A stretch of 64,000 bases of DNA from Amphiscolops sp. MND2022 (taxonomy: Eukaryota): positions 15,006,001 to 15,070,000 of the forward strand of contig OZ076409.1 in NCBI GenBank assembly GCA_964187785.1, given 5' to 3'. Shown here piece by piece: positions 1-64,000 of this stretch. The position numbers were made by a program, and so were the translations under genes. Numbering within the stretch: the first letter of the stretch is position 1; the number at the start of each line of letters is the position of its first letter. The notes beneath the pieces were generated by a model. That model was not told the DNA's origin. It saw only the letters and a list, made by a program, of their open reading frames with translations, and ran no database searches.

Positions 1-570
1 TGCGCTACCAAACACAAGGTGCTAATTAACACCAAGAAAATAACGCAACAGGATTGGCTAATGAGGTCACGTGACCAACATCACCAAACTCAACAGCAGG
101 CGCCACCACGCAGCCATTAACTTTTACTTTACTATAACGTGCAGTTACCAACTACATCATTTTTTTATACCAAACTTCATTTCAAAATCAATCTAAAAAC
201 CATCCTTCAACAACTCAATTAAACTTTTAAAAACTCCAATTTTTCTTTATGCTTAACACGAGATCTCAATTAGCGAGAAATAATTCAGTAGATATGAGCG
301 GAATGGATAGAGATAGTGATGCTGAGAGTGAAAGCAGTTTGCCCGAGATCCTCGCGAGAGATCAAACAAATGAGTTCGATAATGGCGACTTGTTAAAAAA
401 CCAGAACGATACTGAACGACATATACTATACCAGCGTTTCTCTGAAATAAACAAGCAGATCAACGAACTAACAAACCTAGTATCGGCCTTAACGAAGAAG
501 ATATTCTCTAGCAATAGAGAAAGGAACGATTTAAACAGTGTCTCAAATAGACACGAGACACGTTCCAACG
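1..570 (+). repeat. 5' LTR of element A (partial)
   Basis: Direct repeat of 13240-13810 and, from nt 51, of 14941-15460; ends immediately before the PBS. Confidence 0.9.
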
Positions 571-1620
571 TGGTGACAGGAGCTTCAACAAGCAATGTCC
601 AGACGAACCTACTGCGTCCATCATCATCACACTACACTCAGCCACCCGCACACTAAATTGACGACATAGTAACCAAAATCCAACACCTGAGAAATACCAT
701 GACGGATTCTGTACATCATCCGAAAATTCTCCAGACCCACGTTCCACTTTTCCGAGGGAACCGGGAGAGGCATAACCATACTTCCAGAGCCTGCTACGTG
801 ACGACGCCATCAAATGCTGGCAGTCACGAAAAAACCAACCAAAAAACTCTTGCCCAAGTTTTGCGTTACTTCAAAAATGAGCATGCCAGAGAAGACTTGA
901 AAAAAGTGACCAAATACAAGTTTGGCCAGATCCGCAATGACCCTTCAGCCGAGACGTTTAATGACTTTCTCAACAAATACAAGAAGGTGGCAAAACAAGC
1001 ATTCGGGACCAGATCAGGTGACATCACAGAGACCTTTTTGTTTGCAAAACTCCTCCCGGCCACATCAAGTGCCCAACTGTTAAATCAGATTAGCTCACCC
1101 CATCCACCAATTGCCACACCGCGGACTTCCAATTCCCAACCGCAACAAAACAGGGAAATCAAAAGGAAGTTTGATGGACAATGCCGTCATTGCGGCATAC
1201 ACGGGCACAAATGAGCAGAAAGTAGAAATAGACTTCGAGAAGAAAAGGAAAACAAATCCGCGAACCCAAACTCGCAAACCGCAACCCAGTCCAACCCAAC
1301 AAACGAACCAAAACCCAAAAACAACTCCAAATTGGTATGCCAAATTTGTCGAAAGGTGGGACATTCAGCCCGAGACTGTTATTACTGGAATACGGGTACG
1401 TCAGCATACCGAAGCGTCCTGTACCCTAAACAGTCAACGAAGGAAAATAAACAGATTCAAAGGGATTTCATACACACCAACAATAGGGTCTACAATACAA
1501 ACCAAACGAACTGTCCCACGCAGCACATGACGAAGCTGACAGTAATGAAAAAACCGAAAAACACGATGACGTAGAAGATCCAAAAAATTTCTGCTTAAAC
1601 CACGTCATCCTCCTCAATTG
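249..1620 (+). pseudogene. gag: gag (disrupted), starting inside the LTR, two CCHC zinc knuckles
   Basis: ORF pieces 249-656, 699-1214, 1332-1574; CRHCGIHGHK (degenerate) and CQICRKVGHSARDC; stops and frameshifts. Confidence 0.85.
571..583 (+). other. Primer-binding site TGGTGACAGGAGC
   Basis: Starts with TGG directly after the LTR end; same motif at 13811 and, on the minus strand, at 21498-21510; cognate tRNA not identified. Confidence 0.85.
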
Positions 1621-1816
1621 AACGAAAGTGCGCGCTAAAATCAACAACTAACCACTTCAAAACAAACTCGACTGAAGACTTCAAACAAACACGGGGTGGC
1701 AGTCCCGTGCCTCAACTTACACAAAGGAAACAACAAACTTTGTCATTACAAGACATTCGACTGACAACTACACCTTCCGACCGAAAGAATACAACTGACG
1801 ACCCGAAGTCAACAAT

Positions 1817-4800
1817 ATGGAATTGTTACCTCAGAACAATGACTCGGGTAACGAAACTAACGAAGCTAAACAACCCTCATTCCCAAAACCAAACCCACGG
1901 AAGAAAACCAATTACGAAAACCGCCCGTTGAGTGCTACCCTGCAACTCAACAGCGAAGACAGGATGTTATACGTACCACTCCAATTCCGAGAATACAAAA
2001 ATTTTGGTCTCCTCGACTTTGGTGCATTTCAAAGTGGATTATCAGAAGCAGAACTTCGTCGCATCCTAACAGTTTATCCAGCCGCCCTCCTCCAAGGACT
2101 CCCTGCCCCGGAGTTCAAAGTCCAAATCGCCAACGGCAACATCATGCCAGTGAGAAAACAAGTATTGCTACGTTTCTTCATTGGCGGAATAATCTTCGAA
2201 GAAACATTCATGGTTCTCCCGACAATAGGGAACATACTCATTGGAATGTCGTTCTTCAAGAAATACTCCTTTGCTTTAGACCTGGCCAACAACATCGTCA
2301 AATTCCCGGACACAACCCTTCAGCTACAATCAGTCAACGGGAAATTCAAAAACGAGTTGCTCGAATTGAAAACCACCCAATTGATCCAACCCAACCAATA
2401 GGTGTTCGTCCCAGTGGTGATTGAGCGTGATCTCGGTGACATCACAGGCACTGTCGAAGGATTACGCGCTTTTGAGAGACCATCACATCTGCTGGTATCT
2501 CCTGCTCTCAGCGACACCCGGGAAGATCGGACTCACGTCTAGATCTCAAACCCACTAGACTACCAAATTACCCTGAATGTGGGTACCGCAATAGCATCTC
2601 TCAAAATCAAGACACCGAAACAAACCAGCAAATTACAGCCGATGACCAACCACAAACTTAATTTGATTTCACGATACCCAGAAGATGCCGCAGCAGTCTT
2701 GAATCTAATTTTCTAGGATCTAGTTGCAAAAACGGACAGACCATGGTATCCTACACCTGAGACATGCGGTGATCCGTTGAAACTCAACAAGATCGAAAGA
2801 CGAATTCATCATCAAATCATCAAGTTCAGGGGGAGGAGAAAGTGGAACCGACAACGAGCGAAGAACAACGACAGGAATTTCTAACAAATTTCAAGTACGA
2901 ACAATCAATACTGAACCCTCACGACAAGCAGACAAATGCGGCTTTATTGGTCAAGTACCATGACATCTTAGCTAGACACAGGCTGGACGTAGAGATCAAC
3001 ATCGAGTATAAGATAAAGTTGACTCCCAAGCACGACCAACCATTAATGTTCATCGCTTGCCCACACCGACGAACTTAAAAGATGATTTACTAGTCGAATT
3101 GTCGTTGATCCAGGATTAAGGTATAATCACAACATTACCGTATAACAAATGCTCTTCACCCATCTTCGCTCAACGCAAACCAACTGGGAAGCTTAGAATC
3201 CTTGTCGACCTCGGAAGAAGCAACCATTTACTGAAAAACGATTATAACTAACACAACCACTCCGTGACAACGATGGTTAAGGCAGTACAACACATGGCTG
3301 GGAAACGATAATTTTGCAAATTGGACGGTTCATAAGCGTACCATTGCTTGCAGATGGCAGACGATTAATCAGTCCTATTACTTGCATTCAACTTTGGAAG
3401 TAGGACCTTCGCCTTCCTCAGAATACCCCAAAGCTTGAACCGGTCCCTATCAGCCTTGAACAGTACCGTTCGAGAGTACTTGGACCCCTTGGTCAAGGCG
3501 GACAAATGTGCCCAATGTGTTGATGATATCGGCATTGCTGCCAACAATATTGAGGCAGTCTTCATCAAAATTAGACAAGCCAGACTGAAGCTGTCAATGG
3601 AGAAGTGTGCGTTCAGTCATCCCGACATCGAATTCCTGGGAATAAGCATAACCACCAAAGGCATCGCGCCCATTGAGGAAAAAATTTACAAGTTCCTGAA
3701 CAACATCAAGTTGCCACCGTCTTTGAAGTCACTACAAGGGTATATTGGACTTGTCCAGTTTTACATCCAGTACATTCCGAAGTTAGCTGAGACACTGGTC
3801 CCTCTATACAAGTTGTTATTGAACGATGTCAAATATGACCTCACTCAAGTTCACAAGGACGCGATATTCAACATCAACAAGAACCTCGCAAACGCCGCGA
3901 AGACTTCCTTACGATTACAACTTCCCGACAAACAACTAGTACTAATGTGCGACGCCAGTGAGCATACAGCATACGCTCCAGTAGCTTTCGTAACGCAGAG
4001 ATTTACCGAAAGCGAAATGTCGCTCACGATGTATGCAAAAGAGTTCCTGGCCATGCACTTCGCGTTTGACGAACTCGCGCATTCCTTGTGGGGTGTGAAG
4101 AAGCCAACAATAGTCATGACGGACAACAAAGCCCTCGCAAGGTTCTTCCAATCGAAAAAGATACCACCCAAACTGTGGAACTACAGCAACCTAGCTCTCC
4201 AATTCGACATCGTCCTGGCCCATGAACCCGGAGTCGAAAACTCAGCGGCTGCATCAGTCCTCAGGACACGATCCACCTCAAATTTCACCATGAGATACCT
4301 GTGTTCAAATATTCCGACGAAGACAAGGTGCCTCTTGAATCAACATCACGAATTCTAACTTCACTCCTGGCGATGTTCCCTCACTGGTTGTCTTACGAAG
4401 ACGACGAGCAGTACCGTCGACGCATTGACGACATCAATTCAGAGGTGCAACTGTTTGTGACGCACTCTTACCCAACTCTCTTCTTCCCCCGAACCTACCA
4501 ACGGAACCAGATTCACATGGTAAATCAGGTATGCCCTTCGGGGGTTTCAGAAATTGTTAGAGCTCATAGCTTGAACAGTGAAGTTCAACGTATGATAAGA
4601 ATCGTTACTAAACAGGAAACCCCGCCCAGTCAAGTGAACTTTGCCAGTACGTTCTTTCAAAAACCCTACAAAAACCGCAAAAGACTTGAAGTTGTTAACA
4701 ACGTGTTGTATAGGCAGTTCTTTGACAACGTGGGGCACTTAGTTTACCAACAAATTGTAGTTCCTCCAGAAACTACTGAAGCCATAATCAGGACACTGCA

Positions 4801-6362
4801 CGGCGATCCTATGCAGGGACACCCTGGCGCTTCAAAAATGTTAGGTGAACTTAGAAAAAGCTGCTACTTTCCAAACTAGGCGGAAAAGGTACATGAGTTT
4901 GTGGGCAATTGTCAAGACAGTAAAAAAGTGAGAACTCTGACAACTAGCACCATAACACCAGCATTTGAACGATAATATGACCACTGTACCGGTCCTGATG
5001 ATGTCCTGGAAATTGACTAAGATGGTGATTTATCGCGATCTATTGGGTACTCATACATCCTGACTGCCTGTGACTGTTTCTCACGATATCTGTTTGCTGT
5101 TCCGATCCGGAAACCCGATACCAAATCTGTAGTCGAAGCACTGTTGGACATACTCCCAACACACGCATATGTACGAAAACACATCATTACCGTTAAAAGC
5201 TCTGCCTTTACCTCACAAGTAATTGAAGAACTGATGAGTAAAGATGGGATAAAGTTATCCCATGCGACAGTCAAACACGCTCAGACAATTGGGATGATCG
5301 AGCGTTCGCATCAAAAATTGCAACAAATCCTAAGAATAAATGTTTCTGCAGACCGGCCCAGTGGGACCGATACGTCAACCTCGCCGTTATGGCTCACAAC
5401 ACGACGCACCATCAAACTCTGAAATGTTCCCTGACCGAAGTCTTTCATGGCCGTGTACCATAAATGCACTTGATCTCAAATTTGTCAACCCTCTAAGCTC
5501 GCCGAGAAACGCCAGTGACACACAGTCGCTTGTGGACAATCTGAACGCTAAACTTCAGGAGACTCATAAATACATAATCCGAGCATTCCACAATTATAAA
5601 GCGTAATACGGTCGAAAAGCACAAGCATCGCCACTGCAAGTTAACGACTCTGCATTCTTACTAAACCCTAAAATCAGATCCCAATCAGAAACGTTGCCAT
5701 TCAACTCCTTCAAGTGGGAAGGCCCCCTACAAGGTAGAGAAAAATTTGTCACACTCTGACTACATTGTTCAAACGAAGAAACCTTCACGACTCAGTGTGA
5801 ACATGGAATGCGGCTCCACCCATCTGTACCACACGACCCAATTGGAGACATAACAAACGACACGAATCGTATTTACAGTGACCCTGATGCTTTTGACGAT
5901 TAAACATTCTTTAATGATAACCTACCTGAACTCATACAACCAACACCAGTTGAAACTACAGCTACAGGTGAAATTGAGGTTAATGAAACCGAAACTGTTG
6001 ACACCGGACACGGAATGACCTACTATGAACGTAAACAAGTTCGTGAGGTTTCACCCCTACCGAATTCTCTACCGGAAACTATTCAAACAGACAACACATC
6101 ACACACTGAATGCGACAATCCATCTAATCGAGTGGCAGCACCTCCACCTACTGAGCCCGAACGAAATGTCACGCTGAATGACGATGCGGCATTGACCACA
6201 TCATCAACTGAAACGCCCGCACCAATAACACATAACAATACCACATGCAACAGCCTCAGAGAAGCATCCATCCCCAAAACATATGAAAATTTTCTGGTAC
6301 ATGAACTGCAAGCAAAACCTGCTCTCCTGAAAATCATGCAACGAAAATCTGCTGGTCAATAG
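1817..6362 (+). pseudogene. pol: pol (protease, RT, RNase H, integrase), multiply disrupted
   Basis: LLDFGA (FDTGA in the second copy); QCVDDIGI at the RT YxDD position; LVLMCDASE RNase H; LHGDPMQGHPG integrase Zn finger; HAQTIGMIERSH core; KWEGP motif. Confidence 0.92.
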
Positions 6363-7387
6363 AAGGTCAAAATTACATACAATCAGTTCGACATGACATA
6401 CACAACTACATGTATCTAACAAACAAACATTCAATTTAACTACCAAGGTTAGAAATCAATGATCCTGAATGAAATTGTAGCAATGACGACTGATATTCAC
6501 TGTCATACACACTCGGAATTACGGAGTCAGAATAGCTGAGGGGAAGGTAATTACATGTAATGCTGCCACTACCACTAAATCACTGCACCAGGACATCACA
6601 AGTTTATGCAATCAACATGGAAGTCATCCACTAATTTATGCAATTCATGTTAGCATGTAAACAAAAGCGACAAAAGGGATTGCTCTGCAATTCCGAAAGT
6701 AACGGGTACAAATCAAACGAAAAACGACAGTAAAATGCAATCGTCATCTCCATTCGACCTACAGGTTGTGATCTCTTGCTCTTACTAGCATGACCTAGGC
6801 TCTACCTCAAGCCGGAATGAGCAAGTTTAAGAAAAGCAAACCAAAACATGCAAAGGATCTTCAACACCTTCCTTTGTTCCAGAGCATCCATTCCCACCTA
6901 AAAAAACACAATAAAAGGCGACACACATCAGGTGTGATGACGTTTAAGGACACACATCAACGATGATGAAGTCACAAAACACATTCCCCATCAAATCCCC
7001 CAGATCGCCACAAAACTATCTTCAACTGAAATAAAACCAAGCCAAGAAAAACTGAATTAAACTACGAGGCCTCAAAGAAAAAAACGAGTGTAGCATGTGA
7101 ACTATTTAAGAGAAATGCAAAGTCCATTGGAATGAACTTCAAGGAAATACTTTTCATAACACAATGTGCAATACACTTAATAACATGTAACACCAGTCCA
7201 GACCAGCGTAAATTTCACGGAGACACAGGTGCTAACTCAAAAAAACATCAAAATTTACCATACAATGGTCAAAGCAACATGAAAAAACAACTCGCATCAT
7301 AAAAACAACTGATATCAAAATATACAAAACAAAACACAGAGGTGAACAACTCGACCAATTTACAGTTATGTTCCACAACACTCGACA

Positions 7388-10300
7388 CTACTCTGCTTCG
7401 TCGGACGACACTATGGCGTAGAGTGTAGCACGTCGTTTCCTCACCGACACACACTCCTCGTCATCTCCGGCCTCACCAGCGGTGGCTGAAGAAGATAACT
7501 GCAAACTTTTGCTTGCTTTTGGTTTGCCGCCCGTCCGACGCCCTTTTAAACCCGATGTCCCTATCGAGGTGCTAGCAATCAATGTCTTTACTCGCGTTGA
7601 AACCAATGGAGTAGTCTGCCTCGATAAAGAAGTGGATTGAGCTCCCGGATCACAAGTCACATCCGCTAGTCGACGAGGAACTTTTCCAGTCTGCTCTGCA
7701 GTAGACCGACTTCGCACAGGTCTTTTCAACGCGTGACTAGCTCACCTTACAGTACTTAAGGCTTCCACCAGGCCCAATTGAGCCAAAATAATTGGGCGAT
7801 AATCGTTAACAGCAGGTACAGGCGTAGATGTAATTGAACTGTCATACACTGAAAGACAACGCGTAAGAGCATCCCACAGACCAGACTTCAGCCGTTGCTC
7901 CCATGGCATACCACGCTCACTATTATTCAAACGTTACACCTGGATATTCGTTGTTCTGCACAATCGTTTGAGGCCCTGTAAGTTGCATCTCGTCTGACCA
8001 GCAAAAGACATCCGAAGCCAACTCCGCACCAAGTGCAGACTAGACATCAGTGTGTCGCGCGGAACCGCCAATGTAGAATCATCGGCAAAATCCACAACGT
8101 ACTGACCCGTAACTACCAGGCCAAACACAACTTCCACTACATGACGTAACTCTTTGCAACGCGCCCAGAGAGGGTACGCCACCCACATATCCACGACATC
8201 CTCAATGACTGGCATGTTCCCATGAATCGACCACTTCTGTTCAAAATACGAAGCAACTTCACAGTATTGAAGAAGCACTGCATTGCCATCATCACTGTTG
8301 ATCAGGCAGTGAGACGTCAGCATCACACAGGTCTCCACTAAGGCATCCACGCTGCGGTCGTCGGATCCGCAGTGAATCAACACTGGGTCAAATGGTGTTA
8401 GACTAAGATGCTTTACCCCAATTCCACGCCATGCGGCGACAAGCTTGGTACATAGTGCACCGAACATCTTTTGCACAGACCGGTAGAGATAAGAGAGTTG
8501 AGGTCTAACATCGAATCTGAAGTACTGTTCAAACAAAACAATGTACTCGTCCTGGTCAATCACACAGTGATCATGTTCTACATGGGACAGCAAAGCTCCT
8601 ACTTCGATCTCGGCGGGACTCGCAGAAGCCGGGTTCACGTGTTTCATCAAATGGCGTAGATACTGGGACAGTTCACGCTCGACCACCAAGCCAGCGTCTC
8701 TACCGTCAGCGAATAAACGAGAACAGTTGTCAGCCACTGTAACAACAAAACAGGAAGTCACTTAATCAGCAAAACGTAACACTTACGCCAGCACCATCTA
8801 ACGTAGTAAAAATCTACCGTCCCCAGCTAATCAAGTAGGGAAAAAAGAAACCCCTATCTTTTTTGCCCCTAAATAGGAACCCGTACAATGACTACTGCAC
8901 ATACGCCCATTAATACCATACCAAACAAAGACTCAAAATGACACGCAGTGCTGCGAAACGTGGTCTCATCAGTGCATCACGAAAGACCTGCCTTCCATCG
9001 TCGTGATCAGTTTAAGCTCAGATGGTGTGCTAGAACGATGCGTACCAAAAAACACAGTAAGAACACTCCACTGTTCGACAATCTCGGCGCAAAACGCAGC
9101 CAAGGCTGGTACATCGATCCCGCCAGTGCGCACGTACTGGAACACAAAAGACACGAATCGAATAACGCAACGCCTCCCAGAGGAAACAAAAAAAATCACT
9201 TACCACCTACTATCACCTCGAGATTCACAGTGTACACAGGCACCAACGTAGATATAAACACGCCTATTGTCCACATATCTGAAATAACTTACACGATGAA
9301 GTAGCGACATGCGATCCAGTGAAGAATCGTCCACGACAGACAGCAAACGAAATTGGAAGTACTCAAGCACGCCAAACGGTTCCAGACCTCCGAACTCCGC
9401 TAGTAGCAAGTCTTTCACAAGCTGCAGCATGAACCGCTGAGTAAAGGCTCCAGAAATCAACGGTTTCGCTGGCGACAAGCCTGCCGCCAAAGCAGGACCC
9501 AACTGTATTATCCCTTCAATGACATACGTTGTCACAGCCGCAGCATGTTCCAGACCCAGCAACAATGGCACAACCACTTCGACGACCTTCCTCTCTCATC
9601 CGGACTCACTAGTGACGACAGCTAACACGATGGACTTTATCGAATGTTCATCGATCAGGTGGCACTCGCACATCCAGTACCGTTCTCGTCTGCGCACACT
9701 GATACTAACAATCGCACTCGCACCCATTCCTTTGTCGAGTTCCAAGAGAGGCCGCACAAAACCAAGCTCTGCAAAACACATACAAATCCCTTAGAATCTA
9801 ATCCAAACACGACACACACTTGCAATCAGAACCTCGGAACCAGTCTCTAAACGAAAAATAATGAGCACGAGAAGCTTAAAGTAACAGAATAAACTGCATT
9901 TTACGCAAAGCAACACCGCACATGAAATACAACAAGCAAACGGAAAAAAAGAGAGAAGGAGTTACCTGACAACGAGCGTAGTTGAGGTCGCGGCGTTCTA
10001 CCTTCAGTTCGGAAGCCATGTTAGCCCTCCACGTGTCCACTCCTCTCATCACATTGCCGAACGAACTCAAACTCACAAAATTGGACACAATTCTGCAAAT
10101 CTGCCAAACCACAAGCATTCCACGGTCTCCGCTTCCAAAATCGGGCGCTTCTCAGCTGCTGCTTCTACCTCCTCTACAGCAATCAGTTCCTCAATAGACA
10201 GGTTTAATGACGATTCCAGAAACACAGGAGGTTCGGACATCCTTGCTAGACAAATACGTCTATATTCCTCAGCGGAAACTGGACGACACGATCGTCCAGC

Positions 10301-11505
10301 AAAAGCTTCTGCACAATAATCCGAAACTTTTGCTCCAGGCGAGTATGTTCTACGCCCTTCCAGTGGACCCATAACGACAATAGCCTCCGCCCACCAATGC
10401 TAAGGTCCACAAGACACAATAGAAAGCGTGCACACCCGTCGATTACGCGTTTGTGCTGAGGGAATCCAATGAAGGTTCCAACCACCCCGGACACAAAGTA
10501 CGACGGCTTTAGCGTCTTTAATTTACGGCGACAACCTGAAACACACTACATGCATAAGCACAAACATCAAAACAAGCACTCATGAGTTCACCCACTAAAC
10601 TCCAAAATAAATCTTTAGGACCTATACAGTAGTAATTCTTTCTTAAAACCCCTCCCATGATCTCATGATTTTCTTACTAGGTTTTGCAGTTTTGTGCTCT
10701 CAAGTGCCACTGACGTCGAAGACTCCAGCTGACCGAACGCAGAAGGGACTGAGGCACAGCCTCCTTCTGATCCTTCTGCAGGCTGCGAGGATGTAGTCAT
10801 CATCGTTAATTGTACGACAGACGATAATGGTAACCTTCCTTCTTGACTCATACAACCAGATCCAGCCTCAGATACAGACGACGCCTGTGTCGTCACAACT
10901 TCCCCCATGGCAACTTTTATTTTGTCGATGAATTCTTCAACAAGCATGGCTCCGACGGTGCCCACGTGACCAAAACGAGTTTCAATTGTCGCCTTCACCA
11001 GATTCGACATTTGCTTGATGAGTTCATTGACAACCACATCAAGGTCAGACACGGTCACGAGCCGCGCACCCGATATAACTGTGAAATACGTGATAGTTTG
11101 ATTACCATACCCCCCACCCACATGCTACTACAACCTTGACTCCTGAATACCAACAGCGGCCACAACTGGTATTGTCAACTACACGATAAATAACGAAGAA
11201 GATAACAGGCAAAGAAGTCTGGAATCATCATTGACCTGAATGTTTTGAAGGAAAACTGACAATCGACTCCTCATTTCTTCAGTACTCAGCGACGAGGACT
11301 TGGGGAAATCACCAGTTTGACTTAGCAACCCTCGCAGTAATGATACGATCACTTCACACGCAGGCTCTCTGTGAACGCCAAATAACCTGCGATACCCATT
11401 AGCAGAACTACAGATACTTTGAGCAAATGTTTTTTCCCGGGATGTAAAAGCTACATATGGGATTGATAGGAATGTGACCGACCGCAACCAATGTGAAACG
11501 CTCAA
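7388..11505 (-). pseudogene. Antisense multi-exon accessory gene of element A: Zn-finger plus hAT-transposase-like protein (decayed)
   Basis: Minus-strand ORF chain from 11179-11505 down to 7388-7729; acceptors at 10536, 9769, 9137, 8737 and donors at 10677, 9965, 9292; colinear similarity to the 55649-58523 product. Confidence 0.75.
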
Positions 11506-11571
11506 TGACTAACGCAAAAAAGGAGAGACGACGTCTCCCCAAAAATATACAAAAAAAATTAAAAAAAAACG

Positions 11572-12090
11572 ATGCAATGTTTAAACCAACCTGTGTATGC
11601 AGTTCAAAGAAGTATCCAAGTAAAGTACTCACGGAATTCTTCTGTTGAAACAATCTACGCCAAAGAGTTCAACGCGTCAGAACTGGCTGCTGAGAAACGT
11701 GATGCCAAACGGCAGCAAATGGAGCCCACTCCTCCTGCTAACAACTCTTCTTCACCCTCCTGAGACATATCAATGTCGTCATGAGACAACCTACACTGAC
11801 CCTCTTCCACTGGAAAACCTACTACGGACAACACAGTGGTGACGAAGTCATCGTCAGAATGATTCACGCCAGACATAATCGATCACGATAATCTGAAAAC
11901 AACGGACAATAACAGGATTGCAAAATGATACAGTTGCGATTTACCGAGCATCAATGCTTCTTTTGTTGATCATCTGGACTGATCATCCTCATTGTCTACG
12001 ACACAGAAGCCCCCTCGCCCCTATCATAGAAAAACTCTTTACTGTTGAACGCCAATTCTTTAAATTACCTTTGCCTAAAATCTCCTAGAT
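11572..12090 (+). pseudogene. Possible decayed Ser/acidic sense-strand ORF upstream of the PPT
   Basis: ORF 11572-11763 continues through several stops; same relative position as ORF 53349-54104 of element F; no convincing sequence similarity. Confidence 0.3.
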
Positions 12091-12576
12091 CCACCTGATC
12101 AAGTAGCTTCCTCTCGGTACGCAGCGTTTGCAAAAACAGAAGTCAACAACAATCACCACTTCAGGCGAACAATTCAAGCAGAAATTCAATTGTATCTGTC
12201 AACGAGTGTTTTCAGCGTTCACACGCTACTTATTATTCACACCCAACTTGGAATTATTAAAACAGCAACCATCCGCTGCCACATATCAGTTGTTACGAAA
12301 TCTTTCACCTTCTCTAATTCTACTTAAACCAACAATTAAGCGCACGATTGGATGACGTGGCTATTGACGTCACGCCGAATTCAACTATACTAACTCACGA
12401 CTTTACTCGCAAACTAAACGAACGCCTTGTCGGGTTACACTTGGAAATTAATACATGATTCAGAAGTAACTCGTTCACGACTGTCAACAACTATAAAGTT
12501 GACCTACCTAACGCTGCCGACATTCCAACTCTCTAACTTCCGCTGCTCGCTCCGACGCACCTTCCTCTTTTCTTTC

Positions 12577-12587
12577 AAGAGGGGGAG
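12577..12587 (+). other. Polypurine tract of element A
   Basis: AAGAGGGGGAG directly before TG of the 3' LTR. Confidence 0.85.
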
Positions 12588-13810
12588 TGTTATGCAATAC
12601 GCATGATTGCTATCAATCTAAACTGTTACCCACACAGCGCTACCAGGCAGAAAGTATGATTGAAAACAACGGAACAAACGAAATTCACAGTCACAATATC
12701 ACAAGGCCAAAACGGAAAAACGAAGGAAACCGGATCATAAAATAATGCAATTGATTACACAGCATTGAGAAATAAACTCAAACATTCTAAATGAATAAGT
12801 TATGACGTGACTGTAATACATGCATCCTTTAAACATTCACACAAAATATTCCTTTTCCATCAAATCCATTTCCGTTGAATGATGTAGTTTTGTCGAATAT
12901 TTACCTTTAAACATTTTCGCAGAATAATCATCTCTTTTTTCCATCAAGTACATTCGCGGCGTTTGATGTAGTTGTGTTGAATACGTCAAACTAAGTGCCA
13001 AAAGTGTTTGTAATACTATAGTACGCAAAATTGCTTAGTCCATAATTTGTCATTTACCCAATGTTAGTGACGCATCATCATCATCTAGTCATATGTATAA
13101 GCCTCAACGTTTGAGATGTAACATCATCATACTCTAGTACAAGTGCAATTATTTCACATACGGTTTTCATACGTTTTATTCAATGATTCATGTAACCATA
13201 GTAACGTTCCATCACTGAACTCATACCAAAAGACGCATTTGCGCTGCCAAACACAAGGTGCTAATTAACACCAAGAAAATAACGCAACGGGATTGGCTAA
13301 TGAGGTCACGTGGCCAACATCACCAAACTCAACAGCAGGTGCCACCGCGCAGCCATTAACTTTTGCTTTACTCTAACGTGCAGTTACCAACTACATTGTT
13401 TTTTTAAACCAACCTTCATTTCAATATCAATCTAAAAACCATCCTCCAACAACTCAATTAAACTTTCAAAAACTCCAATTTTTCCTTTGTGTTTAACACG
13501 AGATCTCAATTAGCGAGAAATATTTCAGTAGATATGAGCGGAATGGATAGACATAGTGACACTGAGAGTGAAAGCATTTTGCCCGAGATCCTTGCGAGAG
13601 ATCAAACAAATGAGTTCGACAATGGCGACTTGTTAAATTACCAGAACGACACTGAACGACACATACTAAACCTTCGTTTCTCTGGAATGAACAAGCAGAT
13701 CAACCAACTAACAAACCTAGTATCGGCCTTAACAGAGAAGATATTCTCTAGCAATAGAGAAAGGAACGATTTAAACAGTGTCTCATATGGACACGAGACA
13801 CGTTCCGACG
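12588..13810 (+). repeat. Complete ~1.22-kb LTR, shared with the downstream tandem unit
   Basis: Begins TGTTATGC after the PPT; 3' part matches 1-570; followed by a second PBS. Confidence 0.9.
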
Positions 13811-15460
13811 TGGTGACAGGAGCTTCAACAAGCAATGCCCAGACGAAACCACTGCGTCCATCAACATCACACTACACTCAGCCGCCCGCACACCAAATTG
13901 ACGACATAGTAACCAAATCCATCACCTGAGAGATACCGTGACGGATTCCGTACATCATCCGAGAATTCTCCATACCTCCATAGACTTCGAGAAGAAAAGC
14001 TAAACATCTTTGAACCCAAACTCGCAAACCGCAGCCCAGTCCAACCTAACAAACGAACCAAAACCCAAAAACAACTCCAAATTGGTATGCCAAATTTGTC
14101 GAAAGGTGGGACATTCAGCCCGAGATTGTTACTACTGGAATACGGGTACGTCAGCACACCGAAGCATCCTGTACCCTAAACAGTCAACGAAGGAAAATAA
14201 ACAGATTCGAAGGGATTTCATACACACCAACAATAGTGTCTACAATACAAACCAAACGAACTGTCCCACGCAGCACATGACGAAGCTGACAGTAATGAAA
14301 AAACCGAAAAACACGATGACGTAGAAGATCCAAAAAATTTTTGCTTAAACCACGTCATCCTCCTCAATTAAACGAAAGTGCGCGCTAAAATCAACAACTA
14401 ACCACTTCAAAACAAACTCGACTGAAGTCTTCAAACCACACGGGGTGGCAGTCCGTCCCGTGCCTCAACTTACACAAAGGAAACAACAAACTTTGTCATT
14501 ACAAGACATTCGACTGACAACTACACCTTCCGACCGAAAGAATACAACTGACGACCCGAAGTCAACAATTTGGACTTGTTACCTCAGAACAATGACTCGG
14601 GTAACGAAACTAACGAAGCTAAACAACCCTCATTCCAAAAACCAAACCCACAAGACAGGATGTTATACGTACCACTCCATTTCCGAGAATACGAAAATTT
14701 TGGTCTTCGACACTGGTGCAATTCAAAGTGCATTATCAGAAGCAGAACTTCGTCGCATCTTAACAGCTTATCCAGCCGTCTCCTCCAAGGACTCCCTGCC
14801 CCGGAGTTCAAAGTCCAAATCGCCAACGGCAACATCATGCCAGTGAGAAAACAAGTGTTGCTACGTTTCTTCCTTGGCGGAAAAATCTTCGAGGAAACAT
14901 TCATGGTTCTCCCGACAATGGGGAACATACTCATTGGAATGGATTGGCTGATGAGGTCAGGTGACAAACACCACCAAACTCAACAGCAGGTGCCTCTGCG
15001 CAGCCAATAAGTTTTGCTTTACTATAACGTGTAGTTACCAATTAGATCATTTTTCTATATCAACCTTCATTTCAATACCAATCTAAAAACTATCCTTCAA
15101 CAACTCAATTAAACTTGAACAAACTCCAATTTTTCATTATGATTAACACGAAATCTCAATTAGCGAGAAATAATTCAGTAGATATGTGCGGAATGGAGAG
15201 ACATAGTGACGCTGAGAGTGAAAGCAGTTTGCCCGAGATCCTTGCGAGGAATCAAATAAATCTGTTCAATAATGGCGACTTGTTAAATTACTGGAACGAC
15301 ACTGAACGACATATAGTAAACCAGCGTTTCTCTGAAAGGAACAAGCAGATCAACGAACTGACAAACCTAGTATTGGCCTCAACAGAGAAGATATCCTCTA
15401 GCGTTAGAGAAGGAAACGATTTAAAAACTGTCTTTTATAGACACGAGACACGTTCCGACA
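13811..15460 (+). mobile_element. Second, heavily deleted tandem unit of element A (PBS, gag/protease remnants, 5'-truncated LTR 14941-15460)
   Basis: Matches 571-~730 and ~1229-2247 with deletions, then jumps into LTR sequence ending CCGACA. Confidence 0.88.
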
Positions 15461-15479
15461 GTACGTAGGTTCGACTCGA

Positions 15480-15937
15480 GATTTTTTAACATCCATTGAA
15501 GGGGGCCTTTGTAGATTTTAACCAATTTTCGGAAAAAAGCGTTCGATAATTTTGAACTGTCTCACGGTGCCAAAAAAATCTGAAAAAGGAGACCTTTTGG
15601 GATTTTTAACATCCATTCTGTGGCAGAATATTTTGAAAAATGAAAGCGGGCACCCTTTGGGAATATTTAATTTTGTTTCAGAAAAAACTCTCGCAAAACC
15701 GAAAAAAGGGGGAGTCTCATAGTGCTGAAAAAAGGGGAAAAGGGTGACCCATCTGCTTTGGAATTAATTTATATTTCATTTTGGAGGCTTTGGATGCAGT
15801 CAAAATCAAGTACCAAATACTTTTGTTAAAAGTGCACATAGTGCACAAAACGTGGACCATTCAGAGTGAGACTGATAAAAAAACTAGTCACTGTAATGAT
15901 CGGGCTTCTTTCCTTAAAGGAAATGCGCCGACTAAAA
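15480..15937 (+). repeat. Dispersed non-coding repeat (related copies ~34160-34660 and ~35200-35372)
   Basis: Shared CCTTTGGGATT...CATCCATTCTGT-like blocks and 3' end GCGCC(G/T)ACTAAA. Confidence 0.55.
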
Positions 15938-16480
15938 AACACTTGAAAGGGGTCATTTAATTACTTGAATATTTATTTGAAATATGATAAAAACAGATAG
16001 ATATAACGAACTAGTTGTTTTTTAACTAACGCCAGAATTACGTTTGAAACCAAAATCCAATGCCTAATTGAAAAGTCCAAGGCTTGAGATTCCGGATAGC
16101 TACATAATGCTGTAATTATTACTAATATATAGTCCACCCTCTACTTTCATTTCCATAACGCACTAAGAACAAACCGAAAATTTTTGAGATGTTTCTTTGA
16201 GAGCTTTGAAAACCTTTTGAAGATCTTTGGTTAACATCCACCCAGAAAAACAACCTTTGAAAAGACAAGATGAAACAAGGTGGTAGTCAAACGAAGTTAC
16301 CAACTTATTCAAGAAGAAAACACGTTTCACACCGGAATGCACTAATGAAACCATTAAGCATATGGTAATTGAATTGAACACTCAATTAGAAGACCAAACA
16401 TTTACCACGCACTTTTAACTTGAGTTCCTTTAAGCTGGACTCAACTGGAAGCTTTTGCATTAATTGCTCTGTCAACAAGG

Positions 16481-16487
16481 TATAAAA
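16481..16487 (+). promoter_or_regulatory. TATA box of putative host gene
   Basis: TATAAAA about 30 nt upstream of an Inr-like TCAGT and 74 nt upstream of the ATG. Confidence 0.5.
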
Positions 16488-16554
16488 GGTACCCGCTCAG
16501 TTTTGAACAACTTCAGTAGCACTTTTCACTTTTTCACCTTCAAATTCATACAAA

Positions 16555-16767
16555 ATGAATGAAACACTGGACAAGCTACGAGAGCAATCGAAAGCAGTGA
16601 AAAGTGAGTTTAAAACTATGGCGAAAGAGGACCCAGGAAAATTGGTGAAGATTCTTTTTGTATTATTCAATTTTGTGCTGATTGTGGGCACAACGATTGT
16701 CATCTACCAGTTCTGGCAACACGACCAGTTCAAGGAGAATGCCGGATCTGCCAGTCTTTCTCTCCGG
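16555..16767 (+). CDS. Probable first coding exon of a host membrane protein (cytosolic N-terminus plus one TM helix)
   Basis: AAAATG start; hydrophobic ILFVLFNFVLIVGTTIVIY; donor G|GTAAGT at 16768; downstream exons not found. Confidence 0.6.
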
Positions 16768-16888
16768 GTAAGTAATCATCTACGTAACATTTGAATCAAA
16801 TTTTCATACTTAACTGAAGAAAGTTCAATACATTTTGATGAAAAAAACCAAACCTAAACAAAAACAAAACCACAGTCATTATTCTGAC

Positions 16889-17317
16889 CAAAGTTGCGAT
16901 TTAAACACGTTTTTTCGTTTTATACAGTTTTTTGTTTTTTTTTCTCGGAAAGGACGTTTTTCGTTCTTTTCTTTGTTTTTTTTTCGGAGAAATGCCAAAT
17001 AACTGCAGACTCGTCAAAAAAACTCGTCAAAAACAGTCAATGTTTTTCAGTGAATATAAACACTTTGCATCAACTTCATTAAAATTTCGCCAAATCTCGT
17101 CGTTCTGTAGGGGGCATTTCAATTGAACTCTGAAAGAAAGAAAAATACTTGTCACACAGTAATCCTTAAAGTTATTACTATTAACATGAGACATAAGGTT
17201 GATAACAAAACTGTAGTGGAAAAAAAATAAAAAAAACATTGTTTTTTCTTCAGTGCTGTTTAAAACATGATTTTTATCCATTGTTTAAAACAGCTGTTTA
17301 AAACAATGTCAACCTTG
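16889..17317. mobile_element. hAT-type MITE in the putative intron
   Basis: Imperfect TIRs CAAAGTTG / CAACCTTG; 8-bp TSD ATTCTGAC / ATTCTAAC. Confidence 0.6.
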
Positions 17318-18147
17318 ATTCTAACCTAGAATTCCATACATATCCATACATTGAACAACATGATTGATACAGCTTGATATTCCATTGATATCTATGCATT
17401 CCTCGTGGGTCTTTACATTAAAGATTGGTTCCTTTTATGGAAATGGCATGAAATCGTCTTATGGAACCATATATATAATTGCGGGTGTGCAATATCGCGT
17501 GGATTTCCATGCTGTGTTGGATCATTGAAGTTTTGACATTTGATTTTTCAAGTTTTTGTATCAAATAGTTTCGTCAATTGTATGCGGATTTTTGATGTAT
17601 TACGTATAGATTTATATGCATTGATAGATGTATATATTCCAATTCATTTTAGCCAGTCATCAGAACTCAGACAAAACGTTCACCGAGATTTCGTGGAACA
17701 ACCCCCCTCTGAAATTCACCCCTAAAATTCACAAATTGATTTAAAAAATCGGAGAAATGAAAGCATGTTTCGTTCGTTTTCTCAACTTTTCTGAGCTTCG
17801 ACTTGGTGGAGCAAAGATAAGTGTAAACTACATTCCAAATAGGAACAAATATGAATAATTATGCACATATGTTCATAAATATTAATATTGAAACACGCTT
17901 GTTTCTTAGAACAGAATGTATTTCACAGAATTCATGGAAATGTTTTTTTTTCAGACCCGGAGGTTCACGATTGACAGTGACATGTTCATTGGGGGCAAGA
18001 GAGCCCAAGGACTCAGGATCCGCGTGGGGGAGGGGGCCCCGTCTGCGTCTCCCGTCAACTGCTGGCAGGTGCGAAGGGGCAAAGAACACATCTGTCTCTC
18101 CTGGCCCAACTTCGCCAGATTACTCAGTTGGTTCATCATTTTTTTTT

Positions 18148-18381
18148 AATTTTCCGCCCTTAAAAAATTCATTGTGCAGGGGGAGGAAAATCACAATCTG
18201 TGTAGCGGTTTTTTCCAAATTCTGCCAAATCTCCACTTTATTATTATTCCATTTAGTATATGAATCACCGTGGCCCAGTTGGTAGTGCGTCCGCCTGGCA
18301 GCCAAGTGGTCGTGGGTTCGAACCCGGGCAGGAGCTTGAAACTTTTATGGCCGGAAAATTTCCCGGTGCTTAGCGGGCGTC
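18148..18381 (+). mobile_element. Helentron-associated (HINE/DINE-1-like) element containing a tRNA-like segment
   Basis: Sub-TIR AATTTTCCG / CGGAAAATT; 3' end CCCGGTGCTTAGCGGGCGTC; T-run flanks; same ends inverted at 30309-30828. Confidence 0.6.
18265..18335 (+). pseudogene. tRNA-derived (SINE-head-like) sequence
   Basis: A box TGGCCCAGTTGG and B box GGTTCGAACCC; acceptor and anticodon stems pair poorly. Confidence 0.6.
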
Positions 18382-18646
18382 TTTTTTCTCATTATTACTT
18401 CTTAAGGTGATTGAAGACTTCCTTCTTCAATCAACCAAGGAAGTAATAGAGTGCAACAACGAAAAGATTGATATCTTTCAAAGAATTCACTTGCTCTAAA
18501 AGTTTTCGATAATGAGAAAATCAAAAACTAAGAAATGATTTCAGTGAACGGTTCTAATACACACATAGTATACTTTTGAAAAGCATACACAGATACTTTT
18601 GAAAACTAACTTTTGGGTTACTAACTGATTGTGTTTCCTAAAAATA

Positions 18647-18846
18647 NNNNNNNNNNNNNNNNNNNNNNNNNNNNNNNNNNNNNNNNNNNNNNNNNNNNNN
18701 NNNNNNNNNNNNNNNNNNNNNNNNNNNNNNNNNNNNNNNNNNNNNNNNNNNNNNNNNNNNNNNNNNNNNNNNNNNNNNNNNNNNNNNNNNNNNNNNNNNN
18801 NNNNNNNNNNNNNNNNNNNNNNNNNNNNNNNNNNNNNNNNNNNNNN
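18647..18846. other. Assembly gap
   Basis: 200 N. Confidence 1.
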
Positions 18847-18894
18847 GAGGGGTGACTCTTTATAGGTTTTACCGTGACTCATCGAATAGCTATT

Positions 18895-21800
18895 TGTGAT
18901 AATCCTCTTTTGAAGCTATTATTCCGTCTTCTAAGTTCAGTTCGTTTTGGTACAATGATTTGGCTGGATGTTTCAAGTCTTTCATTTTTGAAGCTCTGAG
19001 AGGATTATCGTCGTTTTCTGATTCTGGATTTTTGTTTTTAGATGCGCGAACTCCTATAGACCTCTCATTTTTGGATCCTGAAGGTCTTTTCCAATATCAC
19101 TTGTCTCCTGTTTCTTCTTTTCCCATCTTTGCTCAACAGAAAATATGTTCTGGCTTTTTGGGGAAGAATTTGAATTGTCTTGAAGTATTCCAAATACCAA
19201 AAGATGTTCCGAAGAAACAGTGCAAATGTTGAAAGGAACTGCTTTTACAGTTTAGTTAGAGTGATGATTATAGCAATTGATCACGATGAGGGTCAAAATT
19301 GGAATGAATATCTATGCTAAAGTTATTTTACTTCAGAAAATTGGGAGCATGACACTTCTTGTTAGAGGAATCACGCTAGCCTGGGAAGCAAAAAGAGAAT
19401 AGCATCATCATTACGTCAGGGTATTTATATCGCATTCAAAACTGATGAATAGGTCCAATAAAACCCTGGAAAATTTCATTAGAGACTGTCAAGCGCGTAC
19501 TCGGAAATATAATTGAAATGTATAACGTCACAGCACATTTTGAATGGTTATCATGCTAAAAACGCATACTGACGCATACTCGTCTTTACTCGATCCGTAT
19601 ACTGCCGCATACTCTTCATCTGTAATCCGCATACTGCCGCATACTCTTCATCTGTAATCGGCAAACTGCCGCATACTCGTCTTTACTCAATCCGCATACT
19701 GCCGCATACTCTTCATCTGTAATCCACATACTGCCGCATACTTTTCATCTGTAATCCGCATACTGCCGCATACTCGTCTTTACTCGATCCGCATACTGCC
19801 GTATACTCGTCACACCTCGATCCGCATAGTAACGTATAGTCGTCACATCTCGATCCGCACAGTGACGTATTATTTGTTCAAGTTCCACATATCAGCATAA
19901 ATTTAGCTCTCACAAACTGTGAACAAGACTTATGAGTCAGATCAGTACCTGGTGATGAATGAAATTTACGCTTCTAAAACTTCAAATGTATAACAATGTA
20001 AAACAGAACTCAGTTTGAAATAAGAACAACAAATATGAAATTACATGACTAAGTTATGATGTTAGGGGGATTAGTTTATAGTCCTTGTTGAACAAGTAAA
20101 GTTGATAATCTGCTAAAAACCGGGTTTGGCAGTTTCTAGTTTCCTTACAAATTGCCCCATGGCTCCAACACAACAATGGGGTTGTGACAGTCCCGTACTT
20201 TCAAAGGAAAATAGAGCTGCAACAAACCCGTCGACTGAGGATCTGAACCTTCCATTCATGTCCCAGACTGTCTCCCCGTCGTAGGTAGTTGAGATGGGAC
20301 GTTTGCCACAGTGCTTCCATTCTTTTACAAGGGTCCCGCACTTGAAAAGTACGTTATTAGTTCGATTCCTTTTGATTCTTTATTGCAGTATAGTATTGAA
20401 GTAAATTATTTTTATTATGTGGAAACTTTTCAATTCTGAGGAAATCCAGCTGAGCTTGAAAGTCAAGAAGAAATTTATCGTCGTGGGGTTACAAATCACC
20501 GACGAAGACATCACTTGCGGAGTTCGGATGGGTTTCGTTTGGGTCATTTCCAATTTTGACAATTTTCTGTCATAAATTTTCCATTTGTCCGGTTTTTTGA
20601 AGTGTTTGGTTTTTTGACTAGTCATTGATTTTAATGCTAAGCTGGCCAGGCTAGCATTGGAGATGTCCTCATTTGATACAGACGACATCCTGGTTTCGTT
20701 TGGAGTATTTTCATACTCCCGAATTTAATTTGAAGCATTTTTCAACGCTTCGGGATTCTTGTGGAAGCACTTTCCAATACTTGCGGTATGAAGTAATTTC
20801 AGGCTTCCGAAGTTCATTTGACATTTCTGTTTTTGCACAAGAAATGAACTAAGTTTGTTTCAGTTGAACTCGGTTGAGGTATCGTCAGGACGTTCTCCCA
20901 CTAGAGTTTTTGCTCTTTTTACAAACTGTATTAAAAAGTCCACATTTTATTGAGTCCGACATATTGTTTCATCTAATCCGTCAAAACGAGGCGAGGAAAG
21001 TCAGAGAAGTTGAATTTGTGTCAGAGTTGTTTTTCAAGTTGTAGAAGTTTGAGAAAGTTGGGTTGGAATTGGGCGTAAATCCTATTTGTGACGTGTTTTT
21101 TATGGGTTCTTGTTGGGATGGTTAAATTTGTGGTTTTCTGTGTTTTTTTGTTTGTTTATTTGTTGTTTTTTGGGTTTCTTTTTGGGTTTCTGAAGTAACT
21201 AAGTCATTATCATGAGTTTGTTGGGTAATTTAATCGACATATTTTGTGTTCGGTTCAGTGGGTTGATCCACTGGGCTCCCCACTACTGTTTTTTGAAATG
21301 ATGAGGGTGGGAGGGTGGTTGTTTTTGCGTGAAACAGTAGTGGATACGAGTTCTTTTTTTCCAGTTTTTCCATTGCTATAGCAATTTGATTGACTGGATC
21401 GAGTGGTCTTGTTGTCGAATTTGACAAATTTTGGTTTACGTGGGATCCTATTGTGTCGTTTGGGTTTTGGGAACTTTGTCTATGGAGTTGTCGGTTGGCT
21501 CCTGTCACCATGTGATAATCCTCTTTTGAAGCTATTATTCCGTCTTCTAAGTTCAGTTCGTTTTGGTACAATGATTTGGCTGGATGTTTCAAGTCTTTCA
21601 TTTTTGAAGCTCTGAGAGGATTATCGTCGTTTTCTGATTCTGGATTTTTGTTTTTAGATGCGCGAACTCCTATAGACCTCTCATTTTTGGATCCTGAAGG
21701 TCTTTTCCAATATCACTTGTCTCCTGTTTCTTCTTTTCCCATCTTTGCTCAACAGAAAATATGTTCTGGCTTTTTGGGGAAGAATTTGAATTGTCTTGAA

Positions 21801-22805
21801 GTATTCCAAATACCAAAAGATATTCCGAAGAAACAGTGCAAATGTTGAAAGGAACTGCTTTTACAGTTTAGTTAGAGTGATGATTATAGCAATTGATCAC
21901 GATGAGGGTCAAAATTGGAATGAATATCTATGCTAAAGTTATTTTACTTCAGAAAATTGGGAGCATGACACTTCTTTTTAGAGGAATCACGCTAGCCTGG
22001 GAAGCAAAATTAGAATAGCATCATCATTACGTCAGGGTATTTATATCGCATTCGAAACTGATGAATAGGTCCAATAAAACCCTGGAAAATTTCATTAGAG
22101 ACTGTCAAGCGCGTACTCGGAAAGATAATTGAAATGTATAACGTCACAGCACATTTTGAATGGTTATCATGCTAAAAACGCATACTGACGCATACTCGTC
22201 TTTACTCGATCCGTATACTGCCGCATACTCTTCATCTGTAATCCGCATACTGCCGCATACTCTTCATCTGTAATCGGCAAACTGCCGCATACTCGTCTTT
22301 ACTCAATCCGCATACTGCCGCATACTCTTCATCTGTAATCCACATACTGCCGCATACTTTTCATCTGTAATCCGCATACTGCCGCATACTCGTCTTTACT
22401 CGATCCGCATACTGCCGTATAGTCGTCACACCTCGATCCGCATAGTAACGTATAGTCGTCACATCTCGATCCGCACAGTGACGTATTATTTGTTCAAGTT
22501 CCACATATCAGCATAAATTTAGCTCTCACAAACTGTGAACAAGAATTATGAGTCAGATCAGTACCTGGTGATGAATGAAATTTACGCTTCTAAAACTTCA
22601 AATGTATAACAATGTAAAACAGAACTCAGTTTGAAATAAGAACAACAAATATGAAATTACATGACTAAGTTATGATGTTAGGGGGATTAGTTTATAGTCC
22701 TTGTTGAACAAGTAAAGTTGATAATCTGCTAAAAACCGGGTTTGGCAGTTTCTAGTTTCCTTACAAATTGCCCCATGGCTCCAACACAACAGTGGGGTTG
22801 TGACA
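18895..22805 (-). mobile_element. Non-autonomous, internally deleted LTR element B: two 1295-bp LTRs (18895-20189, 21511-22805) and a 1.3-kb interior
   Basis: TG...CA ends; 5-bp TSD CTATT (18890-18894, 22806-22810); PBS at 21498-21510; PPT-like GAAAGTACGGGAC next to 20189; about ten LTR differences by eye. Confidence 0.93.
19562..19870. repeat. ~32-bp minisatellite in LTR B (also 22178-22490)
   Basis: Units such as CCGCATACTGCCGCATACTCTTCATCTGTAAT alternating with a ...CGTCTTTACTCGAT variant. Confidence 0.9.
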
Positions 22806-23310
22806 CTATTGTTAACAAAAAATTCACTGTATCAAGGGCACAGCTCACGAACACTTTGAAAAATCTCGCTAATTTAGTTTAAAGTTCGATAATTGAAGTT
22901 CACATTTTTTTTGAAATCGTGGCTTTGATTTCAAAATCATTCTCGAAAAACCATTTTCAGTTTTTAAAACCGCTTAAATTCCCACTGGCTCTGTTTATTT
23001 ACTCAGACTGAAAACAAGCAATATATCGTCATAGTAACGTACGTAACGTCATAGTAGGTCATGTGACAAAAAAATAAACATCAATTCGGCAGAAAAATTT
23101 GAACCGCCACATGATTTTGCCAACTTTGCAAAACCTGCCAACTTTTCCAAATACGATTAAAAACAGTTGAGTTGTCGGGACCACCAGTGTGAGGCAAGTA
23201 AGTTTGCGAATAATAAGTTTTCGATGTAATAACTTGGTAATCCAGTTCCAAAGCCTAAAATGCACGAGTTTAAAAACCGGAAATATACAATTTCTGAAGA
23301 GGGGCAAAAT

Positions 23311-24112
23311 CAGGGTTGGTCGATTTGATGTTTTTTTATCGTAAAAAACAAACAAAAGTTTTTATGCAAAAAACATGTTTTTTATGTTTTTTACTGATTA
23401 TTTTTCCTAGGGAAAACACATTTATTTCAAAAACTTCAATTTTTGTCGAAGAAAGTTACACTTTTTTATTACATTTTTGACAGATAAAGCAACGGTGTCC
23501 GGACATTACGCCCAAAGACATTACGCCCAAGGACATTACGCCCAAAGCGGACATTACGCCCAAATGTAAATTACGCACAAGGAAATTACGATAATGTAAT
23601 CAGCTATGCTCACATACCCCTAGTGCCCTAAATGCAGGAGCGAAGCGAAGCGGAGCGACGTGCCAATATGGCCATGCCTCAATGTTGCTACTTGGCGAAG
23701 GGAGCGAAGCGACCGAGCCATACAACAAACATGCTAACCTCTTCAAATAATAACCTGAAAAAAATCGCTGCTATTCTCTTTGAATAGCCTGATTTGCTTG
23801 GGCGTAATTTCCGTTTGGGCGTAATTTCCTAGGGCGTAATGTCCTTGGGCGTAATGTCTTTGGGCGTGATGTCCTAGAACCAAAGCAACAATTGTAGCAA
23901 AATGCAAGTTGTCACGCTTTTTCATGGCCGAGTTTATTTCTCAGCTTGCCGTATGTCACTCTGAAAAATTATTGAGCTGCAAAAGCCTGCAAATTTCACT
24001 TATCAAAGTTTGAACCGGATGCATAATTGCACAAAGATTTTTATTATTGAGCAAACAAAAAGAGCAATTGTTTTTTATGACTGTTTTAAAACGTTTTTCA
24101 TTGCCAAACCTG
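23311..24112. mobile_element. Non-autonomous hAT-type element
   Basis: TIR CAGGGTTGG / CCAAACCTG; 8-bp TSD GGCAAAAT / GGTAAAAT; empty site in unit 2 near 29390. Confidence 0.8.
23494..23881. mobile_element. Foldback-like MITE with tandem-repeat TIRs, nested in the hAT element
   Basis: (GGACATTACGCCCAA)n on the left and its reverse complement on the right; perfect 8-bp TSD AAAGCAAC. Confidence 0.85.
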
Positions 24113-25698
24113 GGTAAAATATCCGATTTTGAAATAGGGACAAAATTGCCAAATGGCAACAATAAAAATAGCCGCCGATTTGCAGAATCGAAATACAGTG
24201 TGATATTTCTAAAAGCAACAAAAGGCAAATCTCAAAATCGAATATATCAAAAACAGCAGCGATTTTGGAAAAATGATAAAATTAAAAGTTTCTTAGATTT
24301 TTAAATTTTTTTACAAATGTTTATTTGAAGGTTATGCGATGAAAATTGTAGAAGTTACGATAGGCTATTTTTAACCAAATTTAACTGAAGCCCTTGATAT
24401 GTTTTGATTTAGAAATCATTCTAAAGTGGTAGAAAAAATACGCTGTAAAATTAGACTTTTTTTAAAAATACATGTTTCAAGATATGACTTTGAACTTTAT
24501 CAACTTAAAACAAGCTCATACTAATACAATTTAGAATATTTTACAGAAAAAATTATATTGTCAGATTCGAAATGTTTGGGAGAAGTTTTGTCAAAATTAT
24601 TTTGAAAGCAAAAGATTGTAAGCAGATCAAAAATTCAAAAAACTGAAAAAGGATGTTTTGGAAATTACTCTCGACCAATGAAATGAGCGCGTGAGACCTT
24701 ATCAGCCAATGATAGTTGTTTATTTGCTTTCTTTCCGCGTGCTATGTTGCTTCTTCTAGAATCACTACTGTACAATCATGTACATGAATGATGCAACTTT
24801 CCTTTGAAACGACCACAAATACTAGTATAACGAATCGTAAAAAAAACAACAAAATCGTAACAAAATCGTAAACAAATACCATTCCGCGTCTTGGTGTAAT
24901 TAGTGTCTTGGGTCAATGCTTTCGCTTTTATTTGTATCGCCAACAGCAGAAGCGGCATTATAATTACGTACGTGAAGTCAATTTTCACTGTTAAACTACA
25001 TGTGTGAGAAGTATTTTTGCATTGTTTCCGAACAAATCACAGTGAACTGTTGAACAATTAAACAACCAACTCAGCTTGTTAACCTATCACGCAATAATTT
25101 GAGGTCAAGCTGAATAAATCGTTAGCTGTACTAAACGACTGCATGTTGAATTTCATCGAATCAAGCTTCATTCAGATGCAACTGGCATCTCACCCAGGGG
25201 TGGTGAAAAATTGATTGTACTTCCTATTAACTGCAATTAATTGCATACAATTATTTGATTGGGAATTTGAAACCAATCAGTGAATTGATTTTTGGGGCAA
25301 GCAAATAATTGTTTCAGACAAAAACATGTAGAAGGTATCAATCGAACCGCCTTTATTACAAGTGACCTTAACCTACACGTCAAGTGAACGTGACCAAACT
25401 GGTGGTCTCTAGCTCAATTTTATCGCCCAATCAACACACACGTGTGCGTCGAGCAGAATGTACGAATCACCGACTGCAAACATACAAATCGTGGCTAGGC
25501 GACCGGAATTTTTGCGCGCTTTAGGGTATTGATAATTTCGCAATGAGGGCTTCCCATGCTGAGTTACCTTGAGAACCTGTACAGATCTGTGAGCGAATTT
25601 TGCTTGAAGATCTGTAAAGATCGTGCCACTGCTACGTAAGGACAACTGCAAGGATCTTTACAGATTTTCAAAGATTTTCAGGAAATTTTTTTCCGGAC

Positions 25699-27412
25699 TG
25701 TCATGAGCGTTTTCAGCAGAATCGTCGTAAAGACGATTACGAGTTGGCTCACTTCTAGAACTACTCCTGATTTTCTGACCAGGATGAACCTCAGGATGTC
25801 GTTCCGGTCTCCCCTTTGGGATGTTCCACCCCTTTTGGGTTAATGATTCTGATCAGGTCTTGAGAACATTCTGTATTTGTGGCAAAACTTCACTACTTAT
25901 TGAATCATTAATAGCCCTTTGGATATGAGCACTGACATTATTCATCATCTCATCCATTTCTCTCGAAATCCTCAAGTTAAGTTCACCTGATAGCCTATTA
26001 AATTCAGCACTAGAGTCAGTACCAGCAGAGTAGTGGCCACTTTCGGCACTATTATTTGATCTATTTTCCTTAGAATTAAAGTGAAGATTTCCTTCATTGA
26101 TATTGGGGCTGTTTGACCTTCTACTAGAAACATCATGTTCATTTTCTTCCCTTTCTAAGTGACTGCCTCCCAACATGATATCTAAGTCTTCTATGTCAGA
26201 CGACATTTCTGCTCCTCTAGATTTTCTAGCTTTCTTCTCTTTTCTAGTAGTAGGCATCAAGAAGTCCTAATATTTTATTGGAAAATCAGGTGTAAGTATT
26301 TTCAAAGCGTGTGAACGTCAGTAAGTTAAACAAGATTGTCCACTTCCCAGGAGAAACAGAGGTATTTATACTCCTGAGAGAATGAAACACATTTATGCAG
26401 GCCTACTTTATCAAAACAACATTCCAAACCATTTCCGTTAAACAGGATATTACATAGTTTTAGTAGGAAAATTCCATAAAGGGCAGGTGACTAGCAACAC
26501 TGACATTTAGTAACTGCACTTGGGTATTTAGTTCAAACCACCCAGGAAATTGACCTGTTCCGGCTTGAACATATTTCAAAACAGTTAAATGCATTGGTTG
26601 TTAACATTTACAAACATCAAAGCGATAGCTAAAACCTAAACGTCGGAAATATGCAACAGCAACTCCTAGTACGTGCTTGAACGTGAGACTAGATTAGCAT
26701 CCGGTCAAACACATTGACTTACATGATCTCTTGTTAGCGCTGAATAGGCCTGAACCGGCCATTGTACATGAGATGAATAGTATTATCCAGCTTTAATCGG
26801 TCCAAGTACTGGTTTTCATAAGTAGCAGCAACAATTAAGACAAATAACATGGTCTTCATCCAATAATTTTAATCACAGTAACTGACATTCTAAGACAGTT
26901 TTATGCACTCTCCAAGAAAATACACAGCACTACTAATTAAATATTGCAGTCTACTCTATGAAAGCTACGTAGGCCGGAACCGGCCATTTAACTAGCGTCC
27001 ATGATTCTAATGGCCAAATTAAGTCAATCGGCAGTAACCGGCCAAATAATGTAGTGCTCAGAAGGTGTATGAAGAATACTGCACTGTGATTGGTTAGCTA
27101 TAGGCCAACAAGTTACGACGCCGATAACGGACGTTTTAGCACTCGAACTCGTTTCCTTTGCATCGTACAGTAATCTAATTACTTCTTGCATTTCAATTTT
27201 ACATCACACATAAATACCAAATTAGCACATTGAGCAACAGTTAACAGACTAAAATAAAACAAACGTATCAAAATATCTAAACAAAGTAGGCATTAATTTT
27301 AAGAGACAGTTTTAGTTTCAATATTAGAAAGTGGGAAGTGTCCCCAACGCAATATCTTGTCCGTTTGCAGTTGTTGTGATCGTCGTGCCGTCACAGGCGG
27401 CAGCCTGCGACA
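25699..27412 (-). mobile_element. Solo LTR, family D, with Gag-N-like ORF MPTTRKEKK...
   Basis: TGTCA...CGACA ends; TSD CGGAC on both sides; minus-strand TATA near 26365; ORF runs to the LTR end through one TGA. Confidence 0.9.
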
Positions 27413-27747
27413 CGGACCTTCTAGTGAAACTATGTTTTTCATTTTTGGGCTTCTTCAAGATTTATGTTAAGCTGACCAAGGGTCAGTCAGTTGAAACTCT
27501 CCATCACCCAAAATTCTCTAACAGGAAAGCTTGTCCCCATCACGGTAGTTTTGGAGTCTGGGCAATGTTCGGTATAGGGGTATAGAGGGTAATTTACTAA
27601 ATACACTTGAACGTTTCAGAAGTCGTTATTCGACTACGAGAGGCTCGTTTGCCATATTGACTTAGTTTTGGCGAATTTGATTAGACATGTGGCCACCGTG
27701 TGGGTTGATAGAGGTGTTGATAAAGTAAGTCATGTGATAAAAGAATA

Positions 27748-29159
27748 CCCGGGTTGACCCTCTTACTAGCATCTTGGCACCCATGGCAAGATCTTGCCAA
27801 ATTCTTACTACATCTTGGCAGCCCTGGATCCCATGGCAAGATTCTTACTAAGATCTTACCAAGATGTATCATTATTCCAAGATCGAATCTTACTAAGATT
27901 GAAAAAATTCTAAGATTTCAAAATTTCGATCAAGAGTGCTAAAAATAGCTACATTCGTATAATAATTCTTTTGCCGGGTCTTTGCGCGATTTCTCAGCCT
28001 GGACCTTGATTTCCTGTAATGATTCAAATTATCTGGAATGAAATCGAAGAAATCATTGTCGTTCTGGGATATTTTAGACCTTATTCTAGTCGTTTTAGAT
28101 CTTACAACGGTGAATTGAGAACCGATATACAAGGTTTTTCGGATGTTCTCAGGGGTTTTCTCGGCGAAATTGGCAAAATGATGGAAAATTTGGGGAATTT
28201 TAGATCTTATTACAGAGATCTGAGTCCTTATTCCACTGATCAGTGGTGCATTTAGGGGTTTTCTATATAAAACTGGAGAAAATATCGTTTTGGGGAAATT
28301 TTGGTCTCATTCCATGTATATTCCCAGCAATATACATGGAATAAGATCTAAAATTCCCCAAAACGACCTTCGATGGATTCGGTTCTCAATTCAGTGGTTT
28401 TAGATCTTAATCCTGTGATTTTAGTCCTTATTTCAGTGACTTTAGACCTTTTCCCTGTGAAATGAAAACCGACGTACAAGGTTTTTCAGGGGTTTTCATG
28501 AGGAATTTTAGACGTTATTCCAGTGGCATGTTGGAGGGGGGGGGGTGAATCCCATTCCTAATTTTAGATCTTTAAATTCTATTTTCCAGAGGTTTTAGTC
28601 CTTATTCCAGTGGCTTTAGATCAGATCTCATTGCAGTGAAATGAAAACCGACCAAAAAAGTTTTTTTTTCAAGGGATTTCAGTATAAAATTGAGAAAATA
28701 TCGTCGTTTTGGGGATTTTTAGATCTTATTCCTTGTATATTCCTATGGCTTCGGTTCTCAATTCAGTGGTTTTAGATCTTATTCCTGTGATTTAAAGATA
28801 AACTCAGTGAGTTTTAGATGTTAGATTTTATTTTGGTGATATTAAAATATATATTTCAGCTGTTTCTAATGGTTGCAAAGAGTATTGTATTTTATAGTTT
28901 GCGAGGTTTGGTTTTTCAATAGCTTTTATTTTAAAGTTTTTCTAATGCTGCTTTTTTCTCGATGTGAAGCAGTTCGTAGCAAATTTTTCTTGGCATCTTG
29001 GGCTTCTTACTAAGATTTATCTTAGTTACATGTGAGTCTTGGTAAGATCTTACCATGGCAAAATGAAGACCATGGCAAGATCTTGACAAGATCTTAGCCA
29101 AGATTGTTCCAAGATCTTGCCAAGATCTTACTAAAATATCCATGGAGGGTCAACCCGGG
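27748..29159. mobile_element. Non-autonomous DNA transposon with subterminal repeats (possibly CACTA/EnSpm-like)
   Basis: Perfect 15-bp TIR CCCGGGTTGACCCTC; TA on both sides; AAGATCTT subterminal repeats; absent from unit 1. Confidence 0.8.
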
Positions 29160-30308
29160 TAGAACCTCAATTCGGCAGAAAAATTTGAACCGCCACATGA
29201 TTTTGTCTACTTTGCAAAACTTCCCAACTTTTGCAAATACGATTAAAAACAGTTGAGTTGTCGGGACCACCAGTGTGAGGCAAGTAAGTTTGCCAATAAT
29301 AAGTTTTCGATGTAATAACTTGGTAATCGAGTTCCAAAGCCTAGGATGAACGCGTTTAACAACCGGAAATAGACAATTTCTGAAGAGGTGCGAAATATCC
29401 GATTTTGAAATAGGGACAAAATTGCCAACTGGCAACAATAAAAATAGCCGCCGATTTGCAGAACCGAAATACAGTAGTGATATTTCTAAAAGCAACAAAA
29501 GGCAAATATCAAAATCGAATATCTCAAAAACAGCAGCGATTTTTGAAAAATGATAAAATTGAAAGTTTCTTAGATTTTTATTTTTTCCCAATGTTTATTT
29601 GAAGGTTATGCGATGAAAATTGTAGAAGTTACGATAGGCCATTTTTAACCAAATTCAGGTCAAAAATGAGGTTTTTCCCACTTTTAGTCAACTTTTGGTT
29701 GAAATTTTAGACAAGTTTTATGTGCAATCGACCCTGATTTAACTGAAGCCCTTGATATGTTTTGATTTGAAAATCATCCTTAAATGGTAAAAAAAAATAC
29801 GCTGTAAAATTAGACTTTTTTAAAAATACATGTTTCAAGATATGACTTTGAACTTTATCAACTTAAAACAAGCTCATACTAATACAATTTAGAATATTTT
29901 ACAGAAAAAATTATATTGTCAGATTCGAAATGTTTGGGAGTTTTGTCAAAATTATTTTGAAAGCAAAAGATTGTAAGTCGGTCAAAAATTCGAAAAACTG
30001 AAAAAATGATGCTTTGGAAATCACTCTCGGCCAATGAAATGATGAAACTTTCTTTTGAAACGACAACAAATACTAGTATAACGAATCGTAAAAAAAAACA
30101 AAATCGTAACAAAAAACAAATCGGAAACAGAATTCCGCGTCTTGGTGTAATTAGTGTCTTGAGTCAATGCTTTCGCTTTTATTTGTATCGCCAACCGCAG
30201 AAGCGGCATTATAATTACGTACGTGAAGTCAATTTTCACTGTTAAACTACGTGTGTGAGAAGTATTTTTGCATTGTTTCCGAACAAATCACAGTGAACTG
30301 TTGAACAA

Positions 30309-30828
30309 GACGCCCGCTAAGCACCGGGATACTTTCCGCCCTTTTCGCCTTCACCAATTGAGCCATAGCTATTTTGTGAGGGGGGAATAGGATCGAAAGA
30401 ACACGATCTGAAATTTAGTGATTTTAGATCTTATTCCCTTTAGATCTTATTCCCGTTATGAAATTTTAGATCTTATTCCCTTTAGATCTTATTTCCTTCA
30501 TTGACTTGGATGGAGATAGTCAAGTGAATGGAGTGGATGAAAATAGTCAAGTGGATGGAGATAGTCAAGTGGATGGAAAAAGTCAAGTGGATGGAGATAG
30601 TCAAGTGGATGGAAATAGTCAAGTGGATGGAGATAGTCAAGTGGATGGAGTGGATGGAAATAGTCAAGTGGATGGAGATAGTCAAGTGGATGGAAATAGT
30701 CAAGTGGATGGAGATAGTCAAGTGGATGGAGTGGATGGAGATAGTCAAGTAGAGTTTTGGCAGAATTTAGAAAAAAAGATCACAGATCATGATTTTCCTC
30801 TCCCATTAAAAATTGTGGGTCGGAAAAT
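30309..30828 (-). mobile_element. HINE/DINE-1-like element with internal 18-bp minisatellite
   Basis: Ends match 18148-18381 inverted; (GATGGAGATAGTCAAGTG)n at ~30509-30750; absent from unit 1; apparent AACAA duplication. Confidence 0.7.
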
Positions 30829-30970
30829 AACAATTAAAGAGCCAACTCAGCTTGTTAACCTATCACGCAATAATTTGAGGTCAAGCTGAACAAATCATTA
30901 GCTGTACTAAACGACTGCATGTTGAATCTCATCGAATCAAGCTTCATTCAGATGCAACTAGCATCTCACC

Positions 30971-33931
30971 CAGGGGTGCTGAAAAATTGATTGTACTTCC
31001 TATTAACTGCAATTAATTGCATACAATTATTTGATTGGGAATTTGAAACCAATTAGTGAATTGATTTTTGGGGCAAGCAATTAATTGTTTCAAAAACATG
31101 TAGAAGGTATCAATCGAACCGCCTTTATTACATGTGACCTTAACCTACACGTCAAGTGAACGTGACCAAACTGGTGGTCTATAGCTCAATTTTACCGCCC
31201 AATCAACACACACGTGTGCGTCGTGCAGAATGTACGAATCACCGACTGCAAACATACAAATCGTGGCTAGGCGACCGGAATTTTTGCGCGCTTTAGGGTA
31301 TTGATAATTTCGCAATGAGGTCTTCCCATGCTGAGTTTCCTTGAGAACCTGTACAGATCTGTGAGAGAATTTTGCTTGAAGATCTGTAAAGATCGTGCCA
31401 CTGCTACGTAAGGACAACTGCAAGGATCTTTACAGATTTTCGAAGATTTTCAGGAAATTTTTTCCGGACTGTCATGAGCGTTTTCAGCAGAATCGTCGTA
31501 AAGACGATTACGAGTTGGCTCACTTCTAGAACTACTCCTGATTTTCTGACCAGGATGAACCTCAGGATGTCGTTCCGGTCTCCCCTTTGGGATGTTCCAC
31601 CCCTTTTGGGTTAATGATTCTGATCAGGTCTTGAGAACATTCTGTATTTGTGGCAAAACTTCACTACTTATTGAATCATTAATAGCCCTTTGGACATGAG
31701 CACTGACATTATTCATCATCTCATCCATTTCTCTCGAAATCCTCAAGTTAAGTTCACCTGATAGCCTATTAAATTCAGCACTAGCGTCAGTACCAGCAGA
31801 GTAGTGGCCACATTCGGCACTATTATTTGATCTATTTTCCCTAGAATTAGGGTGAAGATTTCCTTCATTGATATTGGGGCTGTTTGACCTTCTACTAGAA
31901 ACATCATGTTCATTTTCTTCCCTTTCTAAGTGACTGCCTCCCAACATGATATCTAAGTCTTCTATGTCAGACGACATTTCTGCTCCTCTAGATTTTCTAG
32001 CTTTCTTCTCTTTTCTAGTAGTAGGCATCAAGAAGTCCTGATTGTAATATTTTTTTGGAAAATCAGGTGTAAGTATTTTCAAAGCGTGTGAACGTCAGTA
32101 AGTTAAACAAGATTGTCCACTTCCCAGGAGAAACAGAGGTATTTATACTCCTGAGAGAATGACACACATTTCTGCAGGCCTACTTTATCAAAACAACATT
32201 CCAAACCATTTCCGTTAAACAGGATATTACATAGATTTAGTAGGAAAATTCCATAAAGGGCAGGTGACTAGCAACACTGACATTTAGTAACTGCACTTGG
32301 GTATTTAGTTCAAACCACCCAGGAATTTGACCTGTTCCGGCTTGAACATATTTCAAAACAGTTAAATGCATTGGTTGTAAACATTTACAAACATCAAAGC
32401 GATAGCTAAAACCTAAACGTCGGAAATATGCAACAGCAACTCCTAATACGTGCTTGAACGTGAGACTAGATTAGCATCCGGTCAAACAAATTGACTTACA
32501 TGATCTCTTGTTAGCGCTGAATAAGCCTGAACCGGCCATTTTACATCAGATGAATAGTATTATCCAGCTTTAATCGGTCCAAGTATTGGTTTTCATAAGT
32601 AGCAGCAACAATTAAGACAAATAACATGGTCTTCATCCAATAATTTTAATCACAGTACCTGACATTCTAAGACAGTTTTAAGCACTCTCCAAGAAAATAC
32701 ACAGCACTACTAATTAAATAATGCAGTCTACTCTATGAACGCTACGTAGGCCGAAACCGGCCATTTAACTAGCGTCCATGATTCTCATGTCCAAATTAAG
32801 TCAATCGGCAGTAACCGGTCAAATAATGTAGTGCTCAGAAGGTATATGAATAATACTGCACTGTGATTGGTTAGCTATAGGCCAACAAGTTACGACGCCG
32901 ATAACGGACGTTTTCGCACTCGAACTCGTTTCCTTTGCATCGTACAGCGACACGGACCTTCTAGTGAAACTATGTTTTTCATTTTTGGGCTTCTTCAAGA
33001 TTTATGTTAAGCTGACCAAGGGTCAGTCAGTTGAAACTCTCCATCACCCAAAATTCTCTAACAGGAAAGCTTGTCCCCATCACGGTAGTTTTGGAGTCTG
33101 GGCAATGTTCGGTATAGGGGTATAGAGGGTAATTTACTAAATACACTTGAACGTTTCAGAAGTCGTTATTCGACTACGAGAGGCTCGTTTGCCATATTGA
33201 CTTAGTTTTGGCGAATTTGATTAGACATGTGGCCACCGTGTGGGTTGATAGAGGTGTTGATAAAGTGCTGTGGTTGTAATATTTCGGACACATGGTTTGC
33301 TGGAGTAGTTTTAGTAATTGCTGGAAACTTGGAATACTTTGTAGTAATTTATTGGTCATTTTCGTATGGTTAAAGTTTGACAAATCCTGGAATATGTCAG
33401 GATCTGTACAGATTCGCACAGAAACTTTTTTGAAAGTTCATTTAAGAGGCGTGTTTATCTTCTAAAGCACTTTTTATTCAACTAATTTCAATTTCAAAAG
33501 TTTTTATGACTAGTTAATTTTCGACAAATTATGGAATATCTGTCAGGATCTGTTTAGATTCGCAGGGAGTGCTCAACATGTGGTTCCTGTTAGCTAAGTA
33601 TAGCATATAATATACCGTTGAAAAGCTCTTTTCAAGCACATTACGACTAAAGTACTCCAGTGAAAATTCGAGTACTTAGCAGGCTTTATTTTCAGTGATT
33701 ACACGAAACGGCTGACACCAGCAAATCTTGGGATGCAACTTTTTCTGAAACTGAATACAAAATTCAGGGGCGAAGAACTTGTGAGCGAAGTGTGCGTTAG
33801 TGGTAAACATTAGTGCAATTAATTGCAATTGTTGCAATTAATTGATTGCTTCTGATAAGAAATTGCAATTAATTAATTGTTTCCTGAATAATTGATTTTT
33901 TTGCCCATCAATTAATTTTTGAGCACTCCTG
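30971..33931. mobile_element. Non-autonomous hAT-type element carrying solo LTR D (left part duplicated at 25195-27726)
   Basis: TIR CAGGGGTGCTGAAAAA / TTTTTGAGCACTCCTG; 8-bp TSD ATCTCACC / ATCTCATC; GCAATTAATTGC subterminal motifs. Confidence 0.82.
31470..32952 (-). mobile_element. Duplicated copy of solo LTR D with ~240-bp deletion
   Basis: Same TSD CGGAC and flanks as 25699-27412. Confidence 0.9.
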
Positions 33932-36803
33932 ATCTCATCCAACCGTTTTGAAGGGACATTTTATTCGCCACAGGCTCCCACCTTCTAATTCTCGTCCTAC
34001 GTTACAAGGCAATCAAGACAATATATCTTGGATTAAACTGTGTTACGGACATCAGCATTGTGCTAACAACTGAGACATCAAATTCTTTAAAACTGACTGG
34101 CCGTGAATTACGTCCATGGTTTGACGGACGGTAACCCGAGAACGACATTTGCTTTACAACAAGCCGGGAACAGCCCAAGTCGGCGCCATATTTAAGGCTC
34201 AAAAATAGCAAAAGGACTTCAAGGTGTTAAGTACTCTCTTCTACAGTACCCGAATGAAAAAATCCATTTTTTGAAGTTCCTGGTAAGTCGCATAGTGCCG
34301 AAAAATGTAAAAGGGAGCCCTTTGGGATTGTTCGAGCATTCATTCTGTTGCAAAATAGAAAAATATTGAAGGGGAGACCCTTTGGAGGCATTTCAAAAAT
34401 GTGCGGAAAAAAGTCCCATAAAGCCGAAGTATGCAAGAAATATTTCGTCAAGGGCGAGACTCGAACCCACGTCCTTCAGCTTGGCAGACCCCCCCAAAAA
34501 AATCAGAATTAACCTCTATGCCAAGTGCCAGTAGTAGTGTGGCAGTTATCGTTAGTGGAAGCCAGCTTTAAAGCTTATGAAATCTGTCACTTCGTTGGTC
34601 TGAAAAAATACCAAAGTCACTGCTATAGTCTGAGTCTTCTACGAAAAGCGCCGACTAAATATTTGGACATGTTCTGAATGAAGGAGAGTAACTACAACTT
34701 ATTTACAACCATTTTTCCAACGTATTTTGTGATGAAAAATACGCGAATATTGGAGCGATTAGTTTTTTTCTCTAGAGCACAGTATGTACCTTGATGGTTT
34801 ACTTCCACAGAATTTTATCATCACATCTGAAAAGACCCAGATGATGGAAAGTGTCTACCCTTCAATTTGTTTCTACCCAACATTTTGATGGAACATCGAT
34901 TCCACTAGGACAATCATATGTAATAGCAAAAATTCGAATACTGAAGAAACATTTGGTTCTCCAGTTCATTTGGGGATCCATTAGACAATGATAACATCTG
35001 TCTCATTAGCTGAAGTATTATTTCTGCTTTAGGCTCTATGTTCAATAATAGAAAAATATCTGGAACAACTATACACTCCTGTTTAATCAATATATAGCGC
35101 ACAATTATTCACCGTACCAGTTTAAAGCTCCTTTAATTCTTATCGGACAAAGGAAAATACAACTACTAAGCGTATACGAAATTTCGAATCTGAATGAATT
35201 CGGCGTATGAAAAACTCAAAGGGTGTACCCTTTTAGCCTTCTTGGGTACTATTTAGAACTTAGGCGTAAGAAGTCTGTAAAAACGGATAATTCTGTATGA
35301 AGGCTGTGGTCTTACAAAAATTTTACTGCTAGAGAGTAGGGAACTTTTTGCTACAAAAAGCGCCTACTAAAAATGGAGGCTACAACTTACGTAAAAAATA
35401 ACCCTCTTTGAAGCTCAACAGCAATTCTGCAACTGTAAAATTTTCAAATGTTAAGTACATCATTACAAGTTTTCGGGGTAAAGTATCATTTCATAGAATT
35501 TCGGAGGCGTAAATATTCTGGATCGACTCACCAAAAGATTCATGATTTTGAAACGAAAATGCAAACCAACCAAATTTCATTGAAAATATCCAAACCTCAA
35601 ACTACAAGCTGTTACTCGAAGTAAGGACGAAAAGTACAGTTGAAAAGGTAATGATACTAGTAGGGTGAATTAACTTGCCAACGCACGATCGCCTATTGCA
35701 AACAAAATTCAGCTCGCCTACTATTGAAAGAAGAGCCGCATGTGCGGTAAAGTAGTCGAAAACGAATTCAAATATTGAAAAACAAAGTACCTACTTTTTA
35801 TTGTAATTTGGTCATTTTTGGGCTAATTTTGGCCATGCTTCTCAGATCCCAATCATATGACTTTGATGTATTTGCGCACGCAGGAGCACCTTTGGGTGTA
35901 TAATGACTGCTAAATTTTATGAAAATCATATGGACAGTTTTCAAAAATAAGCTCCTGCGGGGCACAATATTTCTGCTTTCAGGCTTTCATGTTCAATAAT
36001 AGAAGCATATCTTAATCATTTATACAGCGCACAGTTCAGCGCTCAGTACAGCGCTCAATCTACCAGTTTACACCGCATTCAATTCTTGTCGGACCAAAGA
36101 AAATATAACTACTAAGCATAGACGAAGTTTCGCATTCGCATTTGAATGCAGGCGAAGCTCTCGGCGAACAATAATTAACACTCGTTCGCTTTATCTCAAT
36201 GAATTCGAATGCATAATTACCACTCACTTGTTCCATCGCACGAGAAACTAATTGTTGTCGGCAGCTTGCGAAATTTAAATCTCACGCTTACCACTCACTG
36301 CCGAACAAATTGTCTAAATTTTTCAGTAGGTACTTGAAATCACGACGAAAATTGAACTGAGAAAAGTGGAATTGTTGAAATTTTAATATTATTCCTCCTA
36401 CCGCAAAAATAAGTTTGAATTTTCATTGAAAGGTCGGGAGAAAAAAGGTACAATTGCATTAGTCAAATGCATTGGGAGTCTTTTCTGGCATCGATTTATT
36501 CTTTTGGTGTTTTTAATTTGATGATATTGATTGTAATGTTGCCAGATAAATTAATTTATTATTATTAGTCAAAATTTTTCCCGACTTCTGAAACGAAAAA
36601 ACTATTTTCGTGGTCAACCATGGTGAACGTCGTTTCCTAGCATAAAAGATCAAAAACTCAAATAAGAAAAAAATCGGAAAAATTAACTGGTGGAAAATAT
36701 TTCAGCAGCGTCAAGTTGAATTTTTCATTGCATTCTAATAACTAAGACTGAATTTCATTGACGAACGCAGTAGATCATTTCACTTGTTCCAAACACGAAT
36801 TGG

Positions 36804-37112
36804 ATGACTCATGCTATAATGACTGCTCAACTCATAAAACTTTGCATATTTTTCAATTTGCTTCTCGCTCAGGACTTGGAGTCGCCGTCAATCAAATCCA
36901 AGTCATCTCACGGCCATGGATATGACATCACGGACGTTGAAATTGAAGACTTGGTGAAAACCAAAGCGATTATGGAGCCTGGTATTGATATTATAATGGA
37001 GCCAGTTTCTACGACGAAGCAGTATTATAAACGAGTTATAACTTACGATAAAATCAAACTTCCTTCATCGTCAATGTCGGAAAGTTTTGTTTCCAAGGCG
37101 CCTGGAAGTTGA
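36804..37112 (+). CDS. Possible small secreted-protein ORF or gene fragment
   Basis: Signal-peptide-like LIKLCIFFNLLLA; non-repetitive context; no family recognised. Confidence 0.3.
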   Translation: MTHAIMTAQLIKLCIFFNLLLAQDLESPSIKSKSSHGHGYDITDVEIEDLVKTKAIMEPGIDIIMEPVSTTKQYYKRVITYDKIKLPSSSMSESFVSKAPGS

Positions 37113-37950
37113 TAACTTGAGGGCTTTAGAAGGTTTGTCCTAGAAATAAATATTCTGTTTCATTCTGTCACGAGTGTTCAATGACTTTCATGTTTCTCGT
37201 CTCAATGCTAGACTACATTGGAAACTACTTAAAACGACTGGGAAAAGTTGCCAAAAATGGATTCCTTTAGACTGTTTGAAAACCAAAACATTTCGACTTG
37301 CGGTATGCAAACTTCAAACGTCTCGCCATTACTGGGTCGTGCCTCTTCAAAATCTTGCACGGGTACTTCAGCCAAGTGGACCGACCATTACTGCAGCTAG
37401 AAACAAAATTTAGTTTCAGTGTTCACAAAAGTTCATGAGGATCCAAAAACTGGGACAATTCGACAGGATACTCGAATTGACAAATATGGCAAACTGAATT
37501 CAAGTTTTTTCAACGTCGATTATTTTCGATTCAAGCATGAATTCCATGACAACCACACTGCAACGATATATTTGTATTGGTAAACTTAGATCTAGTAAAG
37601 AGGCATTTTAACATGAAACAAAAAATAGGGAGATACATCATACAAGAGGCATTTCAAAATCTACGAACTGCTTCTTGAACTTGTAAAATGCTGAATTTAT
37701 GCTAAAAACCTATGCGATTTGAAATTTAAATACCAAGTTTGGGCGGTTCCAATCAGCACTACATTGGCATTTGCTAACAGTAAACATTCTTACCTGAGCA
37801 GATAAAAGGGTAAACAATCTCGAAGATTTGTTCATAAATCGCTCATTCAATCCAAAGTTAGGGAACAATAATTTATTAGAAAATTGATATATTTTCATTC
37901 AATGAACTAAATTGCACATCCAAACCAAAAGCATATATTTCTATTCATTT

Positions 37951-39661
37951 TCACAACATGTCCTCAAATAATTCAAGATCATCACATAAAGGTTCTAAGT
38001 TATCCGGTATGTCAAACTGATCAATATCGAAATTGAAAGTATCAACAAATTCGGATAATGATGGTAAAGATACTTGAGGTTCATACTTGAAAGAATGCTC
38101 ATTAATGCTGGTTTGATTATGTTCATGATGTTCTTCAGAAAATAATTGCGAATCAGAAAGACGAGGATGAAGATCAGTCACTCCAGATGATGTTATTAAG
38201 GGGGTTTGTGATATAAGTTTTTGGGCCGCATTTGGGAATAGTACGATTGATCCCGAAGAGGCATCATTTTGAGCTTCATCGGAACAAATCGTTTTCGTTT
38301 CTGCGTTGTTTTGAGAACATGAGCCAACAATGTCGTAGATTCTCCCGACATACTCGGAAATTTGGTGGATAGAAGTAGCATCGTGAGCATTGTAACTAGA
38401 GCCTAAAAGCATTATGATCTTGCATATCAATTGATTCTCTGGCTGGAAAATGAATTTCAAAGTTTATTTATCATGCATGTGAACTTATTCGCAGACAGCA
38501 AAAACATTGAGCCAGAGCTGCTGCGTTCTATTCGACTTCAAAATCACCAAGGCCAAATTATTAGTTTCGTATTCATTGCTCAGGAACTTAGTTTATAATG
38601 ACTTGTCTCCATAACTTGACGGGTGCCGACTATATTTTTCGGAGCTCTGTGACTAAAAATTCAATCGCTGAGTAACTCGAAGCTATGGAAATTTGGCAAT
38701 TCTTCACTCGGCATTATGAAATTTCTTGAAGCTAATTGAAAATTTCTTAACGCTATTTCTAAATTTTGGTTACAGCTGACTAAATTCCAGAGCTACAGAC
38801 AAAAATTATTCAATTTGGCATCTAAAAATGAGAAAACTGGAAATAAAAAATATGGGACACCAAAGGGAAAATACTATGACCAGCAGATGTGTGCAATTAA
38901 GACTGTATTGAATCATTTCAGTTATGTTGGAAACTATTGAGCTTCTGGAAAATAACTGCCATCAGAAGTTAATGTTTGGCCCTAAGTTAAATTCTAAACA
39001 ACTCACTCGAAGGAGGTGGCTCTGCTGCAGAGAAGCCTCAAGTGCTGCGGACTTTTTACCTCCAACATCAACTCCAGATCCAAGGTCATCGACACTATCT
39101 ATGGGCACCAAACAGTCCTGCTCCTGAACGAGGTTGTGGCACGACCCGTCTTCAATTTTGATATCATTCGCCAGCATTGTGTTTTGACTTGTTAGAACAA
39201 TTTGCTGGTTTTGGATTTGTAGAAGCAAATCTTTCAATTGCTGGTTTTCCCTCTGAAGACTTTCATTATCACTTTTGCTTCATGCATTCTCCCTCCACAA
39301 ACTGTTTTGCCTGTTGTAAAGTGACCTTGTCAGCCTCCAACACTTTTACTTTGTGTTCCAGTGACTCAACATAACATTTTTTGCGATCTCTTGCTGTCTG
39401 TGCAGCTTCTCTGTTTTTCATTTTCCTCCGCAGATTTTTCTCGTTGTCGGTGAGGTGAACCAACCGTGCCCTCTTCTTCGGATTAAGTGATGACATTTCA
39501 TCATCCGATTCTCCTCTTTCGGTGTAGTCATGACAATCCGGAAGAAACAGTTTATTACCTTTAGGAATATGATTTGGATAATTGATTTGCGCTGGCTGAA
39601 CGGGTCTACCGTTCAATATTTTTCCATCAGAAGATATAATAACGATTTTCCTAGGCTCCAT
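37951..39661 (-). CDS. XBP1: X-box binding protein 1 (bZIP UPR factor); exon 39661-39007, intron 39006-38403, exon 38402-37951; one frameshift near 39275
   Basis: KKRARLVHLTDNEKNLRRKMKNREAAQTARDRKK basic region; IRE1 double stem-loop; GTGAGT donor and TTTTAG acceptor; acidic C-terminus ending ELFEDML. Confidence 0.92.
39028..39047 (-). other. IRE1 unconventional intron (20 nt)
   Basis: AAGT-CCG|CAGC-ACTT and TCT-CTG|CAGC-AGA hairpins with 7-nt CNGCAGC loops. Confidence 0.9.
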
Positions 39662-40320
39662 TGAAGAAGTTCTCCATTAACGAGAGTCTGAAACGATGCA
39701 TATAAACTTTCAAAAATTTAAAAACTTGACCGACTTACTAACTTGAACATCAATGTCTTATTAATTTGGTAGTAACCAGGTGACCATAACCCTTTATCTG
39801 TCCTTAAATAGAAATAATGAGTTGCCATTTTCTGATTGGATGCATGGAGCATGCACATTTCAAAAAAATCTTAAACGAAATTTTGAATACAGAAGAAAAC
39901 TACTCGACAAAGGAGTGGGAATAACGCCCAAATGCAAAACGGGAATAACGGCTGAATTCAAGTCAGGCTCATTCGACATATTGAAACATTGAATTTAGGA
40001 CGCAGTTGCAAATTGCAGCGATGGAACTGATGACATTGCTGATGATGATGCGATATGCAAGATCAACAAGAAAAAAACAGAAGTCCGCCTCGGAACGTAA
40101 AAAAAGTCCGTTCAAATTGAAACATGTTTTTTTCATCAAAGGGCCCCAGCATTTTGTGGAGGGAACGGACTGAGTTTCACCGGGCTGGGGTGTGAGCTCG
40201 AGCCCTAAGAGAACAGAGGAACAGAACGAAACTCGGGGTTCAAAAAAACTTACAACCACTACTTTTTAAGCGCTGAATAAATCAATCTTTATTTATAAAT
40301 CATGGCCAGCAAATAGTGGC

Positions 40321-40520
40321 NNNNNNNNNNNNNNNNNNNNNNNNNNNNNNNNNNNNNNNNNNNNNNNNNNNNNNNNNNNNNNNNNNNNNNNNNNNNNNNN
40401 NNNNNNNNNNNNNNNNNNNNNNNNNNNNNNNNNNNNNNNNNNNNNNNNNNNNNNNNNNNNNNNNNNNNNNNNNNNNNNNNNNNNNNNNNNNNNNNNNNNN
40501 NNNNNNNNNNNNNNNNNNNN
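40321..40520. other. Assembly gap
   Basis: 200 N. Confidence 1.
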
Positions 40521-43500
40521 CTACCCAAGCTACCGAAGTACACGGGCTCTCGGCCGGCCGCTTTGACGAAACGTGGGTTGTAGTTAAACCACGGTTACTT
40601 CTGGAAAAGTTACTTCTGGAAAGGACCATTCTTTTTGGCTGCGTGTATATCAAACCCAATAAACCATGTGAAGAAGACAGTCTCATTCTAAGCATAGCAA
40701 AAGCGAAAGCTTTTATGTCAAAGCACTCGTGTCAAGAGATGATAATCATGGGTGATTTCAACGCACGTCATCCTCAATGGGGAGACCATAGAACAAATTC
40801 TTGTGGGAAAAAACTCGCAGAACTCCTATCCAAGGAAAGCTTGATTGTTTTGAATGATGGACAATATACGTTCACGTCAATAGATGAAGGAGGCAGTGCC
40901 ATCGACCGTTGCATTGTAACGCCAGGAGTAGCACAAATGGTTCCAAATATTTTCATTGACTACGACAGCGAGCTGCTAACAGGAGCGCCAACCAGAGGGC
41001 ACTGCCCATTATTCTTCTTAGCCCCACATAAATCATCAACAGTCGTACCCGTAGAAACAAAACGCGATTGGTCAAAGGCAAACTGGATAGAGTGGAATAA
41101 GTTTGTAGAAGAGGAGGTCAATACGAGAAGGTATTTGTGGGAGTCAGTAGAGTCAAGAAGTTCAAGTCAGTGGGAACTGACAAAGGACATCCTATCCAAA
41201 GCAAATCAAATCACGATCCCAGATAAGAAGTTGTCGAGACACTCGAAGCCTTATTGGAACCCAATACTAACTCATTTATCGGAAGTTCTAAGGCTACGAC
41301 GGAAGCAATACAAAATGCGCTCTGACCCTATCAGAGAACAAGCGCTGAAAACAGCCAAGGACAATTTTTGCTGCGAATTAGAGAAAGCACATGCCGAATG
41401 GTTGGAGTCCAAATGTACAAACCTGAATCATTTGAATGGAAAGAAATTTTGGAACTCTTATAAGCACATAATCGGCAACCCTGGAGAAAGCTTTCGACAG
41501 CGTGTGGATTGACGGCCTGCTGTTCAAAATGCACTATCTCGGAATCAACGGAAATGTATGGAGTCTCATCAGAAACTTACTCAAAGCACGCAAATTTCTC
41601 ATTGGTAATGATGGCGTCAAAAGTACTGAATTCACATCTACTGTTGGCCTGCCTCAAGGGCCAGTTCTCTCTCCAATCCTGTTTAATATTTTTGTGTACG
41701 ATATGTGCTGCAACCTAGTTGGCAAAAATTTCAAGTACGCTGATGATCCTACTCTCCTAACATATGGACCTGACTCCGTCTTGGCCTTGAATGCAATGCA
41801 AGATAACATCAAGTGCTTGACAAAATGGCTGAACGACTGGAGGATTCAAGCCTCATCAACAAAAACGAAAGCCATGTTTTTCAAAAAGAAGACAGTCGAA
41901 ACTGTAAACGAAGAAAGCCTAACCTTTGGAGATCACAAAGTTGAATTTGTCGAGTCAGTAAAGCTCCTTGGGATTCTCATAGATGACAAGCTGACATTCT
42001 CGCAACAATTCGCCGCGGCGACAAGTAAAGCGTTACAAACATTCGGACACGTCAAAAGAAGCTATTTGAACAATCAGTCAATGATCCCCAATACATTCAA
42101 AGTACTTTGTCAAGCCATAGTTATCCCTCAGTGGACTTATTTAGTTTTTATCTGGGGCGAGCGTGGAACATTTCTGAGGTCTCAACTCTGGTCTGAGATT
42201 GTAAGCCTGTCAACGTGCTCTTCGTACCATCCGAAGAAAGAATTATTAGAAGTCATCGGTAACCTGGCACCCATTGATGTCCAAATTGGAACCCACGGAG
42301 CAAAATTTGCCATCAAAGTTTTCGAACAGTCCGAGGACGATGGCATCTTGAGACTTTTTGAAAGTAGCATGTCAACAATTACCAGAAAACTGCTCGCAGA
42401 CAGCAGAACGTTTGGTTCACTCTCATCCTACAGTCAAGACTCATTGAAAAAAATAGTCTACAGAAGATGGAACAACCGATTGAGGAACTTGAATCTCTCC
42501 GACAACTTCGGATTTCAGGCCAAGAGAGAAGGGATTCTGCCAAAACATTTGACCAAGGCACACACAGAAAGGATGGTACAACTCCTAACCCAACACAGTG
42601 TTCTCTGCAACTTCCAGTTCCATATTGGACGATGTTTCACTCCGGTCTGCACATGCATGTTAGAAGAAGAATCTACAGAGCACTTTTTATAAAGATACCC
42701 CTTTTACTCAAATTTGCGTAGCTCAGAACCACCCAAGCCTCTGGTTGATCTGCTGGATAACTGTAGTTGGGAGAATTGGAAAACAACCCTGAATTTTGCT
42801 GAATTCTCGCGGAGACTTCAGACGTCTCACGGGGAGTTCCGTAATTGTTGCAAACGTTTCTGATGCAAAAGAAATATAACGTCACAATGAAACGACATTA
42901 CTAGAATCACAGAGGGAGGAACAACTGTAACCAAAAGTCCGCTCAAAATTGAATTTGTCGAGTCAGTAAAGCTCCTTGGGATTCTCATAGATGACAAGCT
43001 GACATTCTCGCAACAATTCGCCGCGGCGACAAGTAAAGCGTTACAAACATTCGGACACGTCAAAAGAAGCTATTTGAACAATCAGTCAATGATCCCCAAT
43101 ACATTCAAAGTACTTTGTCAAGCCATAGTTATCCCTCAGTGGACTTATTTAGTTTTTATCTGGGGCGAGCGTGGAACATTTCTGAGGTCTCAACTCTGGT
43201 CTGAGATTGTAAGCCTGTCAACGTGCTCTTCGTACCATCCGAAGAAAGAATTATTAGAAGTCATCGGTAACCTGGCACCCATTGATGTCCAAATTGGAAC
43301 CCACGGAGCAAAATTTGCCATCAAAGTTTTCGAACAGTCCGAGGACGATGGCATCTTGAGACTTTTTGAAAGTAGCATGTCAACAATTACCAGAAAACTG
43401 CTCGCAGACAGCAGAACGTTTGGTTCACTCTCATCCTACAGTCAAGACTCATTGAAAAAAATAGTCTACAGAAGATGGAACAACCGATTGAGGAACTTGA

Positions 43501-44175
43501 ATCTCTCCGACAACTTCGGATTTCAGGCCAAGAGAGAAGGGATTCTGCCAAAACATTTGACCAAGGCACACACAGAAAGGATGGTACAACTCCTAACCCA
43601 ACACAGTGTTCTCTGCAACTTCCAGTTCCATATTGGACGATGTTTCACTCCGGTCTGCACATGCATGTTAGAAGAAGAATCTACAGAGCACTTTTTATAA
43701 AGATACCCCTTTTACTCAAATTTGCGTAGCTCAGAACCACCCAAGCCTCTGGTTGATCTGCTGGATAACTGTAGTTGGGAGAATTGGAAAACAACCCTGA
43801 ATTTTGCTGAATTCTCGCGGAGACTTCAGACGTCTCACGGGGAGTTCCGTAATTGTTGCAAACGTTTCTGATGCAAAAGAAATATAACGTCACAATGAAA
43901 CGACATTACTAGAATCACAGAGGGAGGAACAACTGTAACCAAAAGTCCGCTCAAAATTAATTTTCCATTTCTTCAACCGAGGGCCCCAGCAATATTCGTG
44001 GAGGGAGCGGACTGAGCATTACCGGGCTGGGGTGTGTGCTCGAGGACTGAAGGAAATTGGTCTCCAATCGAAAGAAACTCTAGTGTCTCAGCTTGACATA
44101 TGTTTACACATTGTAATCCTAACAATTTTATATTTTTATAATCAATTTGTAAATCATGGTCAGCAAGTAGTGGCG
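40521..44175 (+). mobile_element. Non-LTR retrotransposon (APE-RT-Cys/His C-terminus) with internal RT deletion and 3' tandem duplication
   Basis: IIMGDFNARH and SAID (APE); KAFDSVW, GLPQGPVLSPILFN, KYADD (RT); CTC..EE..EHFL; N-terminal RT blocks missing near 41485. Confidence 0.92.
41941..43958 (+). repeat. 1008-bp tandem duplication of the LINE 3' region
   Basis: 41941-42948 repeats from 42949; no difference seen by eye. Confidence 0.95.
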
Positions 44176-44385
44176 TCTTCGGTCAATTTGTTTATTTGAT
44201 TGGTTTAGAATTATATATATCTCAACGATAGCAAGAGAAAGCTGCAGAGGAAAATGAAAAACAGAGAAGCTGCCCAGACAGTAAAAAATGTTATAGAGCA
44301 TTGCAAACCTCTTGACCCTCGAAAATTTGGATTTAGAACAGCTAAAGCCGAGGTGCTCTTTGTTCAATTTTATTCATAGTAGCTG

Positions 44386-45999
44386 TGTTACGACTCACGT
44401 TCGGGTCATTGTTTTGGGTTGAATTGATTCTGACAGATTTTGTAGGAGTGTAGAAACAGCTGGTTTCTTTTTCCGTTTCTTCTTCGATGTTTTCTCCTAT
44501 ACTTTCCCCTGTTTTAGGTTTTAGCAGTTTCAACATTTCTTTCTGGGATTCTATGAGGAGGCTTTTAATTTCCGAAGTTATTTCCTCTTTCAAAGAAGCC
44601 CTCAAGTTCTCTAAAAAGCTATTTTGGATCCTGGGAGATTTTGGCCTTGACGGTCCCGGAATGCTTACGTCCTGATCCGAGAAACAAGGACATTCTCCTA
44701 CTATTGGTGAAACTAGACCTTCACTTACACTTTCGATGCTCTCCTGTTGGTTGTTCTTCCTCTTTTGGCTTCTTGTAGTTGACATTATGAATGAAAAGAT
44801 TCAATTTGAATTTTCAATTTCGAACTGTATTTTTCAACAAAGTTGATAATTGAGCTGAAAAATGAGAAATCGTAACACAACTGATTTTTACAGATGAGAA
44901 AAGACTGAGTCCCCTATTTATGGAAAATCATCGTATTTATACCCTCCTAGAATCATTTGATCACGACTATATCCCTGATTTTCCTCGAACAATTAGTCAT
45001 TTCCTTAATTTCGATGAAAAAATCATTACGATCCCAAATTTGAGTCGACATTTCGTCAAATTTTAAGACACGGCAGTTCTAATCTACCAATAGTCATCAA
45101 CCATGATCATAGAATGTCATTCCGGAGTCCTTTTCTTTCCTCCCAAGCTGAAAGTAGATATTATTTTAGTCTGTCAAACCGGAAATCTTTCCCTGTTTTA
45201 TTGCTTTGGTTCGTAGGAAAGTCGACGCCGAAACGACGCTGACGTGAACAACTAATGCCTGATTTCGAATCTTTACTGGAAAAAATATGACTAATTTCGT
45301 TTGCTTGAAATAATTAGAGAAGCTAGGAGAATAAAAGGACTAGTCTTTTGATAAAGGCGCTTAATTAGATAGATTATTATGCATAATCTTCATGTCTAAA
45401 TTAGCACAATTAATGTATGTACAGTTGGGCCTGACAACGACGTCAGATTAGGCCAACGAAACTGAGAACATTAAACGGCAACATTAACTTCGAATGATAA
45501 CATACTTGACTATTTTCTCAATTGCGTGATTGGGACAACATCAAATATGAGCATAGCAAAAATGAAATACAAACACAACATTGAAAAAATATAGTTCCAT
45601 TACTAAAATTTTATTCCCAGCATCTGGTCTTTTAAACACGTTGAGTCAACGTCAGTTTGTACAAACTAGTAGCAGAGGTTTGCAGTGAACAGTACAAATA
45701 CGTATACGTGACACGTTCTTTAGAATAAACTGTGACTTTCGTTTCAAATAATGTGGAAAAGTTTCATTTAAATTAAGCCTTATCACAGATGTTTAAACTG
45801 ACAATAATTTGTCTAACGACAGGCTGACGAGCTTTTACAAGTTCCTTCATTTTTTTTAAACTATGTTAAACGTAGTCTAAGCAGTTTCTCCAAAATCAGT
45901 GATTAAGTTACCATCTTGGAAAACGTAGGCTGCAGTCGTGCCCTCTCCCAATCGCAATGCGTGTACAGGAGCATCCCAAGCCGGGAGCGGGTTGTGACA
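44386..45999 (-). mobile_element. Solo LTR, family C, with ORF MSTTRSQKRK...
   Basis: TGTTAC...GTGACA ends; TSD AGCTG (44381-44385, 46000-46004); TATA near 44935. Confidence 0.92.
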
Positions 46000-46183
46000 A
46001 GCTGCATTTTTTTTCAAACGTAACGAACACCCAGTTTCAAAAGACGGAAACTTCATTTGAAAACCGAATTCGAAATTCAGTTTTTTCTCCTTTTTTCCAG
46101 ACCAAATTTGAGGTATAGAATATAGCTAATGCCGAGGATTTTCAAATTGAATTCTCATAACTGCTTTTTGTTTTTGATATAAC

Positions 46184-46590
46184 AAATATGGGACCATGTC
46201 ATCTATTCCCCCCTCGAATAAAAATATTTCACTAATGAGAGAATAATATATGAAAGTATATACTTTGAGGATTGTCTCTACAACTGTTTGGACACTTCAG
46301 GTAAAAAAGGGTACCATAATTTTTTGATATTATTGTTCAAAATAGCCGAAAATCACGTTTGGAACAAGCTTAAATCGTATAAAAAGGCCTCTATTTCCGC
46401 GCGAAGTTTGTCCGCTATAAAATCTAATGAGCAACTTTTAACTGACAGTCAATGTAATGGGTGAGATTATGTCGATATCAATTATTTTATTGGACCAAAA
46501 TTTCAGCGCAAACGATGTCGACATAATGGTATTTGAATCTTCGTTAAGCCGCAGTTTGGGGAGGGGATAGATGCCATGTTCCCAAATATG
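46184..46590. mobile_element. Degenerate MITE
   Basis: TGGGACCATGTCATCTATTCCCC vs GGGGATAGATGCCATGTTCCCA inverted repeat. Confidence 0.5.
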
Positions 46591-46839
46591 TACTAACTTA
46601 AATCAGATATAACGTCAAAAACTAGGATTCAGTGCTTGTGATAAAAAAAATCTCAGTGACTGTCCCTGAGCACATTTAGAAGACTCGTTTTTTTCCCAAG
46701 CGGGGCGGCGACTTGGGCAGTTCCATGCATCATTACCCGAGATGTTTTTGATAATTTCGCTTGAGCTGTGAATGCCTAGGTGGCTATCTGACAATTTTAC
46801 TCGGGCAATTTCTACAGTGCAGAGTTCCCTAGTTGAAAC

Positions 46840-49800
46840 AGGTTGAATTTTTTACAAGTTTTCGTAGGTTGCCAAGCTAATTTATCATGATTCTATATAA
46901 CTCTCGAGGAAAACTCCATAAATCAAACGTTCACTGATTTAAGTCAAATTTATCAAGCTACCTAAAAGACGCATCCTAGTTTTGGTGGCAATTGAGAGAT
47001 ATGAAGTCTTGCAAGTTTTAATGCAATACTTATATTTTTATATGCAGCTGAGATTTTATCAATTTTACCACAATTTTAATGTGCATCATGACTTAAATCA
47101 TCATAACTTGAATAATTTTATAAAGTTTATCATGAGCCTCAAATGAATTAGCAAATGATACGTGAGCTTTTTGGCCTGTGGTTAGCTTGATAAATGCAAG
47201 CACATTTGTCAAAGATCATCGGGCCTTCTTACCTGCATCAGACGGGCAAACGGTTTGGAAACAAAAATGGCTGGGGTGAATAAAAGTTGTCTTACTTTTG
47301 AGTCAGTAGTGAGCTGTTGAAGACATGTTTGATGTTTGGATTTAGTTCTTTTAGAGAGCACATAAGAAGTCTAGAAGTTTTAACAGAATATCGTCTATTT
47401 AGCTAGCCAGTTCTAGTTTCACTGTTCTCTGAGATCTCAGTTAGGTCTTTCTCTTCGAAGAAAACTATTCAACAAATCAGAATCCAATTTCTTTTTTTTC
47501 TGAGTATATATCATCAGCAATTCTATCAATAAATACAGGAATTAAATATAATTCTAATTATTCTGAAGTGACAGTAATAAGATTCTAAAGTGACACCAAT
47601 AAGATTAAAAACTAATGATGTTATCACCAAATGTCAGCAAACTAATAAAGAAGTCTTAACTTTGAAATGATGTGACATCTGTCTTATTATCTAAGTTAGA
47701 AAGGTGGGTGCCTTTCGAAGTTATATAAGTATTTGAAAGTATTTGAGGTCATCCACCATGGCATCACAGTAGTGACTTTACAGTAGCGTTCCAAAATATT
47801 GCAACTCTACTGTCTCAGGCTGCCGCCTGTGACGGCATGTATTATCAAATCGTGCCAGAGAACGATCAAAGTAATCCTGGACCAGGAGTACTCCCAATAT
47901 GAAGCAACTGAAAACAATACAACTTGCGTTATTTATTTCATTCCAAATGTAATCTCATGTAAAATTGTCTAGATCAACAATTACATAATTACTTGCTACT
48001 GTATTTTATTATTTTGAGCTTTGGTCAATTTGACAGCAAAGTATTACTCTAAATTAGTTAGAATATTGTACTTATTGCTATTTCAACCTCCATAATTTCA
48101 TCGGCTTAGTAACTCTAATACTTTGACGGTGCAATAAATAGTTCAGATGCAATACATTCATAATTGGCCAACAAACTATACTGTAAAGTGCTGTAATAGC
48201 TAGCGGAACAAGTTGGAAGATTGGAAACGCGTTCAACTATCCCAGCACTGCAATCAAGTTGACGCGTGGTCTAAATATTTTCTGGCCAATCAGAACTCAG
48301 AACGAACCAACGCATGCGGTCACACTGACGCTAGGTCAGAATCTTATTTTGCTGGAAATTGATGCTGCCACTTCATGTAATGTTGATTTACTCTAGTATT
48401 AGCTACATGTAAGATATTATGATGCTAGTTAGAAACAACTTATACCTCCCCTCCCGAAATGACGTAATGCCAACACTCCCAATCTATATTTAGAACATGA
48501 TGGCCTATTATTTGGGCTAAAGCTATATTTAGCCTGACGTCAACCAAAATTTAGCTACCTGACGCACAAATTTACGCATGTCATGCCGTTGTAACTATAA
48601 ATCCGCGGAACATATTGTAAACAGGATCATTCATTGACAAAGCGCAATTCACTCAATACTCGAATCGGTTCATCTGTTTCTTCTGACAATTCATTGTTGA
48701 ACTCAAACTCCTCTTTTGAATATGCCTTCAACTAGAAAGCGGAAAGCCAAAGAGAAACGTTCCCGTCAGTCTGAGGTCTTGTCAGGTATCAAAAATCTTG
48801 ATGTTATGTTAGGAAGTTATCAAAAAGAAAACAGCGAAGTACAAGATAGAGCAAGTGAGAACGAAATTGACTTAGAGTCAAATAGACGAAAAGAAAGTTC
48901 GAATCATAATGAAATTGATTACAGGTCTTATTTAAATACTAACATTTGCGAAAATAGGAAAATAGTGGAATGACTGGTGAAACTAGCAGGGCCATTAATT
49001 CTAAGATTTCTTCACAAATGTCCAGAAAACTTGAGGAAGTGCAAACAAGCCTAAATTCCCAGATACTGGATGCTATTAATGCTGTGATAGAGAGAAAAGT
49101 GTTACCAAGCATCAAAATAGCGGTTAAAACTGAAAATCCAGCTAAAAATACAACTTTGGACCTTCGTTCAGATGGACTGCATCCGGGTAATTCCAGCCAG
49201 GTTCGTCCTCAGGAGGACCTTCAGTCAAATAGAATGCATCCAGAAAACGTCAGCCACGTAGCTGAGGATGTTCAAAATGATTTTCCCGGGTTAGTAACAA
49301 TGAGAAGTGACCAAATAAATCACTGTAGAGAGAATTCACTGGATTCTCACCACAGTGAGGATGAAAATGGTTACAACATCTACCCTAGTTGAGATTATTT
49401 GAACTTTTTACATGCTGCATGGAAACATGCAGGCTAATTTTTTACAAAACAAGAAAATTTCCGGGAGCCTGCATGGAAATATTTTATAGGATCACAATGC
49501 AGCCTCCACTCTTTGAATTGAAACTGCAAACAATTCCATTCCTTCACCGCCGACATCTCTTTGTTTTCACGCGTAAGTTTCTCAAGTAAGTATTTTGTTT
49601 AATCACCATTTGTAAAATAGCACCCTGAATATGACGCTACTTTGAAACTTGAAATGTGACTGAAGTTTGATTGAAATCGCGGTAAAATTTATGAAGGTCT
49701 CAGCTGCTTTCAAAACTAGAGCGGCGTCTTTATGAAACCTGTAAAACTTGCAGCGCAGAATGGCCGCCAATTTTAGGATGCATCTTAAACGCAGCTTGAT

Positions 49801-49912
49801 AAAATTAAATCGAATCAGTGAAGTTTTTATGCATGGACGTTTCTTTGAGAATTTTATAAAATCATGGAAAATTAGCTTGGTAACCTACAAAAACATGTAA
49901 AAAATTCAAGCA
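46840..49912. repeat. Old ~140-bp inverted repeat pair (46840-46980 / 49774-49912)
   Basis: GTAGGTTGCCAAGCTAATTT vs AAATTAGCTTGGTAACCTAC plus flanking similarity. Confidence 0.6.
47811..49378 (+). mobile_element. Solo LTR, family E (related to D), with ORF MPSTRKRKAK... (one frameshift)
   Basis: TGTC...AACA ends; TSD TCTAC; first 26 nt nearly identical to the LTR D 5' end; TATAAA near 48596. Confidence 0.92.
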
Positions 49913-49930
49913 TTTCCCACAAGGGCATTG

Positions 49931-50572
49931 CTTAAAATTGGTATTTTCGAACCCAAATATCTTTAGAACTGTCACAAGTACAAAAAATTGTCAGCTACAA
50001 AAGTTTTTTAGAGTTTTATCTAGTTTACAAAACTGATTGTATGAAGTTTCTGCGACAAAAATTACAGAAGTTAAAAATTGGAAATTTTGACAAAATTTCA
50101 TCAAATTTCCAATTTTTCTTGATTTTTACAAAGTTGAAAAAATATTTTGAAAGATTTTCAGCCAATCATTTGCCCTTAAATCTCCCGAGGATGCTGATAT
50201 GATTTGATTGAAAAACGTTTTCGATTTCAAATAAAAATTTTCAATTTTCTAAATGCAATTCTTATAGCGTGTCGTAATACATGTACTTCAGTGCTTATAG
50301 ACAAAAACTACAGTGCCTTTTTTCTGATTCGAAACAAATTCTCAATCAAAACAATTCAATAGGTTCGAGAGATTAAAGGTTCGAAAAAAACTCAAATTTC
50401 AATTAAAATTTTCTAAAATTTGCATTTTCTACCATCTTCAGTATTGGTCGTAGGAATTTCAAACAAACATTTTTCTAAACTAGATTAAATTCTAAGAAAC
50501 TTTTGTAGCTCGCAAATTTTTGTATTCGTGGCAGTTTACGAGATATTTGGTTTTGAATTTTACAATTTTAAG
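49931..50572. mobile_element. Degenerate MITE with long TIRs
   Basis: CAAATATCT...AGCTACAAAAGTTT...ATCTAGTTTA inverted at ~50470-50570. Confidence 0.55.
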
Positions 50573-51262
50573 GAATGAGGTTGCGATATTTTAGAACACT
50601 ACTGTACTTCTGTTTCTAGAGAAGATATTGAGATTTAAAAAAATGAAACTAAAAAAACTTTCACGTTTTATTTGCTTGTTATTGTATATAATATACGCTT
50701 TATTTATTGTACGTCAGTTTTGTCATATTACTTTTCTACAAGTTTATTGTTTTGTCGAATCAGTGACGCTTTTACTCCCCGTTTAAAGACAACATTTCGA
50801 TTCCCTAAACTTATGTCATCTTCCCTAAACATATGTTTTCGGAGAAGACTTGAGCTACAATTGCTAATAAAGTGCTAACTTCTTATTACCTGTCATTTTA
50901 ATGAGTGAAATATACCTAGGAGAAAAATAGGATTCTCCTTTTCATAATATATACCTAATGCATCAAACTGATGATATACGTTCTGAAACTAAAAGCTGCC
51001 GCGTGGCTTGCCATTGTTATTAGAGTTGGAGAAACTTAAAGGCATGGAGATTTTGTGCACAGGACGTTCTCCAATCATCAAATAGGTCCATTTTGCCTAC
51101 TTAGGGCGCCCTCCCGAGGGGCGTTGTTCCAACTTCCTGTGAACATCCTCCGTGGTGACCTAGTTTTAATTTGGTAAAGGTAACGGGCATTTGCCTACCC
51201 AGAAAACCGTTTCGATAAACACTAAAACCTATACAAAATAAAATAATTTCAATTTTCCAATG

Positions 51263-52470
51263 TGTTACGACTTATGTTCGGGTCGCTTGGTGTTGAATTT
51301 ATTCTAACCAACTTGGTTGGGGTGTAGAAACTCCTAGTTTCATTTTCTATTTCCTCTCCAACTTTCTCTCTAACGTTCTCTCTTGTATTAGGCTTTAAGA
51401 GTTTCAACATTTCTTTCTGGGATTCGATCAGGAGGTTCTTAATTTCAGAGGTTATTTCCTCCTTCAAAGAGACTCTTAAACTTTCTAGGAAACTATTCTC
51501 AACTCTAGGAGATTTCGGGTTTGAGGGACCAGCAACGCCAACGTCTTGTTCCGAAGAACAGGAATTTCCTATTATCACTGGTGAAACAAAACCTTCACTA
51601 ACGTTTTCATTGTTCTCTTGCTGAATATTCTTTCTCTTCTGGCTTCGAGTTGTACACATTTTGATGGAGAAAAAATTTTTCCGAAGAATTGAATTTCTTT
51701 CCAAAGATTTTCAACAAAGTTGAATTGAACGAAGTTGAGACGAACAAGTTAAGGCAACTGTTTATCACAAAAGGCAAAAGACTGAGTCCCTCAGCCAACT
51801 AAAATTACCGTATATATACCCTCCTAGCATAATTTGATCACAACCAAAACCCCTAATTTTCCTTGAACAATGAGTCATTTCCTGTTTTATCGGTGAAAAA
51901 ATTATCATTGCCTCAAATTTGCGTCAATATTTCGTCAACTTTTAAGACACGATGATCTCATTATCATTTTAGTCATCAATCATGACCACATCATTTCATT
52001 CCGGTGTCCCTTTATTTCCTCCCAAGCAGGAAGTAGATTTTACTTCAGTCCAGCAAACCGGAAGTTATTCCCTGTTTTACTGCTCTGGTTCGCGGGAAAA
52101 CTGACGCTGAGATGACGCTGACGTGAACAACTAATCCTCAGATTTCAATTTTTCCTAAAAGGGCATGACTAATTCACGATGGTCTTTCTAATCGATGCTA
52201 ACAGAGGATAAATCACCGGCAAGATGTGATGTTTCTAGATTAAATCAAATTACCACTAAACATTGGATTATAGTACATATTCGTCAACACAACGTAACAT
52301 TTTGCAACATAAGTATTGGTGTATGAAATTGTAGCAACTTTTAATGAGAAACAACAGTAATATACGATACATCTTGGTAACAAACAGGGATGATGAGGTT
52401 TAGAAGATTACTCATTCATTTAGTGATTGTTATGTAAGGATACTGCAACATTTTCCAAATTGACACGACA
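51263..52470 (-). mobile_element. LTR related to family C with ORF MCTTRSQKRK...; solo LTR or 3' LTR of element F; right boundary uncertain
   Basis: TGTTACGAC end; similar to 44386-45290 up to ~52175; candidate TSD CAATG at 51258-51262 and 52471-52475; no clear PPT. Confidence 0.7.
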
Positions 52471-53348
52471 CAATGACGTCAATCCATTCATACAACATCT
52501 TCGAAAGAATATAAATGCAAACATACGAAAATATACTTATAGTACGAAAAATACGGTAGCTCCGTTTCATTTTGATTGTGATCATAAACTGTGACTTTAA
52601 TAGTTTTCATAATACTTCCAGTATTAGAACATTCTAATTTCCCTAAATCCATTGAATATAAAAATGTTTCACTACTTACTAAAGCCTGACGCAAATACGA
52701 CGTGAAGAATTTCATGTTTTCCCTTGTTTAATCACCGTTGCGTTTATTCAAATTGCCTTATTTTTCTAGCATCTCCTATTGGGATTTACAATTCTTATAG
52801 AATCTTGAACTTCCCGATTCCCTCCTAATGAATTCATGACATTAGAACAACTGCGATTATTTAGTCAACGTGGTCGCGACGTAGCGTTGACCAGAAATTT
52901 GGAAAGAATCTTAGCTAGCTAACGTAGCTGTGACGTAGTATTGACCAAGAATTTGGAATGAACTCTAGCTAGCTAACGTAGTTTTGACGTCACGGTTATT
53001 TGCATACATTGGTTACTACAGTCATATTTGTTTGTTTAACGACGCAAAGACGTCTCATTTGGCGGCCCAAGAAGCTATCGCTTTGTGTGCCATCTCAATG
53101 CATTTTATTTTAGATTTCGATTGAGGTTTTGCTTTGATTGGAGTTCGTCCCCATTTCGGAGTATGCTTTAGTTTCAAATTTCAGGTGGTGAATGTTTCAG
53201 AATTATGACAAGACTTAAACGTCTTGATAGAAATACGTGAAAACATTTTAGCTTAATTCATTTTCCGGATTTCACTTCTGTTTCAAGGCAATTTAGATTG
53301 GAAGATATTTTAGTTTTAGTCACAGTCTATGCTTTAATATTGTAAGTT

Positions 53349-54104
53349 TTAAAGTCCAAAAGACCTTTTCGTTAGCTTCGCAGTGCATCCGTGACCTCTG
53401 CCGTAGCCAATCCGTCTACATCCGCATTCCAGTCCGGGAGCGGACTGTGACAGGGCCACTGTCATGGGTCGAGCAGCATACCCAGGTTGACGAACTTGGA
53501 ACGAATTGCGTAGGAGATGGCTGCAGCTGCTCTTTATTGGAGAGATGTTCACTGTTCTCTTTGCTTCTAGATCATTTAGCGGGCTCACCGACTTCGGGAC
53601 TATTTTCTTTAGCGGGCCCGGAGGAAAGACGAAATAAGAGATTGAGTCTTCTCGTGCTATTTGTTCTAAGTATTCTGTTACGGTCTCGCTAGTTACTGAG
53701 CGTGGGTTGGGTCGTTTATGATTTTCAACTATGAAGATTTCCGAATTAGTTAAGACATCCGTTCTGGCTTCTTCGATTTCTTCATCCGGGCTTTCCGGGC
53801 TCTCAACTATTTCGCCGTCTTCGCAACTTTCGGTAGACGAAGGGTATTCGCCAGATTCTACTGATACGAAACTATTACTTAATCTGAATCGTTTACAATT
53901 CGTTTCAAGGGAATCAATAGACGAGTTGATGTCTTCCTCATAGTCAGCGTTGGCCTCGACGGAAGAATGGGATATTTCCAAAGTTACCCTGAGATTTGGA
54001 AACAAATCCTTGGGGAGTGGCGTTGAAGCTCTTTCCGATTCTTCTTCGTTTCCACTCTCTGATGAAATGTCGATCAGTTCGTAAATGTCCTTGAGGCTAG
54101 TCAT
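53349..54104 (-). CDS. Intact 251-aa acidic Ser/Glu-rich accessory ORF of element F (sense to pol)
   Basis: Uninterrupted ATG-to-stop ORF; LIDISSESGNEEE; C-terminal CGC...HGC; no TM or signal peptide. Confidence 0.65.
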   Translation of the reverse strand: MTSLKDIYELIDISSESGNEEESERASTPLPKDLFPNLRVTLEISHSSVEANADYEEDINSSIDSLETNCKRFRLSNSFVSVESGEYPSSTESCEDGEIVESPESPDEEIEEARTDVLTNSEIFIVENHKRPNPRSVTSETVTEYLEQIAREDSISYFVFPPGPLKKIVPKSVSPLNDLEAKRTVNISPIKSSCSHLLRNSFQVRQPGYAARPMTVALSQSAPGLECGCRRIGYGRGHGCTAKLTKRSFGL

Positions 54105-54619
54105 CTTGTATCAGAGTTCGTTGTTTGTAGTTGGCGATTTCTTTTGCTGCTATTCTTTCAGTGTTGTTGTTTTTACAATGAATTTTAGGTTTGTTTGAAT
54201 TGACAGATTCATCAGGAAATAATTCTTCATTTTAATTGGTTAGCACCTTTCGATTTATTTTTTAATCCTGGTTGTTGTCGTAATGACAACGACGTGATTT
54301 TATTGGACTTGAATTAGATGATTTTGTTCAGCTGAACTTTGTCAACGTTTTGTTGACGTCAGTTTCGTTAGCGAATAGCTAACTTTCATTTAACTGTCAT
54401 CGTTTTGATGACGTCAATTTTGATAGCGTTTTGCTATATTCGTTCTCGTCAGTTTATGTCTGACTTGGACCATCTATCATCGTTTTGATGACTTCAATTT
54501 CTGATAAAGTTTTGTTAACGTTCTCCTCGCTGTCTTCATATGAACGTTTGATGGTCACTGGGTTGTTTTATTTCTCTTTTCCATTATTTTTCTTCTTTTC
54601 AGGTTTCTTGTTTCCCGGG

Positions 54620-57600
54620 ATGAGTCACAAGGCAGCTCCTTCGCGAGTTGAGACTGGAGCTCAGAGTGGTAACGAGACCCAATATGTCTTTTGTGAGGGG
54701 GACGTTCGTGACAGTGACGCAGATCCGCAGCCTGGCCGACATCTTTTGGGTTTGTTTGAGTTTTTATTCCCTCCATCCATTAAGCTTTGTAGATACTATT
54801 ATTCGCAGCGGAATACTTTTGTTTCTACAGCTTAGATTTTCTGACGCGTCGATAATGGGAAGTGTTTTCCAGGTGCGGTCCCTGCTGTTGTCACTGCTGT
54901 TCCTTCTCGTGTTTCTGGGTCTTGTCCAAAGTTTGATCCTCCATACGTGCCTCTTGCTGTGTCAGTGCCTGCAACTGTTGACGATGTTCCTGAGGCAGAG
55001 CTTCCTGTCGCTGCTACGTCGCGGGTGTCTTTAGATGGTGACCTTGATCTTTCTCTTGCCCAGTTTCTCAGTGGCCCTAGTGGGTCTAGTTCTGTACCCG
55101 TTGCTCAGACTACCGAGGTCGGTATTTCGGCTCAAAAGGCGAATGTGACTTTCCATGAGGCTCCTTGTGATGTTCCTGCCCCATCTCGTGTAGGCGAGAG
55201 TGATGCCCCCTACTGGAGCAAGTAGCGGAGTGGTTGGAAAGTTAGAAGAGCAGCCAGCATTGGAATCTGTGCCCAGTAAAACTGCTCGGAAACGCGAGTC
55301 AGTCCTTCTGGAGTCTGTTGGGTCAAAACGACGATTGCGGACAACGTCGTCGTCCCGTCGTCAACAGTTCCAATTTGACAGTAATGTTCTGTCTAGTTGT
55401 CTAGTTTGATGTAGTTTTTAGGTGTCATTACCAGTAATCATTATGAATTTAGGTAGCGACGATCAGTCTGATGAAGAGTCAGGTATGGTGTTCAATCCAC
55501 GTCAGACTGCTTTGCTGGAAGGGATACTTGGAGTTGAGCTTGGCAGTGAAACTATGCAGCCTTTATTTTCGAGTTAGTAATCCTTGGTATGTGTTCTAGG
55601 CTTTTGCTACAGAAAATGGCGATTCTGTATTTGTTGTTTGTGTTGTAGGATTGCAGGAAGTTCTGTCACGAATGGAGTCAAGTATTGAGGGCTTGTCCGC
55701 TATGCAACCCAAAGTTTGTCCAAACAATCCCCGGAATCGTCTTCGCCGGGATATGGTCAAGGATGATCCTGTGTATAGTCTCTTTGTCAGTGGGTCAAGT
55801 ACTGGATGCCCTTGGAGTTTTTACTGCATGATATGTCACAGGAACGTGTCGATGAAGACTCGTGGAGCCGGAGAGTTAGATCGGCATTTCGGAACTAAGC
55901 ACCGGAACGCTGACGTGACGTGCAGAGTTCACAATGGTCTGCCTGTATACAATCGTCTGCGTGACCCTATGGTTCTATCAGCTGAGGAGGAGGCTGATTT
56001 CTTGTCGCGAGTCTGTCGTGGTCGAGCTGAAGGCTTTAGTTTCCCCGAGGATTTGCTACCATCATGTACCCGGGAGGGTTCCAGTGTGCCCCTTCTGACA
56101 ATGGTCACCTCTTTGATGGAGCTGTTGCGTTGTGGCGGAAGCTATCTACTGCTTCGTAAGCTCTGGGGCTGTTTCCGGGCTACGTTAGGTCGAGAGAATC
56201 CTTTGTATTCGCTGGCATGGAGCCGTTGCGACTCACTCGTTAGTCGTTTTGTTTGTTGAATGATATGTATACTGTTTCATCTTTGCGTGTATTGTCATAT
56301 AGTTGTTATTTAGATTGGTCTTAGGGTAGTGTTTGTTGTAGGCTCTCATCTGCCGTGCCCTATTCCCTCGGGTGTTACGTGCCCTGCATTCACGAATTAT
56401 CACTTTCGGTGTCTACAGTGTGTCTTTTAACGAAGTAGACGGGAACCAGTACTGCGTTGTTCGAACGTGGGAGGATGACTCTCTGCTGGAAGTGTGCGTT
56501 CATGTTGAGCCGTCTGGACGTCGACTGCCTGAAAAAAAACTTGCTGGGTTGTCTCGAGTGGTTAGTTCCCTGCCAACATCACAGTTGCCTATATTGATTC
56601 GGGGTGGTAGTCCCACTCTTCTGCGGGTCATCAATGAGAATGGTGGTGATGGGCATCACTTTGAGTATATTCGGGAGTTTACACCCAAAGTTTTCTTGCG
56701 TTGTTATCGGCAAGCCCACCAAGACATCTTTGGAATGTTGGAGACAACTGCAATGGTGGATTTCTTGTTGTTACGGCTGAGAGGAGCTCTGCATGAGGTG
56801 TGGCTAGAGGACGTCCCAGAGCTCCGACGTGCAATCATCGCTGGTTCTGTGGAGTTTTCTGGAATGCGTTCTGTAGTGACTGAACTGATTTCTGTGTGGA
56901 AATTTGTTCGCGAGTACGTCCGACACTCTGGTCCTCGACACGTCAAGAGTGCGTCCGATAGGGTATGTATTGTTTCTGTCGCTTTTGGGTTGTACCTTGT
57001 TTTTATATTGCTTATGGGTCGGGGTTTAGTCGTCTGTTTGGGATTTGTGGTTTTTCTGTAGTGATTACGGTGGAGCTGTTGTTATAGATGCGGGGCACTG
57101 ATTGGCATGTATTCTCGGACAACTTGAATGACTTGCGTCTAGGCTTACTTCTTCATGTTTTGGAGATCTGTGAGTATGATTCGTGATTGTGTCATCTGTG
57201 AGTGCCTGTTCGAGTTATTTTATGTGCGTATAATTAGATCATTGTACCTTCAAGAAGCAGCTGGTGAATCGATCTGATTATGGTTTCTATAGTTACAGTG
57301 AACTTTGCCAGTTTGTTTATTGTCTGCTGTCTCGAACTCGACGTCTGTCGGATATGCCTGAGTTAAACGACTGGGATGCGTATTTGGATAGCCCGAAGAT
57401 AGCTGCTTTCGGCAAAGCGGATTCTGCTGACTTCTTGGTTAATCATTCCTTTGGTGAGGAGCTGAGAAGGTCTAGTACGCAAGAGCTGTGTGAATTCCGT
57501 CGTCGCTGTCAGGAGTTTATGGATCGTCTTGTGGAAGTGATTTTGTCCCTTCATTTGGTGTCTGCAGAGTTTTATCAGGGCATCTATTGCTTTTGTCCCG

Positions 57601-58523
57601 AGTTGTTGTTGGAGGGGGACGACCGTTACATTTTGGGTCTTTATGCGAAGCTGTTGCGAGTGCTGGAGAAAAGTGGATGGTTGACCACAGATGTTGCCAA
57701 AGCTAGCTTGGAGGAGTTTACTTCGTATGTTGTGGAAGTACGTGTTCGGCATCGAGATTCTGACCGGAGCGCGGCAGAGATTGTTGACATTGTTCCCTAT
57801 ATTTTGGCAGATTACAGCTTCTGTTGTCGTCATAACCTCGTTCGGGTGTTGGAACTCTGCAGTCTTGTGGCTATGCGTTTGCCTTTGAAGCTGCCTGTTG
57901 TGGATATCGACACTTCGGATTGTAGCGTTCCTGATTTGGCAGTAACTGCTGCTTTGAAATGTATCCAGAGTTACGTTCTGTCGCCTGCCTATAAGCAAAT
58001 CGCCTTTTTCACTACAGCCACTATGGAAGCAGTGCGGGATTCTGTCGCACATTCGCGAGTTTTTATGACTTCTGTTGGACTCGATCCTTGGAACGAGTTG
58101 GCGTGTTCTGATCGCGAAGAAGTCATTTTGAACTACAGTGGTTTGTTTGCTGGGCAATTGTGTCGTAAGTAGAAACTTGCTGTGGATCAAGCCGGTGATA
58201 AAGACAAGCGACGACAGAGTGGTAGTGATGTTGCGTCTGCTCCTAGTTCAGTCAGGGCATCTCCTGTTGGCAATGCGGCTGTTTCAGGCGACGAGAGTAC
58301 GTCAAGTTCGGTCAAAGCTGGCAGGCAGAAGTTACGCGTTAGTATCGCCGCTGCAGTTGCGAAAGGAAAAAAGGCTGTTACTCGAGTGGGTACTGCTGCT
58401 GATGATGAAGGAATGGTTGGTAGTAGTGATACGAAGAGGGGTGCGTCACATAGTACCCGGACGAATGATGAGGAGAAATCGAAAACAACTAGCTCTAAGT
58501 CAGGAAAGGGCTCCAAGCACTAA
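54620..58523 (+). pseudogene. Antisense multi-exon accessory gene of element F: Zn-finger plus hAT-transposase-like protein (few lesions)
   Basis: Exons ~54620-54749, 54831-55380, 55453-55572, 55649-56238, 56342-56962, 57062-57169, 57238-58523 with GT-AG introns; frame preserved across introns at 55381, 55573, 56239, 57170; FYCMIC...RHFGTKH. Confidence 0.82.
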
Positions 58524-58729
58524 CTACCATTTACTGTTGAGTTTGTAACTGTTTGTTGTAACTGTTTTGAAGTTGTTTAGTTAGTAGTATTAGTTTATTG
58601 TAGAAGTTTCAATCAAGGAGTCAGAAAGTTTGTGGGAAAACCTCCTAGTCTGTGATTTTGAATTATGAATTAGTCAGATCAGTTTGGTCTGGACTCCTGA
58701 CGATCTTTTCTTGACTTAGTGCGTCGTAG

Positions 58730-61700
58730 TCATAGCGTCGAGTCTTCTGAAATCAGGATCTGCATTTGGTTTAGGTTTAGGTCGTAGATAATAGTTTGCT
58801 GTTTTTCGTGGGTTATATCCGACGTTCGTAGGCGGTGGTCTTGGGGAATAGGTGGACTTTCAATGGGTGAGGGGCGTCGTATGTATGGGTTATCTCCCAC
58901 GCTTGTAGTAAGATTTGAAAAGTCCGGTGACGGCGGCGCCACGTCATCTGTGTCTTCAGTTTGATTTCTTGGCGTTTCAGGCGTCGTCGTTTTGTCGTTC
59001 ATGTTTGTCTCTTCCTGTATTATTACTTGTTGCTTAGTTTCCGTATCTTTTGATGTCTCGTTTTCGTCGATGTGCTTTCCAAAATCCATTTCCCATGATA
59101 CTGCATACCATTCATTGTGGGATACCTCAACGTCTGGGTCTGGCAGATAGTCATTTGATCGTACTGTGACATCAGGCAAGCGTTGGTCTGGTACGTAGGG
59201 GCGTATTCGGATTCTACGTAGCGTCTGTGTGTATCTCGTGCCGAGTTTTCGTATTGTGTAGTTGTTATTTGATAGTACTTTTATCACGATATACGGTCCT
59301 GTCCAGATGCAATCTTGGAATGCGAATTTCGTAGATTGATTGTCGGCTTTCGGATTAAGGATGTAGCAGTAATCATTTATTTTGAGCGGAGCTGCCGACG
59401 CTTTGCGGTCGTAAAAATTTTTGTATTTGAGATAAGACAGAATGATGTTGTCTTTTGCTGTCGCTCGCACTTTGTCGATTTGCTTTTGGAGCTGTTCTGC
59501 TAAATCCGAGTTAGGCGTGGTTTTCCACTTTGGCTTGATGCCCAGTTTTAAATCGAGAACATTGTAGGGTATACGTCCATGGAATACTGTAGATGGTTCA
59601 CAGCCCAAAGTGTCATGATATGTTGTATTATAGTTCATTACTGCAATTTGGACATATTTGTGCCACACTGAGCGTCTTTCTCCCGTTGAGATTTTTAGGG
59701 CAGTTTTAATCGAAGCGTGAGTTCTTTCTAAGATTCCGATCGTTTGTGCATGCTTCGTAGAAGCGTGGCTGATTTGGATTTCGAGTATTTGTGTTATTTC
59801 CGCGACAACTTCCGATCTGAACTGTGAGCCTTTATCTGATAAAATTAAGGTTGGTAGGTATGCATGTCTTGTCATGACGTCGACAATGCAACGTCCGATT
59901 GTCTCTGCTGTGACATTCTGTGTTGGGTATGCAAATAGGTATCGTGACAAGACGTCAATCATTGTGACAATGTTCTGATATCCTGCAGAATTTGGTAGGT
60001 TTGGCAGTATGTCGATTTCGAGTATGTCTTCCGGTCCTAATACATGTTCTGTATTGTTAATCATTTTCGGCCGGATTTGGCTATTGTGGATTCTTTTGTA
60101 CTTGATGCAGTCTTCGCATTGCATTACCCATTGTTTGATTCTTCTCGCTAATCCGGGGTAGTAGTATTTTGATCTGCATTCTTGGATCATCTTTGTGATT
60201 CCAGGGCGTTTTCCCATTTGTCCATGAATTGCTGTCAGTAGTTGGGTGATTAGGTGTTCGGGTATGAGTATCTGGTGGTGTGTGATCTGTCCACATTCCC
60301 CGTAGTATTTGCGCATTAGAATCCCGTCCTTGACAACTATTCTGTTTTCATGGACCAAGAGACGTTTTGCTTTCGGGTCTGTTTGTAAGAGGTGTTTGTC
60401 ATATTCTTCGAATATTAACTTTCGTTTGATTGCTTGAAATACGGGGTGTGAGTCTTGTTCAACTCTAATTCGTGCGTTTTCCTTGATTGCTCCGAAGGTG
60501 TATGACGCTTTGTTGATTGATATCGGTGCCGTTTCTGTTAAGATGAGTTTGATTTTCCTTGTTTCTGCTTCAGATGCGTTTTGTCTTGCTTGTTCCTTTT
60601 GTAATAGAATCTCCTCTTCAGTCTGGAGTGTTTCGTCGGGAAGGAAAAAGAGTTGTTCTTCATCTGCGACGTCTGTCGATTGTAAGTTGATTTGTATTGG
60701 TCTGATTGTTATGTCATCTCGTAGTTCCAACTAAATTCGCTCCTTAAAGTTTAGGTCGATCCTTGATAGAAAGTCGGCCGCAGTTTTTGTGTCCCTGCTA
60801 CGTGCATTATGTGGAAATTAAATTGTAGGACGTAGTCAGAGGCATTCCATAGTGTGGGAGGGATAGCCTTTGTTTAGAAGAATCGTGTTACTGATCTGTT
60901 GTCAGTCATTACAAGTGTTTGCAAGGTTGCTTCCCATAGTACATGGCTGTATTCGTGTATTCGAGGAAGGCATGGAAGATTGCTAGGAATTCTTTAATTG
61001 TGCTGGTGAGAATACTTTCGATCCGAAGGCGACGGGCGCGAAGGTCTTTTTTTTTGAATTAAGTTTCTTCTCGTTATCTTCTTCCATCATGAGAGCGTAT
61101 CCTGAGGCGCGGAAGCTGGCATCCGTGGTTAGGACGTATTGGCGACCTGTGATCGGTTGTTTAAGGGCTAATCCGCATGCTTCCGCTAACGCTGCGTTAA
61201 TCGCTTTGTAGTTATCTAGCAGGTCTTCCTGTATTATTACTTGTTGGTTAGTTTCCGTATCTCTTGATGTCTCGTTTTCGTCGATCTGCGTTCCAAAATC
61301 CATTTCCCATGATACTGCATACCATTCATTGTGGGATACGTTAACGTCTTGGTCTGGCAGATAGTCATTTCATCGTACTGTGACGTCAGGCAAGCGTTCG
61401 TCAGGTACGTAGGGGCGTATTCGGGTTCTATTTATTGTCTGTGTGTATCTCGTGCCGAGTTTTCGTATTGTGTAGTTGTTATTTGATAGTACTTTTATCA
61501 CGATATACGGTCCTGTCCAGATGCAATCTTGGAATGCGAATTTCGTCGATTGATTGTCGGCTTTCGGACTAAGGATGTAGCAGTAATCATTTATTTTGAG
61601 CGGAGCTGCCGACGCTTTGCGGTCGTTGTACTTTTTGTAATTGAGGTAAGACAGCATGATGTTGTCCTTTGCTGTCGCTCGCACTTCGTCGAATTGCTTT

Positions 61701-64000
61701 TGGAGCTGTTCTGCTAAATCCGAGTTAGGCGTGGTTTTCCACTTTGGCTTGATGCCCAGTTTTAAATCGAGAACATAGTAGGGTATACCTCCATGGAATA
61801 CTGTAGATGGTTCACAGCCCAAAGTTTCATGATATGTTGTATTATAGTTCATTACTGCAATTTGGACATATTTGTGCCACACTGAGCGTCTTTCTCCCGT
61901 TGGGATTTTTAGGGCAGTTTTAATTGAAGCGTGAGTTCTTTCTAAGTTTCCGATCGTTTGTGCATGCTTCGTAGACGCGTGGCTGATTTGGATTTCGAGT
62001 TTTTGTGTTATTTCCGCGACAACTTCCCATCTGAACTGTGAGCCTTCATCTGATAAAATTAAGGTTAGTAGGTATGCATGTCTTGTCATGGCGTCGACAA
62101 TGCAACGTCCGATTGTCTTTGCTGTGACATTCTGTGTTGGGTATGCAAATAGGTATCGTGAGAATACGTCAATCATTGTGACAATGTTCTGGTATGCTGC
62201 AGAATTTGGTAGGTTTGGCATTATGTCGATTTCGAGTATGTCTTTCGGTCCTAATACATGTTCTGTATTGTTAATCATTTTCGGCCGGATTTGGCTATTG
62301 TTGATTCTTTTGTACTTGATGCAGTCTTCTCATTGCATTACCCATTGTTTGCTTCTTTTCGCTAATCCCGGGTAGTAGTATTTTGATCTGCATTCCTGGA
62401 TCATCTTTGTGATTCCAGGGTGTTTTCCCATTTGTCCATGAACTGCTGTCAGTAGTTCGGTAATTAGGTGTTCGGGTATGAGTATCTGGTGGTGTGTGAT
62501 CTGTCCATATTCCCCGTAGTATTTGCGCATTAGAATCCCGTCCTTGACAATTATTCTGTTTTCATAGACCAAGAGACGTTTTGCTTTCGGGTCTGTTTGT
62601 AAGAGGTATTTGTCATATTCTTCGCAAATGAACTTTCATTTGATTGCTTGAAATACGGGGTCTGAGTCTTGTTCAACTCTAATTCGTGCATTTTCCTTGA
62701 TTGCTCCGAAGGTATAATGACGCTTTGTTGATTGGTATTGGTGCCGTTTCTAAGATGAGTTTGATTTTCCTTGTTCTGCTTCAGATGCGTTTTGTCTTGC
62801 TTGTTTCTTTTGTAATAGAATCTCCTCTTCAATCTGGAGTGTTTCGTCGGGAAGGAAAAAGAGTTGTTCTTCATCTGCGACGTCTGTCGATTGTAAGTTG
62901 ATTTGTGTTGGTCTGATTGTTATGTCATCTCGTAGTTTCAACTCAATTCGCTCCTTAGGATTTAGGTCGATCCTTGATAGAAAGTCGGCCGCAGTATTTT
63001 GTGTCCCTGCTACGTGCATTATGTGGAAATTAAATTGTAGGACGTAGTCACAGGCATTTCATAGTGTGGGGGGATGGCCTTTGTTTGGAAGAATCGTGTT
63101 ACTGATCAGTTGTCAGTCATTACAAGTGTTTGCAAGGTTGCTTCCCATAGTACATGGCTGTATTCGTGTATTCGAGGAAAGCATGGAAGATTGCTAGGAA
63201 TTCTTTAATTGTGCTGGTGAGAATACTTTCGATCCGAAGGCGACGGGCGCGAAGGTCTTTTTCTTTGAATTAAGTTTCTTCTCGTTATCTTCTTCCATCA
63301 TGAGCGTATCCTGAGGCGCGGAAGCTGGCATCCGTGGTTAGGACGTATTGGCGACCTGTGATCGGTTGTTTAAGGGCTAATCCGCATGCTTCCGCTAACG
63401 CGGCGTTAATCGCTTTGTAGTTATCTAGCAGGTCTTCCTGTATTATTACTTGTTGGTTAGTTTCCGTATCTCTTGATGTCTCGTTTTCGTCGATCTGCGT
63501 TCCAAAATCCATTTCCCATTATACTGCATACCATTCATTGTGGGATACGTTAACGTCTTGGTCTGGCAGATAGTCATTTCATCGTACTGTGACGTCAGGC
63601 AAGCGTTCGTCAGGTACGTAGGGGCGTATTCGGGTTCTATTTATTGTCTGTGTGTATCTCGTGCCGAGTTTTCGTATTGTGTAGTTGTTATTTGATTGTT
63701 ACTTTTATCACGATATACGGTCCTGTCCAGATGCAATCTTGGAATGCGAATTTCGTCGATTGATTGTCGGCTTTTGGACTAAGGATGTAGCAGTAATCAT
63801 TTATTTTGAGCGGAGCTGCCGACGCTTTGCGGTCGTTGTACTTTTTGTAATTGAGGTAAGACAGCATGATGTTGTCCTTTGCTGTCGCTCGCACTTCGTC
63901 GAATTGCTTTTGGAGCTGTTCTGCTAAATCCGAGTTAGGCGTGGTTTTCCACTTTGGCTTGATGCCCAGTTTTAAATCGAGAACATAGTAGGGTATACCT
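58730..64000 (-). pseudogene. pol: pol 3' part (RNase H, integrase) in three tandem ~2.2-kb copies
   Basis: LTTDASFRASGY; integrase core EIDILP / ILSDKGSQF / GILERTH; WTGPY; units 59010-61223, 61224-63432, 63433->64000. Confidence 0.93.

Follow-up and report, generated by a model that had tools for sequence, protein, structure and literature searches.

Evidence for a Ty3/gypsy gag reading frame that begins deep inside the LTR

The gag reading frame of a group of Ty3/gypsy retrotransposons very probably starts 87-198 codons inside the long terminal repeat (LTR), is under selection at the protein level there, and runs on into the capsid region, with translation likely beginning at an ATG within the LTR. 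The window analyzed, a 64-kb stretch of repeat-rich eukaryotic DNA from Amphiscolops sp. MND2022 with LTR elements, a LINE-type reverse transcriptase (RT) and a bZIP gene, contains five families of such elements (A to E), for which ten LTR copies were delimited by self-alignment and a target-site search (Table 1). In all five families an open reading frame (ORF) occupies the last 232-657 nt of the LTR, in such a phase that the LTR end falls after the first base of a codon; judged from sequence, the LTR-borne start of gag is real and well supported.

Table 1. Positions of the LTR copies and related features in the 64-kb window
Feature	Position	Strand	Remarks
A1, 5' LTR, 3' part only	1..570	+	cut by window edge; 93% match to 13240-13810; primer-binding site (PBS) adjoins
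A1 TATA-like box	133..138	+	about 117 nt before ATG, no ATG between; putative function
A1 LTR-encoded gag leader	249..570	+	107 codons + 1 base, open
A PBS TGGTGACAGGAG	571..582	+	directly 3' of LTR, read as (V)VTG
A gag remainder	583..1591	+	capsid, two CCHC knuckles
A pol, broken	1799..6362	+	protease, RT, RNase H, integrase (Pfam and tblastn)
A long 3' region	6363..12576		antisense ORFs 7934-8761 and 10663-11124; no Pfam match
A polypurine tract (PPT)	12577..12587	+
A2 LTR	12588..13810	+	about 1.22 kb; 5' end placed from PPT + TG
Second A copy	13811..14940	+	PBS and internally deleted gag-protease
A3 LTR, 5'-truncated	14941..15460	+	open leader ORF 15139-15460
B 3' LTR	18895..20189	-	99.3% identical to B 5' LTR
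B PBS	21510-21499	-	read as MVTG
B 5' LTR	21511..22805	-	1295 nt; remnant leader 21742-21511 ending TAT CAC A
D1 solo LTR	25699..27412	-	leader 26257-25699, 186 codons + 1 base, one stop
D2 solo LTR	31470..32952	-	leader 32028-31470
C1 solo LTR	44386..45999	-	open leader 44785-44386, 133 codons + 1 base
E solo LTR	47811..49378	+	leader 48722-49378, one frameshift near 48960
C2 solo LTR	51263..52470	-	open leader 51659-51263, 132 codons + 1 base

Elements and class assignment

The five window families are Ty3/gypsy by structure and by pol order. The LTRs of B, C1, C2, D and E have TGT...ACA ends, and 5-bp target-site duplications (AATAG for B, CAGCT for C1, CATTG for C2, GTCCG for D1/D2 and TCTAC for E) set the 3' ends of the LTRs of families B to E. 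A 5-bp duplication was looked for in family A and none was found; there the LTR end is set by the point where the three copies stop matching, and by the PBS. A PBS follows the 5' LTR at 571, 13811 and 21510, and a PPT is found at 12577 and in a related metagenome locus (L001). In the A element the order of pol domains is protease, RT, RNase H and integrase (Pfam RVT_1/RT_RNaseH at 3369-4355 and Integrase_H2C2/rve at 4226-5419; protease by tblastn to L001), and membership in Ty1/copia (Pseudoviridae) was rejected because the integrase does not precede the RT. Gag matches zf-CCHC above the Pfam cut-off, Retrotrans_gag and Ty3_capsid below it, and it has Atlas hits at 0.94. The broken RT of the A element matches foamy virus, Ty3 and caulimovirus chains in the PDB, matches that give no clade placement. 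No env family, the mark of an errantivirus, was found in the ORFs scanned from the window or from L001. The primer for the PBS TGGTGACAGGAG is likely tRNA-Leu: tRNA 3' ends in CTGTCACCA are typed as Leu UAG/AAG in the table of PMC13524379. No tRNA gene, and hence no gene for the primer, was found in the window.

The copies differ in preservation. The A gag is decayed, with stops at 654 and 1212 and a change of frame near 1500. The A2 LTR is both the 3' LTR of the first element and the 5' LTR of a tandem second copy, an arrangement of elements with one LTR in common (PPT before it, PBS after it) that is seen in the window at 12577-13822 and in L001 at 7940-9755. The whole B element (22805..18895, duplication AATAG) is young and non-autonomous, with a 1.3-kb interior between its LTRs, whose upstream parts contain 33-nt and 97-nt tandem arrays (19564-19903 and 22180-22519). 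The solo LTRs C1, C2, D1, D2 and E are 1.2-1.7 kb long; D1 and D2 represent one insertion within a local duplication, since they have the same target site and flanks. This segmental duplication (23077-27726 versus 29163-33266, 93-100%) includes the D solo LTR, and its second copy contains an 18-nt minisatellite (30489-30748).

Antisense ORFs extend over several kb between pol and the 3' LTR (window 55600-58523, plus strand; 7934-8761 and 10663-11124, minus strand; L001 2530-5762, minus strand), one of them with a zinc-finger-like CxxC...H...H motif. They are evidently conserved, as four frames of L001 are 28-33% identical to window 55648-58133; the antisense ORFs of the A element match neither of these sets, and no Pfam family was found among the antisense ORFs of the window or L001.

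The open frame and its junction with gag

The frame of gag, followed from the start codon to the LTR end, contains no stop in A1, A2, A3, C1 and C2, one stop in D1, D2 and both B LTRs, and 12 in the frameshifted E, compared with 3-34 stops in the other two frames of the leader region. Base shuffles contain 5-16 stops on average (P ≤ 0.001 for A, C and D, 0.02 for B and 0.2 for E), and control LTR stretches of equal length upstream have at least 3 stops in every frame (5 of 5). The coding share of the LTR is 22-42%. The TATA-like box precedes the start codon by 113-159 nt in A, C, D and E, and by about 300 nt in B. The sequence-only reading of this DNA, which had described a TATA-like motif followed by an ORF that reaches the last LTR base in a single phase, is thus confirmed in five families, although the E frame reaches the LTR end in phase only after its frameshift. 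AATAAA or ATTAAA precedes the ATG by 22-62 nt in all three A copies, D1 and L001, and is absent in C1, C2, D2, E and B; placement of the ORF in U5 rather than in R is plausible from these motifs.

At the junction, the terminal ACA of the LTR gives a NAC codon (D, N, H or Y) and the first base, A, of the codon that follows; together with this A, the PBS TGGTGACAGG forms ATG GTG ACA GG, read as MVTG. The resulting ATG has the context GACATGG, with a purine at -3 and G at +4. Every junction named in the sequence-only reading is present, and all are in one phase. For family A, that reading had the frame pass through TCC GAC A into VVTGA: the frame does meet the PBS in phase and VVTG(A) is read there, but TCC GAC A ends only the A3 copy, where one flank codon and then a stop follow, while the LTRs of the interior-bearing copies end in AAC G or GAC G, and VVTG is a decayed MVTG. 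The A1 leader is 55% identical over 95% of the query to open relatives of 504-509 aa, and the leader ORF of A2 (13489-13810) has GTG as its start codon.

Selection on the LTR reading frame

The strongest comparison is that of C1 and C2, whose ORFs are 78% identical in nucleotides and 70% in protein with the frame unbroken. Over 132 codons, pN is 0.14 and pS 0.72 (Fisher p = 1.7e-24), giving a dN/dS of about 0.06 that is only approximate because pS is near saturation; the differences fall 20/19/66 by codon position, so that third positions account for 66 of 105. The 510 nt upstream of the ORF are 82% identical, with many gaps of 1-2 nt, and comparison of this value with the pS of 0.72 indicates that synonymous sites of the C ORF are freer than the non-coding LTR. 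By these counts the two C solo LTRs show purifying selection on the LTR ORF.

Among the three A copies dN/dS is 0.68-1.38 (not significant), and D1 and D2 differ by 6 non-synonymous and 0 synonymous changes, a pattern that we read as neutral decay after insertion and do not count as support. The D and E ORFs are related to each other, and the dN/dS support consists of the one C1/C2 pair, near synonymous saturation, and one saturated D/E comparison. Selection on the LTR ORF is borne out by C1/C2 and not by the A copies or D1/D2. The youngest element of the window, B, has a broken and shortened leader (77 codons starting MGK, with a stop at codon 10); in P0455, an open relative whose leader has 189 residues, its match is confined to residues 122-189. 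The D and E leaders are broken as well.

Open relatives and a metagenome locus

Open gag relatives with a leader of 87-198 aa before a conserved junction (D, N or H followed by MVTG) were found for all five families, including P0455 for B and P0584-P0594 for E. The family A query, its gag with X at the two stops, matched 99 proteins, of which 62 contain MVTG with an upstream frame (at least 90 aa long in 54 of these), 4 begin, as called, at the junction Met, and the remaining 33 have no exact MVTG. The C and D queries consisted of the LTR part only, compared with longer proteins; reading continues through MVTG in 87 of the 120 matches listed for C (of 126) and 86 of the 120 listed for D (of 305), many of which extend to a complete Gag of 480-575 aa. 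Among the matches listed, the residue before the junction M is D, N or H in 61 of 62 (A), 85 of 87 (C) and 86 of 86 (D), or 232 of 235 in total, as an LTR ending in NAC-A requires. The full-length relatives that were looked up come from ENA, and their clusters have as many as 380 members; such database matches are open frames by construction and give no share of intact copies.

The C and D matches without a junction (44 among those listed, 43 of them scorable) depart from the family at the same residue, and the residue after the departure point can be encoded by an A-initial codon in 40 of 43, against a background of 43% (p = 4e-12), so that the LTR end can be located, in this phase, from protein alone. 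Such matches appear to come from solo or 3' LTRs whose frame enters the flanking sequence. The regular expression used for junction scoring missed the junction or picked a wrong position in a few matches; P0288 was of the latter kind and was entered among the misses, and P0316 has no score. In all 21 called ORFs that extend to the codon preceding the leader ATG, this codon specifies K, N or T (each A-initial), and most open relatives have an A at -3 of the leader ATG. A profile search returned 252 representatives at 1e-30 or better, with further leader types among the 150 listed, and MVTG is invariant in 16 of 16 full-length Gags chosen.

Two loci were found in metagenome contigs, of which L002 is too short to reach the junction, and no relatives were found in viral contigs. 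L001 has a PPT, a 1.79-kb LTR, a TATA box and an ATG at 9356 followed by 129 open codons, the junction CAC A followed by TGGTGACAGGAG, and then an intact gag in a continuous frame, so that splicing across the junction need not be assumed. This intact locus, the dN/dS result and the open full-length relatives of all five families together support the proposal that the LTR, its att site and the PBS are coding. A tree of the capsid region (30 rows; P0550 and P0458 dropped, their anchor motif not found) has two deep branches (100/100 support), both with leaders of 87-198 aa, and the LTR leader is therefore likely ancestral to the group.

Some matches join an LTR leader to other sequence. P0263 has a family C leader joined exactly at the LTR end to the frame of a fusion glycoprotein (Monjiviricetes PF24664, E = 7e-17); it looks like an insertion into another element, and suggests env-bearing elements in the same source. 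P0249, P0250 and P0413 have LTR leaders in frame with 200-440 aa of unrelated sequence and are candidate LTR-started chimeric ORFs.

Predicted structure of the leader

The leader is predicted to consist of a basic tip, an acidic or disordered stretch and one long helix. AlphaFold, given a 16-row alignment of Gags, returned one confident helix at leader residues 51-87 (pLDDT about 92 at 61-80), with low confidence at residues 1-51 and 89-139, followed by the capsid helices. A heptad signal above shuffles, found in 8 of 8 leaders of the A branch (matched by 0-8 of 200 shuffles) and in 2 of 9 leaders of the C/D/B branch (7 of 9 without), predicts a coiled coil in the A-branch leader; the homodimer prediction for the A leader, made without an alignment, scored 0.04. 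The first 20 residues contain 4-8 K/R in leaders of the C, D, B and L001 types, and fewer in the A branch. Apart from this short basic tip, no homology was detectable among leaders of the A, B, C, D/E and L001 types (hhalign probability under 20%), and the leader matched no Pfam family and no Atlas cluster (best 0.77, for the C leader). For the capsid fold, the best Foldseek rows are dArc1, Arc, PNMA2, PEG10 and HIV CA (best E = 0.005, with nothing at 0.001 or better), a weak likeness to Ty3 and Arc/dArc-type Gag in addition to the CCHC knuckles. A coiled coil at the N-terminus is a feature of both Arc and foamy virus Gag.

Proposed mechanism and alternative explanations

Full-length RNA likely starts just after the TATA box of the LTR, which would leave a 5' untranslated region of about 90-170 nt, and the LTR ATG would be the likely translation start of a Gag with an extra N-terminal domain, most likely a matrix-like assembly or targeting domain. 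Reverse transcription copies the whole region from the RNA 5' end to the PBS into both LTRs, and the ORF copy in 3' and solo LTRs is thus a passenger; selection would act on the translated 5' copy of an active element, while inserted copies would undergo neutral decay. The strong-stop DNA of the minus strand would have a length of about 400-750 nt, most of it coding. Pol is probably expressed by a -1 frameshift at the end of gag, with slippery A/T runs at 1583 and at L001 10973 as candidate sites. The layout may have originated either by a shift of the primer site to a position within gag, which would have drawn the first part of gag into the LTR, or by extension of gag upstream from the junction ATG.

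Three other explanations were weighed against translation from the LTR ATG. Leaky scanning might produce two Gag isoforms, from the LTR ATG and the junction ATG, with the short MVTG form as the main capsid protein. The invariance of the junction ATG, its purine at -3 and G at +4, and the weak -3 base of some window leaders (A1 and D) speak for this; but the LTR end and the PBS force that ATG whether it is used or not, and the A at -3 of most leader ATGs among the open relatives argues against scanning past them. Two isoforms are thus a possible if doubtful addition, compatible with the LTR-start explanation and not exclusive of it. The LTR ORF could alternatively serve mainly to make a separate short protein from 3' and solo LTRs, accessory or controlling copy number, with fusion to gag secondary. 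Although the frame remains open in C1, C2 and A3, which are solo or 3' copies, and dozens of called ORFs read from the LTR into unrelated sequence, a frame that has no stop of its own and acquires a random tail, that keeps its phase with gag in every family, that evolves neutrally in inserted A copies and that is broken in the D, E and B copies makes such a function quite improbable.

An open frame that is a by-product of base composition or of U5 RNA structure, with translation from MVTG only, comes close to being excluded. Purine-rich sequence can be poor in stops, but shuffles that keep the composition give the 5-16 stops noted above, and the C1/C2 changes, 66 of 105 at third positions with pS 0.72, exceed the divergence of the upstream non-coding LTR (82% identical); third positions more diverged than the upstream LTR are the opposite of constraint at the RNA level.

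Other features of the window

An integrase region forms a tandem repeat at 59010-64000 (minus strand), its units of about 2.2 kb being 94-96% identical, and a LINE-type RT element (40277-43963, plus strand) contains a 1008-nt tandem duplication (99.8% identical). A bZIP gene (39272-39676 and 37951-38463, minus strand), which we take to resemble XBP1, has a second ORF downstream that could be the C-terminus of its spliced form.

Comparison with known systems

MMTV sag, HIV nef and foamy virus bel/bet also encode protein inside the LTR, but in U3 and as separate genes from the 3' LTR copy, whereas the ORF here lies downstream of the promoter and forms the front of gag. In Ty1, about 14 GAG codons precede the PBS. 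The Ty1 PBS lies inside the GAG ORF at RNA nt 94-104 in the published numbering (PMC4974528), from which it follows that Ty1 gag starts in the LTR with a short stretch there, as the sequence-only reading had noted; at most about 30 codons would fit before this PBS, 5' untranslated region included, compared with 87-198 codons and a predicted helical domain here. The LTR start of gag and a coding PBS are thus common to both, but Ty1 belongs to another superfamily, and the elements described here have the RT-RNase H-integrase order and a likely tRNA-Leu primer. At the sequence level, the window elements have the Ty1 layout enlarged about tenfold, within a Ty3/gypsy lineage. In Ty3 itself the 5' part of the PBS adjoins the 5' untranslated region rather than lying deep in gag, according to the same source (PMC4974528).

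The layout is probably less restricted to one lineage than had been supposed. Chary and Hayashi (2026; PMC13524379) list bee and wasp Ty3/gypsy errantiviruses with an HSV/gB-type env, in a table that places the GAG start at coordinate 3000. In parts 19-20 of Supplementary file 1, the 5' LTR spans this coordinate in 12 of 23 insect gB-env rows with LTR coordinates (ends at 3447-3670, all typed tRNA-Leu) and in 0 of 35 insect F-env rows, a count that leaves out two copepod rows, the anchor being unclear for non-insects. These coordinates, taken by themselves, imply that gag of the bee and wasp gB-env elements starts 450-670 nt inside the LTR, and the layout is perhaps common to an insect clade too. 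Passage searches of the main text of PMC13524379 found no remark on an overlap of LTR and GAG, and its table has no acoel rows. The bee and wasp elements carry env; the window copies have antisense ORFs, and an env match was not found in them.

Full-text searches of the literature, in a collection with few subscription papers and without Repbase and GyDB, found no account of a gypsy LTR that contains a long gag start, though mentions for single elements may exist. The available portions of the papers on Tor (PMC4402516) and Sinbad (PMC554778) describe no such layout, and those of an acoel genome paper (PMC6451197) give repeat percentages only.

Implications

LTRs are usually treated as non-coding control DNA, and gag annotation usually starts 3' of the PBS; in these elements both the integrase end and the primer site would be part of the Gag coding sequence. 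The annotation of gag changes for this lineage, since it would otherwise miss between one fifth and one third of the protein, and dating and classification by LTR divergence between subfamilies are affected as well. With synonymous sites nearly saturated, the elements are a natural experiment on the length, and the freedom from constraint, that a strong-stop/U5 region can attain. It is rather unlikely, though conceivable, that they represent a widespread and overlooked Ty3/gypsy class with a Gag domain in U5, whose solo LTRs would be expressed as cassettes of promoter and N-terminal domain that fuse the coiled coil to downstream sequence or limit copy number through truncated Gag. The LTR-start explanation predicts that solo LTRs would be gene starts, and not only promoters.

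Follow-up and report, generated by a model that had tools for sequence, protein, structure and literature searches.

How two strongly diverged genes, each lying within an LTR retroelement, come to have introns at what appear to be the same codons, and what becomes of introns in an element of this kind, was examined in a 64,000-nt stretch of DNA (the window) from a 1.07-Gb eukaryotic assembly. The explanation that we consider probable is that the two genes, A and F, represent separate lineages of a single conserved accessory gene that has introns and lies antisense to pol in Ty3/gypsy elements, that its product has a predicted hAT fold and is likely catalytically dead, and that stepwise intron loss, starting at the 3′ end, likely took place via reverse-transcribed spliced mRNA.

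Element organization and position of the accessory gene

The window held two degenerate LTR retroelements, A and F, in mutually opposite orientation. In element A a degenerate pol lay on the forward strand (1799..6362; RT/RNase H at 3369-4358, integrase from ∼4226), gene A ran on the reverse strand from ∼11.9 kb down to 7.4 kb, and the matched part of the 3′ LTR (12587..13237, forward strand) was 84.9% identical to the 5′ LTR immediately upstream of the window. In element F pol lay on the reverse strand, with its integrase part at 58730..60730 (Pfam rve E 2e-10, Integrase_H2C2 E 2e-11) on the strand opposite gene F (forward strand, 54620-58523), and the matched part of the 3′ LTR (51263..52803, reverse strand) shared 94.5% identity with the 5′ LTR, which lies downstream of the window. 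The pol domains identified by Pfam were RVT_1 (weak, E 0.0014), RT_RNaseH, rve and Integrase_H2C2, and RT-RNase H was followed by integrase, which is the Ty3/gypsy order. A-type integrases and the F integrase were ∼34-49% identical over aligned parts.

Taken by itself, the window pair gave weak evidence of homology between the genes. The best tblastn match between the window copies had an E-value of only 0.12, and the gapless 30-residue score after the last acceptor (10) was equalled by 22 of 6930 random offsets. Relatives were therefore collected, mainly with last-exon queries and so through the gene itself, and these family data settle homology. Searches with the last exon of F gave at least 128 scored matches (7098 candidates) and those with the last exon of A at least 144 (801 candidates), most of them stop-free. 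Four lineages are distinguished, A, F, G and C.

At A, F, G and C loci an integrase was found downstream of the accessory gene on the opposite strand, and the gene occupied the interval separating pol from the 3′ LTR, antisense to the former. LTR pairs were 97-100% identical in 20/20 extended copies. TG..CA LTR ends, 5-bp target duplications and a single PBS type (TGGTGACAGGAG) were resolved in a subset of copies that included members of all four lineages. These copies are recent insertions with the accessory gene inside them. An LTR length of 1.9-2.5 kb was common to F, G and C. An acidic pol-sense ORF adjoining the 3′ LTR (53349..54110, reverse strand, ∼250 aa in element F) was conserved at F, G and C loci, where it was 220-320 aa long and reached or entered the LTR; none was seen in lineage A. 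The start of the F-type 3′ LTR (e.g., in copy L069 near 1555) lacked a clear polypurine tract and was preceded by ..TGACAGTGGCCC, in part an inverted repeat of the LTR start, and short purine runs preceded the 3′ LTR in C and G.

Plant and fungal gypsy elements are already known to have antisense ORFs in the interval from pol to the 3′ LTR, and the accessible text of the sources gives their origin as unknown (PMC7264820; PMC11963269, PMC5408684, PMC6431247). Examples are maize Grande gene23, with a promoter of its own and a product located in the nucleus, rice RIRE2, Silene Retand/TRP28, PvRetro13 and fungal Boty (PMC7264820). The Retand antisense ORFs contain a domain that goes by the name transposase 28 and has no known role, and the word 'intron' is absent from the Retand paper. 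According to a review, the lack of similarity of antisense ORFs to other TEs lends no support to a nested-TE origin (PMC7264820). Like these ORFs, the gene of A and F is conserved, belongs to a gypsy element and is antisense to gag-pol in the same place, and in copies found through the gene itself it has the aORF-3R placement (between pol and the 3′ LTR, opposite strand, conserved). It is set apart from the plant and fungal ORFs by its introns, about six in number, and by the hAT fold predicted for its product. A search of the accessible literature found neither a multi-intron or hAT-derived antisense ORF nor a case of introns being lost inside an LTR element.

Gene structure, shared intron positions and selection

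We infer splice junctions, and splicing of the gene, from comparison of copies. A spliced aligner was written for the analysis and used to model 122 copies; its profiles and splice weights were trained on A and F copies, and intron positions were not imposed. The survey covered relatives closer than the divergent A-like proteins P0115, P0121, P0137 and P0155.

The core exon of gene A (9966..10535, reverse strand, as are all features of this gene) encodes a CxxC..H..H finger and is broken in the window copy by a frameshift and a stop. It is followed by a phase-0 intron at shared position 1 (9769..9965; GT-AG at the exact codon and phase in 36/40 A copies), an exon at 9293..9768 (usually 489 nt in relatives; the window copy has 476 nt and is out of frame), a private phase-0 intron (9137..9292; present in 40/40 A copies, absent from F, G and C), the penultimate exon (8927..9136; 211 nt in relatives, ending in VLDL), the last intron, in phase 1 at shared position 2 (8737..8926; 39/40 A copies, disrupted in the other), and the last exon (7388..8736). 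Intact relatives have 444-455 codons in this last exon, and the window copy has a premature stop at 7934-7936. In all, 2 stops and 4 frameshifts were found in the modelled core of the window copy. The 5′ region (10536..11632) has about three more predicted introns (donors 11632, 11235 and 10677; acceptors 11369, 11079 and 10536) and could not be aligned to F.

Gene F, on the forward strand, begins with low-complexity predicted 5′ exons (54620-54749, 54873-55380 and 55453-55572, together spanning 54620..55572), the first two introns being placed by analogy with relatives. A phase-1 intron (55573..55648), retained in equivalent form in G and in lineage C (which has no core introns), precedes the core exon with its CxxC..H..H finger (55649..56238). 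Then follow the phase-0 intron at shared position 1 (56239..56341; 57/58 F and 10/10 G copies), an exon of 621 nt with predicted RNase H-like strands (56342..56962; 163 + 44 codons against the 163 of A), a phase-0 intron private to F and G (56963..57087; 60/60 F and 9/10 G copies), a penultimate exon of 82 nt (57088..57169), the last intron, in phase 1 at shared position 2 (57170..57237; present in 49/61 F copies, absent from 9 and shifted in 3; present in 8/10 G copies and absent from 2), and the last exon (57238..58523). The core of the window copy is open as far as a premature stop at 58170-58172, ahead of a basic low-complexity tail.

The earlier note had placed phase-0 donors at 9965 (A) and 56239 (F), both 21 codons past a W or F residue, and phase-1 last-exon acceptors at 8737 (A) and 57237 (F). 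The GT and AG dinucleotides, phases and codon distances were found as it had given them, the partner splice sites being 9769 and 8926 in A and 56341 and 57170 in F. Its private intron of A (9292-9137) also stood, as did the privacy of the F intron relative to A; its acceptor for the latter, 57061, was rejected, the AG being absent from the three closest relatives and the site giving a stop. Acceptor 57087 keeps the 82-nt exon in frame.

DNA alignments of 20 F-type and 21 A-type copies showed conserved blocks bounded by fixed GT and AG columns, the intervening sequence aligning poorly. Exon lengths were near-constant (563/489/211 nt in A, 593/621/82 nt in F), intron lengths varied (45-1374 nt), and splice sites were kept at saturated dS. 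Intron retention would disrupt the frame in most copies (e.g., 56/57, 46/49 and 26/36). One A-type subfamily (L142, L143, L144 and L146-L149) has a first core intron of 90-96 nt, in frame and stop-free, so that retention there would leave the protein unbroken. Intron loss was considered for A-type copies with open frames of 350-400 aa and rejected, in-frame introns of 90-117 nt being present.

About three or four further introns per lineage were predicted in the 5′ low-complexity region, surveyed in only 9-12 copies per set, and the gene has about six introns in total. This region is unalignable between A and F. That the phase-1 introns preceding the core in A and in F are homologous was rejected as unshown, their distance to the FVSG motif being 12 versus 44 codons. 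Within the predicted first intron of F-type genes a motif, CCATTAAGCTTT..CACAG..GACGCGTC, is conserved (54765-54850 in the window). The pol-sense strand of this segment gave a weak hairpin fold (z -2.2; 4/200 shuffles as good), and an Rfam search of the window, the motif included, gave no match. Palindromes of the form TGACGTCA were located in the window at 54354, 54409, 52474, 52985 and 12372; in the 500 nt upstream of the predicted start of the accessory gene their mean count was 2.3 in F copies and 1.0 in G copies.

Comparison of the A and F profiles with hhalign gave a probability of 99% (E 5e-17, 22% identity, 665 columns), and the genes are, at the level of these profiles, homologous. 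Protein alignments blind to introns placed the shared introns in a single column in 23/23 copies. In the alignment of 58 intact copies from four lineages the phase-0 intron fell at column 243 and the phase-1 intron at column 494, without gaps on either side, and the first and last core introns share a column in A, F and G. The sharing of both positions, proposed from the window pair, was thus reproduced by formal alignment with relatives; hhalign offset junction 1 by two codons, so that the match there is good to ±2 codons, and the last junction followed the same VLDL codon under both methods. The private introns of A and F lie 44 codons apart. Simulated by chance, 2 of 3 positions were shared exactly in 1/400000 cases and within 2 codons in 42/400000 (about 1e-4 or less).

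Selection was estimated from the 58 intact copies among the 122 modelled, representing all four lineages. dN/dS was 0.15-0.22 where the two copies of a pair differed by a dS below 0.1, and 0.05-0.16 where they were further apart. This comparison of coding sequences showed purifying selection on the accessory gene, with fixed splice sites, in keeping with the selection suggested from the window alone, and we infer that the gene is expressed.

Intron loss and lineage history

Nine of nine F-type copies (L105-L111, L119 and L120) read straight across the last junction at the predicted codon, as did two G-type copies (L234 and L235) that were sampled from a large set of almost identical matches. 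Removal of the last intron was exact in 11/11 copies from these two subfamilies, and the naturally joined intronless copies confirm the predicted last junction independently of RNA. An IQ-TREE tree of 33 copies picked from 97 nested both groups among intron-bearing relatives, with three changes of the trait, and a single clade of the two groups was rejected (AU p 0.001). The genomic copies show loss of an intron within a retroelement, where the earlier note had proposed gain or loss. Copy L145 was rejected as a clean loss of the last intron, its intron being disrupted.

Lineage C, reached via the relative P0165, comprised 51 matches, each with one uninterrupted open frame (862-918 aa). In 10/10 fetched copies, picked from stop-free matches, the gene was again antisense to pol and had no core intron, and donors and acceptors were conserved for four 5′ introns, including the one immediately before the core. 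A gap of 6-7 residues lies next to the F-private position, so that the absence of the F-private intron from C is not demonstrably exact. Lineage C would have lost all three 3′ introns.

The reverse transcriptase model of intron loss predicts exact, adjacent and 3′-biased loss and is termed controversial in the accessible text of its source (PMC3652778). This pattern fitted 3/3 events in a small, last-exon-biased and unrooted sample. The nesting of intron absences from the 3′ end is consistent with loss via reverse-transcribed spliced mRNA. The position of the root decides the polarity for lineage C and whether the private introns represent gains or losses. With midpoint rooting, both the accessory tree and the integrase tree placed A first, and the order is taken from these two midpoint-rooted trees together with the traits common to F, G and C (long LTRs, pol-sense ORF). 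Rooting with one outgroup, a degenerate unrelated gypsy fragment, gave an AU p of 0.5, under which lineage C could be ancestrally intron-poor; a search of viral and metagenome contigs found no outgroup RT relatives.

If the ancestor was intron-poor like C, the core introns would have been gained inside the retroelement, two in the ancestor of A, F and G, one more in A and one in F and G. The outgroup tree allows a root near C, and the private introns require either two gains or two losses. We nevertheless regard this history as unlikely, since the midpoint roots of both trees place A first, the profile similarity score between F and C (708) is far above those between A and C (119) and A and F (92), and both events that could be polarised are losses. 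Somewhat less probable again is a history in which the introns are ancestral and their exact losses arose by genomic deletion, end-joining repair or a jump of RT on genomic RNA, no spliced mRNA serving as template. NHEJ is proposed as an alternative route to exact loss in the part of the literature that was accessible (PMC3652778), and the polarised events are only two, of a single intron each; however, both struck the same, last intron, and lineage C is without three adjacent 3′ introns yet retains 5′ ones.

The preferred explanation, loss through a spliced mRNA, would begin with the entry of an intron-bearing hAT-type gene into an ancestral element as DNA and in reverse orientation. Introns that are antisense on the genomic RNA are not read by the spliceosome and so are copied through every retrotransposition cycle. 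Since then the gene has been kept under purifying selection with its splice sites fixed, two subfamilies have come to lack the last intron exactly, and lineage C would have lost all three 3′ introns. The losses would likely have proceeded through cDNA copied from the spliced antisense mRNA, in the simplest case by the RT of the element itself, which then took part in recombination or template switching. Exact, adjacent and 3′-biased loss is likewise described for RT-mediated intron loss in host genes in the accessible part of the source (PMC3652778); unlike there, the gene, the RT and the lineage history belong here to one replicating element. The exact loss of the same intron in independent lineages, together with a lineage C that is without three adjacent 3′ introns, makes it possible to test the debated RT model within a single genome that offers thousands of candidate copies. 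The accessory gene shows that multiple introns can be maintained in a gene carried by a retroelement, and annotation tools based on open frames would miss it.

Predicted fold and function of the protein

A structure was predicted with AF2 for P0165, a full-length lineage-C-type relative of 890 aa (pLDDT 79, 46-row alignment). The top ten Foldseek matches of the model were all Hermes (E 2e-5 to 4e-4), and comparison with VIA gave a Z-score of 12.2 to Hermes (rmsd 5.7, 415 aligned) and 6.6 to the next chain. The predicted model has the Hermes fold, an RNase H-like core with a large helical insertion, and the fold is predicted for A and F through profile homology to the P0165 type. The finger residues C108, C111, H128 and H134 (CxxC-H-H) were invariant across the four lineages, and Pfam zf-BED matched 1/18 sequences (E 0.079). 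Atlas leads to hAT families were all under 0.9, with ZBED, FAM200 and DAYSLEEPER at 0.79-0.82. Pfam searches with single exons and with relatives gave nothing significant, the last exon folded alone gave no clear match (best Z 4.8), a sequence profile search of the PDB gave one match (E 3.7), and a word search for longer homologues of the last exon gave none. Searches other than by profile found no free-standing hAT donor gene. P0082, P0165 and P0198 were 36-53% identical to their best genome match, and this low identity indicates that the gene family, to which P0060 also belongs, is probably also present in at least one other genome. P0060, P0251 and P0252 likewise had no high-identity counterpart in this genome or went unlocated there.

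The hAT catalytic triad lies at the ends of strands 1 and 4 and after the helical insertion. No acidic column was conserved across lineages at the predicted end of strand 1, the predicted end of strand 4 or the helix after the insertion, these positions being read from predicted secondary structure and Hermes motifs rather than from residue-level superposition. The accessory protein is likely a catalytically dead hAT derivative. Its full-length Hermes-like predicted fold and strong constraint would also suit a transposase that is still active, with the element a hybrid of class I and class II; given the lack of a cross-lineage acid at the predicted catalytic positions, and insertions that have LTR ends, 5-bp duplications and an integrase ORF of their own, we consider this highly improbable. 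Weakest is the suggestion that splice-like sites coincide by chance in unrelated or unspliced sequence, to which the lack of significant similarity within the window pair lends some colour and which is refuted by the profile match (E 5e-17), by sites fixed over ∼110 copies and by natural intronless copies that join exons at the predicted codon.

The protein of the preferred explanation, a transposase derivative without catalytic activity, may with about even chances be a DNA-binding nuclear regulator or helper of the element, serving it through zinc finger and basic tail, rather than a DNA-cutting enzyme. A DNA-binding regulatory role is suggested by the finger, the basic tail and the cluster of TGACGTCA that precedes the gene in F and G, and also by Grande gene23, the product of which is nuclear (PMC7264820). 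The protein resembles Hermes and other hAT transposases (PDB 8EDG, 4D1Q and 2BW3) in predicted fold over ∼415 residues and in its N-terminal CxxC..H..H finger, and differs from them in its 10-13% identity, in catalytic acids that are apparently not conserved and in its location inside an LTR element. ZBED, FAM200 and DAYSLEEPER have DNA-binding roles. Like these host-domesticated proteins it appears transposase-derived and constrained, whereas its carrier is another multicopy transposon and not a host locus. HBZ of HTLV-1 is spliced and is a bZIP protein of a retrovirus, unrelated to the protein of A and F; HBZ is not known to show comparable intron turnover. HBZ and the gene of A and F are both antisense accessory genes, and the product of HBZ is described as nuclear in the accessible text of the source (PMC11963269).

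New here are the predicted hAT fold, the exact absence of the last intron from two subfamilies and a third lineage without 3′ introns; antisense accessory ORFs were already known. The predicted fold would give such an ORF a traceable source, a hAT transposase, where origin and role were stated to be unknown (PMC7264820). A fuller proposal is offered tentatively, at slightly under even confidence: a DNA transposase would have been domesticated within a lineage of LTR retrotransposons to serve as a regulatory gene with six introns, and the RT of the elements, acting on spliced antisense mRNA, would have removed introns from it repeatedly. If true, this would represent domestication of a transposon inside a transposon, and nature would have tested RT-mediated intron loss more than once.

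Further repeats were observed in and around the elements. Stretch L237, in which the accessory gene had no match, contained a degenerate gypsy element belonging to another lineage (YLDD motif), which interrupts a nested A-related pol fragment. A non-LTR-like element with endonuclease-like and RT-like frames (40277-43963) contained a 1-kb tandem duplication and adjoined an assembly gap. Two more truncated copies of the leader and gag region of element A followed its 3′ LTR (13240-15459), and a 2.2-kb tandem triplication, 94-96% identical, lay within pol of element F (59010-64000).
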